IMG/VR virus record: IMGVR_UViG_2721755676_000007
Direction: 5' to 3' (one strand)
Length of the DNA: 60,642 bases
Origin: a virus
Taxonomy: Duplodnaviria > Heunggongvirae > Uroviricota > Caudoviricetes
In this document: positions 1 to 60,642 of the stretch, piece after piece
How positions within the stretch are numbered: the stretch's first letter is position 1
Layout of the letters: the number at the start of each line of letters is the position of its first letter
Program-made: the position numbers and the translations under genes
Notes under the pieces: model-generated
Database searches by the model: none
What the model was told of the DNA's origin: nothing
What the model saw: only the letters and a program-made list of their open reading frames with translations

Positions 1-10
1 TTCCGTTTAA

Positions 11-583
11 TCACAGCTCTGGCCATACGATATCCGGGGCTGTATTTATATCAATCCGACTCACTAATACCCGGTATTTTTTCCAGGAAGATAGCATCGA
101 GACATCCTCATCAGTTGCCATTTCAAAATTAACAGCATCCTGCAGAGTTGTTATGTTATCAGTCGCTTCCTGGATTAATCTTGCCTTTTTCTCTTCCGCC
201 TCCCGGATCCGGAATAGTTTTTCTGCTTCTGCATCTTTCACCCAGGCTGTGCCGTTCCACTTCTGAAACTCCCCTTCCGGGGATAACCAGGTAACATTTT
301 CCGGTAACGGACCGAGTTCAGAAATAAATAACGCGTCGCCGGAAGCCACGTCATAAACCGTTTTACCCCGATGATCTTCAACGAGATGCCACGATGCCTC
401 ATCACTGTTGAAAACAGCCACGAAGCCTGCCGGAATATCTGGCGGTGCAATATCGGTACTGTTTGCTGGCAGACCTGTATGAGGCGGAATATATGCGTCA
501 CCTTCACCAATAAATTCATTAGTTCCGGCCAGCAGATTATAAATTTTTATGGTCCGTGGTTGTTCACTCATTCTGAATGCCAT
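11..583 (-). CDS. tfa: Tail fiber assembly protein (lambda Tfa-like)
   Basis: 190-aa ORF directly downstream of stf; start codon overlaps stf stop (ATGA at 581-585); matches lambda Tfa size and position. Confidence 0.85.
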
Positions 584-3500
584 TATGCAAGCCTCACAAT
601 ATAGTTAAATGCGATGTTTTTGACGGTGTTTTCCGCGTTACCAGCAGCGTTAACGGTGATGGTATGTCCATGTGAACCAATCGCAACGGAGTGCGTATGA
701 GCACCAATACCGACAGTATGTGCGTGTGCACCTGCGCTTGCAGCAGTACCCGATACAGAGTGCGTATGAGCGCCTGCAGAAGAAGTGTTAACACTGTATT
801 TAGAATAATCAGGTGATCCACTTCCCGGAGCACCACTGGAACCACCTGAAACAAATGTCATCGAATGGGTATGTGCACCGGCTGAAGCAGCCGTACCGCT
901 AACACTATGGGTATGCGCACCAGTGTTATTCGTGGATTTAGTGCCGTAATCAAACGACGATGTGGTTTTCGTCCCCAAATCCGTACTGGATGCGCTGGCG
1001 CTGTGGGTGTGCGATTTAATGCCGTCCTGTTCCTGAGACAATACGGCACGACCACTGGCGGGCTTGCCCTTAATCGTCCAGCCACGCATATCAGGGATCA
1101 CGCCTGACGGATAAGCCGCTGCAAGTTTCGGGTAAGCAGATTTGTCAAAAGTCTGCCCCTGCATCAGGGCATAACCAGACGGAACGGTATCTGATGGCCA
1201 CGGGATTGGTGCACCGACTGGATAAAACTCTGCAGGAGGATGAGCCGAGGTGTAAAGCTGCGCCCACGGCGACCAGTTTGCGTCGGTCGTATCCCGTCGT
1301 GAACGAATAAATGCCGGAGCATGAGCACCGCTTGTACCATTCCAGCCGATGAGTAACTCACCTTCGCCAACGGCTGTCATCCCTTTCAGGTGAATGATAT
1401 TTCCATACGCTGTTGGATATCCGTTGTTATACACCTCGTATAACTCAAGACCTGTTGCCCCCTGTGTATTGTCTGTCAGCGCGGTTACCCGACCTTTTGA
1501 AGACAGATTAACTGATGATACTGCTGTTCCACCTGACGGTAACGCCCCGATCTCTGATGCCGTTGGCTTATTTCTGGAGTTATAGTCCCTTCGCCAGCCA
1601 GGTGAATAATCTGTTCCGTGATTAATATAGGTAAACTGGGCGTTAGTTGTTCCACCACCAGTGGAGGTGGTCGGTGTGGTAATGCGGATCGTCATCGCTG
1701 ACTTTATCCCCATTACTTCAATGACAGCTCCGGCGAGATGAATATTACCGCAGCCAGTATCAGTAATGATTTTATTATTGCCATAAGACCAGGAACCCTT
1801 GCACATCCAGTATGGATGGTTAAATGCTCCCTGAGAATCCAGCCACTCGATAAACTGTGCAGTCGTCCAGTTTCCTGTTGTTGTGCTTACTGACCCACCG
1901 AAGGCACGGCAGGCACCAATATTTTTCGTAAAGGTGTCTTTGCCAGGGATATCCGCACCGTTCTGATCTTTCTGCAGACGTTTCTCAGCATTGTCATTGG
2001 CTGCTTTTACTGCCTTTGGCGTTGCCGCCAGCGTTTCAGACGTGCTGTTGGTCGCGCTGCTTAGCTGGATTATCCCTTTCTGTGCTGTCGTTGCATCCTG
2101 TGCGGTGTATTTCCCGTTAGCCAGGTCATACGCGGCCTTAACGGCTTTTGGCGTTGCCGCCAGCGTTTCAGACGTACTGTTGGTCGCACTGCTGAGCTGT
2201 ACTATCCCCTTTTTCGTCGTGCTCGCATCCTCAAGCGCCACGGCGGATGCAATATCCTCTGCCCGTTTTGCCGCTGTCTCAGCGCGCGTTGCTGCAGATT
2301 CCGCCGTACTTTTGCTCTGAGCTGCCGCCGTCGCACTGCCAGCTGCCTCTGTCGCCTTCGTGGATGCCGTCGTGGCGCTACCCTTCGCTGCTGACGCCTG
2401 TCTGGTCGCCTCATCTTTTGAAGCAGACGCAGATGATGCCGATGACGACGCCGAACTGGCTGACGATGCGGCAGCCGTTTTTGAGGATTCTGCGCTGGTT
2501 TCCGACGCTTTCGCGTTCGTTTCGGATGTCTTCGCTGCGGAAGCAGACCTCGCTGCTGCGCTGGCCTGTTCAGTGGCTTCGCCAGCCTTCGTTGTGGCTG
2601 TTGAAGCAGACGATGCGGCACTTTCTGCCGATTTTCCGGCGGCGGTGGCACTGGCTGAGGCCTGCCCGGCACTTGTTGACGCGGCACTGGCAGACGACGC
2701 AGCCGCTGTTTTTGAGCCTGCCGCAGCTGAGGCGCTCTGTCCCGCTGCCGTTTCAGAAGACCTGGCGTTCGTCTCGGACGTTTTTGCCGCCTTCGCGGAA
2801 TTTGCTGCCGCCGTTGCCGAGGAAGCGGCACTACTGGCGCTTGATGATGCGTTCGTTTCTGATGATTTCGCTGCCTCTTTTGAGGCCGCCGCATCCCGGG
2901 CTGAGGTGGCTGCTTCTGACGCCTTCGTGGTCGCGGCGGATGCAGAAGTGGCTGCTGATTGTTGTGACGCTGCCGCATTCGTTTCTGACGTTTTCGCCGC
3001 AGCGGCACTGGTAGCTGCCGCGCTTTTTGAGGACTCTGCAGCAGCAGCACTTTTCGATGCTTCACTGGCCTTTGTTGATGCCGTTCCTGCGCTGGAAGAT
3101 GCTGACTGAGCCGACGACGCGGCCTGTCCGGCTGACGTGCTGGCTGCGCGTGCTGAGCCTGCAGCATCAGTCGCATGGGTTGCCGCCTCACGGGCTGATG
3201 TGCTGGCATCGCTGGCTGACTTCTTCGCGGCTGCCGTGTTCTGTGCCACCGCGGACGCGTTACGCGCCACCTCTTCCACCATCAGTTCAAAACGGCGCAG
3301 TGCCTCCGGACGGGCATCATCCTCCGTCATGGCACCGAGAAAATCATTCAGCGTACCGGGTCGGGAATCTTCATACACGGTGATGGTCCCGGCATGTGAC
3401 GGCGGGAATCCCTCCACCAACAGAATAACGCTGTACTGCCCGTACTCAACGTCCATGCTGTAACGCCCGGCTTCATCCGGATTTTCTGAGGCCAGCGTGT

Positions 3501-3612
3501 TCACCACCACCGTGGTGCTGTTACGTTTTGCTTTCAGCTGGATTGTGCAGTTCTGTACCGGTTTTCCTGTGCCGTCTTTCAGTACACCTGAAATCTTTAC
3601 TGCCATATTCAC
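583..3612 (-). CDS. stf: Side tail fiber protein (lambda Stf-like), 1009 aa
   Basis: N-terminus [26 protein letters not shown] matches lambda Stf; long Ala/Ser/Thr-rich shaft; C-terminal His-rich GAHTHS repeats. Confidence 0.88.
2015..2200 (-). repeat. 132-bp tandem direct repeat inside stf (44-aa unit containing [23 protein letters not shown])
   Basis: Near-identical nucleotide blocks starting at 2015 and 2147 (tttggcgttgccgccagcgtttcagacgt...). Confidence 0.7.
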
Positions 3613-3614
3613 CC

Positions 3615-3644
3615 CACAAAAAAGCCCGCCTGAACCGGCGGGCT
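3615..3644 (-). terminator. Intrinsic terminator downstream of lom
   Basis: Minus-strand hairpin AGCCCGCC-ggttca-GGCGGGCT followed by TTTTTTG. Confidence 0.6.
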
Positions 3645-3670
3645 GTCATAACACTGTGTTACCTGGCTAA

Positions 3671-4270
3671 TCAGAATTTATAACCGACACCCACGATGAA
3701 ACCGTCAGTGCGCCAGTCACCACTGCCGGAGCCTTCATAAGCAATATCAATGGCCACGGATTCGGTCGGGTTAAACTGCACGCCAGCCCCCCACGCCAGA
3801 GACGTGTTGCTGTGGCGACCGTCATCACTTCCGGTCAGCACATCGTGCTTTTTCCCCTTGTTGTCAGTTACGCGAAGATAATCCCCGGAGAAAGTCGACA
3901 CACGGCTGTAAGCTACACCCGCCATCGCATACGCGCTGAACCATTCATTCACGCGCACAGACGGCCCCGCCATTACGCTGAACCAGCGGTTACGAACGGA
4001 ATCTTCATGCCAGCGGGTATCGCTGTAACGGGTCAGCTGGCGATTCTTGTCTCCTGCATAGCTGAATGACGTCACCAGCCCCAGTGTGTCCGTAAACTCA
4101 TAACGGTATTTCACGTTAATCCCGTTCAGATCATCACTGCCGGGGACGTTCGTCGAGGCATGAAGATACCCTGCGCTCAGTGTGGCCTGCTGCTCAGACG
4201 CCCATGCAGGCGCACCGGATACGGCCAGACAGATGGCTGCGGACAAAATGGCTGCACAAACTTTACGCAT
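3671..4270 (-). CDS. lom: Outer membrane protein Lom (Ail/Lom family)
   Basis: 199-aa ORF with signal peptide and beta-barrel ending in aromatic F; position between J and stf as in lambda. Confidence 0.9.
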   Translation of the reverse strand: MRKVCAAILSAAICLAVSGAPAWASEQQATLSAGYLHASTNVPGSDDLNGINVKYRYEFTDTLGLVTSFSYAGDKNRQLTRYSDTRWHEDSVRNRWFSVMAGPSVRVNEWFSAYAMAGVAYSRVSTFSGDYLRVTDNKGKKHDVLTGSDDGRHSNTSLAWGAGVQFNPTESVAIDIAYEGSGSGDWRTDGFIVGVGYKF

Positions 4271-4292
4271 AATTACCTCTCGCTTTTCTGCA

Positions 4293-4318
4293 ATAAAAAA
4301 GGCGCCATTTCTGGCGCC
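4293..4318 (-). terminator. Intrinsic terminator downstream of J
   Basis: Minus-strand hairpin GGCGCC-agaaat-GGCGCC followed by TTTTTTATT. Confidence 0.55.
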
Positions 4319-4337
4319 CGTATATGGGTTATAAAAT

Positions 4338-7300
4338 TCAGCTGATACTGATGCCTGCGGTGGCTTTCTTCATCACCACAACCAGCAAATCGCTGATACT
4401 TGCTGTGGGATACCAGTCATTTACCAGCCATGCTGACACCGAAAACTCCAGCGTCATGTGGCCGTGACCAGCTGGCATATCAATAACACCACTGTAAATC
4501 AGCGTATTATCCAGCGCGGTACGGTTATAAATTTCAGCACCATTTTTCTTCACTATCAGGCGGCATGACGAATAAATATCGTTATTCTCCCGCTCATGTT
4601 TAGCGCCGCAGAATGCCACCGCTGGAATAACAATTTGCCTGTCAAAAGGCTGATCGTCATAAATCCTGACGGTAATGGTCCCTGATGGCCACCGCTCCGG
4701 TGCCCGGGAGTCCCGCGGGAAAGCCTTACCCACTGTTTTGACAATATCGCCTTCAATCTGATTGGCTGACAGTTTCCCCTTAATCTGACAGTTCTCATTA
4801 ATCGTGACGTTGTTGAGCGTCCCGGAGTTCGCATTCACACTGCCACTGATATCCGCATTTTTAGCAGTCAGCTTTCCGTCCGGTGTCAGGGAAAATGCCG
4901 GTGGATTTCCACCGCTGGTAATGGTGGGGGCCGTCAGGCGTTTCAGGAACACGTCGTTCATGAATATCTGATCGCCCTGACCAACAAACATCGGTTTTGT
5001 GTTGCCATTCGCAGGATTAACCATCGCAATCCTGTCCGCCGCCAGCAGCACCTGACTCTGCATGCCGTCAGGGGTGTTCTCAATACCGGCACCAATACCC
5101 GCGATATAAAGGCGTCCGTCCTGCATCTGCTGCAGCTTCACAGCCCACATGCTGTTCAGGTTATTATTTGTATCAACCTGAACCTTCTGTATCTGCTGAA
5201 TTGCCGCACTCTGGTCTTCCAGTTTCTTATTGACGGTCTGCGTGATTTCATTGCTGACATCCGTAATGGACGTCCTGATTTCAGCCAGGTCAGGCGCAAG
5301 CTGACCGTTATCAATCTGCGTCCACAGCTCCTGAGCCAGATGGGTTTTCCCTATCTCGCCTTTGAAAAAATCCAGATAGCCGGATGCATCATCACTCGGC
5401 TGACCAACAGCCTCCACGAATGCCGATTTGCCAACGGTGTTCACACTGCGAACGTAAAAATAATAATCATGGCCCGGTTTGATATTGATACTGGCGGCTA
5501 TCCAGTACAGCGCCGTGCCAAGATAGCGGGCTGTGGTTTCAACCTGCCTGATATCGGTAATCCGCTTTTCCGAGAACCAGAACTCAAACTGTACCGTCGG
5601 GTCATAAACGGCAAGATGCGGCGTGGCGGTTATCTGAAAATAGCCCGGCGTCAGCTCAATCCGCGACGGCACTGCAGGTGCGGCAATCCGGAACGATACC
5701 GATGCCGGATCGCCCTGCTGCCCCCACGCATTTACCGCCCGGACTGTCAGCCTGTAGTTCCCCAGCGCCAGCTGCCTGAAGCGGTATGTGGTTTCTGTCG
5801 TCCGGGCCGTGCTGACCAGCCGCTCACTGCCGTCGTCCGCTGCCACGGTCAGGCGAAGCATAAAGCTCACGCCCTTCACCACCTTCGGTGTGTCCCATCG
5901 CGCCAGCACCTGATATTCCCCGCTGTCTGCGGTGACTTCTGCGGTCAGGTGCTGCACCGCTGGCGGCGTGACACCATTTACCGTGCCGCTCTGGTCGCCG
6001 TCAAAGTGCGCCCCGTTATCCACGATGGCCTCTTTTTCCGGTACATGCTGCACGGCGGTGATGGCATACGTGCCGTCGTCGTTCTCACGGATACTCACGC
6101 AGCGGAACAGGCGCTGGCGCAACGTCGGCAGCTTCAGCCCCCATACGCTGTATTCAGCAACGCCGTCAGGAACACGGCTCACTTTCACCTTCACGCCGTC
6201 GGTGACGGACTGAACCTCCACGCTGACCGGATTGCCACTTCCGTCAACCAGGCTTATCAGCGTGGTACCGGAGGATGGCAGCGTGATTTCACGGTCGAGC
6301 GTCAGCGTCCGGGTCTGGCTGTTCACAGCCAGCACGCGACCACCGGTGCTGATACCGGCATAGTCATCATCGCAGATTTCAATAACATCGCCCGGCACAT
6401 GGCGAAGCCCTTCTGCGCCCACGCTGAAATCCACGGTCTGCGTCTCCAGCAGTTCCGTTTTAATCAGCCACAGCCCGGCGCGGTGTGCCTGCCCCCGGCT
6501 GGTACAGCCAAAGGCATCCATCTTCGTGACATTACGACCGTAACGGGCAATGGCCTGCGTATCTTCAACAAGCTCTGTCGCCGTCTCCCAGCCGTTGTTC
6601 GGGTCAATCCAGTTCACCTCAACGGCATTATGGCGGTCCTTCAGGGCGCTGAAGCTGTAGCGGAACGGCGCGCCATCATCCGGCATCACCACATTACTGC
6701 GGTTATAGGTCCACGCCTTATCCGACGGTCGGTCCTGCACAAACGTCAGCGTCTGCCCGTTCCATACCGGCATACAGCGCATCGCCGAGCAGAAATCACT
6801 GAGCACATCCCACGCCTTACGCTGTGTGGTCAGCCAGGCATTACAGGTGATGCGCGGCTCCGTGCCGCCAAAGCCGTCCGGCACCGACTGGTCGCAATTC
6901 TGGCCGATGACATACAGCGCCCATTTATCCACATCCGCCGCACCAAGACGTTTCCCCATGCCGTAGCGTGGATGGGTCAGCATATCCCACAGACACCAGG
7001 CCATGTTATTGCTGTATGCTGGCTTAAACGTTCCGTCCCAGATACCGCTGTATTGCCGCGTCTGCGGGTTATAGTTCGACGGCACCTGCAGAATACGCCC
7101 GCGCAGATGATAATTACGGCTCACCTGCTGGCTGCCGAACTGCTCCGAATCCACCTGTACGCCGACCAGTGCCGTGTTCGGGTAGCACTGTTTCACATCG
7201 ATGATTTCGGTGTATGACGACCAGAGCGTTTTGTTCTGCAGCTGATCTGTGGTGCTGTCCGGCGTCATCCTGCGCATCCGGATATTGAACGGGCGCGGCG

Positions 7301-7817
7301 GCAGGTTACCCACCACCACCGATGCCAGATACTGTGAGGTGGTTTTGCCTTTAATGGTGATGTCTTTTTCCGTCACCCAGCCACCGTTACGTTGTATCTG
7401 AACCAGCAGGCGGACTTCCGACGGATTCCGGTCCCCCTTTGAGGTGGTTTCCACCAGTGCCTGCACACCGAAGGTAAAGCGCAGACGGTCGATGTTTGCC
7501 GACGTGATGGTGCGGGTAATCGGCGTGTCGTATTTCACTTCCGTACCCAGCACCGTCTCGGAACCGGAGGATTCAAAGCCCTCCGGCGGCGTCTGCTCCT
7601 GCTCACCTGCCCGGAACACCACCGTGACGCCGGAGATATTGGTATTCCCCTCACTGTCCAGCACCGGCGTACTGTTCAGCAGCACGCTTTTTAATCCATC
7701 CACCGGACCTTCAATCGGCCCTTCGCTGATGACATCGATCACACTCAGCAGCTGCGTGGACTTCAGGTTGTCCTTCGCTTCGCGCGGGGTATGCCCCTTA
7801 CTGCTGCCTTTACCCAT
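4338..7817 (-). CDS. J: Tail tip / host specificity protein J
   Basis: 1159-aa ORF beginning [24 protein letters not shown], collinear with lambda J. Confidence 0.95.
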
Positions 7818-7877
7818 TCGTCACGCTCCATAAACGACAAAACCGCCCGCAGGCGGTTTCACATAAAATGTTTTGCA

Positions 7878-8549
7878 TCAGCGACCAATCACCACAACCT
7901 GACCACCATCCCCTTCGTCTGCCGTGCTGATCTCCTGAGAGACCACCCGCGACCCCACGCGCATTTCACCGTACAGAACGGGCAGAACATTGCCCTGGGC
8001 AACCATGTTATCCAGTGAGGAGAAATAGGTGTTCTGTTTGCCGTTATCTGTACTTGCTGCCGTGGGCGTCCTGGCTTTCGGTGCCAGCATCTGCGCCACA
8101 CCACCAAGTACCATACTGGCACCGAGAGAAAACAGGATACCGGTCATACCACCGGCCCCAATGGCTGCCCCCCATGCTGCAAGAGTGGCTCCGGCAGTAA
8201 AGAATGATCCGGCAATGGCGGCAGCCCCCAGAACAATCTGGAATACGCCCCCTGACTTGGCCCCGGCGACTCTGGGAACAATATGAATCACAGCGCCGTC
8301 AGGCAGAGTCTCATGTAACTGCGCCGTTAACCCGGACGTGCTGACGTCCCGCCCGGCAATCCGTACCTGATACCAGCCGTCGCTCAGTTTCTGACGAAAC
8401 GCCGGGAGCTGTGTGGCCAGTGCGCGGATGGCTTCAGCCCCCGTTTTCACACGAAGGTCGATGCGGCGGCCAAATCGTTGCAAATCCCCGTAAAGGCAGA
8501 TGCGTGCCATGCCCGGTGACGCCAGAGGGAGTGTGTGCGTCGCTGCCAT
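7878..8549 (-). CDS. I: Tail assembly protein I
   Basis: 223-aa ORF MAATHTLPLASPGMARICLYGDLQRFGRRIDLRV matching lambda I; overlaps K as in lambda. Confidence 0.88.
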   Translation of the reverse strand: MAATHTLPLASPGMARICLYGDLQRFGRRIDLRVKTGAEAIRALATQLPAFRQKLSDGWYQVRIAGRDVSTSGLTAQLHETLPDGAVIHIVPRVAGAKSGGVFQIVLGAAAIAGSFFTAGATLAAWGAAIGAGGMTGILFSLGASMVLGGVAQMLAPKARTPTAASTDNGKQNTYFSSLDNMVAQGNVLPVLYGEMRVGSRVVSQEISTADEGDGGQVVVIGR

Positions 8550-9190
8550 TTGTCGGTATACCTCTCTCGTTTACTCAGTTGTTCAGGAATATGGTGCAGC
8601 AGCTCGCCGTCGCCGCAGTAAATTGCGGCGTGATTCGGCACCGATGAACCAAAACAGCACAGCAGAACATCGCCCGGCTGTGCCGCTGACAACGGCACCT
8701 GATACAGCCCTGTGGCCTCCAGATTATCCAGATAGAGATTCTGGCCGTTACGCCACCAGTCATCCTCACGATGAAAGTCCGGCATCTCAATCCCCGCCAG
8801 ATGATAAGCATCCCGGAACAGTGTGTAACAGTCCGTCACACCGTGCTCAAAGCGCCGCCCGGTGAGATGCGGCACACAGCGGAACTTATGAATCGTCCCC
8901 CGGCAGACCAGCCACCACGGCAAATCACTCTGCACCTGCAGCCGCCGGTCGGCCTCACTCAGCCAGGGCAGACCACCGGGGTGGCTGTGGACCAGCGCCA
9001 CAATCTCACCCTGCATTTCTGCCTGCAGCCAGTCTTCCGGCGACATACGGAAATACGCCTCCGGCTCACCGGAGATATTCACGCAGGGGAAATATCTTTC
9101 CCCCTCCGGCGTGCTTACCACGAAGCCGCACGACTCCGCTGGCGCACATCGCCGGGCGTGCGCCAGAATCGCTGATTCTGTCTGTGTCAT
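8447..9190 (-). CDS. K: Tail assembly protein K (JAMM/MPN plus NlpC/P60-like)
   Basis: 247-aa ORF with HSHPGG (JAMM) motif and C-terminal Cys/His; lambda K is annotated as 199 aa, which would correspond to a start at 9046. Confidence 0.85.
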   Translation of the reverse strand: MTQTESAILAHARRCAPAESCGFVVSTPEGERYFPCVNISGEPEAYFRMSPEDWLQAEMQGEIVALVHSHPGGLPWLSEADRRLQVQSDLPWWLVCRGTIHKFRCVPHLTGRRFEHGVTDCYTLFRDAYHLAGIEMPDFHREDDWWRNGQNLYLDNLEATGLYQVPLSAAQPGDVLLCCFGSSVPNHAAIYCGDGELLHHIPEQLSKRERYTDKWQRRTHSLWRHRAWHASAFTGICNDLAAASTFV

Positions 9191-9894
9191 GGGATGTACT
9201 GCGAAAGTTTGTTAATGGAAAGGAAGCCGCCAAAGTTGCCGACGTTATTGCGGAACTTACAACCGCTCAGGCATTTGCTGCATTTATCCTTCGTGATATC
9301 GGACGTTGGCTGGTCATATTCATCCGCGACTGCCGGACCGTGATAACCGCACTCATCACCGCGATAGGTCCAGGTGCAGGTGTTGGCCAGCATGATACGT
9401 CCCGGAAAAACAGCACCGTCCGTTTCCGTCGGCGTGGACAGTACAAAAGAGGCACTCACCGCGCTCAGTTCGCTGCACTGCTCAATGCGCCAGCGGCTGA
9501 TCACCTCCTGCTCCGGATCGGCGCCACTGTTTCCGTTGACGAAGTTCACCGCATCCAGAAAACGGGCGTAAACCTTACGCCGGACCACCGTTCCACCGAC
9601 CAGACTCTGCAGATCTTCCGCCATCCCGGTGACCATACCGTACAGGTTAGAAACCGTCAGTGTGGGGCGCGTACTGGTGCCTTTGCCATTCAGTTCAAAA
9701 CCACTCCCCTGAATGGGATACGGCTGATACTGTCGCCCCTGCCAGGTGACCGGCTCACCTTTTTCGTTCTGCTCATTACAGAAAAAATAACGTTCTCCAC
9801 CGACCTCTGTCAGATCGATTTCCCAGAGCACCACGCTGGCCGACTGCTCCGCACGGGTGCATTCATTCAGTGTTTCCTGCCGGATATCCTGCAT
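9187..9894 (-). CDS. L: Minor tail protein L
   Basis: 235-aa ORF MQDIRQETLNECTRAEQSASVVLWEIDLTEVGGERYFFCNE, lambda L homologue. Confidence 0.9.
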   Translation of the reverse strand: MQDIRQETLNECTRAEQSASVVLWEIDLTEVGGERYFFCNEQNEKGEPVTWQGRQYQPYPIQGSGFELNGKGTSTRPTLTVSNLYGMVTGMAEDLQSLVGGTVVRRKVYARFLDAVNFVNGNSGADPEQEVISRWRIEQCSELSAVSASFVLSTPTETDGAVFPGRIMLANTCTWTYRGDECGYHGPAVADEYDQPTSDITKDKCSKCLSGCKFRNNVGNFGGFLSINKLSQYIP

Positions 9895-10223
9895 CAGTTC
9901 ACCACCTGTTCAAACTCTGCGCTGAACTCAACACGCAGCATACTGACCCGCGACGACCATTTTGCGCAGGTCACCTTTATCTGCCGCCACTCATAAGGCG
10001 GCGTCCACAGAAAGGATTTCCAGCCCCCGTGCTCAGCCAGAAACGACTCAAGCGCCGTGGCCTCCCAACGGGGAACAGAAAGCGTCACGCTGTACGTTTT
10101 CAGGTTGGCATTCAGCCCGGCAGGCGCTCGCTGAGAATAGCCATCACCAAAGCGCACCTTTCTTACGGAAGGGGCCGAAGCCACATCCATACCGGGTTTC
10201 ACTTTCCAGCGGAAGGTTTTCAT
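9894..10223 (-). CDS. M: Minor tail protein M
   Basis: 109-aa ORF, same length as lambda M (330 nt). Confidence 0.9.
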   Translation of the reverse strand: MKTFRWKVKPGMDVASAPSVRKVRFGDGYSQRAPAGLNANLKTYSVTLSVPRWEATALESFLAEHGGWKSFLWTPPYEWRQIKVTCAKWSSRVSMLRVEFSAEFEQVVN

Positions 10224-12799
10224 CGTCCACCTCCGGAGAACAGACCACCATCGCGCATCTGCCCGGTCACAACATCCATTGCCGCCTTACGGGCTACGTC
10301 ATAAACCGCCTTCAGCGCCTGTGGCCCTATCTGACCGTTCGTGCCGTCGTTGTTAATCACCACATGGTTATTCTGCTCAAACGTCCCGGACGCCTGCGAC
10401 CGGCTGTCTGCCATGCTGCCCGGTGTACCGACATAACCGCCGGTGGCATAGCCGCGCATCAGCCGGTAAAGATTCCCCACGCCAATCCGGCTGGTTGCCT
10501 CCTTCGTGAAGACAAACTCACCACGGTGAACAATCCCCGCTGGCTCATATTTGCCGCCGGTTCCCGTAAATCCTCCGGTTGCAAAATGGAATTTCGCCGC
10601 AGCGGCCTGAATGGCTGTACCGCCTGACGCGGATGCGCCGCCACCAACAGCCCCGCCAATGGCGCTGCCGATACTCCCGACAATCCCCACCATTGCCTGC
10701 TTAAGCAGAATTTCTGTCATCATGGACAGCACGGAACGGGTGAAGCTGCGCCAGTTCTGCTCACTGCCGGTCAGCATCGCCGCCATATTCTGTGCAATAC
10801 CATCAAAGGTCTGCGTGGCTGCACTTTTTACCTGCGACATACTGTCCGTGGCGCTCTCTTCCCACTCACTCCAGCCGGACTTCAGGCCTGCCATCCAGCT
10901 CCCGCGAAGCTGGTCTTCAGCCGCCCAGGTCTTTTTCTGCTCTGACATGACGTTATTCAGCGCCAGCGGATTATCGCCATACTGTTCCTTCAGGCGCTGT
11001 TCCGTGGCTTCCCGTTCTGCCTGCCGGTCAGTCAGCCCCCGGCTTTTCGCATCAATGGCGGCCCGTTTTGCCCGTTGCTGCTGTGCGAATTTATCCGCCT
11101 GCTGCGCCAGCGCGTTCAGGCGCTCCTGATACGTAACCTTGTCGCCAAGTGCAGCCAGCTGGCGTTTGTACTCCAGCGTCTCATCTTTATGCGCCAGCAG
11201 GGATTTCTCCTGTGCAGACAGCTGGCGACGTTGCGCCGCCTCCTCCAGTACCGCGAACTGGCTCTCCGCCTTCCACAAATCCCGGCGCTGCTGGCTGATT
11301 TTCTCATTTGCTCCGGCATGCTTCTCCAGCGTCCGGAGTTCAGCCTGAAGCGTCAGCAGGGCAGCATGAGCACTGTCTTCCTGACGATCGCCCGCAGACA
11401 CCTTCACGCCGGACTGTTTCGGCTTTTTCAGCGTCGCTTCATAATCCTTTTTCGCCGCCGCCATCAGCGTGTTGTAATCCGCCTGCAGGATTTTCCCGTC
11501 TTTCAGTGCCTTGTTCAGTTCTTCCTGACGGGCGGTATATTTCTCCAGCGGCGTCTGCAGCCGTTCGTAAGCCTTCTGCGCCTCTTCGGTATATTTCAGC
11601 CGTGATGCCTCAGACTCGGCCCAGTCCTTTGCTGCCATCTCTCTGGCCTTTTCAAGATCGGCCTGCAACGTGGCGGCTGAAAGCCCAAGTTGCGCATTCG
11701 CTCTGTCCTCCCATGCTCCCCGGAGATTGGCAAGAAATGCTGAGGTTTTACCGCGCCGGTGGCTCCGGCTCTGATACCACTGCCATTTTTTGTCCGCCTC
11801 ATCAAAAGCCTTTTCTGCTTTCTCCAGCATTCCCTGGGCAGTGTCCGGGCGACCAATATCCAGCACCGAATCCCACATGGATTTGAATGCCCGTGCTGTC
11901 CTGTCTGCCCAGGTCTCCAGCGTGCCCATGTTCTCTTTCAGGCGGCGGGTCTGGTCATCAAACCCTTTCGTTGCGGCCTCGTTCGCCGCCTGCAATGCCC
12001 CGGCTTCATCTCCGGAACGCTGCAACTGAGCAACATACGCAATCTGCTCCGCCGTCACGTTATGGAACTGACGTGCCATCGCTGTCAGTCCCGACGTCGG
12101 GTCTGTGGTCAGCTTCCCGAAGGCTTCAGCGACCTTGTCCACCTCCACGCCGGATGCAGAGGAGAAACGCGCCACACTCTGGCTGATCGCCTCAAACTGC
12201 TCACCACCACGCACACCGGCATTCACCAGCGCCGTCAGTGACTCGCTGGTCTGGTTAAACGTCAGCCCTGCCGCCTGCCCGGCTCTGGACAGGACCAGCA
12301 TACGATCTGCCGTCAGTCCCGCCTGATTGCCGGAAAGGACCAGCGTTTTGTTGAAATCGGACAGGGTTGAGTTGCCCTGATACCAGGCATACGCCAGCGT
12401 ACCGGTCGCCACCGCCAGCGAGGTGGCCCCCACCATCGGCAGGGTGATCGCACCGGCAAGCCCCCTGAACATGGGGATCATCCCGCCGAAGGAGTCCTTA
12501 ACCTGCCCCCCCTGTTGCAGCAGGATCAGCCACGGGCTTTGCCCGCCTGCAAGCTGCGTGGCCACGTCGGTGAACTGTGCAGGCAGCATACGCATGGCGG
12601 CTTTATACTGCCCGACGGAAATCCCCGCTTTCTGTGCAGCCAGCGCCTGTCGGCTCAGCGACTGTTCAACGACTGCCGCTGTTTTTTTCGCATCAGTTTC
12701 CGTACCGGAAAAATGACGCCTGACTCTGGCCATCTGCTCGTCAAATCTGGCCGCATCCAGACTTAAATCAACGACCAGATCGCCTACCGGTTCAGCCAT
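10220..12799 (-). CDS. H: Tail tape measure protein H
   Basis: 859-aa ORF with coiled-coil-rich middle and Gly-rich C-terminus, collinear with lambda H. Confidence 0.93.
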   Translation of the reverse strand: MAEPVGDLVVDLSLDAARFDEQMARVRRHFSGTETDAKKTAAVVEQSLSRQALAAQKAGISVGQYKAAMRMLPAQFTDVATQLAGGQSPWLILLQQGGQVKDSFGGMIPMFRGLAGAITLPMVGATSLAVATGTLAYAWYQGNSTLSDFNKTLVLSGNQAGLTADRMLVLSRAGQAAGLTFNQTSESLTALVNAGVRGGEQFEAISQSVARFSSASGVEVDKVAEAFGKLTTDPTSGLTAMARQFHNVTAEQIAYVAQLQRSGDEAGALQAANEAATKGFDDQTRRLKENMGTLETWADRTARAFKSMWDSVLDIGRPDTAQGMLEKAEKAFDEADKKWQWYQSRSHRRGKTSAFLANLRGAWEDRANAQLGLSAATLQADLEKAREMAAKDWAESEASRLKYTEEAQKAYERLQTPLEKYTARQEELNKALKDGKILQADYNTLMAAAKKDYEATLKKPKQSGVKVSAGDRQEDSAHAALLTLQAELRTLEKHAGANEKISQQRRDLWKAESQFAVLEEAAQRRQLSAQEKSLLAHKDETLEYKRQLAALGDKVTYQERLNALAQQADKFAQQQRAKRAAIDAKSRGLTDRQAEREATEQRLKEQYGDNPLALNNVMSEQKKTWAAEDQLRGSWMAGLKSGWSEWEESATDSMSQVKSAATQTFDGIAQNMAAMLTGSEQNWRSFTRSVLSMMTEILLKQAMVGIVGSIGSAIGGAVGGGASASGGTAIQAAAAKFHFATGGFTGTGGKYEPAGIVHRGEFVFTKEATSRIGVGNLYRLMRGYATGGYVGTPGSMADSRSQASGTFEQNNHVVINNDGTNGQIGPQALKAVYDVARKAAMDVVTGQMRDGGLFSGGGR

Positions 12800-13226
12800 A
12801 CCGGACTCCTCCTGCGATCCCTTCTGATACTGTCATCAGCATTACGTCATCCTCCGTCATGTCCGCCACATCCGGGGAAGCGGGGATAACTTCATTCCCG
12901 TCCGGGCCAAAGCGGACGCCTCCGGCAAGCCCTGCCGCTTTCTGCATCAGCACATCATCTTCAGGCTCTTCGTCAGCCTCACGCCGGTTCAGCAGACTGA
13001 AATCCAGCGGATGCATATCCGGATCGCTGAAAAACAGGCTGAGCACGGTGTACGTCAGCCCGGAAAAGTGCATATCCAGCAGAACATCATGAAAATAATG
13101 GGTACTGTAAAAGCGGTGCCAGTCGGCATACTCCGTGGATGACATCCCGGCAAGCATGGCACGCCAGTCGGGTCGCCCCATCTCTCGCGCCAGTTTCAGG
13201 GCAAAACTCAGCTCACCATCGAACAC
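12792..13226 (-). CDS. T: Tail assembly protein T, made as a G-T fusion by -1 frameshift
   Basis: 435-nt ORF (same length as lambda T) in the -1 frame relative to G, beginning at the slippery site; first codon is GTG within the frameshift window. Confidence 0.85.
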   Translation of the reverse strand: MFDGELSFALKLAREMGRPDWRAMLAGMSSTEYADWHRFYSTHYFHDVLLDMHFSGLTYTVLSLFFSDPDMHPLDFSLLNRREADEEPEDDVLMQKAAGLAGGVRFGPDGNEVIPASPDVADMTEDDVMLMTVSEGIAGGVRYG

Positions 13227-13630
13227 TTTCCCGCAGAAACAGGCTCTGCAGGCCCGGCGTCCTCTGTCTGTTCAGGAGCATCATTCACCACAAACTCATA
13301 CATACCGGACAGCCGGTACACCACGTTTTCAGCATGAGAAATTGCCTCCGTGGGCCAGGTGGTAAGCACTTCCTGCTCAATCTGTTTAACGGCTTCATTC
13401 ATGGAAGGCAGCTTTGTCTTCTTCGGATGGTTATGCCACAGGGACATCGCCACCAGAAACGCGCCGGTTCTGATGGCGTCTTCCACAGTAAACTTCCGGT
13501 TGCTGTCTGACTCCGCCTGTTCTGCCTGCCGTTTCATCAGGGCGAGATGCTCAATACGCTGCAGGGCTGACAGTTCAGAAAGCGTGACGGTCACACCGTT
13601 ATGTTCAAATGATTCGGTTTTCAGGAACAT
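13208..13630 (-). CDS. G: Tail assembly chaperone G
   Basis: 140-aa ORF, 423 nt as in lambda G. Confidence 0.9.
   Translation of the reverse strand: MFLKTESFEHNGVTVTLSELSALQRIEHLALMKRQAEQAESDSNRKFTVEDAIRTGAFLVAMSLWHNHPKKTKLPSMNEAVKQIEQEVLTTWPTEAISHAENVVYRLSGMYEFVVNDAPEQTEDAGPAEPVSAGKCSMVS
13226..13232 (-). other. Programmed -1 ribosomal frameshift slippery heptamer G GGA AAG (G-T fusion)
   Basis: Minus-strand GGGAAAG with GGA AAG in the G frame, 7 codons before the G stop and exactly at the start of the T frame. Confidence 0.8.
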
Positions 13631-13645
13631 CTCTGACTCCCCGGA

Positions 13646-14386
13646 TTAACTGGCGGTGACGGTGATTTCTGCAACCGCAGCAAGTTCACCATTACCGGAT
13701 ACGACCGGAATGTTGACCTTGCCTGCAGCAACACCTTTCACGGTGATGGTCATACCACTGACCGACACGGTGGCTTTTGTTTTATCCGCAGACACCGCAC
13801 GGAAGCTCTTGTCGGTTGCGCCTTCCGGCTGGAATGCCACGGTCAGCGTGGTGCTCTGCCCTTTCACCACCGAGGTGCTGGCAGGCGTCACAGTCATGCC
13901 GGTTGTCGCCGTCACCGTGCTGCGATCTTCTGCCATCGACGGACGGCCCACGTTGGTGACTTTCACCGTGCGGGTGATCACTTCCTTCGCCGTCACCGCC
14001 TTACCGATACTGCTGACCCAGCCGCGGAACACATCGACCGTGCCGTTCGGGAAGCGGATTTTATAGGCTCGGGTATCCCCTTCATTAAACCACGCCAGCA
14101 GCGCCTGCTGCCCCTGCTCTCCGGGCATCCACGCCAGCGTGAAGCTGGTATCTCCGGCAGATTTCTGCCCCTGCCCGGTCGCAGTCCAGTCTGCATCTTC
14201 ATCATCGAGATAGCTGTCGTCATAGGACTCAGCGGTCAGTTCGCCGGGCGTCAGGTCTTTAACTTTTGCCAGACGCGACCAGTCAACGTCTGAAAGCGGA
14301 TTCGCATAAGGGTCACCGCTTCCCTTATAAACCCACAGGGTGGTCCCGGCACCTTTCACCGGCATTACAGGATTTGGTACAGGCAT
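13646..14386 (-). CDS. V: Major tail protein V
   Basis: Start at MPVPNP gives 741 nt as in lambda V; C-terminal Ig-like (Big_2-type) region; the ORF track extends 10 codons upstream into U. Confidence 0.9.
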
Positions 14387-14393
14387 AGCGTCC

Positions 14394-14789
14394 TCACATT
14401 TCATAGGTAATGACATAAGTCAGATCGGCTGAACTCCACAGGCCCGCATCATCGTCGCGCCGGTAGTCATAGCCGCTGGCCACCATACTGGTGATCAAAT
14501 CTGACAGTGCCGGGATATCACTCATCACCGGATAAATCCGGGACTCCATCCACGCATCCAGCTCTGAATCCGGCACCTGAGCAGGCAGGAAAACTTCAAT
14601 ATGCAGCTCCGCCTGCCATGTATCGCTGTCCAGCTCTTCGCCCGTGTATTCAGCGCCGGTGAGATAAACGGCAACTGCCGGAAAATCCGCCTCATCAAAA
14701 ACAGCGGGGCGACCATCAAAAAACGTCGCCCCGGTGTCATGCTTCTCCAGTGCATCCAGTACGGCTGCACGGAGTTCAGTATGTTTCAT
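14394..14789 (-). CDS. U: Tail terminator protein U
   Basis: 131-aa ORF, 396 nt as in lambda U. Confidence 0.9.
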
Positions 14790-15364
14790 CGCTTTATTAC
14801 CATCCTCAGTTGATGCTGCAGCGCATAGCCCAGCTCTTTCGGAAGACGTTCACGCCGTATCCGTTCAATATTCTGTTTAAACGCCGTGGTAAGCGGCACC
14901 GCCATCGGGATTTTCACCACATCAATGGGGTAACGGTTTTTCCCGACCACACGCTGCATGACATGCCACCGGCCATTTTTCAGTTGCTGAATAAACGCGC
15001 CGGGAATACGACGGTTACCCACCACAAGCACGCTGCCGCCACCTTTCAGGGATGAACGCTGCCCCTTTTTACGACGCCTGCGGCGCGAAAGGACAACCCG
15101 CGCATTACCCAGCTTGATTACGGGCAAATCCCCCCGGTTAACTTTGATTCTGGCCTGCGGATTTTTGACCGTGGCCCTTTTCAGTCTGGCCCTTTCCTTT
15201 ACCAGTTTCCGGCGTACCTTTGTCTCACGGGCAACCTGTGACGCCGACTGCGATATCGCGGATGAAGCAACGCGGTTAATGGCCATTGCGGCGGCACCGG
15301 GCACCGCCGTTCTGCTGATACGGCTGAGGTTTTCAACGGCCTGCTCAAGACCTTTTATGGCCAT
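14786..15364 (-). CDS. Z: Tail completion protein Z
   Basis: 192-aa ORF, 579 nt as in lambda Z. Confidence 0.9.
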   Translation of the reverse strand: MAIKGLEQAVENLSRISRTAVPGAAAMAINRVASSAISQSASQVARETKVRRKLVKERARLKRATVKNPQARIKVNRGDLPVIKLGNARVVLSRRRRRKKGQRSSLKGGGSVLVVGNRRIPGAFIQQLKNGRWHVMQRVVGKNRYPIDVVKIPMAVPLTTAFKQNIERIRRERLPKELGYALQHQLRMVIKR

Positions 15365-15375
15365 ACATCCCCCTT

Positions 15376-15729
15376 TCAGCGGCGACGGTTAACGGCAGGC
15401 GGTACGCCCCGCCCAAGCCAGAGATGACAGCTTCCGCCATCATCCGGCGAAATCCGGTCTATCCAGAAGTTTTCCTCACCGATGGTCAGCGTGTCGCCGC
15501 GCCGCAGCTGCCGCACATCATCAGTCCGGACAAACAGGGACGGGCTGGAGCCTTCAACGCGCACGCCCTGTCCGGCATAGCTGATATTTTCAGGGTCATC
15601 AAAAACACCACGTATCACAGCACCGGACTGCTCACCGGATGTCATGGTGGCTGACGTTCCCATGTACCCGCGTATCGTTTCATCGGCGCAGGCAATGGCA
15701 GCATCGAACAGGTTATCGGAATCAGCCAC
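15376..15729 (-). CDS. FII: Head-tail joining protein FII
   Basis: 117-aa ORF, 354 nt as in lambda FII. Confidence 0.9.
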   Translation of the reverse strand: MADSDNLFDAAIACADETIRGYMGTSATMTSGEQSGAVIRGVFDDPENISYAGQGVRVEGSSPSLFVRTDDVRQLRRGDTLTIGEENFWIDRISPDDGGSCHLWLGRGVPPAVNRRR

Positions 15730-15740
15730 AGCGCCTCCCG

Positions 15741-16136
15741 TTATTGCATTCTGGCCAGGCCGCGCTCTGTCATTTCAGCTGCCACACCGACAGAGACACG
15801 GAACGCCGTTCCCGGCAGCACAAATGCCACAGCCTCATCCCGCGTGGCGTGAAGTGCATCAATATGCAGCGTCACCAGTGCCACAACCGTGACCAGTTCA
15901 GCCGTATCAGTCACGGTATCCGGCTGCGCTGATACAACCTCATTTTCATGTCCGGTCAGCGCATTTTCCGGGCTGACAGATGTGTCCTGACCGGCAGCGT
16001 CATCCGTGTCATCAAGCTCCTCTTCCAGCTCTGCCACACGGAGTGCCAGTTCTTCTTTCGTCCCCGTCAGGCTGACATCACGGTTCAGTTGCTCACCCAG
16101 CACCTGAAGACGGGCAATCAGTTCATCTTTCGTCAT
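15741..16136 (-). CDS. FI: DNA packaging protein FI
   Basis: Start at MTKDELIARLQVLGEQLNRDVSLTGTKEELALRVAEL matches lambda FI; ORF track extends 13 codons upstream. Confidence 0.85.
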   Translation of the reverse strand: MTKDELIARLQVLGEQLNRDVSLTGTKEELALRVAELEEELDDTDDAAGQDTSVSPENALTGHENEVVSAQPDTVTDTAELVTVVALVTLHIDALHATRDEAVAFVLPGTAFRVSVGVAAEMTERGLARMQ

Positions 16137-16177
16137 GGACTCCTCCACAGAGAGAAAATGGCCCCGAAGGGCCATGA

Positions 16178-17203
16178 TTACGCCAGTTGTACGGACACGA
16201 ACTCATCAGGATCAGCCAGCAGCATCAGCGGTGCTGACTGAATCATGGTGAACTCTCGCGCCGGATCGCCGGATGTCTTCCAGTTTTTCGGATAACGGGG
16301 AGACGCATTAATACCCTCACTCAATGCGTCCGCATCCTGAATGCAGCCATAGGTGCGCAGACCGCGTGCCTGAGTGTTCCCCAGTACCATCGTGTTGTCC
16401 GGCAGGAAGTTCTTTTTGACGCCGTTTTCCACGTACTGTCCGGAATACACGACGATGGCCACATCGCCATACATCCCCTTATAGGACACCGCTTTACCCA
16501 GGTCTTTCACCGCTGTCTCCAGCTCGGAATGAGAGCCGCGACGGGTATCCAGCTTCTCCCTGACGGCTTTGAAGGAACGGAACAGCGCCCAGCCTTTCGG
16601 ATCAAACACGATGATATTCACCACGCCGCTGGCGTTCAGCGCGTAGGCTTCGATATCGTCGGTCGGGTCATACGTGGACTTGTCACGCTTGCTCCACTCC
16701 GTGCCGCCGGACTGCGTGATGTTGTTCGCCGCACTGCGGCCCATATCCACCTCAACCGGATCGAAGGCTTCACCGGTCATGGTGTATTTGCCCTTGAGCA
16801 CGGCAGAAACTGCCTGCATCTCTTCGACCTGAGCAATGGCCAGCTCTTCGTCACGCATGTTCTGCATGATGATGCGACGGCGGCGGTAAGCCGGGTCCGC
16901 CAGATTCTGCGGATCTTCATCCGGCAGGCGACGCAGGGTCATCTGCGGATTCACCTCATGCTTGGGTTTGACATATCCCGGCGTAAATTCAGAGGTGGAG
17001 CCGCCACGGGAACGGATAACCTCACCGGAAACAATCGGCGAAACGTACAGCGCCATGTTTACCAGTCCCGGAATTTGTGAGAGATAGACTTTCTCCGTAG
17101 TGAAGGGATAGCTCTCACGGAAAAAGAGACGCAGAAACAGCGGATCAAACTTAAATTTCTGCTCATTTGCCGCCAGCAGCTGGGCGGTTGTGTACATCGA
17201 CAT
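16178..17203 (-). CDS. E: Major capsid protein E
   Basis: Start at MSMYTTAQLLAANEQKFKFDPLFLRLFF gives 1026 nt as in lambda E. Confidence 0.93.
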   Translation of the reverse strand: MSMYTTAQLLAANEQKFKFDPLFLRLFFRESYPFTTEKVYLSQIPGLVNMALYVSPIVSGEVIRSRGGSTSEFTPGYVKPKHEVNPQMTLRRLPDEDPQNLADPAYRRRRIIMQNMRDEELAIAQVEEMQAVSAVLKGKYTMTGEAFDPVEVDMGRSAANNITQSGGTEWSKRDKSTYDPTDDIEAYALNASGVVNIIVFDPKGWALFRSFKAVREKLDTRRGSHSELETAVKDLGKAVSYKGMYGDVAIVVYSGQYVENGVKKNFLPDNTMVLGNTQARGLRTYGCIQDADALSEGINASPRYPKNWKTSGDPAREFTMIQSAPLMLLADPDEFVSVQLA

Positions 17204-17258
17204 AAAAAAATCCCGTAAAAAAAGCCGCACAGGCGGCCTTTAGTGATGAAGGGTAAAG

Positions 17259-17591
17259 TTAAACGATGCTGATTGCCGTTCCGGCAAACGCGGTCCGTTT
17301 TTTCGTCTCGTCGCTGGCAGCCTCCGGCCAGAGCACATCCTCATAACGGAACGTGCCGGACTTGTAGAACGTCAGTGTGGTGCTGGTCTGGTCAGCAGCA
17401 ACCGCCAGAATGCCAACGGCAGCACCGTCGGTGGTGCCATCCCACGCAACCAGCTTACGGGTGGAGGTGTCCAGCATCAGCGGGGTCATTGCAGGCGCTT
17501 TCGCACTCAATCCGCCGGGCGCGGTTGCGGTATGAGCCGGGTCACTATTGCCCAGCGGCTGGTAATGGGTAAAGGTTTCTTTGCTCGTCAT
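17259..17591 (-). CDS. D: Head decoration protein D
   Basis: Start at [12 protein letters not shown] gives 333 nt as in lambda D. Confidence 0.92.
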
Positions 17592-17600
17592 AAACATCCC

Positions 17601-18206
17601 TTACACTGGTGTGTTCAGCAAATCGTTAACGGCATCAGATGCCGGGTTACCTGCAGCCAGCGGTGCCGGTGCCCCCTGCATCAGACGATCCAGCGCAGTG
17701 TCACTGCGCGCCTGTGCACTCTGTGGTGCTGCGGCCAGAATACGGCGGGCCGTTTCCACGGTCATACCGGGGGTTTCTGCCAGCACGCGGGCCTGTTCTT
17801 CGCGTCCGTGAGCCTCCTCACAGTTGAGGATCCCCATAATGCGGCTGTTTTCTGCCGCAACCGCTGCGGTGATCTGCGCGTTCACGTCCGGCTGCGCCGC
17901 GCTGGCGTTTTCGCCCTCCGTCGCTGGCACCACGTCAGTAACGTCAGCCTGCGAAGCAGTGGCTGAAACAGTTGTTGATTGAGTCTCTTTGGTCATTCGC
18001 CCTCCTGAGAGACGGGATTTACGTGCATCCAGTGCATCACGCATGACGGTGATCGCATCGGTGCTGTTAACAAGTTCATCAGCCAGTCCGGCATCAATGG
18101 CCTCCTGACCGCTGTACACTGCAGCCTCGGTATCCAGCACAGCCTGCACGGACAGGCCGGTATATGCCGACACCTTCTGCGCAAACATCTGGCGGGTTGC
18201 GTCCAT
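17601..18206 (-). CDS. Nu3: Scaffolding protein Nu3 (in-frame internal start within C)
   Basis: Internal Met (MDATRQMFAQKVSAYTG) gives 606 nt sharing the C stop, as in lambda. Confidence 0.7.
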   Translation of the reverse strand: MDATRQMFAQKVSAYTGLSVQAVLDTEAAVYSGQEAIDAGLADELVNSTDAITVMRDALDARKSRLSGGRMTKETQSTTVSATASQADVTDVVPATEGENASAAQPDVNAQITAAVAAENSRIMGILNCEEAHGREEQARVLAETPGMTVETARRILAAAPQSAQARSDTALDRLMQGAPAPLAAGNPASDAVNDLLNTPV

Positions 18207-18920
18207 CCGGGACTGCAGTGTCTCCCGGACGTCATCCGGAAGATGGCTGTAGGGGTTGCCATCCACCTTATGGCTGCCGCTGTAAATCAGCGTGATTTCC
18301 ACACCCTGTTTCTCCAGGGCAGCACCGTAATTACTGTGAGCCATCATGACGCCGATGGAGCCTGTCCGGGCGGTCTGCGTGACCAGACGCCGGGAGGCGG
18401 CACTGGCAAGCAACTGACCTGCACTGCAGTTCATGTCGTTGGCCAGCGCCCATACCGGTTTTATGTCACGCACACGGGCGATGATGTCAGCGCAGTCAAA
18501 TGCCCCCGCCACCATCCCGCCGGGCGTGTCCATATCGAGCAGAATGCCGTCCACCATCGGATCGCTGGCAGCCTGTTGCAGACGGGCGATAATGCCGTTG
18601 TAACCGGTCATCCCCGAGTACGGCTGCAGCGCCCGCGTCCGGCTGACCAGCGTGCCGGACACCGGCAGCACGGCGATGCCGTTCATGACCTGATAACTGC
18701 GGGCCTGTCGTGGTCCGTCATCATCACCGGATAATGCCAGCGTCGCGAGTGCCTCCTGGGCAGTCAGGCTGTCGCCGGACACCGCATCCGTCAGGCGGCT
18801 GATCCCAAGCTGGCCTGCAAGCGCACAAAAGAAAACCCGCGCATAGGCGGGTTCAAGCATCAGCGGCTCATTAAAGGCCATACTGGCAATATGCGGGAGA
18901 TTACGCAGCTCTGCTGTCAC
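17601..18920 (-). CDS. C: Prohead protease / scaffold protein C (S49/ClpP-like)
   Basis: 1320 nt as in lambda C when started at the GTG at 18918-18920 (TAELRNLPHIASMAFNEPLMLEP); an in-frame ATG exists further upstream at 19055. Confidence 0.85.
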   Translation of the reverse strand: MTAELRNLPHIASMAFNEPLMLEPAYARVFFCALAGQLGISRLTDAVSGDSLTAQEALATLALSGDDDGPRQARSYQVMNGIAVLPVSGTLVSRTRALQPYSGMTGYNGIIARLQQAASDPMVDGILLDMDTPGGMVAGAFDCADIIARVRDIKPVWALANDMNCSAGQLLASAASRRLVTQTARTGSIGVMMAHSNYGAALEKQGVEITLIYSGSHKVDGNPYSHLPDDVRETLQSRMDATRQMFAQKVSAYTGLSVQAVLDTEAAVYSGQEAIDAGLADELVNSTDAITVMRDALDARKSRLSGGRMTKETQSTTVSATASQADVTDVVPATEGENASAAQPDVNAQITAAVAAENSRIMGILNCEEAHGREEQARVLAETPGMTVETARRILAAAPQSAQARSDTALDRLMQGAPAPLAAGNPASDAVNDLLNTPV

Positions 18921-19680
18921 TCTTCTCCTCCTCTGTTGATTGTCGCAGTCCGGATTCAAATGCCGCAGCCGCCCAGGCGGGCGGTTTAAGACCGGCTGCG
19001 CGGCGCTCCATCGTTTCACGGACCTGCTGGGCAAAAATTTCCTGATAGTCGTCACCGCGTTTCGCGCACTCTTTCTCGTAGGTGCTCAGTCCGGCTTCTA
19101 TCAGCATCACCGCTTCCTGAACTTCTTTCAGACCATCGATGGCCATACGACCGGAGCCTATCCAGTCGCAGTTCCCCCAGGCACTGCGGGCTTCCTGAAA
19201 ACTGAAGCGCGCTTTTGAAGGTAACGTCACCACGCGGCGAACGATGGCCTCTTCCAGCCAGCACAGAAACATCTGGCTCGCCTGACGGGATGCGACGAAT
19301 TTTCGCCGCCCCATAAAGTACGCCCACGACTCGTTCGCACTGGCCCGTGCCGTGGAGTAGCTCATCTGGGCGTAATTCCGGGAAAGCTGCTCATACGAGA
19401 CACCCAGCCCGGCAGCAATATACCGCAACAGTGACTGCTCAAATACGGAGTAGCCGTTATCCGTGTCCTGAGCCGTCTGCAGGTTCAGTGAGTCCCCCGG
19501 CATCAGGTGCGGCACTTTTGCGCCTCCCAGCCGGACCGGTGCTGCGGCGTAATACGCGGCAATTTCACCAATCCAGCCAGTCAGCCTTTCCCGCTGCTCC
19601 TGACTGTTCGCGCCCAGAATAAAATCCATCGCTGACTGCGTATCCAGCTCACTCTCAATGGTGGCGGCATACATCGCCTT
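18901..19680 (-). pseudogene. B: Portal protein B, C-terminal fragment (separated from its N-terminal part by the 10.9 kb insertion)
   Basis: Reads ...KA-MYAATIESELDTQSAMDFILGAN... to a C-terminus ending EEEKSDSRAA as in lambda B; upstream sequence beyond 19680 is unrelated. Confidence 0.9.
19673..19680. repeat. Left copy of the 8-bp junction direct repeat ATCGCCTT (att core or target duplication)
   Basis: Identical octamer at 30572-30579; both copies read K-A-(M/I) in the B frame. Confidence 0.85.
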
Positions 19681-19754
19681 TATGAAAAGACAGGAAAAAA
19701 TAAAATTTAAAAACAGTACATTACGAATGCTCAGACCTATCGTTTAAAGGAGTC

Positions 19755-19777
19755 GCAATACACACTGCAATACACGA
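19755..19777. repeat. Two direct copies of GCAATACAC(A/G) near the left end of the insert (candidate integrase arm sites)
   Basis: tcGCAATACACAcTGCAATACACGa; three copies of TGCAATACACA occur at the other end (30381-30434). Confidence 0.5.
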
Positions 19778-20107
19778 TTATTTATAAGATGAGCGGCATC
19801 CGTCATAAAGCTGGTGGATGCTTTTTCTATGCATATATGCACAGTTTTAGTGGGCGTTAATGTCGATATAGGGATCCCCATATCGAGATTGGATACCTGG
19901 CTTTTTTCCGGTTAACCTTTAATCAGGCTGGTGGGCTTTACCTGTTTTGTATGAGTGGTCATCATGACCATGTCATAACAAAAACCCCATATTCGTGGTT
20001 TTTCTGTGTCGGGCTATTCTGTCGTTGCTGTGCTGATTTGGCTGGTGGGCTGAATCATCATTACGGCGATGCAGCTATGTAGACGTTCCGGCCTCCTCAA
20101 ATTGAGG

Positions 20108-20245
20108 ATTGTGGAAGAATCAATGGGTTAGTCTTACTTTCCCGACATCCCCCAATGGGGGTTTTCGAAACAATCAATAGCTTAGGCTTACTTCCCCGAT
20201 TTCCTGCATTGCAGGTTTTCGAAATAATCAATGGGTTAGGCCATC
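20108..20245. repeat. 54-bp tandem repeat, about 2.5 copies, each unit containing a short hairpin palindrome
   Basis: AATCAATGGGTTAG / AATCAATAGCTTAG / AATCAATGGGTTAG at 20118, 20172, 20226; palindromes CCCCCAATGGGGG (20149-20161) and CCTGCATTGCAGG (20203-20215). Confidence 0.7.
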
Positions 20246-20489
20246 GTGCAATTTTGCACTTTGCCAGCCAGCGCAATGTCGCGTTATCAGTCCTCAGATG
20301 TGAGGGATGTAGCCAGCTTTTCCCCCAGTGGGGGATATCCAGCACCGACGGCTTAACTGTGCGTGCCAGCACAAGGTAGCCTTGAACTACTTACTGCATC
20401 CCATCTTACAGGCCGTGCCTTCCTGCTTAACTTTTTGCAATGCAACAAGTCAGCCAGCGCAATTTTGCGTTATCGGGAATATCAGCAAG

Positions 20490-20771
20490 TTACCGCCGCA
20501 ATCGTTCCGGCTTCTTCCACTGGTAAGTATTTTTCGCGCTCTCCCTCCGTTGTTGAGAACGGCGACGATATGCCAGCAACTCAAGGACTCTTGTTCGTAT
20601 GTTGCGCATATCCACGCCGTTAAGCTCAATACCGTCACGGCGCATCACCTCAGCCACTACACGCACATAATTATCTGCGGTCACGCTGTCCGGCTGCGTG
20701 GCCTGTTCGTCATGCTGCTTGCTGATTCCACAAGCACGGCGGATTAATCGCAGTATTTCGGATTCAGTCAT
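20490..20771 (-). CDS. Hypothetical protein (93 aa), satellite-encoded
   Basis: ORF downstream of the Nu1-like gene in the same orientation; no recognisable motif. Confidence 0.45.
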   Translation of the reverse strand: MTESEILRLIRRACGISKQHDEQATQPDSVTADNYVRVVAEVMRRDGIELNGVDMRNIRTRVLELLAYRRRSQQRRESAKNTYQWKKPERLRR

Positions 20772-20782
20772 AGCGTACTACG

Positions 20783-21337
20783 TTACTTATCTTTATTCGG
20801 CTGCAACTTATCCGGTACGTTTCCGGCAGTTTCCATCAGATAATCGGACAGCATCAGCGGTATGTTTTCGTCAAGTTTTGCGCATGCGTTACAGGCTCTG
20901 ATAACTTCTTTTTTCAGTCCATCCAGCATAGACGGCTTCATGTCGGGAAACTTCCTTGTCATGGCAAGCGGCAGGCTGTCCATGATTGAAGAAATCTGAC
21001 TCGCCAATTTTGAAAGCACGTATATACAAAACGCTGTATCAATAACGTCGCCGCGTTCGCGCTCGTTTTTAAGCTCCTGCGCCTCTGCCTGTGCTGTCAG
21101 CAATCTGATCCTGACTCGTAGAAGTTCATCATCATCAATCTCGCCTTTGTCGTCTGTAATCTGGTTAATTGCATTGCTAACCCGATTGTCTATTACGCTG
21201 GCAACATCATAAAACGCCTCGCGGCCTTTACGTTCAACGGGAGTCACTCCCCACTTGTCGAACGCTGTCGCACTTACACGGCAGCTTTGCGCCATGTTTT
21301 TTTTGTTCATCAGGTGCGATTTCATCAATATCCCCAC
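20783..21337 (-). CDS. Terminase small subunit homologue (Nu1-like), satellite-encoded
   Basis: C-terminal half aligns with lambda Nu1 (DTAFCIYVLSKLASQISSIMDSLPL vs ETAFCTFVLSRIAGEIASILDGIPL); sits about 120 bp downstream of the satellite cos; start may be the internal MNKKNM at 21310. Confidence 0.8.
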   Translation of the reverse strand: MGILMKSHLMNKKNMAQSCRVSATAFDKWGVTPVERKGREAFYDVASVIDNRVSNAINQITDDKGEIDDDELLRVRIRLLTAQAEAQELKNERERGDVIDTAFCIYVLSKLASQISSIMDSLPLAMTRKFPDMKPSMLDGLKKEVIRACNACAKLDENIPLMLSDYLMETAGNVPDKLQPNKDK

Positions 21338-21436
21338 TTAAGTAATGTTTCAGGTTGGTGTATTGGCTTTATCTTTTCCTTTTTATTCATAGAGATAGAG
21401 CGAACAACAAAACCACCACCAGCACCCGAAAAAGGC

Positions 21437-21502
21437 TCATAAATAGCGAAAACCCGCGAGGTCGCCGCCCCGTAGCCTACCGGATCACCGGAAAGGACCC
21501 GC
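21437..21502. other. Satellite cos site (cosN 12-mer at 21459-21470)
   Basis: 66-bp block with 4 mismatches to the prophage cos block at 34202-34267; contains the reverse complement of GGGCGGCGACCT; flanking cosB-side sequence differs. Confidence 0.8.
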
Positions 21503-21526
21503 CAGCCAGAGCGGGCCCTAATTTCA

Positions 21527-21910
21527 TCAACCAATCAGCTTATAGCGACCATCCCGTGCATTGCGGCGTACACGCTCAATCTTGAGGCATAGCGCCGCAT
21601 CTGGCTTTTTTGGGACAGGTACGCGGCAATATTCAGAAGCGCGAGGAATATTATTTATCCAGTCGATCACTTCACTTAAATACCAGGCCTTACGCCCTTC
21701 CGTAACCTGCACACGCTCCGGGAACTCTCCACTAGCCTCAAGGTTTAGCAGTGTACGACGACTCAGGGTTGTAATTTCCATCACCTGATTCATATCAACA
21801 AGGCGCTCGCTTAAACACATTTTGTCAGCGATAGCTTTTAATTCCTCTACAGCTGGATTCGGGTACATCATTTCGGCAATTGGCTTAAGGTCATTGTAAT
21901 CATTCTGCAT
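21527..21910 (-). CDS. AlpA-family HTH regulator (127 aa)
   Basis: C-terminal region ITTLSRRTLLNLEASGEFPERVQVTEGRKAWYLSEVIDWI resembles AlpA/excisionase-type HTH. Confidence 0.55.
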   Translation of the reverse strand: MQNDYNDLKPIAEMMYPNPAVEELKAIADKMCLSERLVDMNQVMEITTLSRRTLLNLEASGEFPERVQVTEGRKAWYLSEVIDWINNIPRASEYCRVPVPKKPDAALCLKIERVRRNARDGRYKLIG

Positions 21911-21921
21911 TGTATCCCCCT

Positions 21922-22263
21922 TTACACACGAGCCAGCGGCTGAACAGAAATACCTGAGCCAACAAACGCTGCAACCTTTACTGACAGTTCTTTAACAGAC
22001 TCAGGCCAGTTCAGAGCATCAACATTTAAGACACCTGTCTTATAGACCTGAGCCTGTGTTTTTTTCGCGGTGTCGATTTGTACAGCGGAAACATAAACCG
22101 CTTTACCTACGCTCGAACCATCCCATACCACCAGTGCACCTGTTGCATCTTCCTGCATCAGTGGCGTAAATGCAGGAATTACCCCTTTATTAGCTGAAAA
22201 TATCCCCAGCGTAGTCACCAGTGCTTCAGTGCCAGCCATGAGTTCAGTGTAATGAGTAGCCAT
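21922..22263 (-). CDS. Head decoration protein D paralogue, satellite-encoded
   Basis: 113 aa; aligns with lambda D over VWDGSSVGKAVYVSAV...YKTGVLNVDALNWPE vs [17 protein letters not shown]...[15 protein letters not shown]. Confidence 0.7.
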   Translation of the reverse strand: MATHYTELMAGTEALVTTLGIFSANKGVIPAFTPLMQEDATGALVVWDGSSVGKAVYVSAVQIDTAKKTQAQVYKTGVLNVDALNWPESVKELSVKVAAFVGSGISVQPLARV

Positions 22264-22272
22264 TGCTCCCCC

Positions 22273-23319
22273 TTAGCCAATGCGAACGGTAACAAAACGA
22301 TTGATGCGGGCCGGTATTGGCTGTGGTGCTGAATGTGTCTGCACATATTCAATAGCCGGATCACCAGGCACAATATAGTTTTTCGGTGCAAGTTCGGCTT
22401 TAGTCAGCCCCATTCGGATTAGCTCCGGATCCTGAATACCGCCATAGGCGACAATCCCCTGAAGAGCCGTATTGCCAAGCACCATCAAATCAGGATCAAG
22501 GAAATGTTTTTCTGTTCCGTCCTCGTCGGTATAACGCCCGCTGTAAACAACAATCGCAACATCGCCCATATACCCTTTAAAACTCACCGAATCACCAAGG
22601 TCTTTAAGGGCCGTTTCCAGTTCGGAATTAGAACCACGACGGGTATCCAAAGCCTCTTTTATCGCTCTGAATGAACGGTATTTCTTCCATACATTACCAC
22701 CCATAATGATGATATTAGTGACGCCCTCACTAAATTCTGCGTAGCTCTCAATATCATCATTTGGATCAAAAGTTTCTTTATCCTTACCTGACCACTCAGT
22801 ACCGCCAGACTGAGTGATGATATTTTGTGGTTTTATATTCCAGTCCAGCTCATAACGTTCAATACCATCGCCCTCAATGATATTTTTCCCCGTTGTGATT
22901 GCCTGAACAGCAAGCCATTCAATACGTGCACGAATAGCTTTAGCCTGATTTACAATCGCCTGTTTAACTTTAATATTACGCGCCCCAAAAGCATTGTATT
23001 GCTCAGGTGACACACCAGCAGGGCGCACAGCTAACTTATTTGGATCAATGCTGCTTTTCGGCTTCATATAACCTGGACGAATTGTTTTTGATTCGTATCC
23101 CTCATCTCGTGAAACTTTACTGCCCACCATAGGAGAGCAAAACGCCGCGATCGGGATATTTGGATCGTCGATCGTATCAAGAATAATGTCTCTCGATTCA
23201 AACATTACCGAGCGAGTGAAAAACAAACTGGTAAACAACGCATTTAATTTTTTTTGCACATCTTCAGCATTAGCCACCTGCACAAGCTGTGTAGGCGAAT
23301 ATAAATCAACCATACTCAT
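22273..23319 (-). CDS. Major capsid protein E paralogue, satellite-encoded
   Basis: 349 aa from MSMVDLYSPTQL; conserved blocks ITQSGGTEWSGKDKETFDPNDDIESYA and LDTRRGSNSELETALKDLGDSVSFKGYMGDVAIVVYSGRY match lambda E. Confidence 0.85.
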   Translation of the reverse strand: MSMVDLYSPTQLVQVANAEDVQKKLNALFTSLFFTRSVMFESRDIILDTIDDPNIPIAAFCSPMVGSKVSRDEGYESKTIRPGYMKPKSSIDPNKLAVRPAGVSPEQYNAFGARNIKVKQAIVNQAKAIRARIEWLAVQAITTGKNIIEGDGIERYELDWNIKPQNIITQSGGTEWSGKDKETFDPNDDIESYAEFSEGVTNIIIMGGNVWKKYRSFRAIKEALDTRRGSNSELETALKDLGDSVSFKGYMGDVAIVVYSGRYTDEDGTEKHFLDPDLMVLGNTALQGIVAYGGIQDPELIRMGLTKAELAPKNYIVPGDPAIEYVQTHSAPQPIPARINRFVTVRIG

Positions 23320-23530
23320 CCTCTTTACATTCATTACAAATAATTGTGAATATATTCTATTACCGATGTCTGCTATGCGAACACATGCAACCAAGTGCAA
23401 TGTTGTATAAAATATGCCGTAACAACTTCAGTGCTGATAATTCGTGTTAATGTATTTACTTCCTTTGGTCGGGATTTATGTAGCATGCCGGAAAATCTAT
23501 TTTTTTCCGGCATCTTTTTGTTTGCAGAAT

Positions 23531-23953
23531 TTAAAACGGTATATTATCGCCGTACGGATCATCATTCCCCGACTGTTGTTTTGCCCTGTTCAGTGCGTCA
23601 GTGGCCTGCCCCTGCTGGCCTTTTTTGCCGCCCGGTCGCGCCGTTCGCGCACTGATTACGCTGTCTGCGATAAGCTGCCAGCCCCGCCGCGTTTCGCCGT
23701 TCTGGCCTGTCCACTGGCTTACCTGCATGTTACCCGCCACGCTCACCAGTTCGCCTTTGTGGTGTTTTGCCAGTGCGTCGGCCTGTCTGCCAAACGCCAG
23801 GACGGATAACCACATCGTCGCCGTTCCGTCATCTGCCTGGCTGCACGGCAGGGGAACCGCCATACTCGCCATCGCCATTTGTGTCCCTTTGCTGGTGGTC
23901 TTTAACTGCGGGTCAGCCACCAGCCGCCCGTAAGCCGCTATCTGTGCTGTCAT
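23531..23953 (-). CDS. ssb: Single-stranded DNA-binding protein (SSB-like)
   Basis: 140 aa with OB-fold-like N-terminus, Gly/Gln-rich linker and acidic C-terminal tail ending DNIPF (SSB tip DDDIPF). Confidence 0.7.
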   Translation of the reverse strand: MTAQIAAYGRLVADPQLKTTSKGTQMAMASMAVPLPCSQADDGTATMWLSVLAFGRQADALAKHHKGELVSVAGNMQVSQWTGQNGETRRGWQLIADSVISARTARPGGKKGQQGQATDALNRAKQQSGNDDPYGDNIPF

Positions 23954-24264
23954 GCTGTCTGCTCTCCGGTTTTAACATTGATGGTTGTCACCTGTTCCGC
24001 TTCGGCAATCTCCCGTTCTGTCAGCGTGGCAAAGTTTGCCGCTGCTGTGGTCATAAATGCGCTTATCAGGTCGGGATGTTCCTTCGCGTATCCTGCCCGT
24101 GTGTGGTGGTCTATCGCTTTGATTGCCACCTTTAAGGAAAGCTCTGTCATGTCTAACGCTTTATATTTTGCCTGTGTTCTGTCTCTGCGAATTTTGGTCA
24201 TTTGTCGCCCCTGATTCATGTTTTCGGCTGGCATGTTTGTTAAGTGATTTTTATGTATGCGCAT
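23950..24264 (-). CDS. Hypothetical protein (104 aa)
   Basis: ORF coupled to ssb (ATGA overlap), immediately downstream of the iteron region. Confidence 0.45.
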   Translation of the reverse strand: MRIHKNHLTNMPAENMNQGRQMTKIRRDRTQAKYKALDMTELSLKVAIKAIDHHTRAGYAKEHPDLISAFMTTAAANFATLTEREIAEAEQVTTINVKTGEQTA

Positions 24265-24315
24265 TTATTTTCACCCCCCCTCGTTTAAAAAGTTTTTAGT
24301 TGTGCCTCCCCCCCC

Positions 24316-24537
24316 TCTACCCATCTACCCGAATGCTCATCATGTCAGTAATGGCGCCGCTTTCAGCGGGTAGATAGCTTTTTTGACTCCTCTACCTGCC
24401 GTCTACCCTGCTACCTGAAACTGATAAAATCAGGTAGAAGAGGTAGAGAGCTTTTATTAGCCTTCTACCTAGCCCTATACCCACTTATCATGTTGAATAA
24501 TATGCGTTTATTTCGTTCAGGTAGATGGGGTAGATGG
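24316..24537. repeat. Iteron array (GGTAGA / TCTACC repeats), candidate satellite replication origin
   Basis: At least 12 copies of the hexamer in both orientations immediately downstream of the primase gene. Confidence 0.7.
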
Positions 24538-24550
24538 CTTTTACAAAAAA

Positions 24551-26305
24551 TTATAAAAACGCGTCGCAATCGTCTGTTGTAATTGCGTTGGTCTGCGTTA
24601 CTCCCTTAACTTTTCGCGTAATATATTCATGCCCGTAAACTTTCGCCGCTGGCTTCATGGCCTTGCTGAACTCAGCCACGTTTAGCGGTTTGCTCCTGCC
24701 CGCGTATGCCATAAACGCCAGATAGACGCGGTAAAGGCTGTTCCTGGTCGTGTACTTCACTGAATCACCACCGCCACCCATCATCAGGCCGCGCGCTTCC
24801 TCCAGAAAATTCAGGAACTGGCAAAACTCAATAACCGGATCCGTCTGTTGCTTTATTGCCAGTGCTTCATCACCGTCACGCTGTTCCAGTAGTAAAGCCC
24901 GTGCCTTCTCAGGGTCGGTAAAGTTCGCCAGCAATCGGCGGATAATAACGGGGATTTCAGCCGCAATCTTTTCCGGTAGCTCCCTGTCTTTTTCGGCCTC
25001 ACTGACGATATTGTCGAAACGGAAAATCACGCGACGACGTGCCACACCTCCGGCCCGTTCGGTGAATATCATCGGGTTGTTGTTGGTCGCCAGCACCACC
25101 GCCCTGATTACCGCCGTGAAACGCTTTTCATATTTCGGGTTAATTTCCACGGGGTCGCCGCCTGTGATTTTCTTGATGCCCGTTCCTTCGCCTGTATATT
25201 TCGGCTGGTCAGCCAGGACGATAAGACGACTCCCGACAACCTGCGCACGTCCACCAGCATCATCAAGCGATGTCATTTCAGCGCTTACCGTGTTCTGTTT
25301 CCCTGCCAGAAGGCTGGCTATGTGTGTGAATGTACTTTTACCGCTCCCGCCGTCTCCGGTGGCCTCAATAAACATCTGCCAGTCGTACCGGTTCGCCATA
25401 ATCATGTACAGCGCGGCACATATACGCATCATCTTGCGCGGGTCTTTTCCGGCTGCGTGCTCAAGCCATTTATGAAAGTTTGGCGCGTTATCGCGGATGT
25501 TCTCCCCTGGTGCTGGTGGCGTGTACTCAATGCCGTTGTGCGTGGTGATCCAGTTCTCCGGCGTGTGCGGGGAAAATTCCCCCGTTTTCAGGTCAAGCGC
25601 ACCATTGGCGAACGGCAGCAAATCGCCAGACGGCTCGCCCATTGGTTCGGCAATAACTTTTAACGCTTCCACGGCGTTATTGATTACGCGCTTGCTGAAA
25701 GTGGCCCTGTGCTCTGAATAGATCGCCACCATTTCGCGGCTAAGTTCCATTGTGCTGACCGGACACCATACCCCGCCGCGCCATACGTGAACGATTTCAC
25801 TTTCAGGATGTACGCAAACGCCATCAAAGCGATCGGCAAGCAACTGCGCGCGCTCACTGTCCGCCATCTGCGAAAGTTGCGCCTTTTGCTTTACCGGAAG
25901 CTCAATGACCAGACCATCAGAAAGATTCTGGCGTTCACGGGCCAGATATTCGCGCCAGTTCTGCACCTCCTGGCCGTGCATACCCTCAGGATAAAAATTT
26001 GCATCCTGTACGCCTGCTGCCGCCAGCTTCTGACCAATCGCCTTTATCATTACAGGCGCAAGATATCCGGCCCTGTATATGCGTGCTGATTTTCGGCCTT
26101 CCGGCACAATTTGCAGATTATCCAGTTCGGATAGCTGCTGCTCCCCAAGCCACACAGGAGGCTCATTATCTCCGGCCATACGCGCATCATGTTCCTGCCA
26201 TTGTTTCGCGTGTGCCCAGGCATCACTACCCGCAAAAATAATTACTTCTGTTCCTTTGTGTTTTATGCCGCGTGACTGCTGTTTTACGTTCGGTGCCAGT
26301 TTCAT
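24551..26305 (-). CDS. P4 alpha-like primase/helicase (D5 family, Walker A GDGGSGKST)
   Basis: 584-aa ORF with P-loop NTPase core and phage/plasmid primase C-terminal-type architecture. Confidence 0.8.
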   Translation of the reverse strand: MKLAPNVKQQSRGIKHKGTEVIIFAGSDAWAHAKQWQEHDARMAGDNEPPVWLGEQQLSELDNLQIVPEGRKSARIYRAGYLAPVMIKAIGQKLAAAGVQDANFYPEGMHGQEVQNWREYLARERQNLSDGLVIELPVKQKAQLSQMADSERAQLLADRFDGVCVHPESEIVHVWRGGVWCPVSTMELSREMVAIYSEHRATFSKRVINNAVEALKVIAEPMGEPSGDLLPFANGALDLKTGEFSPHTPENWITTHNGIEYTPPAPGENIRDNAPNFHKWLEHAAGKDPRKMMRICAALYMIMANRYDWQMFIEATGDGGSGKSTFTHIASLLAGKQNTVSAEMTSLDDAGGRAQVVGSRLIVLADQPKYTGEGTGIKKITGGDPVEINPKYEKRFTAVIRAVVLATNNNPMIFTERAGGVARRRVIFRFDNIVSEAEKDRELPEKIAAEIPVIIRRLLANFTDPEKARALLLEQRDGDEALAIKQQTDPVIEFCQFLNFLEEARGLMMGGGGDSVKYTTRNSLYRVYLAFMAYAGRSKPLNVAEFSKAMKPAAKVYGHEYITRKVKGVTQTNAITTDDCDAFL

Positions 26306-26601
26306 TTTTTACCTCTGAATCCGTTAATCATGGTTTTCATTTTCTGGATATTTCCCCACGCTTTTTCCCTGCTGATGGGCTTACTGCGGGGTGCGGCATA
26401 TACCAGGGAAAAATCACGCCGGAACTGATAAACAGGCATCACGCAGTCATAGCTATACCCCTCACGGCGGTAAGTGATGCGCCGTTCTGCCACGCCTTTA
26501 ATCGTTACCGTGCCGCCGTATTTATCGCGGTAAATATCGCCGTTCATAAATTCAGGTCGAGCGGGGCCGCTGGCAATAAAGCCAGAATTTTTCATTTCCA
26601 T
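26302..26601 (-). CDS. Hypothetical protein (99 aa)
   Basis: ORF coupled to the primase start (overlap at 26302-26305). Confidence 0.45.
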   Translation of the reverse strand: MEMKNSGFIASGPARPEFMNGDIYRDKYGGTVTIKGVAERRITYRREGYSYDCVMPVYQFRRDFSLVYAAPRSKPISREKAWGNIQKMKTMINGFRGKK

Positions 26602-26618
26602 ATTATTTATTCCTCGAC

Positions 26619-26840
26619 TTAACTCGACTTATTTGATAGCAGGGCACTATTTATTGCGTCATTGAGTTTTTCTGCTGATTCATCAATAAGTGACAACAGG
26701 CCATAAGCAATATTTGCATCTTCATTGTCATTTATGCAATCAAGCCACATATTTAATATTGCTTTTGCTGAATTATTTAAAGTTAATGAACTTTCTGCAC
26801 ATGCTAACAATTTAAAAAAGACTTCCCGTTCTGTATTCAT
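26619..26840 (-). CDS. Hypothetical protein (73 aa)
   Basis: Small ORF in the same operon orientation. Confidence 0.4.
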   Translation of the reverse strand: MNTEREVFFKLLACAESSLTLNNSAKAILNMWLDCINDNEDANIAYGLLSLIDESAEKLNDAINSALLSNKSS

Positions 26841-27032
26841 TTAATCCCCCACCAGCTTACTTTCTTCCTCAATCAAAAAACTAGCGACACTTCCCGAAAG
26901 ACGCGCCAGTAGGCTCGCCAGTGCGGATATATCAGCATCTGTAATTTTGTTCGGGTATACCTCAAGAAGGCGGCAAATAATTTCTGTCTGGTGCGCACGT
27001 TCAGCGGCTTCGTGTAATGTAATTTCCTGCAT
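26841..27032 (-). CDS. Hypothetical protein (63 aa)
   Basis: Stop/start overlap with the next ORF at 27032. Confidence 0.4.
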   Translation of the reverse strand: MQEITLHEAAERAHQTEIICRLLEVYPNKITDADISALASLLARLSGSVASFLIEEESKLVGD

Positions 27033-27217
27033 TAATGCACCTCTTTTAATTCATACACTGCTGAAATAATGACTTGTGATAAGCCATATTCTGATGATTC
27101 GCTTCTCACCGCAGCAATAGCCGTCTGAACATTAACAGCCTTCACATTCTGAGCGATACCAATTGTGTGGCCTATTGGGTTAACAGCTCGGGCAAATACA
27201 CGGAAGGTTTTAAGCAT
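27032..27217 (-). CDS. Hypothetical protein (61 aa)
   Basis: ATG preceded by GGGAG-type Shine-Dalgarno; first gene of the leftward operon. Confidence 0.45.
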   Translation of the reverse strand: MLKTFRVFARAVNPIGHTIGIAQNVKAVNVQTAIAAVRSESSEYGLSQVIISAVYELKEVH

Positions 27218-27597
27218 GACTCACTCCCTGGCGGATTTTTGCAGCGAATACAGCAACACAACCGGACGGGCAACGGCTACGCGCTTCGCGTTCCGTCCAG
27301 GCGGTTACGTGGATGATTTGAGATTCTCCGGCACTCAGTGCCAGAAAACGCCACACAAAGGCCGTTTGTGTGTGTACAAGGTGTGGTATATGATTTACAG
27401 CAACCATAACGGCTCCTAGTTTACGTTGTTGGTTAGACGCCCCGTATGTGTTCCCAGCACTGCGGGGCGTTGCTCTTTGTATTTCAACAATCCTTTCGGT
27501 GTGTTTCATGTTATGAGCGCATGAAACACACGTCAAGGCTTTTTGTATTTCTTTTTTTGTGTATACTGAAACACACCGATGATTAGGAGTTTCAGAA

Positions 27598-27903
27598 ATG
27601 GCAACGGCTAACAAAAACGCAAAATCACAACTGACAACTGTCAGAGTCCCACTAGATGTTATGCAAGGGATGGAATCCGTTAAGCTGGACGGTGAAAGCA
27701 ATGCCGGATTTATCGTAACCGCCATGCGCGGAGAAATAGCCCGCCGCCAAGCAGAAGGCAGCGGAGAAAATCCCCTTGTGTCGTCACTGGATGCCCTGGC
27801 TAAGGTCGAACAAATCGGCATCAAAGCAGCCGAGGAGATCGGGCAACTCGTCACCGTCGCGCGTGAAGAACTCCAGCGACGCAAGGTCAAAGAGCATGAA
27901 TAG
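27598..27903 (+). CDS. Small DNA-binding-like protein (possible ribbon-helix-helix), the only plus-strand gene in the satellite
   Basis: 101 aa; AGGAG 8 nt upstream of ATG; divergent from the small-ORF/primase operon across 27218-27597. Confidence 0.5.
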   Translation: MATANKNAKSQLTTVRVPLDVMQGMESVKLDGESNAGFIVTAMRGEIARRQAEGSGENPLVSSLDALAKVEQIGIKAAEEIGQLVTVAREELQRRKVKEHE

Positions 27904-28236
27904 CCAATATCAGCGCCATAGTTTGAGGAACGCAGGCGCATTGCTTTACAGGACAGCACCATGAGCGACACAGAATCAACCAAAACACCATCACCAACTC
28001 GTAAGAGACGACGCAAAAATATAGCGCATGAACATGAATCAGAAAGATTCGCACCTTGTTCGTTTGCTCTTGAGAAATTCCTTAAAGAGCACAGGAAAAA
28101 GCTCTCGTTGCAAACCTTGGAACGAACCAAATCTGGCTGATCACATTGCCCACCAGCCGCAAATGTGGCATTGTTGGTGATGCTTTTGTTTTCCCTTGTT
28201 CCCACTGGCGACCCTTTTGCGGTCGCCTTTGTTTTG

Positions 28237-28560
28237 TCACTGAATGCGGTTACCAAAGTAAAACTCAGGCTGATATTCACGTATCAGCGTTTTTTCTTCT
28301 TCCTCCAGCTCACGCTTTTTGCGCTTACATGCCTGTAGCTCCCTCCCCTTCTCGCTGGCACTTATTTGATATTGCTCTTTACGGCGGGAAAAATCCTGTA
28401 ATGCACCCCACGGGATACCATAAGTCCCCGTTTTTCTGATACCTGGTATCACATTTCTGAATACCCAGTTACTGAAACGATGAGCAAATGTGCCAGGCGT
28501 CGTTGCTTTGCGGCTGCGGGCTATTAGTTTGTAGAAACCTGACTCAGAGATAATTCTCAT
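28237..28560 (-). CDS. Bro-N domain protein, C-terminal part (split ORF)
   Basis: SESGFYKLIARSRKATTPGTFAHRFSNWVFRNVIPGIRKTGTYG is the second half of a Bro-N domain. Confidence 0.6.
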   Translation of the reverse strand: MRIISESGFYKLIARSRKATTPGTFAHRFSNWVFRNVIPGIRKTGTYGIPWGALQDFSRRKEQYQISASEKGRELQACKRKKRELEEEEKTLIREYQPEFYFGNRIQ

Positions 28561-28814
28561 ATTCTGATTTCCTCCTGGGTGTAAGTTAAATTTACTCCCT
28601 TTTCATCATCATCAAGCATCTGCAACGCCGTACGCGAATTGGTTAGTTCCAGCGCAGCACAAACATCTTTTGCAACAAACCACGGATCGCCGTTCAGATA
28701 CACCACACGAACGTTCACACTATCAAAGCGCAGAACGACGAGATCACGAATATCGCAGAATTTTTTCACTGGACGAGCGTACCCCTTGCCCGTCACGGCA
28801 ATATTTTTATTCAT
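28557..28814 (-). CDS. Bro-N domain protein, N-terminal part (split ORF)
   Basis: DPWFVAKDVCAALELTNSRTALQMLDDDEKG is the first half of a Bro-N domain; ends GGAGGAAATCAGAATATGA overlapping the next start. Confidence 0.6.
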   Translation of the reverse strand: MNKNIAVTGKGYARPVKKFCDIRDLVVLRFDSVNVRVVYLNGDPWFVAKDVCAALELTNSRTALQMLDDDEKGVNLTYTQEEIRI

Positions 28815-28870
28815 CGCGTTTTTACCTTATAGACAAAAAACCCCTCGTGATGAGGGGCATTATTTACTGG

Positions 28871-29128
28871 TTATTGCTGTTTTGTTTTTCCAGGTTTCCA
28901 TCCAGGATGCCACTCACCACGGATCCATGCCTGAACCTCTGAAAGTCGATACCCTGCAGCACGTTCACCGATCTTGATACGTCGCGGGAATTTACCTGCC
29001 TGCTCCATTTTCCAGCGTGTTGAGTTTGCCAGCGTGGTAAGTGCTATGCACTCTTTTTCACGAATGAACCGATCAATGTCCTTCATTGTGCGCAAATCGT
29101 TTTCATCAACAAGAGAATAAATTGCCAT
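28871..29128 (-). CDS. alpA: AlpA-family transcriptional regulator / excisionase-like
   Basis: 85 aa directly downstream of the integrase, typical P4/CP4-57-type int-alpA pair. Confidence 0.7.
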   Translation of the reverse strand: MAIYSLVDENDLRTMKDIDRFIREKECIALTTLANSTRWKMEQAGKFPRRIKIGERAAGYRLSEVQAWIRGEWHPGWKPGKTKQQ

Positions 29129-29129
29129 A

Positions 29130-30371
29130 TCACACCACCTCTTTATTAAGCTCGATAACGTTGTTGTTAAATCCTGCTATCGTATTAAGGTAATTAACCC
29201 ACATATTAAGCACCTCAAGTTTTTTCTTTATATGCCTGCTTTTATTGTAAACACCAGCAACCCCTTTCACTTTATGACCTAAAAGAAGTTCGACAATATA
29301 AGGATCCGCCCCCATATCATTAAGCGTAGTGGAAAATGTGCGCCTGAAATCATGTATGCACCACAAGCCATTAGTATCATGACCAAGACGCCTGCATATT
29401 CTGTTTGCAGCCCCTGTTATTGTCGCCCTTTGCAAAGCACAACCGACAACATAACCGCGATTTTTTGTTTCTGCGTAAAGATTAACGATCCATTGTTTTA
29501 TTCCGTCAGGAACAGGCCTTACTATAGCCTCCTTGTTTTTGCTGTGCTCTTTTGGGACTGTCCATACCCAGTTTTTTAAATCCCATTCGTCCCAGGTGGA
29601 TAGCCTCGCCTCCTGCTGTCGGCAACCAAACACCAGGCAGATAACCATTATTCTTCGGTTATATATTGATGACAGAGTTAGCAAATTATTACCGTAAGCA
29701 TAAGACCATACATCAGCGGTTTCATTGATATTAAGAACGCGATCCCTTATACCGGATGAGCGCCCGACATAACTTACGTTAATATCTCCAAAGGGATCGC
29801 ACGCGATGTATTGCCTGACGCGACAAAAACGCAACGCCTGTTTGATATCAAGAAAAATTGCACCAGACATAACAGGCGCATTTTTTTTGATCCTGTCAAA
29901 GACGGTAAGCCATGTGTGTAATTTGCACTGTTCTATAGCCATATCACCGATATAGGGGAAGATATGCTTTTCAAATCGTTTTATTAAATATTCATGCTCT
30001 TTTCTGGCTGTTGTGGCGTGATTGTCGTACCAGTAAAACAGCGCATCCCTTACGGTCACTGGTTGCATAGTTTTTTCGGCAGCAAGTTTTATTTGCCTGC
30101 GGGGGTCCAGATTTTCAGCCAGCCATTCACGGCACTGATCACGCATGCGCCTGGCCGTTGCAAGAGACATGTCAGGATAGCGACCAAGTGTAAGCCATAC
30201 CGGAGGGGATTCCCTGCCACCAAGACGATAGTAAAAAACAAAGCTGATCCCCCCAACCATGCTTACACGCACAGACAACCCGCGCCCATCCGCTATTGTT
30301 TTTTGTTTGTCCTGCCGTTTTCCGACAAGACTCTTTAACAGTTTGTCACTGAGTTTGTTTTCAATAGCCAT
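29130..30371 (-). CDS. int: Tyrosine integrase, P4-type
   Basis: 413 aa; N-terminal GRGLSVRV...GGISFVFYYRLGGR arm-binding-type domain; C-terminal HDFRRT...LLGH...Y catalytic signature. Confidence 0.88.
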   Translation of the reverse strand: MAIENKLSDKLLKSLVGKRQDKQKTIADGRGLSVRVSMVGGISFVFYYRLGGRESPPVWLTLGRYPDMSLATARRMRDQCREWLAENLDPRRQIKLAAEKTMQPVTVRDALFYWYDNHATTARKEHEYLIKRFEKHIFPYIGDMAIEQCKLHTWLTVFDRIKKNAPVMSGAIFLDIKQALRFCRVRQYIACDPFGDINVSYVGRSSGIRDRVLNINETADVWSYAYGNNLLTLSSIYNRRIMVICLVFGCRQQEARLSTWDEWDLKNWVWTVPKEHSKNKEAIVRPVPDGIKQWIVNLYAETKNRGYVVGCALQRATITGAANRICRRLGHDTNGLWCIHDFRRTFSTTLNDMGADPYIVELLLGHKVKGVAGVYNKSRHIKKKLEVLNMWVNYLNTIAGFNNNVIELNKEVV

Positions 30372-30380
30372 TAAAAGCCC

Positions 30381-30434
30381 TCAAGAGATTTGCAATACAC
30401 ACCCATCCCGATCGCCAATTTGCAATACACATTG
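30381..30434. repeat. Three direct copies of TGCAATACACA upstream of the satellite integrase (candidate arm-type sites)
   Basis: Copies at 30381, 30411 and 30424; same motif twice at the opposite end of the insert. Confidence 0.55.
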
Positions 30435-30571
30435 CAATACACAAAACCGCGAAAAACTGGAAGGGTGATGAACGGTCATCAAAAGCATGGAAAACGACAT
30501 TCCAGACGCAGCAAGGGTTTCAGTGGAGTTGGCGAACGATGCGGGCAACTACGGTGAGATGATAGACATAA

Positions 30572-33500
<2,929 letters not shown>

Positions 33501-33526
<26 letters not shown>

Positions 33527-34046
33527 TCAGCAACCCCGGTATCAGTTCATCCAGCGCGGCTGCTTTGTTCATGGCTTTGATGATATCCCGTTTCAGGAAA
33601 TCAACATGTCGGTTTTCCAGTTCCGGAAAACGCCGCTGCACCGACAGGGGGATCCCGTCGAGAATACTGGCAATTTCACCTGCGATCCGCGACAGCACGA
33701 AAGTACAGAATGCGGTTTCCACCACTTCAGCGGAGTCTCTGGCATTCTTCAGTTCCTGTGCGTCGGCCTGCGCACGCGTAAGTCGATGGCGTTCGTACTC
33801 AATAGTCCCTGGCTGGAGATCTGCCTCGCTGGCCTGCCGCAGTTCTTCAACCTCCCGGCGCAGCTTTTCGTTCTCAATTTCAGCATCCCTTTCGGCATAC
33901 CATTTTATAACGGCGGCAGAGTCATAAAGCACCTCATTACCCTTGCCACCGCCTCGCAGAACGGGCATTCCCTGTTCCTGCCAGTTCTGAATGGTACGGA
34001 TACTCGCACCGAAAATGTCAGCCAGCTGCTTTTTGTTGACTTCCAT
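33501..34046 (-). CDS. Nu1: Terminase small subunit Nu1
   Basis: 181-aa ORF MEVNKKQLADIFGASIRTIQNWQEQGMPVLRGG matching lambda Nu1. Confidence 0.93.
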
Positions 34047-34201
34047 TGTTCATTCCACGGCCAAAAACAGAGAAAGGAAACGACAGAGGCCCAAAAGTTC
34101 GTTTTCAGCACCTGTCGTTTCCTTTCTTTTCAGGGGGTATTTTAAATAAAAACATTAAGTTACGACGAAGAAGAACGGAAACGCCTTAAACCGGAAAATT
34201 T

Positions 34202-34267
34202 TCATAAATAGCGAAAACCCGCGAGGTCGCCGCCCCGTAACCTGTCGGATCGCCGGAAAGGACCCGC
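34202..34267. other. Prophage cos site (cosN 12-mer at 34224-34235; lambda genome ends)
   Basis: Contains reverse complement of GGGCGGCGACCTCGCGGGTTTTCGCTATTTATGAAAATTTTCC and of the lambda right end ...CGACAGGTTACG. Confidence 0.9.
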
Positions 34268-34434
34268 AAAATGATAATAATTATCATCTGCATGTCACAA
34301 CGTGCATCTACGCAATCAAACCACGTCAAATAATCAATTATGACGCAGATATCGTATTAATTGATCTGCATCAACTTAACGTAAAAACAACTTCAGACAA
34401 TACAAATCAGCGACACTGAATACGGGACAACCTC

Positions 34435-34668
34435 ATGTCAACGAAGAACAGAACCCGCAGAACAACAACCCGCAACATCCGCTTTCCTAACCAAATGATT
34501 GAACAAATTAACATCGCTCTTGATCAAAAAGGGTCCGGGAATTTCTCAGCCTGGGTCATTGAAGCCTGCCGCCGGAGACTGTGCTCAGAAAAAAGAGTTT
34601 CTCCTGAAGCAAACAAAGAAAAGAGTGACATTACTGAATTGCTCAGAAAACAGATCAGACCAGATTGA
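34435..34668 (+). CDS. Small hypothetical protein (77 aa, possible ribbon-helix-helix)
   Basis: ORF between cos and the DUF1398 gene, antisense to the late operon. Confidence 0.4.
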   Translation: MSTKNRTRRTTTRNIRFPNQMIEQINIALDQKGSGNFSAWVIEACRRRLCSEKRVSPEANKEKSDITELLRKQIRPD

Positions 34669-34726
34669 AGCAATTTAGATAATCGTGCAGACTACGCCCC
34701 CCTCATATCACATGGAAGGTTTATCT

Positions 34727-35137
34727 ATGGATCAGGTAGTCATTTTTAAACAAATATTTGATAAAGTTCGAAACGATTTAAACTATCAATGGTTTTATTC
34801 TGAGCTAAAACGTCACAATGTCTCACATTACATTTACTATTTAGCCACAGAGAATGTTCATATTGTATTAAAAAATGATAATACAGTGTTATTAAAGGGC
34901 CTAAAAAACATTGTGTCTGTCAAATTTTCAAAGGATAGGCATCTTATAGAAACGACCTCTAATAAGCTGAAATCCAGAGAGATCACATTTCAGGAATACA
35001 GAAGAAACCTTGCTAAAGCAGGAGTTTTTCGGTGGGTTACAAATATCCACGAACAAAAAAGATATTACTATACCTTTGATAATTCATTACTCTTTACTGA
35101 AAACATACAGAGCACATCACAAATGTTTCCACACTAA
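34727..35137 (+). CDS. ybcV: DUF1398-family protein (YbcV-like)
   Basis: 136 aa from [31 protein letters not shown]; resembles DLP12 YbcV from memory. Confidence 0.6.
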
Positions 35138-35439
35138 ACCATAACGTCCGGTTTCTTCTACCCCTGCACCGGACTGGCTGACATGAAGAGCAACCCCGCG
35201 TTCAGTTGACGCGTTAATAACCCGGTGTGCATCGTTTTTGATTATTCCCGCACACTCACGCAGAAGGAATTCCCCGTCGGGCTACGGTCATGGTTAATGC
35301 GGGAATACGGCGACGATACAGCGCATGATGTGTCAGGCTTGAATACCTTTATCCGTTAAAAGGGATATCAGTTAAGTTATCCCGTGCAGGGTATAAGCCA
35401 TTATCAAGCCCCCCGTAGATAGGCTTTGTAATGACATCT

Positions 35440-35964
35440 TCAATTAATCAGCAGTTCAGGCTGTGTCACCTGCAAGATGTATTCATGCTCGACAGCCAGG
35501 ACACGCTTCTCTTTGTTCCGTTCGTTCATTAACCGACTGCCGATCGTACCTTTCAGCTTTGAGCGTGTTTCTTTGATGGCGTAGCGGTGCTGCATTTCTT
35601 CGCCAATTGCCATGCGGCGGCTCAGTTGTTCTGCCATCCAGTTGAATGCTGCGATATAGCTCTCCTTGATTGCCGCAGCAGCTTTCCCGGTGAACCCCAT
35701 CACAACCATGATCCAGCCATCTTTCGTCAGGCTGTACATCGGGCGAACCTTGCCCTGCTCATCGTTATAATCAGCCGACGCAAAATTGCGTTGGCTAAAC
35801 TCACGCGAGCAATCAGCCTTAACCTGCTCGATTTTCCTGAGAACATCACCGTGTCGCTTGCCGAAGTACTTGGCAATTTTTCTGGATGTGGTAACGACCT
35901 CTCCGTTTTTGGCTTGCACCATTTCTCGGAAGTCGAAGGCTGGAATAACTGAATGATTATTCAT
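35440..35964 (-). CDS. Phage regulatory protein Rha family
   Basis: From MNNHSVIPAFDFREMVQAKNGEVVTTSRKIAKYFGKRHGDVLRKIEQ, typical Rha N-terminal domain; ORF track extends 81 codons upstream. Confidence 0.7.
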   Translation of the reverse strand: MNNHSVIPAFDFREMVQAKNGEVVTTSRKIAKYFGKRHGDVLRKIEQVKADCSREFSQRNFASADYNDEQGKVRPMYSLTKDGWIMVVMGFTGKAAAAIKESYIAAFNWMAEQLSRRMAIGEEMQHRYAIKETRSKLKGTIGSRLMNERNKEKRVLAVEHEYILQVTQPELLIN

Positions 35965-36306
35965 AGCGTCTTTACCTTTTAGAAAGTGAGCCTGTCTCAC
36001 AGAAAAGCCGCCCGAGAGAGGTCGCCACCTATAACGGCATTTCTCAGGCTCGCTTACTGAAAGGCTCTCGTTAATATGCGCGTGAGATGCGCTGTGAAAT
36101 TCAGATATAAAAAGCCCCGCGAATGCGAGGCTAAATCCTGGTATTTGTAATGAACTGGCTCTTATCTCAACGCAGCCCCTTACTGCGCGCCAGATGCTCA
36201 ATATCAAGCATCAGCAATGAGATGTTTAATCTGGATTTACTCCAGAAGTGATCACCACCCTGTCTACAGAGCCAGATGTGAAGGATGATGAGTAAAATTA
36301 TCGCTA

Positions 36307-36774
36307 TCATCGAAGGCATTGCGTCCTAATGTATTCCTGAAGCGTTCTCAGTGCTGTTTGGTCGCGGATAATTCCGTCCCGGATATCGAGAACGTTTCGT
36401 CCAGCAACTGGAGAGAGTTCGACGGTGGCATCATTGCCCATGCCGGAGGCGCTGGAGGTTTCGGCAGAGGATGGCACAGGGCATTTTCCTTTGACGAGCA
36501 CCCTGCCACCATTATCAAGCTTCCGCAGAAGAGCATCATTTTCAGCTTTCGCATCAGCTAACTCCTTCGTGTATTTTGCATCGAGCGCAGCAACATCACG
36601 CTGACGCATCTGCATGTCAGTAATTGCCGCGTTCGCCAGCTTCAGTTCTCTGACATTTTTGTCGCGCTGGGCTTTGTAGGTAATGGCGTTATCACGGTAA
36701 TGATTAACAGCCCATGACAGGCAGACGATGATGCAGATAACCAGAGCGGAGATAATCGCGGTTACTCTGCTCAT
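36307..36774 (-). CDS. Rz: Spanin inner-membrane subunit Rz
   Basis: [40 protein letters not shown] matches lambda Rz N-terminus; C-terminal half diverged. Confidence 0.85.
36348..36554 (-). CDS. Rz1: Spanin outer-membrane lipoprotein Rz1 (embedded in Rz, +1 frame)
   Basis: Lipobox VAGC followed by Pro-rich [11 protein letters not shown], nested inside Rz. Confidence 0.8.
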
Positions 36775-37268
36775 TGTTTCCCCCACAAACAGACTTCACG
36801 CTCAATCTCACGGCGAGTCATCAGTCCTTTCCATTGATTACCGCCAGCGTATGTCCAGCGCCGTAGCTGATCACATGCGCCTTTGATATCACCGTGGTTT
36901 ATTTTGCGAAGAAGCGTCGATGTTCTGAAATTGCCAGCACCCACGTTGTAGACGAACGAGTAAAGAGCGCCGCGCGTTGTTTCCGGTATATCAACTTTTA
37001 TGTACGGGTTAATTTGTCTGGCGACCGTGGCAAGGTCTTTATTCAGGAGGGCTTTGCATTCTGCTTTGGTATACGTTTTACCGAGCATGATGTCTTTTCC
37101 TGTATGCCCGTGACATACAGTCCATACACCAACAATATCTTTGTATGGTATGTAGCTGACACCTTCCAGACCATCGTTACCACTTGGGCCAGTGATTAAC
37201 ACTGATGCTATAGCAATTGCTCCGCCACCAATAGCAGCAGCAACGGCTTTTCGTAATGATGGAGGCAT
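36771..37268 (-). CDS. R: SAR endolysin (T4 lysozyme family, phage 21 R-like)
   Basis: N-terminal hydrophobic SAR segment [18 protein letters not shown]; catalytic triad spacing E-x8-D-x5-T in [17 protein letters not shown]. Confidence 0.85.
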
Positions 37269-37483
37269 TATTCACCTCTCGCAGCCTTGCGCTTATCTTC
37301 TTTAATCTTGAAATAAAGGTTTGTCAGGTACGTCAGCAGGCCAAATACCAGGCTACCCAGCACTCCAATTGCCGCCCACTGTGAGGGCGTGACTTTATCT
37401 AGCAGCTGTAAAAACCAGTACCCGGCACTACCTGCTGAGGTGCCATAGGCGACACCCGTTGTTAACTTATCCATGGATTTCAT
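37268..37483 (-). CDS. S: Pinholin S (phage 21 S21-like) with dual-start motif
   Basis: 71 aa [31 protein letters not shown]...; Met1 and Met4 dual start as in S21 (71/68). Confidence 0.85.
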
Positions 37484-37594
37484 AACCCCACCTCGCAGAC
37501 AAAGCGGGTGTAAATTGAGGGAATACTACGAAACGTAACAGACTCGGAGTCAGTGAATAACTCAGGTATTGGGTTATCAGCTAATATCGAGACT

Positions 37595-37628
37595 CAAAAA
37601 ATGGAAAAACCCGCTCGACGGCGGGTTT
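37595..37628 (-). terminator. Intrinsic terminator about 110 nt upstream of S
   Basis: Minus-strand 8-bp stem AAACCCGC/GCGGGTTT, loop CGTCGA, then TTCCATTTTTT. Confidence 0.5.
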
Positions 37629-38055
37629 AAGCTGTGTGACGAAGTAACCACTCTTAACAGCATAACCAATTTTTTACGTACGTAAACCACTAAATGATAT
37701 TTGCGAGAATGCTACCGAGTATTGAAAACACCACTACAAATACATAAGCAAATCTCAACAAATAACCAACAAATAATTTCCAGTGTTATTTTTAGCCGGT
37801 TTAAATTGAACCTTCAAATTATAGAGCACTTATAAATAACAGCCATTAATATAAATTGGCTAATAGATTTATTTTTATTCAGCCAAGAGCCATGAATAGG
37901 ATTCGATAGAAAAAAGTTCAGATAAAAATAGAGATCTACTTCACAAATCAAACGAGAAACCAAAACTTACATCTTGAAATAATCACATTGATTAGATGAA
38001 TATTTATCGCGCAGTGACATCATTTTTTAATAATAGTTCAAAAAAAGGGCTCACG

Positions 38056-39153
38056 ATGAAAAAATTAACAGTGGCAATTTCTGCTGTAGCTGCATCAGTA
38101 CTGATGGCGATGTCTGCTCAGGCAGCTGAAATTTATAATAAAGACAGTAACAAGCTGGATCTGTACGGGAAAGTTAATGCTAAGCACTACTTCTCCTCTA
38201 ATGATGCAGATGATGGTGATACTACTTATGCCCGTCTTGGCTTCAAAGGTGAAACCCAAATCAACGATCAACTGACTGGTTTCGGTCAGTGGGAATATGA
38301 ATTCAAAGGCAACCGCGCTGAATCTCAAGGTTCCTCCAAAGATAAAACCCGTCTTGCCTTCGCTGGCCTGAAATTCGGTGACTACGGCTCCATCGATTAC
38401 GGCCGTAACTACGGTGTAGCATACGACATCGGTGCGTGGACTGACGTCCTGCCAGAATTCGGTGGTGACACTTGGACTCAAACCGACGTGTTCATGACTC
38501 AACGTGCAACTGGTGTTGCAACCTATCGTAACAACGACTTCTTTGGTCTGGTTGATGGTCTGAACTTTGCTGCTCAGTACCAAGGCAAAAACGATCGTAG
38601 CGATTTCGATAACTACACCGAAGGTAACGGTGATGGCTTCGGTTTCTCTGCTACCTATGAATACGAAGGATTCGGTATCGGTGCAACTTATGCGAAATCT
38701 GATCGTACCGACACTCAAGTTAATGCAGGGAAAGTTCTTCCTGAAGTATTTGCTTCCGGTAAAAATGCAGAAGTTTGGGCCGCAGGTCTGAAATATGACG
38801 CTAATAACATTTACCTGGCCACTACCTATTCTGAAACCCAGAATATGACTGTATTTGCTGATCACTTCGTTGCTAATAAAGCTCAAAACTTCGAAGCTGT
38901 TGCACAATATCAGTTCGATTTCGGTCTGCGTCCGTCCGTTGCTTACCTGCAATCTAAAGGTAAGGATCTTGGAGTATGGGGCGATCAGGACTTAGTCAAA
39001 TATGTTGATGTAGGTGCAACCTATTACTTCAACAAAAATATGTCTACTTTCGTTGATTACAAAATCAACCTGCTTGACAAAAATGACTTCACTAAAGCAC
39101 TCGGTGTAAGCACTGATGACATCGTTGCTGTAGGTCTGGTTTACCAGTTCTAA
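38056..39153 (+). CDS. nmpC: Outer membrane porin NmpC/Lc (OmpC/OmpF/PhoE family)
   Basis: Start at [23 protein letters not shown] signal peptide; porin signature and C-terminal ...VYQF; lies between Q and S on the opposite strand. Confidence 0.9.
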
Positions 39154-39342
39154 TCTGATTACGAAAAAGATATGTTGCGGGAGGCGTTGCCTCCCCAACA
39201 TATAAGTGGCTCCCTCAAGCCACTTCCTTTAGGAGCACAACCTTGCTTCTAACTATATAAACCTTCTGTTATATATTACCCTTTATTTTTGGGGGCGTCT
39301 CAACGCCCCATTTTTAATAATTTTTAGTAAACAATTGGCATA

Positions 39343-39726
39343 TTAATTAGAGTTATTAACAACGATATCCATCTCTAACCGGATATCTAATGCCATTAAC
39401 ATCCCTTCAATTATACCCTCAGCCTTCTGTAACCTTTTCCCGATATAACCATCAGAGCAGCAATGCTTACCTGCCAGTGACATGAATGTCATACCGACTA
39501 CATAATAATCTACTAATAAATCGTGCAAATCGCTGTTGTTCTTTTTCAGACGGGCCATGCACCCGCAAATGATCATCGCGTCATCGTCACAACATTGCGG
39601 GCGAGATTTTACTTTTGAAGGAATTAATCCCTTAAAACCGGCGGCAATGGACGACCAGGTCACATCTTCATGATTATTAGCCGCCCACGCTCCCCAACGC
39701 TCAAGAACCATCTGAATATCACGCAT
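39343..39726 (-). CDS. quuD: Late antiterminator Q (phage 82 / QuuD type)
   Basis: 127 aa from [24 protein letters not shown] with Cys-rich zinc-binding region. Confidence 0.85.
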
Positions 39727-39948
39727 CAACTTACTCCACAAAAATCAGACCAGAACGCCAATTACAAGCAAAAATCAATAAAACAGTATTAGTTGATTGT
39801 TATCTCTGACTTCATACTCCTGCTCCTGTCAGGGTTTTGGCGTAATTCCTCAGTATTCGGTAATCGGTCAAAACAGAACTGGGGAAACGATATAAGCGCA
39901 GGCGCATCCAGCGGTGGCGAAGAAGTTCTGCCATATTAAACTCAAACA

Positions 39949-40311
39949 TCATTCATTCCCCATTTCGGTGATGGTCAGTTCCAGCCTCCCACCTTTGGTA
40001 ACAGGCATCTTCACAACGCGGTAATCAACGACCTGAGCATCATCCAGCCAGAAACCTGCTTTAGTGAGTGCGTCAAAAGCGGCTTTTTGCAGATTATCCA
40101 GGTCACGGCGACGGCGATCCGGCATGTGGCACTCAATGCGGATTTTCACAGGCATAGCCAGGCCGATATCCAGCATTGCGTTTTTAATGATTCGGGCGAC
40201 GTTATCGCGGTATGCCTGCCCCTCTGCGCTGACGTGCGTGCGCCCGCGATTATGGCGGTAATAGCGATTATTGCTCGGAGGCCAGGGTAATGTGATGCTG
40301 TAGGTATTCAC
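39949..40311 (-). CDS. rusA: Holliday junction resolvase RusA
   Basis: 120-aa [40 protein letters not shown], RusA. Confidence 0.93.
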
Positions 40312-40598
40312 GCCTTAATAACCCCCTCTTTCAGCCAGATAACCTGTGTTCTCGCCATACCTTCCAGCGCGCATTCTTTTGCATACTCAGCATCGACAAA
40401 ATGTGTGCGGCGGTCGATTTCGTCGTGACAGGCAGAACATGCGATGGTGGCAATCAGGTCTGGCGGTTTGATACCGGTACCGCACAATCCAGCCAGCCGG
40501 ATATGTGCCAGTACAGACGTTTCAGAATTGCCATTACATACGCCAGGGATTCTTACCTGGCATTCCCGACCACGCGCTGCTTTTCTCAAATCAGCCAT
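40308..40598 (-). CDS. ybcO: DUF1364-family protein YbcO
   Basis: 96 aa from [37 protein letters not shown]. Confidence 0.8.
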
Positions 40599-40761
40599 GA
40601 TTCCTCCTTGCTGCCAGTCGCAACCATTTTTTATCAACCAGGCTGGCGGTATATCCGAGCAGAGTTGGTATTTCGGATGGCTTCAGCTCAGGTTTACGCT
40701 TACGACGATTTGGTACTTTGTAGATGTGTCCGTTCATGACACGAATAAGCGGTGTAGCCAT
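40591..40761 (-). CDS. ninE: NinE protein
   Basis: 56 aa from [28 protein letters not shown]. Confidence 0.8.
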   Translation of the reverse strand: MATPLIRVMNGHIYKVPNRRKRKPELKPSEIPTLLGYTASLVDKKWLRLAARRNHG

Positions 40762-41216
40762 TACGCCTCCTGCTTGTCGCGCAGCAGCTGAAACTCGCAG
40801 CTCTGTGGAATAGTCAGGTGGCAACCAATATTCATCGCCCAGGCTTCAACCTTACACAGGAAGACATACATCTCTCCGGTATCAAGATCGGAGGTATGGC
40901 GTAACGACTGGATAGTGGTGATATCACCGGTTACGACATCAACCAGGTCTTTGGTTTCATAACCGAGATATGTGTGTTTGAGAGCATCTTTTACCCAAGC
41001 TGGAGTAGCGAACGTTTTACCCTTGCTGATGAGGTATTCACTGATTTCGCTGTACCACATGTGGCTGAGTGCATTCTGGGAAAGACTGCGTCTCTCGCGC
41101 CACGGTTTAAGCACCATGCGAAAGCATTTGCCGTCCTCCAGATAAGGCTGGATCTGCCGACCGATAGCGGTGAAGTTACCGCGATGCAATTTGATACCAT
41201 CTTGTGGGAGGTTCAC
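40761..41216 (-). CDS. ybcN: YbcN (DLP12-type nin region protein)
   Basis: 151-aa ORF in conserved position upstream of ninE-ybcO-rusA. Confidence 0.8.
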
Positions 41217-41337
41217 GCTTCACCTCCGCAGAGATCAAACGCTGGATGCAAAATATCGCAGGTGCATTTCTGCATCTGTGAATGGAGAAGAGAGGTTGGA
41301 TTGTATGTGCGCATAAACGTCCCCGTTTAGCGCAGAA

Positions 41338-41366
41338 GTCACCGGAGGAGTTCAAACTCCGGTGAC
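41338..41366 (-). other. Perfect 10-bp stem-loop between the HNH-like gene and ybcN
   Basis: GTCACCGGAG-gagttcaaa-CTCCGGTGAC; no clear U-tract on either strand. Confidence 0.4.
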
Positions 41367-41408
41367 TTAATTATGGCAAGTTGATTGTTGAAAATCAATT
41401 TAGTGGAT

Positions 41409-50956: not shown

Positions 50957-51529
50957 TCATATTGCCCCCAGCATGGTGGTAACCATCGCCATCAATGGAC
51001 CAGCCAGATCAGGATCCACACGAAACATCGACACAATGCCTTCACTCATCTCCTTCAGTTTCTGGTGGCGTGGTGCGTTGAGAATGACCGCCTGTTTTGC
51101 CTCGCTGAGCTCCTTTTCCATTTCAACCAGTCGAGCCATGAAGCTATCCTGCTCAACCAGGTGGCCGCGATATTTCAGCGGTAGTACTGCCAGAATTGCT
51201 GGAGTCAGTTCACGCACGTTATTTCGGTATTTTTCAGAATCGAATTTGTTATCGAGAAAGCGGAACAGCTTCTGGCGTGCACGACTGACATCATCAGGAA
51301 AATCGATAGTGCCGCCGCCCTGTGCTCGATACTCATTCACAATGAGTGCGGCAACGACATCCTGATTATCTACAGCCGACCAGGCGCGGACGGCATCACG
51401 GATTTTTTCGTGGCCTGGCACCTGTTTTATTTGAGAACGATTTATCACCGCAGTCGGGATAAATCCGCTAGTCTGTTGGTATGTAATTGGTTGCATAATT
51501 GATTCCTTTAGTCTGAATTGACTGTTCAT
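50957..51529 (-). CDS. YdaT-like protein (occupies the cII position)
   Basis: 190-aa ORF between the Cro-like gene and O; family assignment from memory only. Confidence 0.45.
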   Translation of the reverse strand: MNSQFRLKESIMQPITYQQTSGFIPTAVINRSQIKQVPGHEKIRDAVRAWSAVDNQDVVAALIVNEYRAQGGGTIDFPDDVSRARQKLFRFLDNKFDSEKYRNNVRELTPAILAVLPLKYRGHLVEQDSFMARLVEMEKELSEAKQAVILNAPRHQKLKEMSEGIVSMFRVDPDLAGPLMAMVTTMLGAI

Positions 51530-51577
51530 CAGTCTGTTAAGTTGATTGCTTATTGTTAAAGAACGTGAAAAGGAAAT

Positions 51578-51808
51578 TTAAGCTGCATTCTTTTCGGTAT
51601 GTGGAAACAACTTCGGAAGATCCGGGCGAATCTGGTATGCCTTAACTACCCCGCCAGTAGCCGTAACAATGCTGCCGACATGTTCAGGGGATACCTTTGC
51701 TTTGTTGTGTAGCCACTTATAGACGGCCTGCTGTGAAACTTCGCAGGCATCGCCCAGTTTCTTTTGTGAACCGACGATATTGATCGCGGTTTTGATTGCT
51801 GGGTTCAT
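51578..51808 (-). CDS. cro: Cro-like HTH repressor (YdaS family)
   Basis: 76 aa with HTH (LGDACEVSQQAVYKWLHNKAKVSPEH), divergent from the CI-like gene. Confidence 0.75.
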   Translation of the reverse strand: MNPAIKTAINIVGSQKKLGDACEVSQQAVYKWLHNKAKVSPEHVGSIVTATGGVVKAYQIRPDLPKLFPHTEKNAA

Positions 51809-51912
51809 AACAACCTCCGTGGTTAACTTGAATTAAGATTAAAACCATGGTTGTTTTTAGTCAACAACCATTTTCGTTTGATGAAATAAAACCTTGGTTG
51901 TACATTTGGTCT
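51809..51912. promoter_or_regulatory. Divergent immunity promoter/operator region (OR-like)
   Basis: Palindromes AACCATGGTT (51843-51852) and AACCTTGGTT (51891-51900) plus CAACAACCAT half-sites between divergent cro and cI starts. Confidence 0.55.
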
Positions 51913-52602
51913 ATGAAAACAACACTCTCAGAAAGACTTAAAGAAGCCAGATTAGCGCGAGGCCTTACACAAAAGGCGCTTGGGGATATGGTCGGGGTTA
52001 GCCAGGCTGCCATTCAGAAAATCGAAACAGGGAAAGCTAACCAAACAACTAAAATCGTGGAGATCGCAAACGCTTTAGGTGTGCGCGCAGAATGGTTATC
52101 TTCTGGCGTTGGAAATATGTCAGACAGTACCGTGCAACCAATACAATCAGCTGTCAGCCATTCAAAATACTTCAAGATTGACGTTCTTGATATAGAAGTC
52201 AGTGCCGGACCGGGTGTCATCAACCGTGAGTTTGTGGAAGTTCTACGCTCGGTTGAGTACTCGTTTGACGATGCTCGTCACATGTTCGATGGCAGGAAGG
52301 CGGAAAATATCCGCATCATTAACGTGCGCGGTGACAGCATGTCAGGGACGATCGAACCAGGTGACCTGCTGTTCGTTGATATCACTGTTAAATCTTTCGA
52401 CGGTGATGGCATCTATGCGTTTCTGTACGACGACACTGCCCATGTAAAACGTCTTCAAATGATGAAGGATAAGCTGCTGGTTATCTCTGATAACAAGAGC
52501 TACTCGCCGTGGGACCCGATCGAGAAAGACGAGATGAACCGGGTGTTCATATTCGGTAAGGTCATTGGAAGCATGCCGCAGACGTACAGGAAGCATGGTT
52601 AA
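51913..52602 (+). CDS. cI: CI-like repressor (HTH_XRE plus S24 LexA-type autoprotease domain)
   Basis: 229 aa from MKTTLSERLKEARLARGLTQKALGDMVGVSQAAIQKIE; C-terminal GDSM Ser and conserved Lys. Confidence 0.85.
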   Translation: MKTTLSERLKEARLARGLTQKALGDMVGVSQAAIQKIETGKANQTTKIVEIANALGVRAEWLSSGVGNMSDSTVQPIQSAVSHSKYFKIDVLDIEVSAGPGVINREFVEVLRSVEYSFDDARHMFDGRKAENIRIINVRGDSMSGTIEPGDLLFVDITVKSFDGDGIYAFLYDDTAHVKRLQMMKDKLLVISDNKSYSPWDPIEKDEMNRVFIFGKVIGSMPQTYRKHG

Positions 52603-52831
52603 TTTATCTACGACTTAAGGGAGCGAAGGTTAAGGTTTATACCACTCGGATTAGATATTGCACTAAATTCTCTATAAGAACGCCAAATCTGTTTGCATAT
52701 TTCAGTAAATATTCTCGTTGTTAGCTGAGATTTGTTGCTACTGTCAGCAAAATGTCCCCCTATCTCGTAGCGGTTTTTATTTCGAATCATTATGTTAAGA
52801 TGTTTCTGATTATAATGAATGGAAACATAAA

Positions 52832-53212
52832 ATGAGAAAAATCCTAATCGCTGCCATGATGGCATCTCTATTGGCTGGGTGTGCTTCTTCAGGCAACCAG
52901 CAACTCAAAAATGAAACTGAAATTAGTGTCCAGTCTAAACTTCAGGAAGGTAAAACAACCAAGAATGAGGTTAAATCTTACTTTGGTTCTCCTGATGCTG
53001 TTTCATATACTGACAGTGGAAACGAGATCTGGAAGTACGCCTTTGCAAAAGTAAAAGTTAATGGCACCACTTTTATTCCATTCTATGGATTATTCCATAA
53101 TGGAACGAACGGTACGAAAAAAGAACTTACTATTCTTTTTAACGATGACACGATTAAGAAATACACAATGTCAGAAACCCAAATAAACTCGAAATCAGGT
53201 TGGGCTGACTGA
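52832..53212 (+). CDS. Lipoprotein (126 aa) downstream of cI, at the position of lambda rexAB
   Basis: Signal peptide with lipobox LLAGC; followed by an intrinsic terminator. Confidence 0.65.
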   Translation: MRKILIAAMMASLLAGCASSGNQQLKNETEISVQSKLQEGKTTKNEVKSYFGSPDAVSYTDSGNEIWKYAFAKVKVNGTTFIPFYGLFHNGTNGTKKELTILFNDDTIKKYTMSETQINSKSGWAD

Positions 53213-53220
53213 TAATCATA

Positions 53221-53247
53221 CCCGGCAACCGCGCCGGGTTTTCTTTT
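53221..53247 (+). terminator. Intrinsic terminator after the cI-lipoprotein unit
   Basis: CCCGGC-aaccgc-GCCGGG followed by TTTTCTTTT. Confidence 0.65.
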
Positions 53248-53372
53248 CCTCCCCCTCATAACTCATACCGTCCAAAAAACCACCACACCTCACTTCAGTT
53301 ATCGCTATGCGATGCAAGTCACAAAATAAATCCATCCTAAATACAACCAGTTATATTTAAAACAACCGACAA

Positions 53373-53415
53373 AACAACTTTTGTTGTTGACGATAAAACA
53401 ACTATAGTTTTAAAT
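53373..53415 (+). promoter_or_regulatory. Candidate pL-type promoter with overlapping operator palindrome
   Basis: AACAAC-tttt-GTTGTT palindrome (53373-53388); -35 TTGACG (53387-53392), 17-bp spacer, -10 TTAAAT (53410-53415). Confidence 0.4.
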
Positions 53416-53488
53416 AAATTCATCGCAACGACACAACGATACGGTAACCACCTGTTTCACCGTTGCGATGACCGCTTAGATCCGCAGT

Positions 53489-53899
53489 TTGAATTTCAGC
53501 AGGCTTCGGGGAGTGCGAGGGGTGAAACGGACGCGTGAACGTCGGTGTGACCAGCTGAAATCAACACAACACTTTATACCTCAGTCGCTTCAACGAGGCG
53601 GCTTAGTTATGACAACCGGCGGCCATCCACCGCCTGAATACGCGCAGAAGTCTCTATATGTTCAGCAGCCCAGCTTACGGGCAGGAGTTTTTATGGTTCA
53701 TCAACATTACGGAACGCAGACCGTTAATCGCGGCGCGGTCATGCCAGGAATGCTGGTCAAACACAAAGATGGTACCTGGACTGCATCAGCTAATTTACGC
53801 GGGCGGCTTTATCTGCATCGCGGCATCGAGCGCACTTATACCCGTGATTTGCTCGTAGAAGTTTTTCTCGACGGACGCGGTAACGGCCTGAATCACTAA
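53489..53899 (+). CDS. Hypothetical protein with N-terminal arginine-rich motif (possible N-type antiterminator); reading frame uncertain
   Basis: KRTRERR near the N-terminus resembles the N-family ARM; remainder has no N-like features. Confidence 0.3.
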   Translation: MNFSRLRGVRGVKRTRERRCDQLKSTQHFIPQSLQRGGLVMTTGGHPPPEYAQKSLYVQQPSLRAGVFMVHQHYGTQTVNRGAVMPGMLVKHKDGTWTASANLRGRLYLHRGIERTYTRDLLVEVFLDGRGNGLNH

Positions 53900-53975
53900 C
53901 CCCCCTTTCCTGTTTTCCTAATCAGCCTGGCATTTCGCGGGCGATATTTTCACAGCCATTTTCAGGAGTTCAGCC

Positions 53976-54272
53976 ATGAACGCTTATTACATTCAGGATC
54001 GTCTTGAGGCTCAGAGCTGGGCGCGTCACTACCAGCAGATCGCCCGTGAAGAGAAAGAGGCAGAACTGGCAGACGACATGGAAAAAGGCCTGCCCCAGCA
54101 TTTGTTTGAATCGCTCTGCATCGATCATTTACAACGCTGCGGGGCCAGCAAAAAAGCCATTACCCGTGCATTTGATGACGATGTTGAGTTTCAGGAGCGC
54201 ATGGCAGAACACATCCGGTACATGGTTGAAACCATTGCTCACCATCAGGTTGATATTGATTCAGAGGTATAA
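53976..54272 (+). CDS. gam: Host-nuclease (RecBCD) inhibitor Gam, short form
   Basis: 98-aa [51 protein letters not shown], lambda GamS. Confidence 0.92.
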
Positions 54273-54277
54273 AACGG

Positions 54278-55063
54278 ATGAGTACAGCACTCGCAACGCT
54301 GGCTGGGAAGCTGGCTGAACGTGTCGGCATGGATTCTGTCGACCCACAGGAACTGATCACCACTCTTCGCCAGACGGCATTTAAAGGTGATGCCAGCGAT
54401 GCGCAGTTCATCGCATTGTTGATCGTCGCCAACCAGTACGGCCTTAATCCGTGGACGAAAGAAATTTACGCCTTCCCTGACAAGCAGAACGGCATCGTTC
54501 CGGTGGTGGGCGTTGATGGCTGGTCCCGCATCATCAATGAAAACCAGCAGTTTGATGGCATGGACTTTGAGCAGGACAATGAATCCTGCACATGCCGGAT
54601 TTACCGCAAGGACCGTAATCATCCGATCTGCGTTACCGAGTGGATGGATGAATGCCGCCGCGAACCATTCAAAACCCGTGAAGGCAGAGAAATCACGGGG
54701 CCGTGGCAGTCGCATCCTAAACGGATGTTACGGCATAAAGCCATGATTCAGTGTGCCCGTCTCGCCTTCGGATTTGCGGGTATCTATGACAAGGATGAAG
54801 CCGAGCGCATTGTCGAAAATACCGCATACACTGCAGAACGTCAGCCGGAACGCGACATCACTCCGGTTAACGATGAAACCATGCAGGAGATTAACACTCT
54901 GCTGATTGCCCTGGACAAAACATGGGATGACGACTTATTGCCGCTCTGTTCCCAGATATTTCGCCGCGACATTCGCGCATCGTCAGAACTGACACAGGCC
55001 GAAGCAGTGAAAGCTCTTGGATTCCTGAAACAGAAAGCCACTGAGCAGAAGGTGGCAGCATGA
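54278..55063 (+). CDS. bet: Recombination protein Bet (Red beta)
   Basis: 261-aa [41 protein letters not shown]. Confidence 0.95.
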
Positions 55064-55740
55064 CACCGGACATTATCCTGCAGCGTACCGGGATCGACGT
55101 GAGAGCTGTCGAACAGGGGGATGATGCATGGCACAAATTACGGCTCGGCGTCATCACCGCTTCAGAAGTTCACAACGTGATAGCAAAGCCCCGCTCAGGA
55201 AAGAAGTGGCCTGACATGAAAATGTCCTACTTCCACACCCTGCTGGCTGAGGTTTGCACCGGTGTGGCTCCGGAAGTTAATGCTAAGGCACTGGCCTGGG
55301 GAAAACAGTACGAGAACGACGCCAGAGCCCTGTTTGAGTTTACTTCCGGCGTGAATGTTACTGAATCCCCGATCATCTATCGCGACGAAAGTATGCGCAC
55401 CGCCTGCTCTCCCGATGGTTTATGCAGTGACGGTAACGGCCTTGAACTGAAATGCCCGTTTACCTCCCGGGATTTCATGAAATTCCGGCTCGGTGGTTTC
55501 GAGGCCATAAAGTCGGCTTACATGGCCCAGGTGCAGTACAGCATGTGGGTGACTCGAAAAGATGCCTGGTACTTTGCCAACTATGACCCGCGCATGAAGC
55601 GTGAAGGCCTGCATTATGTCGTGATTGAGCGGAATGAAAAGTACATGGCGAGTTTTGACGAGATGGTGCCGGAGTTCATCGAAAAAATGGACGAGGCACT
55701 GGCTGAAATTGGTTTTGTATTTGGGGAGCAATGGCGATGA
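55060..55740 (+). CDS. exo: Exonuclease Exo (Red alpha)
   Basis: 226-aa [43 protein letters not shown]. Confidence 0.95.
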
Positions 55741-55919
55741 CGCATCCTCACGATAATATCCGGGTAGGCGCGATCACTTTCGTCTACTCCATTACAAAGC
55801 GAGGCTGGGTATTTCCCGGCCTTTCTGTTATCAGAAATCCCCTGAAAGCACAGCGGCTGGCTGAGGAGATAAATAATAAACGGGGAGCTGTATGCACAAA
55901 GCATCTCCCGTTGAGTTAA
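55731..55919 (+). CDS. Small hypothetical protein (62 aa), early-left accessory ORF
   Basis: Overlaps exo stop; chained by overlaps to the next ORFs. Confidence 0.5.
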
Positions 55920-56083
55920 GAACGAGCATTGAGATGGCACATAGCCTCGCTCAAATTGGAGTCAGGTTTGTGCCAATACCAGTAGAAACAGACGAAGAAT
56001 TTCATACGTTAGCCGCATCCCTTTCACAAAAGCTGGAAATGATGGTGGCGAAAGCAGAAGCAGATGAGAGAGACCAGGTATGA
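55892..56083 (+). CDS. Small hypothetical protein (63 aa)
   Basis: Acidic small ORF, ATGA-coupled to the following 27-codon ORF. Confidence 0.5.
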   Translation: MHKASPVELRTSIEMAHSLAQIGVRFVPIPVETDEEFHTLAASLSQKLEMMVAKAEADERDQV

Positions 56084-56159
56084 CAACCACTGAATGCATT
56101 TTTCTGGCAGCGGGCTTCATATTCTGTGTGCTTATGCTTGCCGACATGGGGCTTGTTCA

Positions 56160-56375
56160 ATGACACCTCAGCAAGAAAACGCCCTTCGCAGCATTGCCCG
56201 TCAGGCTAATTCTGAAATCAAAAAAGCCAGACAGCAGTTTCCGGATAAAAACGTCGATGACATTTGCCGTAGCGTACTAAAGAAGCACCGCGAAACGGTA
56301 ACACTGATGGGATTCACACCGACTCATTTAAGCCTGGCGATCGGCATGTTGAACGGCGTCTTTAAGGAACGGTGA
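56160..56375 (+). CDS. Small hypothetical protein (71 aa from MTPQQENALRSIARQ)
   Basis: ATG overlaps the stop of a 27-codon hydrophobic ORF (56080-56163); ORF track lists a longer version from 56094. Confidence 0.5.
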   Translation: MTPQQENALRSIARQANSEIKKARQQFPDKNVDDICRSVLKKHRETVTLMGFTPTHLSLAIGMLNGVFKER

Positions 56376-56473
56376 ACATGAAAAGCAAAATCATCAGGGA
56401 GCTACAGGCTCCTTTTTTATTATTCGCATTCACCCTCAAGCGTATTAACCAACAATTCAGGGATTAATGAAAG

Positions 56474-56695
56474 ATGGCAGACATAATTGATTCAGCATCA
56501 GAAATTGAAGAATTACAGCGCAACACAGCAATAAAAATGCGCCGCCTGAACCACCAGGCTATATCTGCCACTCATTGTTGTGAGTGTGGCGATCCGATAG
56601 ATGAACGAAGACGACTGGCCGTTCAGGGTTGTCGGACTTGTGCCAGTTGCCAGCAAGATCTGGAGCTTATCAGTAAACAGAGAGGTTCGAAGTGA
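56474..56695 (+). CDS. TraR/DksA-family C4 zinc-finger protein
   Basis: 73 aa with CCECGDPIDERRR...CRTCASCQ four-Cys motif. Confidence 0.7.
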   Translation: MADIIDSASEIEELQRNTAIKMRRLNHQAISATHCCECGDPIDERRRLAVQGCRTCASCQQDLELISKQRGSK

Positions 56696-56905
56696 GCGAA
56701 ATTAACTAGAAGCCAAAGATAAAATCATCGCTGAGCAGGAGAAAATCGCTAACGGAGAAAAGACAGTAAGTCAGTATATGAAAACCGCATGATATCATCA
56801 GATAAAAATCGGTCGTAAAGCGAAATATTAATACCAGAACAAACGAGTCGAGGTAAATTATATTACCTCGATAAATTAACTAAAACTTGCCCGCTATATA
56901 CTATA

Positions 56906-57508
56906 TCATTCAGTATCATCACGCGCGGTCTGTGCATATGTCACTACCGCACCTAATATATTAATTTTCTTTTCAACATAGATAATATTATCGTACTCAT
57001 AATTGCCATACGGATAGCAAATGCGAATATTCTCATGTAGATCGGGGTCATCCACCTCAGCTCCAGAACAACTTTTTGAACTACCGGAAGTATACCGATA
57101 CGGTGCAACATAAGACGATGTCTCTCCAGGCAAAAAATAAGTTAGTGTCGTAAGGGGTATAATCAGAAAAAATCCAGCAAATATGCACATCCCTGCATAA
57201 ACCTTAAGGTATGCTGACAGACTCTTCCAGCCGCTTTGTTTTACTATCCCCTTCTTAACCCAAAACAGAGATAACAGAAAAGCTATTCCCATGCTAAACA
57301 GAATGTAATAGTGGGATATACTCTGATTAAGAAACGTGACCCTGTAGATATCTGCCCGCCACCAGAAGAAAAGGAAAATAAAGATCAGCCCTGAAACTGT
57401 CATGCAAATCAAATAAGGATACGAATCTTTTTTCATGTTTAGCGCCCATAAAATTTTTCCTGACCCGGACAAATTTACCATCCATTTTTTGCGCAGAAAA
57501 TAGCTCAT
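56906..57508 (-). CDS. Membrane protein (200 aa, about four TM helices plus Cys-containing C-terminal domain), AT-rich, antisense to the early-left operon
   Basis: Hydrophobic segments LICMTVSGLIFIFLFFWW, YYILFSMGIAFLLSLFWV, AGMCIFAGFFLIIPLTTLTYFL; local GC clearly below neighbours. Confidence 0.55.
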   Translation of the reverse strand: MSYFLRKKWMVNLSGSGKILWALNMKKDSYPYLICMTVSGLIFIFLFFWWRADIYRVTFLNQSISHYYILFSMGIAFLLSLFWVKKGIVKQSGWKSLSAYLKVYAGMCIFAGFFLIIPLTTLTYFLPGETSSYVAPYRYTSGSSKSCSGAEVDDPDLHENIRICYPYGNYEYDNIIYVEKKINILGAVVTYAQTARDDTE

Positions 57509-57909
57509 TACTTACTGCACAATAATACACAAAATTGCGTAAATTTTTTGCATGGATTTTAGCTCTTTCAGCCGACATTTAAGGGGTAAATAGCATTTCC
57601 TAAAAGCAACTGCACCAACCCAACAGAATGGGCTACCGCTTACGTTGAGAGCAAAAAAGTGTATAGCAGCAATGAACAGCATCCTCGCACTGACGAGGAT
57701 TTCTTTTATCTGAACTCGCTACGGCGGGTTTTGTTTTATGGAGATGATAAATGCACTTCCGAGTCACAGGTGAATGGAATGGAGAACCATTCAACAGAGT
57801 TATCGAAGCCGAGAACATCAGCGACTGCTATGACCACTGGATGCTGTGGGCGCAGATAGCACATGCAGACGTAACCAATATTCGAATTGAAGAACTGAAA
57901 GAACACCAA

Positions 57910-57932
57910 GCCGCCTGATGGCGGTTTTTTCT
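57910..57932 (+). terminator. Intrinsic terminator upstream of xis
   Basis: GCCGCC-tgat-GGCGG followed by TTTTTTCT. Confidence 0.55.
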
Positions 57933-57957
57933 TGCGTGTAATTGCGGAGACTTTGCG

Positions 57958-58176
57958 ATGTACTTGACACTTCAGGAGTGGAACGCACGCCAGCGACGCC
58001 CAAGAAGCCTTGAAACAGTTCGTCGATGGGTACGCGAGTGCAGGATATTCCCTCCTCCGGTTAAGGATGGAAGAGAGTATCTGTTCCACGAATCAGCGGT
58101 AAAGGTTGACTTAAATCGACCAGTAACAGGTAGCCTTTTGAAGAGGATCAGAAATGGGAAGAAGGCGAAGTCATGA
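57958..58176 (+). CDS. xis: Excisionase Xis
   Basis: 72-aa ORF MYLTLQEWNARQRRPRSLETVRRWVRECRIFPPPVKDGREY matching lambda Xis. Confidence 0.95.
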   Translation: MYLTLQEWNARQRRPRSLETVRRWVRECRIFPPPVKDGREYLFHESAVKVDLNRPVTGSLLKRIRNGKKAKS

Positions 58177-59224
58177 GCGCCGGGATTTACCCCCTAACCT
58201 TTATATAAGAAACAATGGATATTACTGCTACAGGGACCCAAGGACGGGTAAAGAGTTTGGATTAGGCCGAGACAGGCGAATCGCAATCACTGAAGCTATA
58301 CAGGCCAACATTGAGTTATTTTCAGGACACAAACACAAGCCTCTGACAGCGAGAATCAACAGTGATAATTCCGTTACGTTACATTCATGGCTTGATCGCT
58401 ACGAAAAAATCCTGGCCAGCAGAGGAATCAAGCAGAAGACACTCATAAATTACATGAGCAAAATTAAAGCAATAAGGAGGGGTCTGCCTGATGCTCCACT
58501 TGAAGACATCACCACAAAAGAAATTGCGGCAATGCTCAATGGATACATAGACGAGGGCAAGGCGGCATCAGCCAAGTTAATCAGATCAACACTGAGCGAT
58601 GCATTCCGAGAGGCTATAGCTGAAGGCCATATAACAACAAACCCGGTCGCAGCCACTCGCGCTGCAAAATCAGAGGTAAGGAGATCAAGACTTACGGCTG
58701 ACGAATACCTGAAAATTTATCAAGCAGCAGAATCATCACCATGTTGGCTTAGACTTGCAATGGAACTGGCTGTTGTTACCGGGCAGCGAGTTGGTGATTT
58801 ATGCGAAATGAAGTGGTCTGATATCGTAGATGGATATCTTTATGTCGAGCAAAGCAAAACAGGCGTAAAAATTGCCATCCCAACAACATTGCATGTTGAT
58901 GCTCTCGGGATATCAATGAAGGAAACACTTGATAAATGCAAAAAGATTCTTGGCGGAGAAACCATAATTGCATCTACTCGTCGTGAACCGCTTTCATCCG
59001 GCACAGTATCAAGGTATTTTATGCGCGCACGAAAAGCATCAGGTCTCTCCTTCGAAGGGGATCCGCCAACCTTTCACGAGTTGCGCAGTTTGTCTGCAAG
59101 ACTCTATGAGAAGCAGATAAGCGATAAATTTGCTCAACATCTTCTCGGGCATAAGTCGGACACCATGGCATCACAGTATCGTGATGACAGAGGCAGGGAG
59201 TGGGACAAAATTGAAATCAAATAA
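58154..59224 (+). CDS. int: Lambda integrase Int
   Basis: 356-aa ORF MGRRRSHERRDLPPNLYIRNNGYYCYRDPRTGKEFGLGRD matching lambda Int. Confidence 0.95.
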   Translation: MGRRRSHERRDLPPNLYIRNNGYYCYRDPRTGKEFGLGRDRRIAITEAIQANIELFSGHKHKPLTARINSDNSVTLHSWLDRYEKILASRGIKQKTLINYMSKIKAIRRGLPDAPLEDITTKEIAAMLNGYIDEGKAASAKLIRSTLSDAFREAIAEGHITTNPVAATRAAKSEVRRSRLTADEYLKIYQAAESSPCWLRLAMELAVVTGQRVGDLCEMKWSDIVDGYLYVEQSKTGVKIAIPTTLHVDALGISMKETLDKCKKILGGETIIASTRREPLSSGTVSRYFMRARKASGLSFEGDPPTFHELRSLSARLYEKQISDKFAQHLLGHKSDTMASQYRDDRGREWDKIEIK

Positions 59225-59312
59225 TGATTTTATTTTGACTGATAGTGACCTGTTCGTTGCAACAAATTGATAAGCAATGCTTTTTTATAATGCCAACTTA
59301 GTATAAAAAAGC
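59225..59312. other. Prophage-host junction attL (lambda P' arm plus 15-bp core TTAGTATAAAAAAGC at 59298-59312)
   Basis: P' arm ...GTTGCAACAAATTGATAAGCAATGCTTTTTTATAATGCCAAC then core, then host sequence AGGCTTCA as at E. coli attB. Confidence 0.9.
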
Positions 59313-59358
59313 AGGCTTCAACGGATTCATTTTTCTATTTCATAGCCCGGAGCAACCT

Positions 59359-60642: not shown

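Follow-up and report, generated by a model that had tools for sequence, protein, structure and literature searches.

A satellite element in the portal gene of a lambda-type Escherichia coli prophage and its correspondence to a published helper-embedded PICI

In the 60,642-nt stretch of DNA analysed here (the window; IMG/VR record IMGVR_UViG_2721755676_000007), portal gene B of a lambda-type prophage is interrupted by almost 11 kb of foreign sequence. The locus raises the question of what kind of element occupies an essential late gene of a prophage, how it entered, and whether B could be recovered from it. A preliminary description had proposed a satellite that depends on a helper, bears an integrase and has inserted site-specifically into that helper's portal gene. 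This proposal is supported by an 8-bp identity block at the junctions, a restored open reading frame, the gene content of the insert, and its recurrence at one site in other genomes. Helper-embedded PICIs (HE-PICIs) have been described by Tommasini, Mageeney and Williams (NAR Genom Bioinform 2023; PMC10111431), and the portal-gene element is among the 491 examples published there in 2023. Supplementary File 1 of that study lists it as Eco4028.11.B_Phage_portal_2_241 (CP015912.1/4478746-4489644), with identity block aaggcgat and helper Eco4028.60.PBP|ybhC, and places it in site group B_Phage_portal_2_241. Both the portal-embedded arrangement and this same element in the same E. coli genome are already published and are not new. 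Our overall reading, which includes the excision and packaging mechanism proposed below and which we hold to be very probable, is that the element is a HE-PICI of the B:Phage_portal_2:241 group residing in gene B of a lambda-type prophage.

Insertion site and attachment sequences

The host prophage is of lambda type and lies at the lambda attachment site beside ybhC. Its gene B, on the minus strand, is divided into a 5' (N-terminal) fragment comprising codons 1-277 (30572-31401) and a 3' (C-terminal) fragment (18901-19680). Direct inspection of the sequence located two copies of the octamer ATCGCCTT (aaggcgat on the gene strand), one in attR (19673-19680) and one in attL, on the integrase side (30572-30579); the same block is given for both ends in Supplementary File 1 of PMC10111431. 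Joining 18901-19680 to 30580-31401, so that one octamer copy is dropped, yielded an uninterrupted minus-strand frame of 1602 nt (533 aa), the length anticipated in the preliminary description. The rebuilt translation reads ...LQSAIVKAMYAATIESEL... across the join and matches the Pfam family Phage_portal_2 with an E-value of 1.6e-96. The crossover octamer spans B codons 275-277 (K-A-M). No replacement sequence for B is brought in by attP: the open N-terminal frame runs into the satellite and meets a stop 52 nt inside it, at 30520, and the annotation of NZ_CP015912 records this fragment as 'phage portal protein, missing C-terminus'.

For comparison with uninterrupted genes, a 207-nt empty site was reconstructed by removing the insert and one octamer copy. 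This sequence matches, at 100% identity, portal genes annotated as intact in E. coli chromosomes as well as the corresponding site of the viable lambdoid phages 2B8 and Perceval and of Stx1a phages. At least 80% of the query was covered in 3119 genomes, and 2192 records, from E. coli chromosomes, match it at an identity of at least 99%. Because the rebuilt site is identical to that of intact portal genes, B contains no extra indels, and the junctions align to uninterrupted B with a clean 8-bp identity block. The earlier claims of a 10.9 kb insert lying exactly within B, and of an excision that would restore its frame, agree with the octamer pair and with the intact 533-aa frame.

The attachment site itself carries the signature of a HE-PICI. 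The reconstructed attP has the core CATAA-GGCGA-TTATG, flanked on both sides by doubled TGTATTGC arm motifs, and its predicted junction reads …TTTTCATAAGGCGATTATGTCT… (also given as …CTTTTCATAAGGCGATTATGTCTATC…). HE-PICI attP sites are reported to contain a doubled tgTGTATTGCantgTGTATTGCa, with copies 81±2 bp upstream and 132±2 bp downstream of the centre, and this spacing is reported to be unique to HE-PICIs (PMC10111431). With the motif defined as in that study, exactly two doubled matches occur in the window (0.05 expected), both on the minus strand: one at 19755-19774, ~80 bp upstream of the attP centre, and one at 30422-30441, ~132 bp downstream. Measured from the core of the rebuilt attP, the distances are ~78-82 bp and ~132-134 bp, varying with the reference point. 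The diagnostic attP motif of HE-PICIs is present at the expected spacing. A fifth arm half-site lies at 30392-30399, directly upstream of the int start.

Gene content and related satellites

The element is 10,899 bp long, and its gene content was checked with Pfam, NCBIfam and PHROGs; the genes described here are on the minus strand unless stated otherwise. The Integration zone consists of a tyrosine integrase (29130-30371) whose domain architecture, Arm-DNA-bind_3 with Phage_int_M and Phage_integrase, fits the P4/PICI type, and of an AlpA protein (28871-29128; domain match) that is a probable excisionase or regulator. The Bro zone follows, with a Bro-N gene (28237-28814) and a YlcI/YnfO family gene (27598-27903, plus strand), the sole annotated satellite gene on the opposite strand. 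The Bro-N gene had been described as split. It is present and broken: a C4 run near 28577-28580 has lost one C. In other copies of the satellite, such as those of 20Y000092 and EC28, the gene is intact (579 nt), and the 1-nt deletion is particular to this strain rather than a design feature.

Next come an Icd-like cell-division inhibitor homologue (27210-27407) and four small ORFs upstream of the primase (26302-27217), three of them of unknown function and one with DUF4222. The primase/helicase (24551-26305) matches D5_N, DUF5906 and Pox_D5 as well as the P4-family primase model TIGR01613; at 584 aa it is the longest satellite ORF, followed by the integrase at 413 aa. A probable origin (24300-24550) holds 11 GGTAG[AC] iterons, in both orientations, within 250 bp, a density of 44 per kb compared with 0.5 per kb across the whole window. 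An SSB gene (23531-23953; domain match) lies beyond it.

In the remaining part are paralogues of the major capsid protein E (22273-23313; 41% identical to helper E at 16178-17203) and of the head decoration protein D (21922-22263; domain match), a second AlpA-family regulator, assigned to the Late zone (21527-21910; domain match), a cos site, a Nu1-like small terminase (TerS), and a 93-aa protein of unknown function (20490-20771; phrog_1561). The last ~0.8 kb at the attR end (19681-20489, minus strand) is without an annotated gene and contains short G+C hairpins, a 54-bp tandem repeat (20118-20241) and the attR-side arm motif. The single ORF of this stretch (91 aa) has no Pfam match, and its RNA structure is modest (z = -3.15).

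The order of the zones (int and AlpA, Bro, primase/origin/SSB, Late) is the published one, and int, alpA and the primase share the minus strand with B and the helper late operon. ORF and profile searches of the satellite found no portal, protease, large terminase, head-tail connector or tail genes, and none of the satellite ORFs could be assigned to a tail or lysis family. The inventory first read from the DNA (integrase, two AlpA proteins, primase, iteron origin, SSB, cos, Nu1-like terminase, and E and D paralogues) is borne out by the three profile collections, as are the absences noted with it.

The element resembles Gram-negative PICIs in its size class (~10-15 kb), its four ordered zones and its lack of tail and lysis genes; like HE-PICIs, it disrupts a late gene of a prophage with an attP that supplies no replacement sequence. 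It is identical to the element published in the B:Phage_portal_2:241 group (PMC10111431) in coordinates, 8-bp block and helper, and agrees with the HE-PICIs in attP motif, co-orientation and the four zones. Eco567.11capE, in gene E of E. coli NRG857c, is likewise a HE-PICI of ~11 kb, with an integrase probably of the same clade; it lies within a lambdoid late gene, in the orientation of that gene, and has an E paralogue. Its target is codon 80 of E, as opposed to codons 275-277 of B here, and the identity blocks differ. In addition, 11capE is without terS and has a 258-bp cos region in common with its helper, whereas the portal-site element has its own TerS and shares a 66-bp cosN block only. 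EcCICFT073 (Fillol-Salom et al. 2019, PMC6739421) has the same int-alpA-primase-cos layout and lambdoid helpers. In that element helper-like cosQ and cosN are combined with a different cosB, so that packaging specificity is re-aimed, and the same pattern is seen in the portal-site element. However, EcCICFT073 occupies a chromosomal site and acts in trans only, while the portal-site element is helper-embedded; moreover, EcCICFT073 has no terS of its own and its Rpp heterodimerises with phage TerS, whereas a full-length Nu1 homologue is encoded here.

The initial label of a PICI/P4-like architecture holds in its PICI part only. Likeness to P4 consists of the TIGR01613 primase/helicase, the P4-type integrase architecture, AlpA and the Icd-like gene. 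Unlike P4, the element has a lambdoid rather than a P2-like helper and integrates in that helper, not in a tRNA gene. No satellite ORF matched the Psu, Sid or Delta families in Pfam or PHROGs; an Rfam search of 19000-31500 for P4-like immunity RNAs (C4/isrK) returned no match of any kind at E<=0.1. Since psu, sid and delta were not found, the element is assigned to the Gram-negative PICIs, and membership of the P4-like satellites is rejected despite the alpha-type primase, int and alpA. The cf-PICIs, according to their preprint (bioRxiv 10.1101/2022.09.08.507074), likewise have capsid-protein and small-terminase genes of their own, and are stated there to encode all proteins for their own capsids and DNA packaging and to borrow only tails. 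The portal-site element is not one of them: portal, prohead protease, TerL and connectors are absent, and of the head and packaging genes it has homologues of E, D and TerS only.

Recurrence and alternative explanations

The window matches NZ_CP015912.1 at 100% identity. Among 5426 complete E. coli genomes, 64 carry the portal/satellite junction. Many strains and at least two helper lineages contain the satellite, with a conservation of 99.5-100%. A 99.5% identical copy is also found in a divergent portal allele, where the flanks differ and GCATACATCGCCTTCAC is conserved. Among the 30 best full-length matches, 28 recur in the list of junctions, and the other two (H13 and H23) represent the divergent allele. 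All inspected copies (H1, H2, H13 and H23) lie in a portal gene, so off-target or chromosomal copies are rejected.

Could the arrangement have arisen without site-specific recombination, as an assembly chimera or by transposition, with the 8-bp repeat as a target-site duplication? Many transposases do leave 8-bp direct repeats around their inserts. Yet the insert has no transposase, and instead a tyrosine integrase and arm-type sites at fixed spacing; the junction recurs in 64 complete genomes that were assembled independently, and divergent portal alleles are entered at one and the same point. Recurrence and position together lead us to reject this explanation, whose likelihood we regard as negligible. 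It is also improbable that the element serves the host mainly as a lock on helper virions, with selection acting on prophage control and not on satellite transfer. Integration does abolish portal expression until excision, and the arrangement has been classed as 'regulated gene integrity' (PMC10111431), but the same study argues that the regulation serves the satellite, and a lock would have no use for a self-transfer set of cos, TerS, capsid paralogues, primase and origin.

A weightier alternative, although still an unlikely one, is a stranded relic, in which the composite of helper and satellite is now defective and the split portal permanently inactivates a decaying prophage. The Bro-N gene of this copy is frameshifted, and in the helper early/nin region ren is interrupted and both IS3 and ISVsa5 have inserted; the composite in this strain may therefore have lost its activity. 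Elsewhere, IS600 interrupts the helper terminase gene in strain VL7S7, many HE-PICI helpers look truncated, and 11capE virions were not recovered (PMC10111431). On the other hand, no damage is seen in the integrase, AlpA, either att core or any of the four arm half-site pairs. By annotation the helper is likewise intact in its late operon and in cI, O, P, Q, int and xis, and the IS elements are confined to the dispensable nin region. The near-identity of the satellite across strains and helper lineages argues for recent mobility. Decay would in any case bear on the activity of one copy and not on the identity of the element, which we continue to read as a HE-PICI.

Packaging signals and a proposed life cycle

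The satellite cos is a 66-bp block (21437-21502, minus strand) identical at 62 of 66 positions to the helper cos (34202-34267), and includes the lambda cohesive-end sequence GGGCGGCGACCT at 21459-21470. Downstream of cosN, the cosB side (21326-21436) is unrelated to helper cosB (65/176 matching). The TerS gene (20783-21325, minus strand) encodes a protein 37% identical to helper Nu1 (33501-34046), with only the C-terminal half matching the Pfam Phage_Nu1 profile. Deposited phage genomes share nothing with the element beyond a cos block of 65-80 bp.

For the HE-PICI reading the following course may be proposed. To judge from the junctions, the satellite tyrosine integrase recombined attP with the 8-bp-identical site at B codons 275-277 and so split B. 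Following the published 11capE model, the integrated satellite would be replicated passively with its helper and, since it is co-oriented with B, would be reached by the helper's Q-antiterminated late transcript. In the late lytic phase this transcript would activate int and alpA; we hypothesize that such late read-through is their trigger. Excision would then restore B; the satellite depends on this, as portal, protease, large terminase and tail genes are all missing from its own set. Induction data for HE-PICIs concern 11capE in gene E only, where ordered excision was shown by qPCR and deep sequencing, the composite leaving first and the satellite later, and where no virions were recovered (PMC10111431). 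Induction, packaging and transfer of the portal-site element by its helper are indirectly supported by the shared cosN and by the portal, protease, TerL and tails that would have to come from the helper.

In packaging, the satellite would compete with the helper while keeping the helper's cosN, predicted to be cut by helper gpA. Its TerS appears to conserve the gpA-binding C-terminal half, the DNA-binding N-terminal half having diverged. Given the unrelated cosB and the diverged Nu1 homologue of its own, a hybrid terminase of satellite TerS and helper TerL would select satellite DNA, and capsids specific to the satellite may be built in part from the E and D paralogues; we infer these roles of TerS, cosB and the paralogues from homology. 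Knockout of a PICI capsid gene has been reported as tolerated. It is conceivable, if not quite probable, that the B:241 lineage of E. coli redirects packaging in a manner undescribed for Gram-negative cos PICIs, with a full-length Nu1-type TerS and a private cosB working with helper gpA on the shared cosN, and that E and D might build satellite-sized capsids on the restored helper portal.

The main text of PMC10111431 does not discuss the Nu1-like TerS or the divergent cosB of the portal-site group. To the published account we add that helper cosN is kept together with an unrelated cosB and an own Nu1 homologue, and that the split of Bro is a strain-specific frameshift. A satellite inside an essential late gene of its own helper represents cis-acting phage parasitism: no helper virions can be made before the satellite has left, and the satellite benefits from passive replication and probably from transcription in the late phase.

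Integration of the satellite into portal gene B

Copies of the octamer ATCGCCTT lie at 19673-19680 and 30572-30579 of the window. The insert, a 10.9 kb satellite, is flanked by minus-strand ORFs that each represent half of a lambda-type portal gene. Joined, 18901-19680 and 30580-31401 give exactly 1602 nt and encode a stop-free protein of 533 aa, which reads ...LQSAIVKAMYAATIESEL... over the joint and matches Pfam Phage_portal_2 at residues 32-400 (E 1.6e-96). The octamer covers codons 275-277 (K-A-M) of B. The preliminary description, which placed the satellite cleanly inside B with 1602 nt left after removal of one repeat, is thus confirmed, and alignment of the junctions to uninterrupted B is likewise clean. 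The reconstructed empty site (a 207-nt query) shows 100% identity both to intact portal genes annotated in E. coli chromosomes and to viable lambdoid phages, e.g. 2B8, Perceval and Stx1a-converting phages. At least 80% of the query is covered in 3119 of 5426 genomes, and 2192 records match it at 99% identity or more. This identity to intact genes and viable phages indicates that the junctions are clean and that precise excision would restore B. The sequence shows that integration abolishes portal expression and that excision would restore it.

The attP core, read directly from the sequence by joining 19681-19690 to 30562-30571, is the 15-bp CATAA-GGCGA-TTATG, whose perfect 5-bp inverted arms lie on either side of the midpoint of the 8-bp identity block and are probably core-type integrase sites. 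Doubled tgTGTATTGCantgTGTATTGCa is reported to be unique to the attPs of helper-embedded PICIs (HE-PICIs), lying ∼81 bp upstream and ∼132 bp downstream of the attP centre (PMC10111431). The 60.6 kb window contains exactly two copies of TGTATTGCNNNNTGTATTGC, where chance would give 0.05. They are on the minus strand at 19755-19774 and 30422-30441, which places them ∼80 bp and ∼132 bp from the core of the reconstructed attP. A fifth TGTATTGC half-site lies at 30392-30399, ∼20 bp ahead of the start codon of int, so that the attP arm sites overlap the int upstream region (30372-30571). This arrangement suggests that int is possibly autoregulated by whatever protein binds the TGTATTGC motif.

No gene is annotated in the ∼0.65 kb (19850-20490; minus strand in element orientation) that separates the attR arm motif from the last satellite ORF. 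This stretch contains 2.3 copies of a 54-bp tandem repeat (20118-20241), along with several short hairpins of the type CCCCCAYTGGGGG / CCTGCAATGCAGG, and has an RNA fold z-score of -3.15. Parts of it are present in 1203 E. coli genomes, far above the number carrying the satellite; O157:H7 strain F8092B has a copy at 83% coverage and 98% identity.

A catalogued HE-PICI and its recurrence

Supplementary File 1 of PMC10111431 lists HE-PICI Eco4028.11.B_Phage_portal_2_241 at CP015912.1/4478746-4489644, with helper Eco4028.60.PBP|ybhC and identity block aaggcgat. These coordinates convert to 19677-30575 of the window, and reverse-complementing ATCGCCTT gives the identity block; the finding was therefore already catalogued for this very genome. 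Class, site group and element are all published, and the earlier satellite interpretation is supported. Co-orientation with the interrupted gene and the four-zone gene order, both HE-PICI features, are present, and the lambda att core GCTTTTTTATACTAA in the helper (59298-59312) adjoins ybhC, in agreement with the published helper entry.

The window matches E. coli strain 210205630 (NZ_CP015912.1) at 100% identity, and the annotation of that genome treats each half of the portal gene as a pseudogene fragment. Of 5426 complete E. coli genomes, 64 carry the attL portal/satellite junction at 98-100% identity, ruling out an assembly artefact. In the search for the same element and for empty B, 53 genomes carried the entire 10.9 kb element at 80% coverage or more, and intact sites were widespread. 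Strains EC28 (NZ_CP049101.1, 2501-13406) and VL7S7 (NZ_CM177009.1), full-length matches absent from the 60 of 64 junction matches listed, carry the same satellite (99.5% identical) in another lambdoid helper, with a longer protease, a different W and a different large terminase (TerL). Portal DNA near their site is clearly divergent, yet GCATACATCGCCTTCAC is kept and the insertion point is identical, which is not what a transposon or a one-off accident would leave. By sequence comparison, an identical point in a divergent portal allele marks the event as site-specific integration, with a conserved portal motif as its target. In VL7S7, IS600 truncates the helper terminase gene.

Gene content and activity of the composite

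All key satellite genes lie on the minus strand, the strand of B, and domain and family assignments agree with the earlier gene inventory. In order of transcription, the Integration zone comes first and holds a tyrosine integrase (29130-30371; Arm-DNA-bind_3, Phage_int_M and Phage_integrase) followed by AlpA (28871-29128). The Bro zone holds Bro-N (28237-28814), an oppositely oriented YlcI/YnfO gene, an Icd-like gene and four small ORFs, one of them DUF4222. In the Replication zone are a 584-aa primase/helicase (D5_N, DUF5906, Pox_D5) scoring above the NCBIfam cut-off for 'phage/plasmid primase, P4 family', a 250-bp iteron field with 11 of the window's 30 GGTAG[AC] hexamers, an 83-aa ORF of unknown function (23950-24201, phrog_1231) and SSB. 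The Late zone comprises an E paralogue (41% identity to helper E), a D paralogue, a second AlpA-family protein, a cos site, a Nu1-like TerS and a 93-aa unknown protein. Portal, protease, TerL and tail genes have neither family matches nor room in the satellite, which therefore needs those of the helper.

Bro-N had been described as split. The gene is indeed interrupted in the window, but because a CCCC run (∼28577-28580) has lost one C relative to the intact 579-nt gene of strain 20Y000092, and it is annotated intact in three of four copies inspected (20Y000092, EC28 and VL7S7). The frameshift may reflect either genuine inactivation by mutation or a homopolymer sequencing error of the assembly.

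It has been proposed that helper late transcription reads into co-oriented int and alpA (PMC10111431). The sister element 11capE, in capsid gene E, is the only one on which the published excision model was tested; there the whole composite of helper and satellite excises and replicates after induction and the satellite excises later, at ∼2 h (PMC10111431). The composite is larger than the lambda packaging limit allows, so that separate packaging is required for helper and satellite (PMC10111431). In the present helper, cI, O, P, Q, int, xis and the entire late operon are annotated intact. This composite may nevertheless be inactive because of the Bro-N frameshift, or because ren is interrupted and the nin region of the helper has acquired IS3 and ISVsa5, with emrE and ybcK. 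The nin/ren region (42825-48752) is a mosaic resembling DLP12 cryptic prophage cargo, with ISVsa5 (42825-44033), the ybcK recombinase gene (44139-45665), emrE (45910-46242), an IS3-family element (46267-47495) and an outer-membrane protein gene inside ren (48024-48752). According to PMC10111431, a truncated appearance is common among helpers, and 11capE virions were not recovered.

Packaging signals and small terminase

The lambda cohesive-end GGGCGGCGACCT occurs exactly twice in the window, in the satellite (21459-21470) and the helper (34224-34235). The surrounding 66-bp block is identical at 62 of 66 positions, whereas the downstream cosB side matches at only 65 of 176 and is shorter in the satellite. 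Overall identity between satellite TerS and helper Nu1 is 37%, and the Pfam Nu1 profile matches only the C-terminal half of satellite TerS (residues 66-148; profile positions 80-162). From these three features we infer a hybrid terminase, in which satellite TerS would read its private cosB and bring helper gpA to the shared cosN. The logic is that of EcCICFT073, a chromosomal PICI that keeps cosQ/cosN, changes cosB and re-aims phage TerS by Rpp (PMC6739421); here a complete Nu1 homologue stands in for Rpp. Both 11capE and EcCICFT073 are without terS, whereas this satellite encodes TerS, a point not discussed with its cosB in the main text of PMC10111431. The TerS/cosB packaging scheme, the sole part of the case not yet in print, would represent a modest variation.

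What the first reader, a model, noticed from the sequence alone, without database searches (positions are those of the whole stretch)
19681..20489. About 800 bp of noncoding DNA at the left end of the insert, dense in tandem repeats and short hairpin palindromes
The region has no convincing ORF. It contains a 54-bp tandem repeat (about 2.5 copies, 20108-20245), a series of related hairpin palindromes (CCCCCAATGGGGG 20149-20161, CCTGCATTGCAGG 20203-20215, GTGCAATTTTGCAC 20247-20260, CCCCCAGTGGGGG about 20322-20334, CGCAATTTTGCG about 20458-20470), a 26-bp direct repeat (20264-20290 and 20451-20476), a 12-bp direct repeat GGCTGGTGGGCT (19925 and 20040), a 24-bp near-palindrome TCGATATAGGGATCCCCATATCGA (about 19863-19886) and a plus-strand hairpin with a T-run (19796-19828). 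Function is unknown; candidates are a structured regulatory RNA, a protein-binding array or a packaging signal.
Basis: seen in the sequence. Interest (0 to 1): 0.6.

Follow-up and report, generated by a model that had tools for sequence, protein, structure and literature searches.

The report
Satellite end: IHF/Roi-site array plus Chi
The 800-bp gene-free stretch is the far end of a phage satellite sitting inside a lambda-like prophage. Its repeats are tandem copies of a short palindrome-plus-IHF-site module that lambdoid phages carry inside their roi regulator gene, so it is most likely a protein-docking array rather than an RNA or a packaging signal.

Summary

The "insert" is a 10.9-kb helper-embedded PICI (HE-PICI), a published kind of satellite, integrated in the portal gene of a lambda-like prophage. 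Window 19681-20489 is its integrase-distal end.

The region is a composite of DNA sites:
- the att arm with the published doubled GCAATACAC motif;
- a plus-strand hairpin followed by a T-run;
- three co-oriented Chi sites (all 10 Chi of the window lie in the satellite);
- three tandem 54-bp units, each a 13-bp palindrome followed by a perfect IHF consensus.

The main result is that these units are copies of a ~53-bp segment found inside lambdoid roi (Rha/KilAC) genes. The three palindromes match three different roi allele types. Palindrome arms co-vary compensatorily, and the IHF box is the best-conserved part of the unit.

From memory, HK022 Roi was reported to bind a site within its own gene next to an IHF site. 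I could not re-read that paper.

The true cos (21459-21470) and the iteron origin (24300-24545) lie elsewhere, and Rfam finds nothing.

Best reading: a DNA-level array that binds IHF and Roi-type proteins, plus a Chi cluster. What that binding achieves is inferred only.

The parts
19668..19680 (.). Left copy of the att identity block CATACATCGCCTT. The right copy, CATAAATCGCCTT, is at 30567-30579. This marks the left boundary of the 10.9-kb satellite inside lambda-like portal gene B.
   Evidence: Alignment with lambda B, sequence, portal match ending at lambda coordinate ~3658.
19681..19790 (+). att arm: an A-tract-rich stretch followed by the doubled motif GCAATACAC at 19755-19763 and 19767-19775. 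Partner copies lie at 30392, 30422 and 30434 beside int.
   Evidence: Five exact copies, all beside the two junctions. This matches the published HE-PICI attP motif tgTGTATTGCantgTGTATTGCa, placed ~81 and ~132 bp from the attP centre (PMC10111431).
19795..19828 (+). Hairpin (11 pairs) followed by TTTTT, terminator-like on the plus strand. Chi no. 1 (19810-19817) lies in its loop and 3' arm.
19850..19950 (+). 'Module A': the palindrome CGATATAGGGATCCCCATATCG, then CCTGGCTTTTTTCCGG, then TTAATCAGGCTGGTGGGCTTTAC carrying Chi no. 2 (19927-19934). The same module is present at the ends of other PICI families.
   Evidence: (conserved in L004, twice, and in L005).
20041..20048 (+). Chi no. 3, inside the second copy of GGCTGGTGGGCT.
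20087..20140 (+). Unit 1: palindrome CCTCAAATTGAGG (20095-20107) plus IHF consensus AATCAATGGGTTA (20118-20130). It matches the phi330-type roi ('anti-repressor') cassette at 96% over 50 bp.
20141..20194 (+). Unit 2: palindrome CCCCCAATGGGGG (20149-20161) plus IHF consensus AATCAATAGCTTA (20172-20184). It matches the HK629/VT2-Sakai-type roi cassette at 90.6% over 53 bp.
20195..20248 (+). Unit 3: palindrome CCTGCATTGCAGG (20203-20215) plus IHF consensus AATCAATGGGTTA (20226-20238). The same palindrome occurs in a third roi allele group and, as CCTGCATTGCAG, in HK022 roi.
20247..20489 (+). Further short palindromes and degenerate units. These are GTGCAATTTTGCAC (20247-20260); CAGCCAGCGCAAT..GCGTTATC twice (20265-20288, 20451-20474); CCTCAGATGTGAGG; a decayed unit with CCCCCAGTGGGGG (20322-20334); and a near-IHF box TATCAGCAAGTTA (20480-20492) that overlaps the stop codon of the next gene.
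20490..20771 (-). 93-aa gene of unknown function (phrog_1561). It is the gene next to the array in this satellite, in L003 and in the O157 cf-PICI L005.
21400..21530 (-). The satellite's real cos. cosQ/cosN are near-identical to the helper and to lambda (cohesive end GGGCGGCGACCT at 21459-21470), while cosB has diverged. It lies upstream of the Nu1-like gene at 20783-21337. Listed to show that cos is not in the finding.
24300..24545 (.). The satellite's iteron-type origin: about a dozen GGTAGA/TCTACC-type copies plus AT-rich DNA, downstream of the primase-helicase gene. Listed to show that the origin is not in the finding.

Best explanation
Window 19681-20489 is the integrase-distal, non-coding end of a helper-embedded PICI. 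It acts as DNA, not as RNA or protein. It has four components.

(1) The first ~110 bp are the att arm with the integrase-clade motif GCAATACAC x2.

(2) Next come a plus-strand terminator-like hairpin and three co-oriented Chi sites. These face the cos/terS end of the cos-cut linear satellite DNA. They would therefore stop RecBCD degradation, and stimulate recombination, for an enzyme entering at that end.

(3) The core is a tandem array of 54-bp modules. Each is a dyad-symmetric 13-bp site (extendable to about 25 bp) followed by an A/T tract and a perfect IHF consensus. The modules are copies of the segment inside lambdoid roi (Rha N-domain + KilAC) genes where, by my recollection of Clerget & Boccard 1996, Roi and IHF bind side by side. 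The three modules carry the palindromes of three different roi allele types.

(4) Degenerate further modules follow.

Proposed mechanism: IHF bends each module, and Roi-type regulators made by lambdoid phages dock on the palindrome of their own specificity. This gives the satellite a multi-specificity landing pad or sink for a helper early-lytic regulator. That would either couple the satellite to the helper's lytic programme or titrate Roi.

Shown by sequence: the anatomy, the homology to roi, the dyad covariation, the conservation of the IHF consensus, and the positions of cos and ori elsewhere.

Inferred: that Roi and IHF actually bind here, and what that binding achieves.
For: Identity of the element:
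- Lambda portal homology breaks at 19680 and resumes at 30580.
- Gene content is int, AlpA, Bro-N, D5/primase-helicase, SSB, gpE-like, gpD-like, a second AlpA, cos and a Nu1-like gene.
- This is the published HE-PICI organisation, including its attP motif.

IHF boxes:
- Only 5 perfect WATCAANNNNTTR matches exist in 60.6 kb, and 3 of them are the three units.
- In 12 distinct PICI ends there are 1-4 such boxes, almost all co-oriented.
- Within the box, the specified positions vary less than NNNN: pairwise difference 0.12 and 0.08 against 0.32.

roi homology:
- Unit 2 is 90.6% identical over 53 bp to a segment inside roi of HK629, VT2-Sakai and many Stx phages. Unit 1 is 96% identical over 50 bp to a segment inside a roi homologue of phi330.
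- tblastn with either Roi protein hits only the units in the window.
- Across 80 roi loci the IHF box is invariant. The palindrome occurs as CCCCCAATGGTGG, CCTGCATTGCAGG, CCTCA[AAT/ATT]TGAGG or CCGCCAATGGCTG, and all four are found in PICI units.
- HK022 roi itself has CCTGCATTGCAG followed by AATCAATGATTTA.

Dyad covariation on 32 distinct units:
- The inner helix is 97.5% paired, and all 5 of its pairs show double changes.
- 0 of 500 shuffles reach the observed values, and sliding the partner drops pairing to 52% or less.

Constraint within PICIs:
- Among 12 distinct CCTCA-type units the 3' arm differs by 0.03 per site, against 0.33-0.35 in the flank and linker.
- The PICI copy CCCCCAATGGGGG is a better palindrome than the coding copy in roi.

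Other support:
- The putative recognition helix of Roi co-varies with palindrome type across different downstream backgrounds.
- The same modules sit at the int-distal end, antisense to the island genes, in HE-PICIs at two sites, in a clpS-side PICI and in the O157 cf-PICI.
- Chi: 10 of 10 in the window lie in the satellite, 3 of them in 240 bp here.
- roi homologues occur in 1040 of 5426 E. coli genomes.
Against: - No binding data exist for this DNA.
- The statement that Roi binds within its own gene next to an IHF site rests on my memory of an abstract I could not retrieve. That the palindrome is the Roi site is my own inference.
- The prophage that hosts this satellite has no roi homologue in the 30 kb of it held in the window, and the satellite has no Rha-domain gene. 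The binding partner would therefore have to come from another phage.
- Compensatory arm changes are equally what an RNA or ssDNA hairpin would show.
- Units for the covariation count were pre-selected for at least 4 of 5 pairs, which inflates the percentage paired.
- The Roi reading frame stays open through the three units in the window, so a coding origin is visible.
- Chi orientation is not uniform across other PICI ends: about 15 plus and 9 minus.
Confidence: 0.55

Rival explanations
1. Relic DNA. The units are decayed scraps of roi/rha-type genes picked up by recombination with helper phages and tandemly duplicated, and they have no function of their own.
For: - The units are homologous to a coding segment of roi, and the Roi frame is open through units 1-3.
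- In L154/L155 the first unit keeps 23 more nt of roi coding sequence.
- Degenerate units exist, for example the one around 20322-20334.
- PICIs are known to capture helper genes (PMC10111431).
Against: - Only the ~53-bp site-bearing cassette is ever present, and no other roi sequence.
- Three allele types stand in tandem.
- Palindrome and IHF positions are far better conserved than flanks and linker, and the palindrome is more perfect than in roi.
- Position and orientation are the same in four different PICI families.
- 55-bp spacings break the frame in L128 and L139.
Confidence: 0.15
2. RNA-level element. The hairpins act in a transcript, either as a string of plus-strand terminators that insulate the island from inward antisense transcription, or as 3' stabilisers or a small RNA.
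For: - Compensatory stem changes.
- Units 2 and 3 and the 19795-19828 hairpin are followed by T-runs on the plus strand.
- A few G-T pairs occur on the plus strand only.
- Host genes such as phoQ read into this end in L005.
Against: - No Rfam hit at E<=1.
- No plus-strand promoter-like site.
- The T-run is replaced by ATTGTGG, AAATTGG or AGGTCG in other unit types.
- Stems are only 5 bp with 3-nt loops, and several neighbouring palindromes have 1-2-nt spacers that cannot form hairpins.
- Folding z-scores are modest and similar on both strands.
- The best-conserved part is the unpaired IHF box.
Confidence: 0.12
3. Recombination module. Chi sites plus short homologies to helper roi alleles promote RecBCD/RecA exchange between satellite and phages. 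This could serve cargo swapping at the island's variable end, or gene conversion of the roi cassette from silent copies.
For: - Chi is strongly enriched here and in other PICI ends, and Chi is conserved inside module A.
- The region is a mosaic of modules shuffled among PICI families.
- roi alleles differ mainly in a block around the cassette.
- L212 looks like a recombinant with a breakpoint just after the palindrome.
Against: - Homology tracts are only about 50 bp at 90-96% identity.
- This reading does not explain why the palindrome and IHF box are specifically conserved.
- No donor-recipient pair was found.
- Chi enrichment is equally explained by protection of linear satellite DNA that lacks a Gam-type inhibitor.
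Confidence: 0.1
4. Packaging or replication site. The array is an accessory cos/pac element or a second, crr-like replication site.
For: - It lies 1-1.8 kb from the left cohesive end, beside the packaging genes.
- IHF sites are parts of lambda cosB and of many origins (general knowledge).
- In L154/L155 an iteron set lies next to a unit array.
Against: - A complete lambda-type cos is at 21400-21530.
- A classic iteron origin is at 24300-24545, and I saw no GGTAGA/TCTACC iteron in the sequence of the finding.
- The same array is found in a cf-PICI with an unrelated P27-type terminase.
Confidence: 0.05

Closest known systems
Helper-embedded PICIs (HE-PICIs; Tommasini, Mageeney & Williams 2023, PMC10111431)
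   Same: - An ~11-kb satellite integrated in, and co-oriented with, a lambda-like late gene (here portal B).
- Order of int, AlpA, Bro zone, primase/SSB zone and late zone.
- The doubled TGTATTGC motif on both sides of attP.
- A lambda-type cos.
   Different: The paper's term searches and the Results sections I read (parts 1-3 of 4) describe nothing about the terminal non-coding DNA beyond the attP motif. The IHF/roi-type units and the Chi cluster are not mentioned. This element carries a Nu1-like gene, whereas the paper's type element lacks terS.
The Roi/IHF site inside the roi gene of phage HK022 (Clerget & Boccard 1996, J Bacteriol 178:4077; cited from memory, existence of the reference confirmed)
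   Same: The same ~53-bp module of palindrome, A/T tract and IHF consensus. The PICI units carry the very palindromes of the roi alleles, and HK022 roi has CCTGCATTGCAG + AATCAATGATTTA.
   Different: In phages there is a single copy, in the sense orientation, inside a coding sequence. Here there are three or more tandem non-coding copies of different allele types, antisense to the island's genes, in an element without roi.
RIP/RIB elements (BIME-1) of E. coli: an IHF site flanked by REP palindromes (my own knowledge)
   Same: Repeated extragenic units that combine an IHF consensus with short palindromes, placed at the 3' end of transcription units.
   Different: There is no sequence resemblance to the REP consensus as I recall it (judged by eye, not tested with a tool). 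Pieces of the region occur at only 1-6 places per genome, and every context I examined was the end of a PICI. The palindromes are shared with a phage regulator gene.
P2/P4 cross-activation sites, where the satellite carries binding sites for the helper's Ogr activator (my own knowledge)
   Same: Conceptually, a satellite that holds DNA sites for a helper-encoded regulator.
   Different: There the sites sit in defined late promoters and their function is proven. Here no promoter is associated with the array and binding is untested.
Chi (5'-GCTGGTGG-3') as a RecBCD control site
   Same: Exact octamers: three co-oriented within 240 bp and ten in the satellite.
   Different: Their density is far above what I recall for the E. 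coli average (about 1 per 4.5 kb) and contrasts with zero in the surrounding lambdoid prophage. Their function in a PICI is untested.

Membership tests
HE-PICI | [quoted passage not shown] | tested here: met
   Portal gene B is split at 19680 and 30580, and island genes and portal are all on the minus strand.
HE-PICI | Tyrosine integrase + AlpA at one end, then Bro zone, primase/SSB zone and late zone | tested here: met
   Pfam hits: Phage_integrase + Arm-DNA-bind_3, Phage_AlpA, Bro-N, D5_N/DUF5906, SSB, Phage_cap_E, HDPD, Phage_Nu1. Integrase clade membership was not tested by phylogeny.
HE-PICI | Doubled TGTATTGC motif ~81 bp and ~132 bp from the attP centre | tested here: met
   GCAATACAC at 19755 and 19767, about 80-90 bp from the core; and at 30422 and 30434, about 133-150 bp from the core (PMC10111431).
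IHF binding site | Consensus WATCAANNNNTTR with an A/T-rich tract on its 5' side | tested here: met
   Three perfect matches at 20118, 20172 and 20226, each preceded by TTTTCGAAA or GGAAGA.
IHF binding site | Actual IHF binding and bending | not testable with these tools
   Needs EMSA, footprinting or ChIP.
roi intragenic Roi/IHF module | Sequence homology to the palindrome + IHF segment of roi | tested here: met
   90.6% over 53 bp and 96% over 50 bp; identical palindromes in 80 roi loci and in HK022.
roi intragenic Roi/IHF module | Bound by Roi protein | not testable with these tools
   The literature statement is recalled from memory and the paper is not held.
Intrinsic terminator | G+C-rich hairpin directly followed by a U-run | tested here: inconclusive
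   Met for 19795-19828. For the units the stems are only 5 bp and the T-run is not conserved among unit types.
Lambda-type cos | cosQ-cosN with the 12-nt cohesive end, next to terS | tested here: not met
   Absent from 19681-20489; present at 21459-21470.
Iteron origin / P4-like crr | Repeats of the initiator's iteron shared with the origin | tested here: not met
   The iterons GGTAGA/TCTACC cluster at 24300-24545. I saw none when reading the sequence of the finding.
Known RNA families (Rfam 15) | Covariance-model match | tested here: not met
   No match at E<=1 in 19000-31000.
REP/BIME (RIP) elements | REP consensus palindromes in high copy number across the chromosome | tested here: not met
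   Pieces of the region occur at 1-6 places per genome, and every context I examined was the end of a PICI. The sequence looks unlike the REP consensus as I recall it, judged by eye only.

The most novel reading that the evidence does not exclude
PICI-type satellites carry, at their integrase-distal end, an 'operator-mimic' array. It consists of tandem copies of the auto-regulatory Roi + IHF site of lambdoid phages, one per Roi specificity type. Through it the satellite would sense or soak up an early-lytic regulator of whichever lambdoid helper is active.

A corollary concerns roi itself. The operator lies inside the codons of the protein's own DNA-binding domain and changes by compensatory steps together with the recognition helix.

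A bolder variant is that the Chi-flanked array also serves as a set of silent donor cassettes for switching roi specificity.
Probability: 0.3. Interest if true: 0.8.

Novelty: new variant of a known kind. Interest (0 to 1): 0.6.

Why it matters
How Gram-negative PICIs perceive and interfere with their lambdoid helpers is only partly understood. The non-coding ends of these islands have been ignored, apart from the attP motif.

Pieces of this non-coding end occur in 1606 of 5426 complete E. coli genomes. In the island ends I examined, a module shared with a phage regulatory gene recurs as arrays of several allele types. This gives a concrete, cheap-to-test hypothesis for a new satellite-helper contact point: Roi/Rha-family proteins plus IHF.

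It also flags the Rha/Roi family, whose function is poorly known, as having an intragenic, co-evolving operator.

The Chi cluster, and the contrast of ten Chi sites in the satellite against none in the prophage, suggest that satellites lacking a RecBCD inhibitor protect or recombine their linear DNA through Chi.

If binding does not occur, the result is still useful. It would show that the repeats are captured roi fragments and that the region is not an RNA gene, a cos site or an origin.

Tried and rejected
- **Packaging signal.** Rejected. An exact lambda cosN and shared cosQ lie at 21459-21470.
- **Replication origin or crr.** Rejected. The iteron-rich origin is at 24300-24545, and I saw none of its iterons in the sequence of the finding.
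- **Known RNA family.** No Rfam hit. Folding z-scores are unremarkable and symmetric between strands.
- **Small protein or type I toxin.** L004 and L005 have a hydrophobic ORF MFVVVALMVCVVIMTI.. left of the array, but the window lacks it. No ORF is conserved in frame across loci.
- **Genome-contig scan with a 16-mer.** Wasted. The longer 21-mer in viral contigs worked.
- **Literature search with the repeat sequences.** Nothing relevant. Searches on PICI + IHF/Chi found nothing either.
- **Retrieving Clerget & Boccard 1996.** The paper is not held, and no other paper restates its result.
- **The neighbouring 93-aa protein.** No Pfam, NCBIfam or PDB sequence match. An AlphaFold single-sequence model (3 helices, pLDDT 72) has no significant fold match.
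- **Helper-encoded Roi.** tblastn finds no roi in the window outside the units.
- **H88, where module A lies under an annotated 'hypothetical protein'.** This was only a marginal overlap in an IS-disrupted prophage remnant.
Full report
**1. The observation**

I read 19000-21200 and ran the repeat tools.

- TRF reports one array at 20118-20241, period 54, 2.3 copies, 80% matches.
- The repeat finder puts three 54-nt copies in register at 20088-20249. It also recovers the 24-nt direct repeat (20265-20288 and 20451-20474, 92%), GGCTGGTGGGCT twice (19926, 20040), and the near-palindrome at 19859-19890.
- The plus-strand hairpin followed by TTTTT is at 19795-19822.
A sixth, CCTCAAATTGAGG at 20095-20107 in the first unit, was missed.
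- Perfect 5-3-5 palindromes are about 5.6-fold enriched: 7 in 809 bp, against 94 in 60.6 kb.
- No gene is annotated on this DNA in any of the matching E. coli records listed.

**2. What the insert is**

- The first 81 bases of a query that starts at 19600 are identical to lambda portal gene B, and the match stops at 19680.
- Alignment with lambda shows that portal sequence resumes at 30580. The block CATA[C/A]ATCGCCTT is present at both junctions.
- All genes between the junctions are on the minus strand. They are integrase, AlpA, a split Bro-N gene, small ORFs, DUF4222, a D5_N/DUF5906 primase-helicase, SSB, a gpE-like capsid gene, a gpD-like decoration gene, a second AlpA-like gene, a Nu1-like small terminase gene and a 93-aa ORF.

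This is a helper-embedded PICI as described by Tommasini, Mageeney & Williams (PMC10111431). That paper reports a doubled motif tgTGTATTGCantgTGTATTGCa about 81 bp from one side of the attP centre and about 132 bp from the other. Here GCAATACAC occurs exactly five times, at 19755 and 19767 and at 30392, 30422 and 30434. The first ~110 bp of the finding are therefore the att arm. Term searches across the paper, and the Results sections I read, turned up nothing about the remaining ~700 bp.

**3. What the region is not**

- *Not cos.* The exact lambda cohesive end GGGCGGCGACCT occurs twice in the window. One copy is at the prophage's own cos (34224). The other is inside the satellite at 21459-21470, upstream of the Nu1-like gene. 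About 70 bp of cosQ/cosN are near-identical among satellite, helper and lambda, and cosB differs.
- *Not the origin.* The gap downstream of the primase-helicase gene (24300-24545) holds about a dozen GGTAGA/TCTACC-type iterons in both orientations plus AT-rich DNA. I saw none of these iterons when reading the sequence of the finding.
- *Not a known RNA.* Rfam finds nothing at E<=1 between 19000 and 31000.
- *No promoter support.* The promoter scan finds no plus-strand site and only one weak minus-strand site, at 19806-19777.
- *No strand-specific folding.* RNA folding z-scores are -2.4 and -1.7 for the array (plus and minus strand) and -2.3 and -3.3 for the left part. That is what DNA palindromes give on either strand.

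**4. The region is a mosaic shared by many satellites**

Pieces of 19690-20489 occur in 1606 of 5426 complete E. coli genomes, at 1-6 places per genome. Nearly all listed matches lie under no annotated gene. Three contexts were inspected:

- an HE-PICI in the capsid gene E (L003);
- a PICI beside clpS (L004);
- the capsid-forming PICI beside phoQ of O157 (L005).

In each case the homologous DNA is the 650-950-bp unannotated stretch between the last island gene and the chromosomal flank. It lies on the strand opposite to the island genes. A 21-mer scan of viral contigs added 31 loci. The shared modules are:

- a Chi-bearing 'module A': CGATATrGGGATCCCCATAtCG ... CCGG-T7-CCGG ... TTAATCAGGCTGGTGGGC;
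- the repeat unit.

**5. Anatomy of the unit**

Collecting all units gives this consensus: [..CCGRnnT]-[5-bp arm]-[3 nt]-[5-bp arm]-[TTyyCGAAA or ATTGTGGAAG]-[n]-[WATCArnnnnTTAG]. Two points stand out.

*The constant box is the IHF consensus WATCAANNNNTTR.*
- The window holds only five perfect matches, and three of them are the three units.
- Other PICI ends carry one to four such boxes, almost all co-oriented.
- Within the box, the positions the consensus specifies vary less (0.12 and 0.08 pairwise difference) than NNNN (0.32).

*The palindrome differs between units while keeping dyad symmetry.* Types seen include CCTCA/TGAGG, CCCCC/GGGGG, CCTGC/GCAGG, TCGCC/GGCGA, CAGCC/GGCTG and CCACA/TGTGG.
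- On 32 distinct units the inner helix is 97.5% paired.
- All five inner pairs, and seven of eight pairs overall, show changes on both sides.
- No shuffle of 500 reaches the observed values, and sliding the partner by one column drops pairing to 52% or less.
- Caveat: units were located by the IHF box but then filtered for at least 4 of 5 pairs. The percentage paired is therefore inflated. The number of compensated pair types is not.

**6. The key link: the units are copies of a segment inside roi**

A search of phage genomes with 19790-20489 gave 60 records.
- Unit 2 (20142-20194) matches at 90.6% over 53 bp inside the roi gene of HK629, VT2-Sakai and many Stx phages.
- Unit 1 (20087-20136) matches at 96% over 50 bp inside an 'anti-repressor' gene of phage phi330.

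That phi330 gene is an 87%-identical Roi homologue. It differs from HK629 Roi mainly in the N-terminal ~63 residues, most sharply in this cassette..GVIRNPPMVVFEKINNLGLLRG.. against ..GVIRHPQIEDCGRINGLGLNQS... Roi has a Phage_pRha-type N-domain (below the Pfam cut-off but aligned end to end) and a KilAC (ANT) C-domain.

tblastn of both Roi proteins against the window hits only the units and nothing else of roi. This is therefore not a decayed roi gene.

Eighty roi loci from viral contigs, aligned over codons ~33-69, show an invariant AAAAAATCAATAACTTAGG. Just upstream they carry one of four palindromes:

| Palindrome in roi | Loci | Counterpart in PICI units |
|---|---|---|
| CCCCCAATGGTGG | 31 | unit 2 (as the perfect CCCCCAATGGGGG) |
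| CCTGCATTGCAGG | 15 | unit 3 |
| CCTCA[AAT/ATT]TGAGG | 32 | unit 1 |
| CCGCCAATGGCTG | 2 | units in L005 and L132 |

The three window units thus correspond to three allele types. HK022 roi itself reads CCTGCATTGCAG..ATAATCAATGATTTAGG.

From memory, Clerget & Boccard (1996) showed that HK022 Roi binds a site within its own gene, closely linked to an IHF site, and that IHF stabilises Roi binding. The reference exists but is not held. That statement, and my equation of the palindrome with the Roi site, are marked as recollection and inference.

Two more observations fit an operator.
- The putative recognition helix co-varies with the palindrome. KRTIETL goes with CCTCA/TGAGG in four sequences that have three different downstream segments. 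K[Q/R/I]SIER[L/M] goes with the C-rich palindromes. Linkage could also explain this.
- In PICIs the palindrome is under constraint. Among 12 distinct CCTCA-type PICI units the 3' arm differs by 0.03 per site, while the 5' flank and the linker differ by 0.33-0.35. The PICI copy CCCCCAATGGGGG is a perfect palindrome where the coding copy is not.

**7. Chi**

All ten GCTGGTGG octamers of the window lie in the 10.9-kb satellite, and none in the ~50 kb around it. About 2 would be expected by chance, and 0 of 100 shuffles reach 10.

Three lie on the plus strand within 240 bp of the finding: one in the terminator-like hairpin, one in module A and one in the second GGCTGGTGGGCT. They are oriented so that RecBCD entering the cos-cut linear DNA at the terS-proximal end, 1.4 kb away, would recognise them. 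Four of the five minus-strand sites (the fifth lies only about 50 bp from the left end) face an enzyme entering at the other end.

In 12 distinct PICI ends I count about 24 Chi in about 13 kb, mostly but not always in the plus orientation. I infer, but have not shown, protection of linear or rolling-circle satellite DNA that has no Gam-type inhibitor, and/or a recombination hot spot at the island's variable end.

**8. Most likely mechanism**

The region works as double-stranded DNA. It has four parts:
- the att arm, which binds Int and possibly AlpA;
- a hairpin/terminator;
- a Chi cluster;
- an array of phased modules (54 bp, about five helical turns) that each bind IHF and, on the adjacent dyad, a Roi/Rha-type regulator of matching specificity.

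The island has no Rha-domain gene, and the prophage part held in the window has no roi. The proteins would therefore come from other lambdoid phages. roi homologues are present in 1040 of 5426 E. coli genomes.

The consequence could be titration of a helper regulator, a cue for the satellite, or a roadblock at the island's end. This is the weakest step and is purely inferred.

I rate the DNA-level protein-binding reading at 0.55. Rivals are neutral relics of captured roi fragments (0.15), an RNA-level role (0.12), a recombination or cassette-donor module (0.10), and an accessory packaging or replication site (0.05).

**9. Comparison with what is known, and novelty**

- The element is a member of a published kind, HE-PICI. 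All of that family's features that could be tested here were met.
- The units resemble RIP/RIB BIMEs in concept (an IHF site plus palindromes), but they are not members of that family.
- They are homologous to the roi intragenic site.
- Searches of the held literature for the repeat sequences and for PICI with IHF or Chi, plus term searches and the sections I read of the HE-PICI paper, found no description of such arrays or of Chi enrichment in PICIs.

I file it as a new variant of a known kind: a satellite carrying sites related to a helper regulator's own operator, at the end of a known satellite type.

**10. Dead ends**

These are listed under 'tried and rejected'. They include a wasted genome-contig scan and an uninformative structure search for the neighbouring 93-aa protein.

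Noticed in passing
window 19681-30579: The whole insert is a 10.9-kb helper-embedded PICI integrated in the portal gene B of a lambda-like prophage, at lambda coordinate ~3658. 48 complete E. coli genomes hold a place covering at least 80% of the 1-kb junction region; the 25 listed are 99.9-100% identical.
   Followed up: yes
window 19810-28157: All 10 Chi octamers of the 60.6-kb window lie inside the satellite, five on each strand. None lies in the surrounding lambdoid prophage DNA.
   Followed up: partly
window 21400-21530: In the satellite's cos, cosQ/cosN are near-identical to helper and lambda but cosB has diverged. cosB contains a Chi site (21416-21423) about 40 bp from the cohesive end. 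The adjacent 184-aa protein matches only the C-terminal half of the Nu1 profile.
   Followed up: partly
window 24300-24545: Iteron-type origin: about a dozen GGTAGA/TCTACC-type copies in both orientations with AT-rich spacers, downstream of the primase-helicase gene.
   Followed up: partly
window 28237-28814: The satellite's Bro-N gene is split into two ORFs (85 and 107 aa, each hitting half of the Bro-N profile). In strain CFSAN064035 a single 579-bp Bro-N gene is annotated. This is possibly a frameshift or a variant.
   Followed up: no
L160-L239, L157, L158, L240 (roi genes of lambdoid phages): roi alleles differ by compensatory changes in a 13-bp palindrome that lies inside the codons of the Rha-type DNA-binding domain, next to an invariant IHF consensus. 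The putative recognition helix co-varies with palindrome type. L212/L213 look like recombinants with a breakpoint just after the palindrome.
   Followed up: partly
L154 ~11900-12250, L155 ~6700-7000: Repeats of TGAACCAAC/GTTGGTTCA (iteron-like) lie just left of a unit array in two viral contigs of a different element type. The first unit there keeps 23 extra nt of roi coding sequence.
   Followed up: no
L004 ~7125-7240, L005 ~7155-7330: A 37-57-aa ORF with a strongly hydrophobic start (MFVVVALMVCVVIMTI..) sits left of the unit array in two other PICIs. It is absent from the window. It could be a small membrane peptide or toxin.
   Followed up: partly
window 19755-20463: GCAAT occurs 6 times on the plus strand of the finding, against about 1.2 expected. 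This count includes the two Int-arm motifs and the cores of GTGCAATTTTGCAC, CGCAATGTCGCG, TTGCAATGCAA and CGCAATTTTGCG. These may be further half-sites for Int or AlpA.
   Followed up: partly
window 20490-20771: A 93-aa ORF (phrog_1561, no known function, predicted three-helix protein). It is the gene next to the array in this satellite, in a second HE-PICI (L003) and in the O157 cf-PICI (L005), whatever terminase genes precede it.
   Followed up: partly
window 19777-19806 (minus strand): The only sigma-70-like match in the region (ATGACG-18-AATAAT) points across the att core. In the excised circle it would read towards int.
   Followed up: no

Follow-up and report, generated by a model that had tools for sequence, protein, structure and literature searches.

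A Nu1-family small terminase gene beside its own cos site in a helper-embedded PICI of a lambda-like prophage

The satellite and its helper

The window analysed here is a 60,642-nucleotide stretch of a Caudoviricetes record (IMGVR_UViG_2721755676_000007) in which a satellite sits in portal gene B of a lambda-like prophage, in the same orientation as B. The whole satellite (19668..30579, minus strand, about 10.9 kb) is bounded by att cores, AAGGCGATGTATG at 19668-19680 and AAGGCGATTTATG at 30567-30579, and the portal fragments correspond to positions 814-854 and 70-826 of an uninterrupted portal gene, overlapping by 13 bp. All of its genes are on the minus strand: an integrase (29130-30371), AlpA, BRO, an Icd-like gene, a D5_N/DUF5906 primase (24551-26305), SSB, a gpE-like major capsid gene (22273-23313; PF03864, E 3.8e-41), a gpD-like head decoration gene (21922-22263; PF02924, E 4.5e-15), an AlpA-family HTH gene directly upstream of cos (21527..21910; PF05930, E 7.6e-9; PHROG 2790, E 1e-49) and a small terminase (TerS) gene. 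Downstream of TerS lies a conserved 93-aa ORF (20490..20771, minus strand; PHROG 1561, E 1.2e-55), which is also found downstream of rppA in EcCICFT073.

Gram-negative PICIs were recognised by an integrase, AlpA, a primase-replicase and a capsid-like late zone, with no tail or lysis genes, in a unidirectional element of about 10-20 kb, and helper-embedded PICIs (HE-PICIs) additionally by co-oriented insertion in a lambdoid late gene. With this gene set on one strand, a length of 10.9 kb and a portal gene split at a 13-bp core, the element is, judged by its gene content and layout, a helper-embedded PICI. This configuration has already been published (PMC10111431), and the HE-PICIs described there (Tommasini, Mageeney & Williams 2023) have the same integrase-AlpA-Bro-primase-late-zone order, co-oriented in a lambda late gene, with B among the targets. 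The model element of that study, 11capE, has no terS and presumably relies on helper cos machinery, whereas the element here carries a Nu1-family terS, as do sister HE-PICIs in gene E (L008-L011 and L069).

In the helper packaging region (31601..34235, minus strand), cosN (34224-34235) is followed by a lambda-type cosB with R3, R2 and R1, then by Nu1 (33501-34046) and the large terminase gpA/TerL (31601-33526, 641 aa). As the preliminary description had stated, no large terminase is encoded in the satellite, there being no TerL-sized ORF between the att cores. Phages with the same type of DNA-binding domain (DBD) have an ORF of 649-656 aa directly downstream of TerS; here the TerL gene that follows Nu1-type genes is replaced by the 93-aa ORF and then the att site, an absence which, on gene order, separates the satellite TerS from the phage version. 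The late module (MCP-Dec-HTH-cos-TerS-93aa) keeps the same order at five different integration sites, and in none of the satellite contexts examined at those sites does a TerL follow TerS.

A Nu1-family protein with an N15-type DNA-binding domain

The longest ORF at the locus (20783-21337, minus strand) opens with a GTG at 21337 and encodes 184 aa. RefSeq places the start at the ATG at 21325, giving 180 aa (WP_000835282.1, "terminase small subunit"). I adopt this start, and hence the coordinates 20783..21325 (minus strand), because the N-terminus M-x-x-H-L-[LM]-N-K-K is kept in homologues, including those of phages. Formal profile searches were significant: PF07471 (Phage_Nu1) scored 85.7 bits against a Pfam cut-off of 30 bits (E 3.5e-24, residues 70-152 only), and PHROG 57, "terminase small subunit", covered residues 1-176 (E 5.2e-51). 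With the helper Nu1 of the same window, BLASTP aligned the entire protein at 37% identity (E 4e-36). NCBIfam yielded no family for either the satellite TerS or the helper Nu1, and searching PDB sequences with the satellite protein gave no meaningful match. The proposal that this ORF is a Nu1-type TerS encoded by the satellite is thus confirmed at the level of homology.

The protein comprises an N15-type winged helix-turn-helix (wHTH) DBD at residues ~1-60, a helical linker and core, a variable C-terminal region (131-167) and a 13-residue tail. Its closest phage relative, in a tblastn search of the phage collection, is N15 gp1 (47.6% identity overall, 56% in the DBD), which lacks that tail and is followed by a TerL gene. 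Identity to the helper Nu1 varies by part: the DBD shares 35-37%, the core 50% and the final 37 residues 41%, residues 97-130 of the core being the closest of all to the helper protein. In core and C-terminus the satellite TerS is an outgroup to N15 and lambda, with 41-56% identity to them versus 78-91% between those two.

The preliminary description, which had singled out an N-terminal peptide (MNKKNMAQSCRVSATAFDKWGVTPVERKG, residues 6-34), considered the DNA-binding region divergent. It does differ from the helper's, with 35% identity to Nu1, but it is not a novel region, a possibility I reject: it is a wHTH that by sequence belongs to the N15 packaging-specificity group. The recognition helix VSATAFDKWGV is identical to N15's ISVQAFDKWGV at 8 of 11 positions, the motif AFDKWGV being shared, and it keeps N15's Val in place of lambda Glu24, the criterion taken from PMC4669245. 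N15 gp1 and the satellite TerS also have the same two deletions relative to lambda Nu1, with loss of the GGGKG wing loop.

Structure prediction of the protein alone was informative only for this domain. The full-length AlphaFold (AF2) model had low confidence (pLDDT 64.5) and matched only weak MerR-type wHTH proteins in Foldseek, so it was set aside in favour of a DBD-only model (pLDDT 78.3), which has a wHTH topology (beta-alpha1-alpha2-beta-beta-alpha3). Its top PDB fold match is the lambda-like TerS DBD 7lwr_A (prob 1.00, TM 0.59/0.71, rmsd 2.0 A), and 6hn7_B, 7lxs_A, 7lw0_A and 1j9i are within its top 21. The Foldseek E-values for the DBD model are weak (at least 0.045, and above 1e-3 throughout for both models) because the domain is small.

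It had also been proposed that the C-terminal half is conserved with Nu1. Homology does extend over the full length, and the C-terminal region aligns gap-free to Nu1 residues 145-181, but at 41% identity; N15 and lambda, known to be cross-compatible, are 78% identical in those last 37 aligned residues. Within the satellite TerS family no other part varies as much or is as mosaic (DBD 80% conserved, C-terminus 50%), so the claim was overstated. By homology, the satellite TerS would bind helper gpA through this region. Counting against such recruitment are the 41% identity and the behaviour of two helper-embedded pairs, in which the helper gpA N-termini are identical and the satellite TerS C-termini only 70% identical, so that no co-variation between TerS C-terminus and gpA is visible (n=2). 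The satellite TerS, C-terminal region included, is under purifying selection, with dN/dS of ~0.2 in every domain and 0.09-0.26 over the Nu1-type C-terminal region.

The satellite cos site

The gene adjoins the satellite's own cos in a lambda-like geometry, as had been described, with the ATG at cos bp 146; the corresponding start codon lies at bp 190 for the helper Nu1 and at bp 89 for N15 gene 1. The satellite cosN, GGGCGGCGACCT (21459..21470, minus strand), is lambda-type, and together with the helper's is one of only two such sites in the window. The cosQ GGGTCCT (21494..21500, minus strand) is kept in all nine aligned satellites. Satellite and helper cos are identical through cosQ, cosN and 34 bp counted from the first cohesive-end base, and diverge beyond. 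A model of shared cosN is weakened by the sister satellite L069, whose cosN differs at 5 of 12 positions from that of its embedding helper.

Beyond the point of divergence the satellite cosB contains no lambda R sites and no strict IHF consensus. Nine satellites from four genera (E. coli, unassigned Enterobacteriaceae, Kosakonia and Superficieibacter) were aligned, and the longest invariant stretch downstream of cosN is GGTGGTGGT-K-TTGTT-x-TT. This invariant block, TGGTGGTGGTKTTGTTGTT, resembles the mapped R3 site of N15 (GAGGTTGTTGTT, bp 48-59), and it makes TGGTGGTGGTTTTGTTGTT (21403..21421, minus strand; cos bp 50-68) a candidate R3. The block is absent from the helper cosB and is invariant among the nine satellites, whose TerS proteins share 57-100% identity. 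N15 cosB is likewise devoid of lambda R sites, with a G/T-rich GGT..GTTGTT element in the neighbourhood of bp 50-68, and scrambling GTTGTT in N15 R3 lowered yield ~100-fold (PMC4669245). The cosB core of EcCICFT073, by comparison, is ACCACCACC at bp 55-63, against GGTGGTGGT...GTTGTT in the satellites.

The satellite block differs from N15 R3 in being preceded by (GGT)n and in lying 3-9 bp further from cosN. Its GTTGTT core is placed at cos bp 57, 60 or 63 across the satellites, versus bp 54 in N15, and length polymorphism of (GGT)n moves it by 6 bp between satellites with identical TerS. Lambda is harmed by displacements beyond 1-2 bp (PMC4669245), and the variable register counts against an R3-like role. 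The block is thus a relative of N15 R3 whose core, with a register that follows (GGT)n, falls within bp 57-68, the N15 site being at bp 48-59.

A candidate second TerS site, R2-like and inverted, lies about 50 bp away at cos bp 106-120 (CAATACACCAACCTG, 21351..21365). Its reverse complement, AGGTTGGTGTAT, matches N15 R3 (AGGTTGTTGTTT) at 10 of 12 positions, and the block is invariant or near-invariant in the nine satellites with diverging flanks. Because the N15-R3 pattern (at most two mismatches) is not enriched across the window, with 10 found versus 5.7 expected, it is conservation that makes this inverted site a candidate. N15 instead has a remote rR2 inside gene 1; no such rR2-like site was found within the satellite TerS gene.

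Internal repeats in the cos-TerS region are limited to short pairs, as chance predicts, and promoter and terminator scans of 20300-22000 yielded nothing. Read from the sequence, a candidate 21-codon uORF, MNKKEKIKPIHQPETLLKWGY (21325..21390, minus strand), lies inside cosB; its TGA overlaps the TerS ATG (TGATG), which suggests possible translational coupling. A similar uORF with a TAATG overlap occurs in L004/L070-type satellites and is absent from the Enterobacteriaceae L008 type.

Packaging specificity and its alternatives

Homology, domain architecture, cos anatomy, conservation, purifying selection and distribution were computed here; DNA binding to the R3-like block, recruitment of TerL and dependence of transfer on the TerS gene are what I infer. 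The reading to which I lean, and which I regard as probable, though far from certain, is that the satellite TerS is a functional cos-type small terminase and forms, with the adjacent cos, a private packaging specificity that uses the helper TerL. Once the helper is induced and the satellite has excised and replicated, the satellite late module would supply TerS, whose N15-type wHTH would bind the R3-like block of the satellite cosB, perhaps along with the inverted R-like block further on. Its C-terminal region would recruit helper gpA, which would nick the satellite's helper-identical cosN, with termination later at cosQ/cosN. The helper Nu1 would be unable to use the satellite cosB and, the satellite having no TerL of its own, packaging would depend on satellite TerS and helper TerL.

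The same architecture exists in lambda N15hy4, a lambda-N15 hybrid (Feiss et al.) that serves as an N15-specific helper and whose TerS anchors lambda TerL (PMC4669245, PMC9026076); it packages DNA with lambda cosQ/cosN and cosB-N15 using lambda TerL. Lambda-specific terminase packages such cosQ-lambda/cosN-lambda/cosB-N15 DNA at ~5e-4, versus 2.5 with N15 specificity (PMC4669245). The proposed strategy would also be the cos-phage counterpart of that of the SaPIs, in which a satellite-supplied TerS-S likewise partners the helper TerL and recognises satellite DNA only (Ubeda 2007). SaPIs are headful/pac elements with an unrelated TerS family, and they require a separate Ppi protein against phage TerS; the satellite here is cos-type and Nu1-family, with cosN/cosQ in common with its helper.

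Within the PICIs themselves, the satellite TerS may be an alternative to Rpp (RppA/B/C; PMC6739421). The same position in related PICIs holds either one or the other (MCP-Dec-small ORF-cos-[Rpp or TerS]-93aa), and EcCICFT073-type and satellite-TerS PICIs belong to the same family and even use the same chromosomal att site by phoQ. Rpp PICIs share a helper-like cosQ/cosN, a private cosB and a wHTH DBD of TerS ancestry. That the satellite TerS is itself an Rpp protein can be rejected: BLASTP gave no alignment with EcCICFT073 RppA, the PDB sequence search did not match Rpp chains, and the satellite protein has 180 aa with the full Nu1 C-terminal half, whereas Rpp proteins have 139-154 aa and no TerL-binding region (PMC9026076), lack the Nu1 core and need the helper TerS as a bridge. 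A match of the RppA N-terminus to PHROG 57 at positions 12-52 (E 3.9e-8) does indicate that the two share DBD ancestry.

The satellite TerS might nonetheless work in the manner of Rpp, forming hetero-oligomers with helper Nu1, either at the interface where DBDs dimerise or via the conserved oligomerisation region in the middle of the protein, so that Nu1 bridges to gpA, the mixed complex is redirected to the satellite cosB and helper-cosB recognition is poisoned. The gene stands exactly where PICIs of the EcCICFT073 type, integrated at the same chromosomal site, have rppA, heterodimers of Rpp with TerS are established (PMC6739421), and the common DBD ancestry and the similarity of core 97-130 to helper Nu1 fit as well. 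I consider this unlikely, for the satellite TerS, unlike Rpp, keeps the whole Nu1 C-terminal region under the constraint noted above, and it resembles RppA only in the profile-level DBD match (hhalign of the satellite TerS family profile against RppA, E 0.17, not significant). It is more doubtful still that the protein is an interference-only decoy, which would depress helper yield by titrating gpA or binding helper cos and have little role in satellite packaging, the latter proceeding via shared cosN/cosQ and residual helper terminase activity. Helper interference is typical of PICIs (PMC6092414, PMC6739421), EcCICFT073 cos plasmids without Rpp are still transferred at reduced levels (PMC6739421), and N15-specific terminase can also package lambda DNA (PMC4669245), so the DBD might bind helper R3. 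However, strict conservation of a matched R3-like block beside the gene across genera is hard to explain without a role at the satellite cos, and packaging of cosB-N15-type DNA by lambda terminase on its own reaches only ~1e-4 (PMC4669245).

Finally, the late zones of PICIs reportedly pick up clusters of helper late genes (PMC10111431), and TerS could be a passive relic taken from a phage along with cos and now functionless in the satellite. This reading is disfavoured and I give it very little credence: hundreds of genomes carry the ORF intact, at the low dN/dS given above, and the gene is not near any phage TerS in the collection, is never accompanied by TerL, and has a DBD co-conserved with the cosB block.

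The idea of packaging by a satellite TerS is not new, this being a known and common kind of element with an already annotated gene. Homologues of terS in PICIs had been remarked on by 2018 (PMC6092414), and terS has been counted among the core components of PICIs, "responsible for redirecting the packaging" (PMC10085698); neither Nu1 nor terS appears in the supplements of that paper or of PMC10111431. Should retargeting of gpA need nothing but the satellite TerS, cos-type PICIs hold two interchangeable solutions at one locus, full TerS or Rpp, and the evolution of Rpp and of the TerS-TerL interface would be open to direct tests. Embedded satellite-helper pairs offer cognate partners that occur in nature, the 19-bp conserved block gives a concrete candidate for the binding site, and the N15-type DBD links the system to existing lambda/N15 packaging genetics. 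The satellite cos and TerS could also serve as an orthogonal pair for lambda-based packaging.

Coverage of the cos+TerS segment reaches 80% or more in 761 of 5426 complete E. coli genomes (~14%), where RefSeq already labels the gene "terminase small subunit", and at this frequency the module probably contributes to satellite-mediated gene transfer. A broader joint reading is tentative and rather doubtful: that cos PICIs of the TerS type follow a distinct piracy strategy, numerically dominant in E. coli, in which a private N15-like TerS/cosB pair makes the helper TerS dispensable and only the helper TerL is needed; that Rpp is a derived satellite TerS minus the TerL-binding half; and that the mosaic C-terminus is swapped to follow different helper TerLs. 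Under the same reading, while the satellite is embedded, its additional cos, which has the helper cos's orientation and lies 12.8 kb from it, might allow the satellite TerS to initiate packaging within the unexcised composite. A scan of genome contigs returned mostly lambda-type Nu1, with only two further satellite-type loci. The contig matches also included lambda DNA contamination in unrelated assemblies.

A satellite within the helper portal gene

The window matches E. coli strain 210205630 (NZ_CP015912) at 100% identity and carries a lambda-like prophage on the minus strand, with tail and head genes from position 1 to ~19.7 kb and W, A and Nu1 at 31.4-34.0 kb. A 10.9-kb insert interrupts the portal gene B. 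The portal fragments correspond to positions 814-854 and 70-826 on the intact gene, and their overlap is a 13-bp core, AAGGCGAT[T/G]TATG, found at 19668-19680 and 30567-30579. These are the att cores flanking the satellite, and the helper portal protein is unavailable until the satellite excises.

On its minus strand the insert encodes an integrase, AlpA, BRO-N, an Icd-like protein, a D5_N/DUF5906 primase, an SSB, a gpE-like capsid protein and a gpD-like decoration protein (21922-23313), a second AlpA-like HTH protein, the small terminase (TerS) in question and a 93-aa ORF. It is a PICI of the helper-embedded kind (HE-PICI) described by Tommasini et al. (PMC10111431), who list gene B among the late genes targeted; the embedded arrangement is already in print, and their model HE-PICI is described without terS. 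The BRO-N gene (approximately 28237-28815; L002:11638-12215) is frameshifted according to RefSeq for strain 210205630; sister satellites, L001 among them, have it intact. The gpE-like and gpD-like genes coexist with the helper's own E and D (16178-17597), and their homologues in the PICI EcCICFT073 are reported to be dispensable for interference. Between the 93-aa ORF and attR lies a 54-bp tandem repeat (20118-20241, 2.3 copies, 80% match), and an exact match to the IHF consensus (AATCAATGGGTTA / AATCAATAGCTTA) stands at the start of each unit. The repeat may supply arm sites for recombination or IHF sites, or it may be what has been described for HE-PICI attP as a "doubled DNA motif". The prophage early region carries an IS10-type insertion (42763-44033) with RNA-OUT (42763-42832; Rfam RF00240, 99.5 bits) and a 402-aa transposase ORF (42825-44033).

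A Nu1-family small terminase and its cos

The longest TerS ORF spans 20783-21337, and RefSeq, which names the gene "terminase small subunit", places the start at 21325 to give 180 aa. The preliminary description regarded this protein as a homologue of lambda Nu1 and proposed a profile search, which supports it: PHROG 57 ("terminase small subunit") matches residues 1-176 (E 5.2e-51) and Pfam Phage_Nu1 only residues 70-152 (E 3.5e-24), while BLASTP aligns the protein end to end with helper Nu1 (33501-34046) at 37% identity (E 4e-36). The gene also lies beside its own cos, as had been claimed, with lambda cosN (GGGCGGCGACCT) at 21459-21470, cosQ (GGGTCCT) at 21494-21500 and the TerS ATG at cos bp 146; the corresponding starts are at bp 190 (helper Nu1) and bp 89 (N15 gene 1). 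I found no TerL-sized ORF in the insert, again in agreement with the earlier reading; the feature is real and had been read correctly in outline.

The nearest phage protein is N15 gp1, the TerS of phage N15 (47.6% identity). In the N-terminal DNA-binding domain (DBD, residues 1-55) the satellite protein shares 56% with N15 but only 35% with helper Nu1 (37% in an alternative alignment), and N15 shares 31% with helper Nu1. Because of these domain-wise identities, the N-terminus, described earlier simply as divergent, is assigned to the N15 type. The recognition helices read VSATAFDKWGV in the satellite and ISVQAFDKWGV in N15, and, compared with lambda, both proteins lack the same two stretches, one of them the GGGKG wing loop. 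An AlphaFold model of the DBD alone has wHTH topology (pLDDT 78); its top PDB match is the lambda-like TerS DBD 7lwr_A (TM 0.59/0.71, rmsd 2.0 Å), and 6hn7_B (lambda TerS as it occurs in the Rpp complex), 7lxs, 7lw0 and 1j9i are among the other matches. The E-values are weak, the domain being small, and the full-length model is poor. In the C-terminal half, described earlier as conserved with lambda, the core (97-130) is 50% identical to helper Nu1 and 56% to N15, and the last 37 aligned residues are 41% identical to each. N15 and helper Nu1 share 91% and 78% over the same segments. The C-terminal half is a separate deep Nu1-family lineage and not a recent helper copy.

The only other cosN copy in the window is the helper's (34224-34235). 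Starting at the first cohesive-end base, the two cos sites agree fully up to and including bp 34 and are unrelated further on; helper cosB contains the lambda R3, R2 and R1 elements and satellite cosB contains none. I aligned cosB from nine satellites (E. coli, unassigned Enterobacteriaceae, Kosakonia and Superficieibacter). Invariant or conserved are cosQ, the flank CGCTATTTATGAG, the invariant block GGTGGTGGT-K-TTGTT-x-TT (21403-21421, bp 50-68) and a downstream block, CAATACACC[A/C]AC[C/T]TG (21351-21365, bp 106-120), whose reverse complement AGGTTGGTGTAT matches N15 R3 at 10/12 positions. Across the nine, cosN varies whereas the invariant cosB block does not. N15 R3 was mapped at bp 48-59 (GAGGTTGTTGTT), and scrambling its GTTGTT lowered yield about 100-fold (PMC4669245). 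The satellites have this GTTGTT core at bp 57, 60 or 63 instead of bp 54. The N15-R3 pattern is not enriched across the whole window, and satellite cosB has no strict IHF consensus.

A (GGT)n length polymorphism directly upstream of the conserved TTTGTTGTT moves the GTTGTT core 6 bp between sister satellites encoding an identical TerS (P0075; L004:8860-8900 versus L005:8860-8900), which is odd in view of the cosN-R3 spacing sensitivity of lambda. A uORF of 21 codons (21325-21390, minus strand) lies inside cosB, its stop overlapping the TerS start (TGATG); a homologue with a TAATG overlap occurs in the L004, L005 and L070 satellites, though not in the Enterobacteriaceae type. In the Rpp-type cosB of EcCICFT073 cos1 (L012:2555-2640), ACCACCACC at bp 55-63 is the exact reverse complement of GGTGGTGGT at bp 51-59 of the TerS-type cosB, and according to Murialdo & Feiss this stretch is identical in four PICIs.

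How the satellite might be packaged

In lambda-N15 genetics, DNA with lambda cosQ and cosN joined to cosB-N15 was packaged at ~5e-4 when the terminase was lambda-specific and at 2.5 when it was N15-specific; the N15-specific helper was a hybrid of lambda and N15, with TerS(N15hy4) as the anchor for lambda TerL (PMC4669245). The satellite has the natural counterpart: cosQ and cosN of the helper type, a cosB resembling that of N15, and a TerS whose DBD is N15-type. As these genetics fit the anatomy closely, I consider it probable that satellite TerS binds satellite cosB and recruits helper gpA (31601-33526); such recruitment would leave the satellite dependent only on helper TerL, capsid and tail proteins. 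TerL binding is the weak link, given a C-terminus only 41% identical to Nu1. In two embedded pairs the helper gpA N-termini are identical and the satellite TerS C-termini only 70% identical, so that no co-variation is visible between them; both variants may be compatible.

Alternatively, the protein could act as an Rpp-like heteromer that still requires helper Nu1, which seems unlikely but has two points in its favour, a common locus and a common DBD ancestry. At phoQ, rppA of EcCICFT073 (144 aa) occupies the exact place of TerS in sisters L004-L007, and the two genes are therefore positional alternatives. RppA and satellite TerS have no pairwise similarity; the RppA N-terminus matches PHROG 57 at positions 12-52 (E 3.9e-8), consistent with the published structural likeness of Rpp and TerS DBDs (PMC6739421). 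A decoy serving interference only is more doubtful still, and a relic is the least credible, being disfavoured by selection and conservation. Comparison of the window gene with four E. coli homologues gives a dN/dS of 0.18-0.21 over its whole length and <0.3 in every domain, and conservation within the family is 80% in the DBD and 50% (minimum 22%) in the C-terminus. In the C-terminal segment dN and dS both jump (dS 1.8-2.6 versus 0.13-0.25 in the DBD; L070, L004), which points to replacement by recombination rather than decay.

In the unexcised composite the two cos sites are co-oriented and 12.8 kb apart, and packaging begun at the satellite site would traverse the head and tail genes of the helper on its way towards the next helper cos. 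The cosN of L069, an HE-PICI in capsid gene E (L069:2490-2520, L071:15712-16100), is GGGCGTCAGGCG and differs at 5/12 positions from that of its embedding helper (GGGCGGCGACCT), whose gpA N-terminus is identical to that of the window helper; L069 may be packaged by a helper other than the prophage that embeds it.

Novelty, family and prevalence

The feature is a PICI small terminase of the cos/Nu1 type with predicted N15-like specificity. Satellite-encoded TerS is established in pac-type SaPIs, a terS homologue was noted in some Gram-negative PICIs (Fillol-Salom et al., 2018; PMC6092414), and SatelliteFinder counts the small terminase among the core components of PICIs, as "responsible for redirecting the packaging" (PMC10085698). 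Reviews of piracy strategies cover helper-cos carriage, SaPI TerS with Ppi, and Rpp, and omit a cos-type Nu1-family satellite TerS. In the literature searched I found no published test of the protein, nor its assignment to the N15 specificity type, the conserved block as a candidate binding site, the allelic relationship between terS and rppA or the prevalence in E. coli genomes; all four add detail to a known type of feature and do not define a new one. Specialists would not find the feature surprising.

A large protein database holds 188 homologues, including a group of 180 aa in E. coli and Shigella (72-99% identity) and one of 169-170 aa in Citrobacter and Enterobacter (about 60%). The late module has one order in all contexts examined (gpE-like, gpD-like, small HTH or 137-aa ORF, cos, TerS, 93-aa ORF), lies at the PICI 3' end and is followed by TerL in none of them. 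Five integration sites are represented: beside phoQ, at tRNA-Ile, close to narP, and in capsid gene E and portal gene B. In phages from Glaciecola and Thalassotalea whose TerS has this type of DBD, an ORF of 649-656 aa follows TerS immediately. By megablast (>= 80% covered), 761 of 5426 complete E. coli genomes contain the cos+TerS segment and 97 the cos1+rppA segment, a count that leaves out divergent RppC types.

Lambda-type Nu1 also appeared on short contigs from assemblies of unrelated organisms, among them Kitasatospora, Paenibacillus, Bradyrhizobium, Oceanobacillus and Shewanella (L023-L030, L032, L040, L064), with a tblastn score equal to that of lambda-type Nu1 from E. coli (38% against the query, residues 6-167); these most likely reflect contamination of the assemblies with lambda DNA.

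Follow-up and report, generated by a model that had tools for sequence, protein, structure and literature searches.

A helper-type cosN joined to a putative private cosB and a Nu1-family small terminase in a helper-embedded PICI of Escherichia coli

Background

Packaging specificity determines which DNA exits a lysing cell, and the small terminase has been described as a core PICI component that is "responsible for redirecting the packaging" (PMC10085698). For the cos-type PICIs of Gram-negative bacteria, the only mechanism that has been worked out is that of Rpp, which needs the small terminase (TerS) of the helper. The element EcCICFT073 combines lambda-like cosQ and cosN with a cosB that is unlike that of any phage, and has no TerS (Fillol-Salom 2018, 2019; PMC6092414, PMC6739421). 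Its Rpp protein heterodimerises with the helper TerS and retargets the terminase to the EcCICFT073 cosB, and multimers of the element are packaged in heads of full size (PMC6092414, PMC6739421). Rpp is devoid of the C-terminal 30-40 residues of TerS, and the helper TerS has been proposed to act as the bridge to the large terminase (TerL) (PMC9026076). The packaging specificity of phage N15 is operational in lambda hybrid phages (PMC4669245).

Here we describe a cos site of a PICI that is embedded in its helper prophage. The satellite itself, its embedded position and the principle of a helper-type cosQ/cosN combined with a private cosB have all been published already. In the literature that we searched, there is nothing on the anatomy of TerS-type cos sites, on N15-type specificity or an R3 candidate in such sites, or on cassette exchange with Rpp; the work on Nu1-type TerS in PICIs and the follow-ups on helper-embedded PICIs (HE-PICIs) that we surveyed do not mention this cassette, and the publications searched report no experiment on this element or on the TerS of any cos-type PICI.

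Results

The satellite and its helper prophage

The window, that is, the whole stretch of 60,642 nucleotides that was analysed, comes from the chromosome of E. coli, matches strain 210205630 with 100% identity and contains a lambdoid prophage on the minus strand. The satellite occupies positions 19673..30579 (minus strand) within the portal gene of this helper, with 10,899 bp between the att cores: the core, ATCGCCTT, is an 8-bp repeat found at 19673-19680 and 30572-30579, and joining the two portal halves (18901-19683 and 30568-31401) at ATCGCCTT restores an ORF of 533 aa. The element has been catalogued as Eco4028.11.B_Phage_portal_2_241, with the att identity aaggcgat (Tommasini, Mageeney & Williams 2023, PMC10111431, SuppFile1), in a study in which this site group is not discussed with regard to cos or terS (PMC10111431).

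Along the satellite lie, in this order, genes for an integrase, a regulator of the HTH type, BRO-N (frameshifted), an Icd-like protein, a primase and an SSB, followed by those for a capsid protein of the lambda E type, a gpD-type decoration protein and an AlpA-type regulator, then cos and the genes for a Nu1-family TerS and a 93-aa protein. This combination of an integrase, AlpA, a Bro zone, primase/SSB, a co-oriented late zone and att repeats is that of the Gram-negative, helper-embedded PICIs. The presence of capsid and decoration genes brought a cf-PICI into consideration, which would have its own complete head set (portal, protease, connectors) as well as TerL and HNH, an assignment that we rejected: the head and packaging genes consist of homologues of the major capsid protein, the decoration protein and TerS only, with no portal, protease or TerL encoded in the satellite. 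The identical RefSeq record annotates a frameshift in the BRO-N gene (approximately 28237-28814, minus strand); given this frameshift, the regulation of this satellite copy may be impaired, and the copy might not be fully active.

The helper encodes a Nu1 protein that is identical to lambda Nu1 at 180 of 181 positions (33501..34046, minus strand) and a large terminase annotated as gpA-like (31601..33526, minus strand), the presumed cutter of both cos sites in the window.

The cosQ-cosN block shared by satellite and helper

Throughout, positions in cos are counted in the packaging direction, down the window, and bp 1 denotes the G with which the cohesive end begins (window position 21470). An earlier note on this DNA described a 66-bp match between 21437-21502 and the helper block that comprises cosQ, cosN and I2 (34202..34267, minus strand). 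We recovered this match with 62 identical bases out of 66; all four mismatches (21475, 21479, 21480 and 21487) are confined to the cosQ-cosN spacer, and a further mismatch delimits the block at each edge. The complete 12-nt cohesive end reported at 21459-21470 is indeed there, AGGTCGCCGCCC being the reverse complement of GGGCGGCGACCT. The window has just two copies of AGGTCGCCGCCC (21459 and 34224), compared with a chance expectation of about 0.007 for a given 12-mer (both strands, 60.6 kb; our own arithmetic). Because both copies are on the plus strand, the two cos sites are in direct orientation, as claimed previously, and the reported distance of 12.8 kb is 12,765 bp, measured on the same strand. 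As the portal gene is split, no proheads would be expected to form until the satellite excises, and joint action of the two directly oriented cos sites is therefore not expected before excision.

The sub-sites of the satellite block were delineated by comparison with lambda and with relatives of the satellite, for which we used 80 IMG/VR loci encoding TerS proteins with 79-100% identity and measured conservation over the 64 distinct upstream sequences. The heptamer GGGTCCT in packaging orientation (21494..21500, minus strand), which we take to be the termination signal cosQ (Wieczorek & Feiss 2001), is identical to that of the helper, lies at the same offset (bp -29 to -23) and is conserved at 0.99. 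It is followed by a variable cosQ-cosN spacer (21471..21493, minus strand; 0.77), which comes in three sequence types among the relatives. The satellite cosN, GGGCGGCGACCT (bp 1-12; 21459..21470, minus strand), is invariant at bp 1-5 (1.00) and variable at bp 6-12 (0.86), and the bases that flank the nick sites, ACG on one side and CGCG on the other, are the same as in lambda; the conserved left half and nick-flanking bases identify it as a lambda-type cosN. Between cosN and cosB lies the I2-side segment CGCGGGTTTTCGCTATTTATGAG (bp 13-35; 21436..21458, minus strand; 0.97), which is common to the satellite, lambda, the helper and EcCICFT073. Overall, cosQ, cosN and bp 13-34 of the satellite are identical to those of the helper and phage lambda (34/34 against lambda for bp 1-34), the helper itself is identical to lambda over bp 1-70, and the order and orientation cosQ-cosN-cosB-terS are those of lambda. 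Both the 7-bp cosQ, among lambda-like phages, and I2, in lambda, 21 and N15, are known to be highly conserved and conserved, respectively (PMC4669245).

An imperfect hairpin at 21494-21517, GGGCCCGC-TCTGGCTG-GCGGGTCC followed by TTTCC, is located upstream of and overlapping cosQ, with cosQ as its 3' arm; relatives of the EcCICFT073 type have at this place a separate terminator-like hairpin, GGCCGGAGAAATCCGGC, with a T run.

The relatives display at least seven forms of the cohesive end, for example, GGGCGTCAGGCG and GGGCGGAAGGCG, that differ at bp 6-12 and are accompanied by a constant flank block (the loci compared upstream of terS for such variants are L014, L016, L026, L030, L034, L049-L059 and L073). 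An obligatory match between the 12-nt ends of helper and satellite was considered and rejected: where both sites are contained in one locus, the cohesive ends match in four of the six pairs and differ in the other two, at bp 7-12. In these two loci, L097 (2312 and 14577) and L107 (6107 and 18872), the helper has GGGCGGAAGGCG and the embedded satellite has GGGCGGCGACCT, with five positions differing. It has been reported that bp 7-12 of cosN are not under selection and that the terminases of lambda and of lambda-N15 hybrids show no cosN specificity (PMC4669245). The elements that matter, namely cosQ, the nick-site bases, cosN in its left half and the segment on the I2 side, are all conserved in the satellite.

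This pattern bears on the possibility that the cos block is an inactive remnant, left behind by the capture of late genes from a lambdoid phage and no longer used. PICI late zones do capture late genes of helpers, and the frameshifted BRO-N gene of this copy would fit such decay; conversely, conservation that is specific to individual sub-sites, in 64 distinct sequences and across genera, is not what a remnant would leave, and the same holds for the presence of the cassette in 219 complete genomes (see below) with terS annotated as intact in the records shown. We regard this explanation as highly improbable.

The flank between cosN and terS

In helper cosB (34047..34201, minus strand), the R3, inverted R2 and R1 sites are located at 34172-34183, 34116-34127 and 34071-34082, respectively, that is, at bp 53-64, 109-120 and 154-165. 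The earlier note held that the satellite sequence between cosN and the Nu1-like gene has no similarity to this region, and pairwise alignment bears this out. The global alignment score of the satellite flank (21311-21436) against 34047-34201 is within the range of shuffled sequences, 54 of 500 of which reach it, and the best blastn match between the two is 15 bp long with E=0.08, which is not significant. A simple duplication of the helper cos, which conserved flanks would have indicated, is thus ruled against. The limits assigned to the flank hold only in part: the lack of similarity stands, but the gene does not start at the GTG at 21337; it begins with the ATG at 21325, with an N-terminus, MKSHLMNKK, that is conserved in relatives, so that the flank extends from 21326 to 21458. 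Lambda R repeats of the CGTTTCC(N)TTCT type are absent from the satellite flank, where the best match has two mismatches and is on the opposite strand; in this respect, the flank is not a cosB of lambda specificity.

Within this flank, conservation is far from uniform. The spacer at bp 36-50 (21421..21435, minus strand) is 82% conserved, a neutral level, and contains, at about bp 42, the left recombination boundary of the cassette described below; identity to EcCICFT073 stops at position 7600 of locus L003, which corresponds to bp ~42. Immediately beyond, a block of 18 bp, GGTGGTGGTTTTGTTGTT (bp 51-68; 21403..21420, minus strand), is 98.9% conserved in the 64 distinct sequences, compared with 77-82% in the adjacent spacers and 83% at the third codon positions of terS (the values for terS codon positions 1, 2 and 3 in the same relatives are 0.95, 0.96 and 0.83). 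We denote this block R3-sat and consider it a candidate TerS-binding site. In distant HE-PICIs that encode TerS proteins with ~60% identity and are inserted in the capsid gene of their helpers, the flank has diverged except for GGTGGTGGTGTTGTT, which begins at bp 51; on this sequence comparison, its retention is a phylogenetic footprint at the position of R3. These distant relatives (L109-L111, helper-embedded, in the capsid E gene) also carry two accessory genes between terS and att, encoded on the other strand (6559-7916), for an FRG-domain protein and a DUF3892 protein, which may be cargo or defence genes.

Aligned in register, bp 51-59 read GGTGGTGGT in the satellite, GTTGTTGTT in N15 and GGCGTTTCC in lambda; G51, G54 and T56 are common to all three, and the satellite matches N15 R3 at six of these nine positions. 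The base pair at position 56 is a key TerS contact (Feiss et al. 2015). The 12-mer of N15 R3, GAGGTTGTTGTT, matches the satellite at 7 of 12 positions in register (bp 48-59) and at 9 of 12 at two further places, bp 57-68 (direct) and bp 109-120 (inverted); two or more such matches occur in 0.6% of shuffled sequences, and the helper contains no match of this kind. The inverted one falls at the position of the inverted R2 of lambda (the helper R2 core also spans bp 109-120) and largely overlaps a second invariant block, ACACCAACCTGAA (bp 110-122; 21349..21361, minus strand), with 13 invariant columns in the 64 distinct sequences. This block is absent from the relatives with ~60% TerS identity, and because it is not kept there, we treat it as possibly an accessory, R2-like site. 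An RNA hairpin formed by bp 110-122 with the sequence preceding terS was set aside because its left arm is invariant and its right arm varies without compensation. A search for repeats in the satellite flank yielded no direct repeats and one 9-nt inverted pair of doubtful meaning; a strict IHF consensus scan found no site in the satellite flank and none in the known I1 region of the helper either, which makes it uninformative. Judging from the sequence, the satellite flank appears to be related in type to the cosB of N15 and is hence not without kin among the known cosB sites.

The nonamer GGTGGTGGT at bp 51-59 of the satellite (21412-21420) is also the exact reverse complement of the Rpp-type sequence ACCACCACC that occupies bp 55-63 of EcCICFT073 (L003 7613-7621), in the opposite orientation and at a near-equal distance from cosN. 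A single R3 equivalent has been proposed for the EcCICFT073 cosB at bp 48-65 (Murialdo & Feiss 2022, PMC9026076). Under the tentative generalisation given below (see Implications), the (GGT)3/(ACC)3 core, which the two cassettes share in inverted form, would be the trace of one invertible R3 from which both descend.

These observations also weigh on plain mimicry of the helper cos, in which the helper Nu1-A holoenzyme would package the satellite through the shared block, with the flank and TerS not acting as specificity factors and TerS possibly serving as a decoy or inhibitor. There are precedents for this: a cloned EcCICFT073 cos without a phage cosB is still transferred by lambda and phi80, at reduced frequency, and HE-PICI 11capE does without terS while sharing 258 bp at 90% identity with the cos of its helper. 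The satellite flank, however, lacks lambda R sites, DNA with an N15-type cosB is not packaged by lambda, and mimicry leaves unexplained a flank block that is constrained above coding positions and travels with terS. We consider it quite improbable that mimicry accounts for this locus.

The satellite small terminase

The satellite TerS gene (20783..21325, minus strand) encodes a protein of 180 aa. It matches the Pfam family PF07471 (Phage_Nu1) with E=3e-24 over profile positions 80-162, in the C-terminal half only, and the helper Nu1 in BLASTP with E=4e-36 and 37% identity over residues 6-167; the alignment continues through the last residues of lambda Nu1. By these homologies, the protein is a full-length member of the Nu1 family that includes the C-terminal TerL-binding region. 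Its closest phage relative is gp1 of N15, with 47.6% identity. In the DNA-binding domain, 25 of 44 residues are identical between the satellite and N15, and the two proteins have two indels in common relative to lambda. The recognition helix is of the N15 gp1 kind: it reads SATAFDKWGVT in the satellite, SVQAFDKWGVQ in N15 and SIRTIQNWQEQGM in lambda, with AFDKWGV common to the satellite and N15. The C-terminal tail, LDENIPLMLSDYL, is lambda/N15-like, not of the phage-21 type (AGENVGGWIDDFR); the last 27-28 residues are ~44% identical to lambda Nu1, with an extension of 13 residues.

An AlphaFold model of the protein has a pLDDT of 68 overall and of ~73-77 at the N-terminus, where the predicted elements (helices 8-14 and 21-25, a hairpin of strands 31-33 and 36-40, and a helix 41-58) follow the order expected of a winged helix. 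A search of PDB sequences with the satellite TerS gave no significant match, and a Foldseek search of PDB with the model gave none at E<=0.001, the only hits being non-significant ones to winged-helix proteins of the MerR type; the winged-helix assignment therefore depends on homology, and the fold is suggested by the sequence alignment together with the predicted secondary structure.

These features speak to a mode of action like that of Rpp, in which the satellite TerS would heterodimerise with the helper Nu1 through their DNA-binding domains, block packaging of the helper and retarget the mixed complex to the cosB of the satellite, so that Nu1 would be required. The satellite TerS sits in the exact rppA slot of an EcCICFT073-like late zone, Rpp has the same type of winged-helix domain and acts by heterodimerisation, and the satellite flank contains the reverse complement of the Rpp-type cosB core (GGTGGTGGT and ACCACCACC, respectively). 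Against this, the satellite protein extends to the last residues of Nu1, unlike Rpp proteins (139-154 aa), which have no TerL-binding tail, and being full length, it would need no bridge to TerL; furthermore, its recognition helix is N15-like whereas that of RppA is lambda-like. Direct comparison of the satellite TerS with RppA yields 10 identical residues of 48 in the DNA-binding domain and negligible similarity elsewhere. An Rpp-like mode is, in our estimate, unlikely, although better placed than mimicry or a remnant.

Exchange of TerS-type and Rpp-type cassettes

Comparison of a TerS-type locus, L079, with EcCICFT073 shows 95% identity over the stretch that begins with the capsid gene and ends at bp ~42 past cosN, no relationship across cosB+terS on one side and cosB+rppA on the other, and 95% identity again from cos2 through the gene for the 93-aa protein. 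This pattern implies that the flank and the adjoining gene move as one unit and that [cosB+terS] and [cosB+rppA] are functionally alternative modules of a common backbone. A count over 5,426 complete E. coli genomes gave 219 with the TerS-type flank and 94 with the Rpp-type flank; in the records listed, the TerS-type cassette adjoins terS, and the records shown annotate terS as intact. One E. coli genome has six copies of the TerS-type cosB flank and may carry several such satellites.

The inverted cos2 of EcCICFT073 is kept by some of the TerS-type relatives, between terS and the 93-aa gene (L079 3686-3749; L003 8276-8339); the satellite in the window has no room for cos2 and has only one cosN. 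The 93-aa protein (20490-20771, minus strand) has no Pfam match and follows the specificity gene in TerS-type and Rpp-type PICIs alike; its gene is ~80% identical at the DNA level between the satellite in the window and L003 (8374-8655).

Discussion

A proposed two-module cos site

The earlier note suggested that an unchanged cut site beside a recognition flank that differs is what a mechanism for packaging redirection would need. This reading gains support from the conserved element at the position of R3, which is co-inherited with the satellite terS, and from the parallel with cos1 of EcCICFT073, which has been proven functional by experiment; the satellite cos site is very probably functional. 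We propose, with a probability of roughly 65%, that it consists of two modules, a helper-type side and a private cosB that is read by the satellite's own TerS, with the helper TerL being recruited. The helper-compatible module (cosQ, cosN and the I2-side segment) would be read by the gpA-like TerL of the helper for cutting and termination, and the private module, that is, cosB with the core GGTGGTGGTTTTGTTGTT at bp 51-68, by the full-length Nu1-family TerS of the satellite. The TerS would dock on the private cosB via its N15-type winged-helix domain, and its lambda/N15-type C-terminal tail would recruit the large terminase of the helper; given the ~44% identity of the tail and its 13-residue extension, binding to the helper gpA stays putative. 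Satellite concatemers could then be cut and packaged into helper-built particles without the need for helper Nu1, and packaging would stop once the following cosQ-cosN of the concatemer is reached. We infer that the satellite would be packaged as multimers, with 4 x 10.9 kb amounting to 43.6 kb, ~90% of the 48.5 kb of lambda.

How such a TerS would treat the helper can be gauged from N15. The N15-specific terminase also packages lambda DNA, whereas lambda cannot package DNA with an N15-type cosB (PMC4669245). Because the N15-specific enzyme accepts lambda DNA, the satellite TerS may not discriminate against the helper, and by analogy, the packaging specificity of the satellite may be one-way, which could follow from an N15-like domain together with this asymmetry.

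Implications

Relative to EcCICFT073, the difference is that the reader of the flank, as predicted from the sequence, is a full-length Nu1-family TerS in place of the Rpp adaptor. More broadly, cos-type enterobacterial PICIs might possess two interchangeable packaging cassettes, of which the TerS type frees the satellite of the helper TerS and confers one-way specificity, with an R3 ancestor common to both; we advance this generalisation tentatively and rate it at somewhat less than even odds. If it is true, the satellite would be packaged only by its own TerS and the helper packaging need not be blocked, an arrangement that suits a helper-embedded life. A complete TerS with its own cosB would constitute a second route, whose cassette outnumbers the Rpp type by more than two to one in the complete E. 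coli genomes counted, and this route predicts different helper ranges, given dependence on TerL only, as well as different outcomes of interference. The conserved 18-bp block is a precise candidate for the docking site of TerS and would represent a third natural variant of R3, aligned in register with the R3 sites of lambda and N15. The natural cassette swaps provide ready-made controls.

Comparison with known packaging systems

Among other satellites, HE-PICI 11capE belongs to the same integrase clade and has cos at the equivalent place in the late zone (PMC10111431); it differs in having no terS and in sharing 258 bp at 90% identity with the helper cos, cosB included, as opposed to the 66 bp and private cosB described here. 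The staphylococcal pac-type PICIs (SaPIs) rely on the strategy that we propose here, in that the satellite TerS pairs with the helper TerL and redirects packaging to satellite DNA; they differ in that packaging is of the headful pac type, the TerS belongs to an unrelated family, and interference is mediated by a separate inhibitor, Ppi.

Lambda and phage 21 share the same cosQ and the same cosN, and differ in cosB and in the recognition helix of TerS, which results in separate packaging specificities, while the C-terminal domain of TerS sets the TerL partner. Those, however, are two autonomous phages, whereas here a satellite would borrow the TerL of the other partner. A probable point in common between N15 and the satellite is a cosB in which a single G/T-rich R3 with a 3-nt period predominates, at about bp 48-60; N15 differs in the R3 core (6/9) and in the cohesive end, which is GGGCGGCGTCCG in N15 and that of lambda in the satellite. 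In addition, the E. coli lineage of the satellite adds an inverted R-like block at the position of lambda R2, and the element is a satellite, not a phage.

The closest system is that of EcCICFT073, which belongs to the same PICI family, has the same order of the late zone, is identical in cosQ, cosN and bp 13-34 before diverging, and likewise has a private cosB without lambda R sites just upstream of the gene for the specificity protein. The differences concern an inverted cos2, which EcCICFT073 has and the satellite in the window does not, the cosB core (ACCACCACC at bp 55-63 versus GGTGGTGGT at bp 51-59) and, above all, the protein encoded next to it: EcCICFT073 has no TerS and encodes a 144-aa RppA without the TerL-binding tail, in contrast to the 180-aa Nu1 homologue of the satellite.

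Follow-up and report, generated by a model that had tools for sequence, protein, structure and literature searches.

The locus considered here raises the question of whether a satellite carried within a lambdoid prophage of E. coli has a replicon of its own, able to work apart from the O/P origin of its helper. The window, that is, the whole stretch of 60,642 bp that was analysed, contains such an element, and the span under study (23531–26305) is very probably the EcCICFT073-type pri-rep/ori replication zone of a helper-embedded Gram-negative PICI that occupies a site within the portal gene of the lambdoid helper prophage.

The satellite and its helper prophage

The following features define the element and the replication genes of the helper.

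19681–30579, minus strand: the complete satellite (10,899 bp), a helper-embedded PICI that interrupts a lambdoid portal gene
19673–19680 and 30572–30579: 8-bp att cores, AAGGCGAT, at both satellite ends
26302–26601, minus strand: DUF4222 gene, 99 aa (Pfam DUF4222, E 9e-24)
49243–49944: helper P gene (Phage_lambda_P match), adjoining the O gene
49941–50960: helper O gene (Phage_rep_O match)
50401–50519: helper prophage origin, five palindromic iterons of ~17 bp, TTACCTGATTCGGGTAA, inside the O gene

The portal gene is interrupted by the satellite, its N-terminal part (30520–31401) matching positions 2–242 of the Phage_portal_2 profile and its C-terminal part (18901–19674) positions 238–354, so that the split point falls at ~238–242. 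The main satellite genes all lie on the minus strand, as do the late genes of the helper, and the int (Phage_integrase) and AlpA genes are found upstream of the helicase gene on that same strand. Directly before the helicase gene stands the DUF4222 gene, whose stop overlaps the helicase start (ATGA); a homologue occupies this position in 78 of 83 related loci, as well as in CFT073, O103, O157 and MDR56. An Rfam scan of the satellite returned nothing at E ≤ 0.1, P4 CI/C4-type RNAs included.

The element shares its portal site, its AAGGCGAT core and its length of 10,899 bp with HE-PICI group B:Phage_portal_2:241, listed as B_Phage_portal_2_241 in Supp. File 1 of Tommasini, Mageeney & Williams 2023 (PMC10111431). 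It also shares with this group the four zones Integration, Bro, Replication and Late, and that study assigned Primase, DUF5906 and SSB to the Replication zone. No substantive difference from the published description was found; the iterons and the domain make-up of the "primase" are absent from that paper.

A replication module in an embedded element may also be a mere passenger, replicated passively with the helper prophage while the element itself is decaying or uninduced. A frameshift divides the Bro-N gene of the window copy, and the element may thus be partly decayed. Additionally, the related HE-PICI 11capE was found to replicate mostly passively with its helper, with little or variable replication after excision (attP:attB ~1 in two repeats and 1.6–1.9 in one; PMC10111431). 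However, the replication ORFs of the window copy are all intact and all ten exact iterons are kept. The helicase is ~100% identical to E. coli database entries, one of which occurs on at least 1,000 contigs. Moreover, at least 80% of an 11-kb query around the satellite is covered in 52 complete E. coli genomes, and the identity of 99.5–99.9% in the best-listed of these argues for recent mobility of the satellite. A passenger role for the module is therefore very unlikely.

The initiator-helicase and the question of a primase

The central gene of the replication zone encodes a protein with the following parts.

24551–26305, minus strand: initiator-helicase "Pri-Rep" (D5/SF3 helicase), 584 aa
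25901–26305, minus strand: gene part encoding the N-terminal domain, aa 1 to ~135, an unclassified α/β domain (~140 aa)
aa 153–282: D5_N domain (Pfam)
aa ~300–470: SF3 ATPase/DUF5906 domain, with Walker A at 316–324
aa 487–576 (nt 24847–24578): C-terminal winged-helix domain, predicted to bind the origin

The earlier note had described this gene as a P4-type primase/helicase, and a 584-aa ORF with the Walker A motif GDGGSGKST indeed lies here on the minus strand. The protein has the D5_N, SF3 helicase and C-terminal winged-helix architecture of P4 alpha; it matches D5_N, DUF5906 and Pox_D5 in Pfam, and its TIGR01613 score is 109.0 (cut-off 108.7). Residues 141–573 align with residues 324–756 of P4 alpha at 40% identity over 434 aa, a homology that extends over the D5_N, helicase and origin-binding domains. 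Among solved structures the best match is SaPI5 PriRep (7ola; E 4e-15, aa 190–432), with similarity confined to the ATPase core, while the origin-binding domain of P4 alpha (1ka8) is matched at aa 488–576 (E 8e-6). The first protein search gave only E. coli proteins of ~100% identity, and diverse homologues were taken from a representative search. Across 20 homologues, G319, G322 and K323 of Walker A are invariant, as are the sensor-1 residue N409 and R423–425. The closest characterised relative is the Pri-Rep of EcCICFT073, with 97.8% identity.

The likeness to P4 alpha holds for the helicase and origin-binding part (aa 141–573) but not for the primase. P4 alpha carries an additional N-terminal region of 320 aa with Zn-ribbon and Toprim primase domains (Zn_Ribbon_Prim and Toprim_3), both absent from the window protein; Zn_Ribbon_Prim (PF08273) gave no match here, whereas P4 alpha and homologues of ~800 aa do match it. 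Pfam searches with the N-terminal 140 aa were negative for the window protein and for 20 family members, and an hhalign comparison with an alignment of P4-type Toprim domains gave a probability of 0.1%. There is no cysteine in residues 1–150 and no E/DxD motif that would supply Toprim catalytic residues. Only E20, G26 and A29 are invariant in this N-terminal family, whereas the P4-type Toprim alignment has E41, D87, D89, D117 and D120. An AF2 model of the domain (pLDDT 87) has the order β-α-β-α-β-α-β-α.

The same domain is also fused to DUF927 and AAA_25 helicases, and its history differs from that of the rest of the protein. Relative to one related locus (L047) it is 91% identical while the core is 45% identical; relative to another (L037) the values are 44% and 96%. 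Judged by its sequence, the N-terminal domain is an independently recombining module with no recognisable primase. The satellite ORF list holds no other primase-sized gene. Together, these absences mean that the description of the module as self-contained overstates its case with respect to priming, and they suggest that priming of the satellite probably depends on the host.

The iteron array downstream of the helicase gene

Directly after the helicase gene lies the candidate origin.

24316–24537: replication origin, 12 hexamer iterons in both orientations, 10 exact GGTAGA/TCTACC and 2 degenerate
24481–24476: degenerate iteron GGTATA
24415–24410: degenerate iteron GGTAGC
24482–24519: AT-rich spacer of 38 bp (~29% G+C) between the first inverted iteron pairs
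24346–24366, minus strand: CTGAAAGCsGCGCCATTACTG, a conserved block outside the iterons, lying after iteron 10 and before the last iteron pair

An array of GGTAGA/TCTACC hexamers just 3' of the helicase gene had been proposed from the sequence, and it is confirmed here by ten exact copies, the first of the iterons beginning 16 nt past the helicase stop codon. The window holds 15 copies of the hexamer, 10 of which fall within 24316–24534 (binomial P ~1e-21), making it the most clustered hexamer of the window; in 300 shuffles, no more than 4 copies occurred per 222 bp. On the coding strand the iterons are arranged as << AT-rich 38 bp >> 16 bp << 17 bp >>> 16 bp < 39 bp >>. The earlier statement that the iterons of the helper O/P origin are unrelated to those of the satellite also holds, five copies of TTACCTGATTCGGGTAA standing against GGTAGA.

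Conservation is concentrated in the iterons themselves. In an alignment of 13 distinct origins, invariant columns make up 71% of the iteron positions versus 22% of those in the spacers (Fisher p 3e-12), and the hexamers stand at identical places in the origins of CFT073, O103, O157 and MDR56, where the spacers are only 75–82% identical. The 38-bp spacer is AT-rich in all 13 aligned origins and is the probable DNA-unwinding element and presumed melting site. The block CTGAAAGCsGCGCCATTACTG is nearly invariant across the same 13 origins while the spacers adjoining it vary. Its assignment as a DnaA box, an IHF site, a promoter or a G4-type DnaG priming signal was considered, and none of these was supportable.

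The array can be placed beside three known systems. EcCICFT073 (Fillol-Salom 2018, ISME J; PMC6092414) has the same gene order as the window (DUF4222, 584-aa protein, origin, small ORF, SSB), the same GGTAGA/TCTACC positions flanking an AT-rich stretch, and homologues of the lambda-type capsid E and decoration D proteins, which are present in both elements. The inter-iteron spacers of the two are only ~77% identical, and the small-ORF N-terminus is 21 codons longer in the window. EcCICFT073 occupies a chromosomal site, whereas the window element lies in the portal gene of its helper and, unlike EcCICFT073, has its own Nu1-like TerS. In EcCICFT073 a pri-ori segment maintains a plasmid in DH5alpha, both parts being required; deletion of pri or ori abolishes or reduces replication of this plasmid, and deletion of pri-rep cuts island transfer ~100-fold (PMC6092414). 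In the SaPI model (Qiao et al. 2022, PMC9371898), the C-terminal winged-helix domain recognises 6–12 hexanucleotide iterons that lie directly 3' of rep and are oppositely oriented about an AT-rich centre. The self-loading SaPI Rep/PriRep helicases (Ubeda et al.; PMC9371898) thus follow the same logic of SF3 helicase, winged helix and 3' iterons as the window module; the primase of SaPIs is separate or fused, whereas none is recognisable in the window satellite.

The comparison with P4 brings in a further reading, in which the array would be only a crr-like cis-required enhancer bound by the initiator, with synthesis starting at a second cluster elsewhere. In P4, crr (4291–4590) lies directly 3' of alpha and contains TGTTCACC iterons that occur in both orientations and surround A/T-rich stretches; the annotated ori lies at a distance of 4.5 kb. 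The window array matches crr by position, and the helicase with its C-terminal domain is 40% identical to that of P4 alpha. However, the iterons differ (TGTTCACC in P4, GGTAGA here), and whereas P4 requires ori and crr as separate cis elements, the satellite has a single cluster: no second GGTAGA cluster is present in it, and the remaining 5 window copies are found beyond its borders. In EcCICFT073, pri and the region just downstream are enough for plasmid maintenance (PMC6092414), and a bipartite replicon is very unlikely here. Counted and aligned against PICI and P4 origins, as the earlier note had proposed, the iterons are collinear with those of CFT073 and differ from those of P4.

Array and initiator were also compared across loci. 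A locus scan with a single protein query gave 3 loci, and an alignment-based query of viral contigs gave 80. In 39 of 39 related loci, one hexamer recurs 6–12 times within the first 330 bp downstream of the helicase stop. GGTAGA accompanies the "MMGGG...SLYRxYxAFM" clade of C-terminal domains, down to 47% identity, and TGTTCA[CT] accompanies the "GN...YLYHAYLAYM" clade, P4 alpha included. The iteron hexamer tracks the winged-helix lineage, GGTAGA here and TGTTCAC in P4-type relatives, and this supports the prediction that the C-terminal domain binds the origin iterons. An apparent switch of iteron specificity between loci L051 (TGAACA) and L055 (GTATAC), which share 94% identity in the C-terminal domain, was rejected, as the origins of both mix variants of a single degenerate iteron, GGTRTWCAT. 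The domain make-up, the array with its conservation and this covariation were all observed by sequence and comparison.

The accessory genes and the proposed mode of replication

Downstream of the array, two further genes complete the zone.

23950–24264, minus strand: small ORF, 104 aa from a conserved Shine–Dalgarno sequence and ATG (RefSeq: 83 aa, start 24201)
23531–23953, minus strand: satellite SSB, 140 aa, in which a short linker joins an OB fold to the acidic C-terminal tip ...DDPYGDNIPF

A coupled small ORF followed by an SSB with a C-terminal DNIPF was expected from the first reading, and this arrangement was recovered. The stop of the small ORF overlaps the SSB start (ATGA, 23950–23953), and the two genes are translationally coupled. 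The small ORF matches phrog_1231 (E 1e-48) and has no Pfam match; 49 of 83 related loci carry it, and its C-terminal half is nearly invariant (GYAKxHPxLISAFMTTAAANFATLTEREIAEAEQVTTINVK). The SSB is identified by Pfam SSB (PF00436, E 1e-15), by TIGR00621 above its cut-off and by many SSBs in the PDB. Among 42 complete homologues the tips are GDNIPF (21), GDDIPF (15) and GDGIPF (3), giving an IPF-type tip in 39. In E. coli, the C-terminal tip of SSB docks replisome proteins.

Although an SSB is present in this replication module, it is an optional, exchangeable accessory: the gene is found in 43 of 83 related loci and is missing from 2 of the 4 E. coli relatives inspected, and SSBs 96–97% identical to that of the window adjoin P4-type helicases with GGTGAA iterons. 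The zone consists of three separately exchanged pieces, namely the N-terminal domain; the helicase core with the C-terminal domain and the origin; and the small ORF with the SSB.

This pattern of exchange also bears on whether the array is mainly an operator or promoter for the small ORF, ssb and capsid genes, or else a packaging (TerS-binding) site. The array lies directly upstream of the next genes, its last two iterons and the blocks CTGAAAGC...ATTACTG and AAAACTTTTTAAACGAGGGGG stand just before the small-ORF Shine–Dalgarno sequence, and binding of the initiator could autoregulate read-through. Yet the hexamer type follows the C-terminal lineage of the helicase rather than the downstream genes, near-identical small-ORF/SSB cassettes follow GGTAGA and GGTGAA arrays alike, and the array is retained at loci without SSB. 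A promoter and terminator scan found neither inside the origin, sigma-70-like promoters included, and origin deletion lowered replication of the CFT073 plasmid (PMC6092414). As for packaging, the satellite cosN and TerS gene lie ~3 kb from the array. Either function as the main role of the array is very unlikely.

An initiator-helicase with its cognate downstream origin thus remains the preferred reading. The core of this replicon is supported because the Pri-Rep is 97.8% identical to that of EcCICFT073, the iteron positions are the same, and the EcCICFT073 pri-ori plasmid replicates. That the satellite replicon (initiator-helicase, iteron origin and SSB) can work apart from the helper O/P origin is, by this analogy, well supported. 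In the proposed mechanism, the 584-aa protein would act as a self-loading superfamily-3 initiator-helicase, its C-terminal winged-helix domains binding the GGTAGA iterons that start 16 nt past its own stop codon. The opposed iteron sets would bring hexamers to both flanks of the AT-rich spacer of 38 bp, and this spacer would then melt. The helicase would encircle single-stranded DNA and unwind it 3'→5', presumably after loading as a double hexamer, while primers and DNA synthesis would come from the host (DnaG and Pol III). The satellite SSB may coat the unwound strands, its ...DNIPF tip mimicking that of E. coli SSB, and together with the conserved small ORF it would serve as a dispensable, exchangeable helper.

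The replicon type was already published by Fillol-Salom 2018, and the element embedded at precisely this site by Tommasini 2023; the window therefore provides another copy and not a new system. The replication module explains how this embedded satellite could amplify itself after its excision from the helper, and the clean way in which iteron type covaries with the lineage of the C-terminal domain (GGTAGA versus P4-type TGTTCAC) is a useful by-product of the comparison. The "DNA primase" annotation, widely propagated for the Pri-Rep family, derives solely from the helicase part of P4 alpha. We consider it an even call that the EcCICFT073-type "primase" is no primase at all, and that its N-terminal domain is a new exchangeable adaptor that recruits host priming or the replisome, or is a target of interference by helper or host. 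If true, EcCICFT073-type satellites would replicate without a primase of their own, unlike P4 and the SaPIs.

The satellite and its integration site

The replication module lies inside a 10,899-bp island that interrupts the lambda-family portal gene of the surrounding prophage, its helper. The two portal halves match positions 2-242 and 238-354 of the Phage_portal_2 profile, and AAGGCGAT forms the boundary at both island ends. The gene order is int, AlpA, Bro-N, YlcI, Icd-like, small ORFs, DUF4222, helicase, origin, small ORF, SSB, capsid E-like, decoration D-like, AlpA-like HTH and Nu1-like TerS. This island is a helper-embedded PICI; for the site B:Phage_portal_2:241, Tommasini et al. 2023 (PMC10111431) give this 8-bp core and an E. 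coli element of 10,899 bp, and they assign Primase, DUF5906 and SSB to a 'Replication zone'. The element is found at no less than 80% coverage in 52 complete E. coli genomes, with 99.5-99.9% identity in the 15 best-listed copies.

The earlier note had described a 584-aa ORF with GDGGSGKST, a hexamer array directly 3' of it, and a small ORF coupled to an SSB. ORF calls and a sequence check placed all of them where it had put them, on the minus strand.

Satellite genes considered here (coordinates, strand, description)
28237-28814, (-), Bro-N gene, split in two: an 85-aa ORF (Bro-N profile positions 1-42) and a 107-aa ORF (positions 64-96)
26305-24551, (-), helicase ORF, 584 aa, containing GDGGSGKST
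24264 or 24201 to 23950, (-), small ORF, overlapping the SSB start in ATGA
23953-23531, (-), SSB: OB fold, C-terminal end DNIPF

The satellite also has genes of its own for a lambda E-like major capsid protein and a D-like decoration protein (21922-23400, minus strand); the E and D genes of the helper are found at about 16178-17597, and the helper portal gene is the one interrupted. The lambda cosN core GGGCGGCGACCT occurs in two exact copies, both on the minus strand: one (21459-21470) just upstream of the satellite's Nu1-like TerS gene (21337-20783), the other (34224-34235) upstream of the helper's Nu1/nohD-type gene (33501-34046). Therefore, the satellite has the helper's cos site plus its own small terminase. 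Repeats of GCAATACACA near both satellite ends, internal to the att cores (19750-19775 and 30387-30442), are probably arm-type integrase binding sites. The non-coding tail that separates the last ORF from the att core contains three 54-nt repeats in tandem (20088-20249; 65-72% identity), each with a short palindrome (CCTCAAATTGAGG, CCCCCAATGGGGG, CCTGCATTGCAGG); these repeats might be binding sites or small RNAs.

The hexamer origin and its initiator

The 60,642-bp window has 15 copies of GGTAGA/TCTACC, about as many as shuffled sequence. Ten of these exact hexamers lie within 24316-24534 (P ~1e-21 for ten in one given 222-bp interval, against a maximum of 4 in any 222 bp of the shuffles), making it the most clustered hexamer of the window. 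Two degenerate copies, GGTATA and GGTAGC, bring the array to 12 iterons, which begin 16 nt 3' of the helicase stop codon and are arranged on the coding strand as << 38-bp AT-rich spacer >> 16 << 17 >>> 16 < 39 >>. Across 13 distinct GGTAGA-type origins, the share of invariant columns is 71% in iterons and 22% in spacers (Fisher p 3e-12). Two non-iteron blocks within or beside the origin are near-invariant in 13 diverged origins: CTGAAAGCsGCGCCATTACTG (24346-24366) separates iteron 10 from the last pair, and AAAACTTTTTAAACGAGGGGG (24275-24295), which contains the Shine-Dalgarno sequence, directly precedes the small ORF. The separate helper origin is real as well and differs from that of the satellite, consisting of five copies of TTACCTGATTCGGGTAA within a lambda-O-type gene.

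Used as a query, the origin region detected homologous intergenic DNA, without annotation, in 542 E. coli genomes, CFT073 among them. The CFT073 locus shares the gene order of the window (DUF4222, 584-aa protein, origin, small ORF, SSB, then capsid and decoration genes) and is therefore EcCICFT073, a Gram-negative PICI. The two 584-aa proteins are 97.8% identical, and alignment placed the origin hexamers at the same positions. A pri-ori plasmid of EcCICFT073 is maintained in DH5alpha, with pri and ori both needed, and island transfer is ~100-fold lower without pri-rep (Fillol-Salom et al., PMC6092414). Likewise, P4 crr carries TGTTCACC in both orientations directly 3' of alpha. A P4-like split between ori and crr is nevertheless unlikely here, since the hexamers form just one cluster in the satellite.

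The comparison was extended to 39 related loci from IMG/VR contigs, Serratia and Morganella, with 48-100% protein identity. In all 39, one hexamer occurs 6-12 times, in both orientations, within the 330 bp 3' of the stop codon, and its type tracks the C-terminal domain lineage of the helicase. GGTAGA accompanies the 'MMGGG...SLYRxYxAFM' clade, down to 47% identity, and TGTTCA[CT]/GGTGAACA the 'GN...YLYHAYLAYM' clade, P4 alpha included. A purely regulatory or packaging array is thus unlikely, as the hexamer type goes with the helicase rather than with downstream genes, and the satellite cosN and TerS lie 3 kb away. Among solved structures, the C-terminal domain has a match in the origin-binding winged helix of P4 (1ka8), and the ATPase core has one in SaPI5 PriRep (7ola). 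Taken together with the SaPI model (PMC9371898), the comparative data support initiation in which the C-terminal domain would bind the iterons and the helicase would self-load at the AT-rich spacer.

Purely passive replication of the window copy is a low-probability alternative; in its favour, the Bro-N gene of this copy is frameshifted (578 nt here vs 579 nt for the intact gene of E. coli strain A5), and post-excision replication was weak in 11capE, a related helper-embedded PICI.

Genes flanking the origin

Of 83 loci, 78 have DUF4222 ahead of the helicase, 49 have the small ORF and 43 the SSB, the latter being absent from two E. coli relatives. Because SSBs 96-97% identical to that of the window follow either iteron type, this protein is not tied to a particular initiator. 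Its tip is GDNIPF or GDDIPF in 36/42 homologues. Directly 3' of the SSB stop codon, an 11-bp-stem hairpin (23485-23513) has its T-run on the plus strand, so that a terminator score is obtained only on the strand opposite to the genes.

The missing primase domain

The label 'P4-type primase/helicase' held for its helicase part, residues 141-573 aligning to P4 alpha 324-756, the full extent of the alignment. The primase part did not: a Pfam search of the 584-aa protein found neither Zn_Ribbon_Prim nor Toprim_3, which precede D5_N in P4 alpha and ~800-aa homologues. The 'primase' name stems from a TIGR01613 'primase_Cterm' match, which corresponds to the helicase part and is barely above cut-off. 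Since the satellite gene list contains no further gene big enough for a primase, priming by the host would be likeliest; a cryptic new primase is a possible alternative.

The N-terminal ~140 residues give a confident α/β model (pLDDT 87). Pfam matched this region in none of 20 family members, and a profile comparison showed no similarity to P4-type Toprim. The region contains zero cysteines, and only E20, G26 and A29 are invariant. This domain is also fused to DUF927 and AAA_25 helicases. Compared with the related locus L047, it is 91% identical and the core 45%; with L037, the values are 44% and 96%. By such sequence comparisons, the N-terminal domain recombines independently. Among E. coli PICIs, these 140 aa (25901-26305, minus strand) are by far the most variable part of the helicase, with 44-96% identity in close relatives vs 95-100% for the D5_N/SF3 core, as noted with L037, L047 and a third related locus, L006; the domain is swapped between helicases of differing iteron specificities.

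The feature is real and the earlier note was right in outline; the replicon type has been published before, as has the embedded element. The sole new angle is that the 'primase' of this family is without a primase domain and has a shuffled module at its N-terminus.

Follow-up and report, generated by a model that had tools for sequence, protein, structure and literature searches.

A candidate divergent repressor and antisense RNA module at the head of the primase operon of a helper-embedded phage satellite

What keeps the replication operon of a Gram-negative phage satellite silent? PICIs are widespread carriers of virulence and defence genes. In those of Gram-negative hosts only the activator, AlpA, is known, and the existence of a repressor was still described as 'unclear' in 2018 (PMC6092414). 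The window analysed here, a viral sequence of 60,642 nt (IMG/VR record IMGVR_UViG_2721755676_000007), contains an element that has inserted into a lambdoid prophage, where it splits the portal gene into two halves, as annotated in a RefSeq locus with 99.2% identity overall and 100% identity across the region studied. Between the portal halves of this locus lie int, an HTH/AlpA gene (Pfam match, E 5e-14), Bro-N, primase, SSB, capsid, decoration and TerS. The element is a PICI by the co-orientation of int and alpA with the primase and late genes, its length of ~10-11 kb and its insertion into a late gene of a lambdoid prophage, and helper-embedded PICIs in the lambdoid portal gene are an already published class. 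Positions 27210-28237 are the putative regulatory module of this satellite, the features of which are collected in Table 1.

Table 1. Features of the operon, control region and plus-strand unit (positions in the window)
Feature	Position	Strand	Basis or remark
Iteron cluster, at least 12 GGTAGA-type repeats	24306..24543		Repeat search
Primase/helicase-type replicase, 584 aa, last gene of coupled chain	24551-26305	-	Pfam D5_N 1.1e-15, DUF5906 5e-10, Pox_D5
DUF4222/RgdR-family protein, 99 aa	26302-26601	-	PF13973 E 9e-24
73-aa ORF	26619-26840	-	phrog_2196 E 1e-28
63-aa ORF	26841-27032	-	phrog_1478 E 2.5e-34
61-aa ORF	27032-27217	-	phrog_3672 E 9e-46
Icd-like protein, 65 aa, first gene of leftward operon	27210-27407	-	NCBIfam NF033153 E 1.2e-17; RefSeq annotation
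Candidate -10 of antisense RNA, TGgTATATGAT	27384..27394	+	Inside icd codons 5-8
Predicted ~85-nt antisense RNA	27401..27488	+	Two-hairpin element, U-rich tail
O1, TGTATTTCA	27478..27486	+	Operator-like; phased array found de novo
O2, TCGGTGTGTTTCA	27496..27508	+	Operator-like; over -10/+1 of P_L
P_L, leftward sigma-70-type promoter: TTGACG, 17 nt, TAACAT	27508..27536	-	Promoter scan
O3, GACGTGTGTTTCA on minus strand	27522..27534	-	Operator-like; in spacer of P_L
O4, TGTATTTCT	27544..27552	+	Operator-like; between both promoters; de novo array
Candidate rightward -10 for ylcI, TATACT	27562..27567	+	Position conserved in all types
O5, TCGGTGTGTTTCA on minus strand	27567..27579	-	Operator-like; directly after rightward -10
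YlcI/YnfO-family protein, 101 aa, candidate repressor	27598-27903	+	NF041551 E 1.6e-17; AF2 model
orf59, 59 aa, very basic	27961-28140	+	phrog_21027 E 3e-15; PGAP annotation in relatives
Intrinsic terminator closing plus-strand unit	28207-28237	+	Scan: 7-bp GC-rich stem then TTTGTTTTGT

An earlier note on this DNA had described four small minus-strand ORFs of 61-99 aa upstream of the primase, chained by overlapping stops and starts, and a 380-bp gap (27218-27597) between them and the only plus-strand gene of the element. The four ORFs are confirmed (Table 1). Overlaps exist between the stop of the 99-aa ORF and the primase ATG (4 nt, ATGA) and between the 61-aa and 63-aa ORFs (1 nt); the 63-aa and 73-aa ORFs instead abut with a 0-nt gap, and the 73-aa and 99-aa ORFs lie 17 nt apart without overlap, the spacer containing GAGGA. 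The supposed gap holds an Icd-like ORF, which overlaps the start of the 61-aa ORF by 8 nt and has the SD AGGAG at 27413-27417. The coupled small ORFs thus number five, which leaves 190 bp (27408-27597) as the true intergenic region; by missing the first gene, the earlier reader had doubled the size of the control region. Nor is the 101-aa protein alone on the plus strand, where orf59 is also found.

The small proteins had been taken to lack any recognisable motif, and profile searches and structure prediction had been proposed as a check. These analyses return three named families, Icd-like, DUF4222/RgdR and YlcI/YnfO, together with RHH and Tudor/SH3-like models. The Icd-like protein is assigned to its family by profile match (NF033153, 63.7 bits against a cut-off of 25), the division-inhibitor role being the family label. 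The DUF4222 protein (PF13973, 83.2 bits, cut-off 27) is predicted to form a Tudor/SH3-like barrel; its relatives carry the annotation rgdR, and it has N20-G21-D22 where the RGD motif is expected. A PDB sequence search with YlcI, DUF4222 and Icd gave nothing useful, and none of the seven small proteins was recognised by PADLOC as a known defence component.

Lack of conservation or coding signal in related elements had been named as the observation that would count against the small ORFs. All have PHROG matches at E <=1e-28, except orf59 at 3e-15. Coding signal was measured as pN/pS against relatives, the 73-aa ORF having too few variants for a substitution test. Values were 0.06-0.39 for ylcI, 0.13-0.5 for icd, 0.16-0.58 for the 61-aa ORF, mostly 0.34-0.5 for the 63-aa ORF with one 30-codon segment at 0.81, and 0.14-0.75 for DUF4222. 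The ORFs are real, and both ylcI and icd are under purifying selection. A 356-aa minus-strand ORF (27210-28280), lying antisense to ylcI, might have been an Eta-like fusion; it was rejected for its high content of Ser, Cys, Arg and Leu and for the concentration of substitutions on the third positions of the plus-strand frame (403/300/1322).

The divergent 101-aa protein is preceded by the good Shine-Dalgarno sequence that had been reported for it (AGGAG, 27585-27589). Residues 9-50 match NF041551, an N-terminal 42-residue profile, with 63.3 bits against a cut-off of 30. The helper prophage has its own YlcI/YnfO copy, which scores 35.7 bits with the same profile. In the AF2 model of the 101-aa protein a strand (10-17) is followed by helices at 19-28 and 35-55 and a long helix at 59-100. 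This is a beta-alpha-alpha fold of ~45 residues with an N-terminal strand, so that residues ~10-55 form a predicted RHH domain ahead of a long C-terminal helix, through which the protein probably oligomerises. The model thereby supports the RHH N-terminus that had been suggested as possible. Homologues go under the name 'Arc-like DNA binding domain-containing protein' in some sources, and 27 of 35 family members give sub-threshold matches to PSK_trans_fac (best E 0.001). Curated RHH profiles (Pfam Arc, RHH_1, CopG and similar) gave no significant match to the protein, hhalign against P22 Mnt gave an insignificant probability of 1.2%, and neither a PDB sequence search nor Foldseek against the PDB with the YlcI model found a match.

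The proposed search of the intergenic region for promoters and operators identified P_L and five phased operator-like sites. P_L matches the consensus at 9-10 of 12 positions and is the only sigma-70-type match in the region; its position is conserved across types, the equivalent in locus L019 being TTGACA-17-TAAAGT. The candidate -10 of ylcI reads TATAAT in Xenorhabdus and Photorhabdus relatives, and the promoter scan found no good -35 for this rightward promoter. The operator-like array overlaps both divergent promoters and comprises five sites of 9-11 bp, of which three are strong matches and two are weaker, with the core TGT(G/A)TTTC and spacings of 22, 22, 22 and 23 bp. At up to one mismatch, GGTGTGTTTCA occurs three times in the 60.6 kb, all three inside an 80-bp stretch of the intergenic region, which exceeds chance.

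The YlcI-like protein might instead activate the divergent promoters or act on them architecturally. Activation is known from some RHH proteins, AmrZ among them, and a rightward promoter that lacks a -35 might need help. However, the sites lie in the spacer and over the -10/+1 of a near-consensus P_L, the classic position for repression, and we consider this reading very unlikely.

The 98 related loci fall into nine types of YlcI beta-strand, each with its own repeat in an unchanged architecture. Type LTTVRV pairs with GGTGTGTTTCA, SLTARI with GTGTAAG, MTTIRV with GTGAGATAC and QxNARF with GG(T/G)ATTCA; EcCICFT073 represents a tenth type, ALKARV with GGTGTGGCCCAC. With de novo motif matrices, cross-matches occur between related types only. 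Variation in the YlcI alignment falls on the N-terminal strand; S10, R16 and P18 are invariant. A natural swap is seen between loci L004 and L019, which are 95-100% identical from primase to icd; their operator arrays are only 43-66% identical and their YlcI N-termini differ. The phased array and the change of site sequence with the N-terminal beta-strand are indirect evidence for a predicted sequence-specific binding, with the reservation that strand and operator lie within 100 bp, so that part of their co-variation could be plain linkage in one mosaic block.

Phasing at 22 bp is typical of plasmid iterons, and the RHH proteins ParG and omega bind centromere arrays, which raises the alternative that the array serves replication, as iterons, or partition. 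We regard this as extremely improbable. The repeats change between L004 and L019 while the replicase remains 95-100% identical, the element has no ParA-type gene in the RefSeq annotation, and a separate iteron cluster lies beside the primase, as known PICI origins do (PMC10111431). This GGTAGA cluster, located downstream of the primase in a 286-bp region that separates it from the downstream genes, is unlike the intergenic repeats and is the probable satellite origin of replication.

The second plus-strand ORF suggests another reading of the locus, in which ylcI and orf59 form an autoregulated TA-like or addiction pair (RHH antitoxin, small basic toxin), the operators serve autoregulation alone and their overlap with P_L is incidental. 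A homologue of orf59 is present in EcCICFT073. However, orf59 has no match in Pfam, NCBIfam or PADLOC, toxin families included, phrog_21027 being its sole family; its coding signal is weak (pN/pS 0.41-0.60); and it starts 57 nt downstream of ylcI without overlap. Moreover, four operator copies out of five precede the rightward -10, and two of these bracket the P_L -10, which autoregulation would not need. We judge the addiction pair to be quite unlikely. In the phage collection, a search found no YlcI-like match and an Icd-like match in one cf-PICI record only.

The region also contains a conserved plus-strand RNA element that the earlier reader had overlooked. It consists of two hairpins over the start of icd: SL1 (27402-27434), with the anti-SD CUCCU in its predicted loop, and SL2 (27436-27471), a predicted terminator hairpin followed by a U-rich tail. 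The plus strand folds with an MFE of -33.6 kcal/mol (z -3.66, versus -0.89 for the minus strand). RNAalifold returned a consensus structure. Across the loci, pairing holds for 95.2% of cells on the plus strand versus 82.2% on the minus strand, with all G-U pairs on the plus strand. A covariance model gave 98 matches over 100 loci (two in L082, none in L016, L017 and L075) and also found the element in EcCICFT073, OI-51 and a cf-PICI; it accompanies icd even at loci without ylcI. The OI-51 hairpin passes the terminator scan (15 pairs, tail GCTTTTTTAA); the U-tail of the window hairpin is broken up (GUUGCUCUUUGUAUUU) and shares positions with O1. Rfam yielded no C4/CI/isrK or other family in the window at gathering score or in 26900-28300 at E up to 5, and the C4/CI/isrK covariance models (RF01695, RF01394) gave no match. 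C4-type RNAs lie on the same strand as icd and are processed from the leader; here it is the opposite strand that favours the conserved structure. A possible translation-sensitive attenuator inside icd, a hairpin with a U-run (27372-27352, minus strand), was set aside, being present in window-type icd only.

The predicted antisense RNA would start from a candidate promoter within icd. A TAnnnT hexamer lies 36-37 nt from the GGTTAGA anchor and hairpin in every icd N-terminal type, its -11A falling on a codon wobble position that never varies. Another reading is that the plus-strand hairpin is a mere terminator or insulator against stray transcription into the control region and that no antisense RNA exists. 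In keeping with this, no promoter upstream of the hairpin on the plus strand passes the consensus scan, and the candidate -10 lies within conserved codons; because it overlaps conserved His and Ser-Thr codons, protein constraint could explain its conservation. Against it stand SL1, which lies upstream of the terminator and has plus-strand-only G-U pairs (GU:17, UG:9) and an anti-SD in or near its loop, the constancy of the hexamer-hairpin distance despite a 6-nt shift of the icd start codon between types, and the presence of TGGTATAAT at the -10 position in two loci at the cost of a His-to-Tyr change. On balance we think the terminator-only reading unlikely, and we keep the antisense RNA as a predicted part of the module.

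In the resulting model, the YlcI/YnfO-family protein would bind O1-O5, with O2 and O3 flanking the -10 of P_L and O4 and O5 flanking that of its own putative promoter. Occupied sites would shut off the leftward operon, comprising the icd-like gene, three small ORFs, DUF4222/RgdR and primase, and would also autoregulate the repressor. An RNA of ~85 nt, starting within the first icd codons, ending at the 27436-27471 hairpin and fully complementary to the icd SD and start codon, would keep the first cistron from being translated. Given the coupling of the cistrons by stop-start overlaps, we propose that this block is polar on the primase. Induction would follow removal of the repressor or read-through from the AlpA-driven int-alpA unit upstream. 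AlpA over-expression alone induces EcCICFT073, a carrier of the module (PMC6092414), and therefore any repression must be overridable. The comparisons support control of the operon running into the primase by a divergent small RHH protein, and we hold the complete module of YlcI repressor, O1-O5 and antisense RNA to be moderately probable. The divergent switch first suggested for this locus thus survives in outline, through the phased array over both promoters, the co-variation and the natural swap; its details were wrong.

An intergenic-plus-ylcI query matches 1383 of 5426 complete E. coli genomes, about a quarter, and the module also occurs in EcCICFT073 (the prototype Gram-negative PICI), cf-PICIs, Xenorhabdus, Photorhabdus, Yersinia, Serratia and Enterobacter. 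YlcI/YnfO and Icd-like proteins have been listed merely as accessory genes (PMC13612085). Our search of the literature on YnfO/YlcI/DUF3950, EcCICFT073 regulation and Icd-like proteins in satellites found no functional description, and in the searchable PICI literature the ylcI/operator/antisense module is undescribed, immunity being assigned only to C4/isrK-like RNAs in some elements. The new evidence for the module is comparative, and the module may supply the repressor that has been missing for such Gram-negative satellites. More tentatively, and with less confidence than in the module itself, it may represent a two-layer immunity system in Gram-negative PICIs including EcCICFT073, with an RHH master repressor of swappable specificity and an icd-gating cis-antisense RNA. 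If so, its swappable beta-strand and operator specificities would define 'immunity types', and it would form the repressor counterpart to the AlpA activator and could explain how these satellites stay silent and how related ones coexist or exclude each other; the specificity types may govern cross-immunity between satellites. The model is the first to propose a function for the uncharacterised YlcI/YnfO family, makes testable predictions in an established genetic system and places RgdR, known for regulating virulence, among the conserved genes of a satellite replication operon.

The proposed module resembles several known systems. Mnt of P22 has an RHH domain and a C-terminal oligomerisation helix, an arrangement shared with the YlcI-type protein model. 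In the proposed module, as in P22 immI (Mnt, Arc, sar RNA, ant), small RHH repressor genes diverge from the controlled operon, operators overlap both promoters and a short cis-antisense RNA, here predicted, covers a ribosome-binding site. The two differ in that no sequence relation is detected (hhalign probability 1%), that P22 has one operator in place of five sites phased at 22-23 bp, and that the operon runs from icd to primase in a satellite and to the antirepressor in the phage. In P1, P7, P4 and N15 a small RNA acts at the translation start of an Icd/Kil-type ORF, the translation of which the downstream genes need; the c4 RNA of P1 acts on icd-ant translation with a polar effect downstream. 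The satellite shares with P1/P7 immI (c4 RNA-icd-ant), P4 (CI RNA in eta/kil; summarised in PMC10111431) and N15 (CA RNA) a small ORF of this type, here a putative gate-keeper, in first position. However, their RNAs are processed, lie on the same strand as icd and belong to Rfam C4/isrK, whereas here Rfam finds nothing and the RNA structure belongs to the other strand. As with the master repressor Stl/Rpr of Gram-positive PICIs (SaPIs), a repressor gene, here a candidate, diverges from the satellite excision and replication operon (str/xis-rep in SaPIs) (PMC6092414). In contrast to the 101-aa RHH candidate, Stl repressors are large, have an HTH and are relieved by helper proteins, and in the present element int and alpA point the same way as the replication operon, AlpA being a known activator. 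The 99-aa ORF is 73% identical to RgdR (ECs1581, O157:H7 OI-51) and likewise overlaps the replicase start, but has NGD at residues 20-22, where the RGD of RgdR is needed for T3S activation and R20N lowered activation (PMC3378721). EcCICFT073 and OI-51/CP-933C share the wider layout of int, alpA, Bro zone, icd-like gene, small ORFs, DUF4222, replicase, SSB and late genes, and by its insertion in a lambdoid portal gene the element is a member of the class of helper-embedded PICIs (PMC10111431).

The earlier note correctly described four small minus-strand ORFs upstream of the primase and a 101-aa plus-strand ORF, ylcI. The 380-bp gap that it placed between them, however, contains a 65-aa Icd-like ORF (icd; NF033153, E 1.2e-17), so the chain comprises five small ORFs, with only 190 bp of intergenic region. 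This ORF overlaps the start of the 61-aa ORF by 8 nt, and the six coupled cistrons are joined by overlaps of 8, 1, 0 and 4 nt and one 17-nt gap, which separates the 73-aa and 99-aa ORFs, contrary to the proposed chaining by overlap. Nor is ylcI the only plus-strand gene, being followed by a second ORF, orf59. The products, said to lack recognisable motifs, include three named families (Icd-like, DUF4222 and YlcI/YnfO), and all of the ORFs match PHROG families. Substitution patterns against relatives support coding by ylcI (pN/pS 0.06-0.39; differences per codon position 403/300/1322), icd, the 61-aa and 63-aa ORFs and the DUF4222 ORF; the coding signal of orf59 is weak. A 356-aa minus-strand open frame (27210-28280) shares the frame of icd and extends across the intergenic region and, in antisense, across ylcI and orf59; its composition and substitution pattern mark it as non-coding. 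It is reminiscent of the Eta-Kil fusion found in other phage satellites (PICIs; related locus L102, 8578-9552).

Features of the satellite and its putative control region
Feature	Position	Strand	Sequence or remark
primase	24551-26305		RefSeq annotation of NZ_CP028192 locus and Pfam
icd	27210-27407	-	Icd-like ORF
conserved hairpin	27436-27471		between icd start and O1; invariant GGTTAGA just before
O1	27478-27486		TGTATTTCA; weaker copy
O2	27496-27508		TCGGTGTGTTTCA; intergenic repeat, strong copy
P_L, leftward promoter	27536-27531 (TTGACG), 27513-27508 (TAACAT)	-	17-nt spacer; sole sigma-70-type match in region
O3	27522-27534		inverted copy of TCGGTGTGTTTCA; intergenic repeat
O4	27544-27552		TGTATTTCT; weaker copy
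O5	27567-27579		inverted copy of TCGGTGTGTTTCA; intergenic repeat
ylcI	27598-27903	+	101-aa ORF
orf59	27961-28140	+	phrog_21027; PGAP-annotated in relatives
terminator	28207-28237	+	closes bicistronic rightward unit
AlpA-type HTH	28871-29128		RefSeq annotation of NZ_CP028192 locus and Pfam
integrase	29130-30371		RefSeq annotation of NZ_CP028192 locus and Pfam

Because sequence-profile matches of YlcI to the Pfam ribbon-helix-helix (RHH) families fell below significance, its assignment as a probable RHH protein rests on the predicted fold, the NCBIfam family and names from some sources. An AlphaFold model (pLDDT 83; alignment of 35 sequences) has an N-terminal strand (residues 10-17), helices at 19-28 and 35-55 and a long helix at 59-100. 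In the same alignment, strand residues 11-15 and 17 are the most variable, S10, R16 and P18 are invariant, and the C-terminal half is highly conserved.

The intergenic region holds five operator-like repeats, O1-O5, with start-to-start distances of 22, 22, 22 and 23 bp, and within the 60.6-kb window their strong motif is confined to this region. O3 lies within the spacer of P_L and O2 covers its -10/+1 segment. O4 and O5 bracket a conserved TATACT (27562-27567; TATAAT in Xenorhabdus and Photorhabdus). The repeats are distinct from a cluster of GGTAGA-type iterons (24306-24543; at least 12 copies, on either strand) directly downstream of the primase. This cluster lies where PICI origins are expected and is probably the satellite origin.

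Comparison of 98 loci yielded nine YlcI beta-strand types, each of which has a distinct repeat in an unchanged arrangement. De novo motif searches recovered 3-6 phased copies per type, and the promoter hexamers and T-rich spacers keep their position across types. Repeats cross-match only between related types, such as LTTVRV/LFTVRV, LKNIRI/VKNVRI and QLNARF/QINARF, and the satellite EcCICFT073 adds a further type, ALKARV with GGTGTGGCCCAC. Repeats of all types share a 5' GGTG, GGTA or GGG core, which we infer to fit the invariant Arg16. Two loci, L004 and L019, represent a natural swap: they are 95-100% identical from primase through icd but only 43-66% identical across the operator array, where L019 has repeats of the GTGTAAG type, and their YlcI strands differ. 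Thus, the repeats go with YlcI rather than with the replicase. Such co-variation could also arise by linkage inside a single mosaic block, yet the bases that vary are exactly those that make up the repeats.

Next to the array, at the beginning of icd, we predict a cis-antisense RNA of ~85 nt that would span the ribosome-binding site and start codon of this gene, on the basis of strand-specific structure, an upstream stem-loop, a promoter-like hexamer and covariance-model matches. In all 23 distinct versions of the conserved hairpin, the plus-strand fold is the more stable (-21 to -28 versus -12 to -23 kcal/mol). Paired cells in an 18-sequence alignment amount to 95.2% on the plus strand against 82.2% on the minus strand, with more than 40 cells being G-U on the former and C-A on the latter, and five hairpin pairs have changed on both sides. 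The fold z-score is -3.66 for the 89-nt plus-strand stretch and -0.89 for the minus-strand leader. The upstream stem-loop found by RNAalifold, SL1, also uses plus-strand G-U pairs in its outer stem and carries an anti-Shine-Dalgarno sequence in its loop. For every icd N-terminal type, a TAnnnT hexamer, often preceded by TGn, lies 36-37 nt upstream of the GGTTAGA anchor; its key A is a never-varying codon wobble position, and in two loci the hexamer position reads TGGTATAAT.

A covariance model trained on 22 sequences gave 98 hits over 100 loci, all on the ylcI strand, with none in three loci (L016, L017 and L075) and two copies in the IMG/VR contig L082. The latter (1988-2076 and 2774-2862, ~790 bp apart) suggest a tandem duplication of the module. 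The model also matches three loci from outside the training set: EcCICFT073 (71.5 bits; predicted RNA at NC_004431 1380763-1380852, complement strand), OI-51 of O157:H7 (65.5 bits), whose hairpin passed the terminator scan (15 pairs, tail GCTTTTTTAA), and the cf-PICI vB_KppS-Ant (67.6 bits), where a 324-aa Eta-like ORF contains the element immediately ahead of its Icd-like domain. A weak 22-bit match with a hairpin and U-rich tail, antisense to the 5' end of the replication O gene of the surrounding lambdoid prophage (the helper; 50882-50958, +), may represent an oop-like RNA or have arisen by chance. C4/isrK RNAs are encoded on the sense strand, and their Rfam models gave no match to the element here. 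These models match some PICIs (Tommasini et al., PMC10111431). On the sense strand, icd codons 12-19 (27352-27372, -) form a hairpin followed by GCGUUUUCUG that resembles a terminator. Limited to the window-type icd (also in loci L002, which is OI-51, and L003), it may act as an attenuator specific to this lineage or simply reflect the W-R-F codons.

The reading of the module as a whole is computational throughout. A YlcI-type RHH protein bound to O1-O5 would repress both the leftward promoter and its own, and transcripts that escape would be neutralised at the icd start by the predicted antisense RNA. With all six cistrons coupled, the primase should then suffer a polar effect when icd goes untranslated. 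In P1, c4 RNA controls icd-ant by such polarity. The terminator scan found no minus-strand terminator between the alpA/Bro unit and the studied region, so AlpA-driven read-through is a plausible induction route. EcCICFT073 is induced by AlpA over-expression alone (PMC6092414).

The window is E. coli DNA, 99.2% identical to NZ_CP028192 across 17 kb, and 26200-28300 is 100% identical to that genome and dozens of others. By RefSeq annotation of the NZ_CP028192 locus and Pfam, the satellite spans ~10.7 kb and encodes integrase, AlpA-type HTH, Bro-N, the studied region, primase, SSB, major capsid, decoration, HTH and TerS-like proteins. It interrupts a lambda-type portal gene, whose two halves (30520-31401 and 18901-19674) lie on either side, and the 11-nt sequence GCAATACACAC, which occurs as a direct repeat at 19755 and 30392, may represent the att core (satellite span 19755-30402). 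The satellite is a helper-embedded PICI, and its insertion in a lambda-like prophage, with the candidate att repeat, fits this class, which was described in 2023 by Tommasini, Mageeney and Williams and subdivided into Integration, Bro, Replication and Late zones (PMC10111431). The module sits at the Bro/Replication boundary. Whereas Bro-N is a single 192-aa CDS in NZ_CP028192, a 1-nt deletion near a G-run at 28577 breaks it into two ORFs here (28237-28814, -); a pseudogene or a sequencing error would account for this. A YlcI/YnfO-family gene is also found in the helper prophage itself (34435-34668, +; 77 aa; NF041551, E 6e-9), opposite to the late operon and adjoining Nu1/cos; its product is 24% identical to the satellite protein over the RHH part. 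The prophage also carries an IS10 (42763-44033) with RNA-OUT (Rfam, 99.5 bits) and a 402-aa transposase ORF.

The gene order int, alpA, (Bro or Ant), ylcI plus a small ORF on the opposite strand, icd-like, 1-4 variable small ORFs, DUF4222 and replicase recurs in E. coli at differing integration sites, with three replicase types (D5-type primase, DUF927 and RepA helicase). Xenorhabdus, Photorhabdus, Enterobacter, Erwinia, Serratia and others share it, as do 80 IMG/VR contigs. EcCICFT073, the prototype of Gram-negative PICIs, carries the module with a 59-aa YlcI that is the RHH domain alone. The intergenic-plus-ylcI segment has a match in 1383 of 5426 complete E. coli genomes; the YlcI protein has none among 50,697 phage records. 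OI-51/CP-933C has the icd-to-RgdR chain without ylcI. There (L002 6098-6260) the antisense-RNA element is kept and a different direct repeat, GGTGACCAC(C/T)T, occurs in two copies upstream of TTGAC; an orf59 homologue (6488-6649, +) lies within an annotated 247-aa minus-strand gene.

The DUF4222 ORF always overlaps the replicase start; that this holds for three replicases of unrelated type suggests that the protein has a function in the satellite cycle. In the window, this 99-aa ORF encodes a member of the RgdR family (73% identity with the OI-51 protein), with NGD where RgdR has RGD. RgdR is an activator of LEE1 and a repressor of motility, and its binding to DNA is weak and non-specific (PMC3378721). 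The gene set between icd and DUF4222 differs among elements, and the 61-, 63- and 73-aa proteins match only PHROGs without assigned function.

In the literature searched, which was that available without subscription, this module in Gram-negative PICIs, its immunity-type modularity and any function for the YlcI/YnfO family appear to be undescribed. The kind of element, RHH repressors and cis-antisense RNAs are already known. The closest analogues in function are P22 immI, which combines RHH repressors and divergent promoters with the sar antisense RNA; the operons of P1, P4 and N15 that are gated by icd; and the Stl-controlled divergent region of SaPIs.
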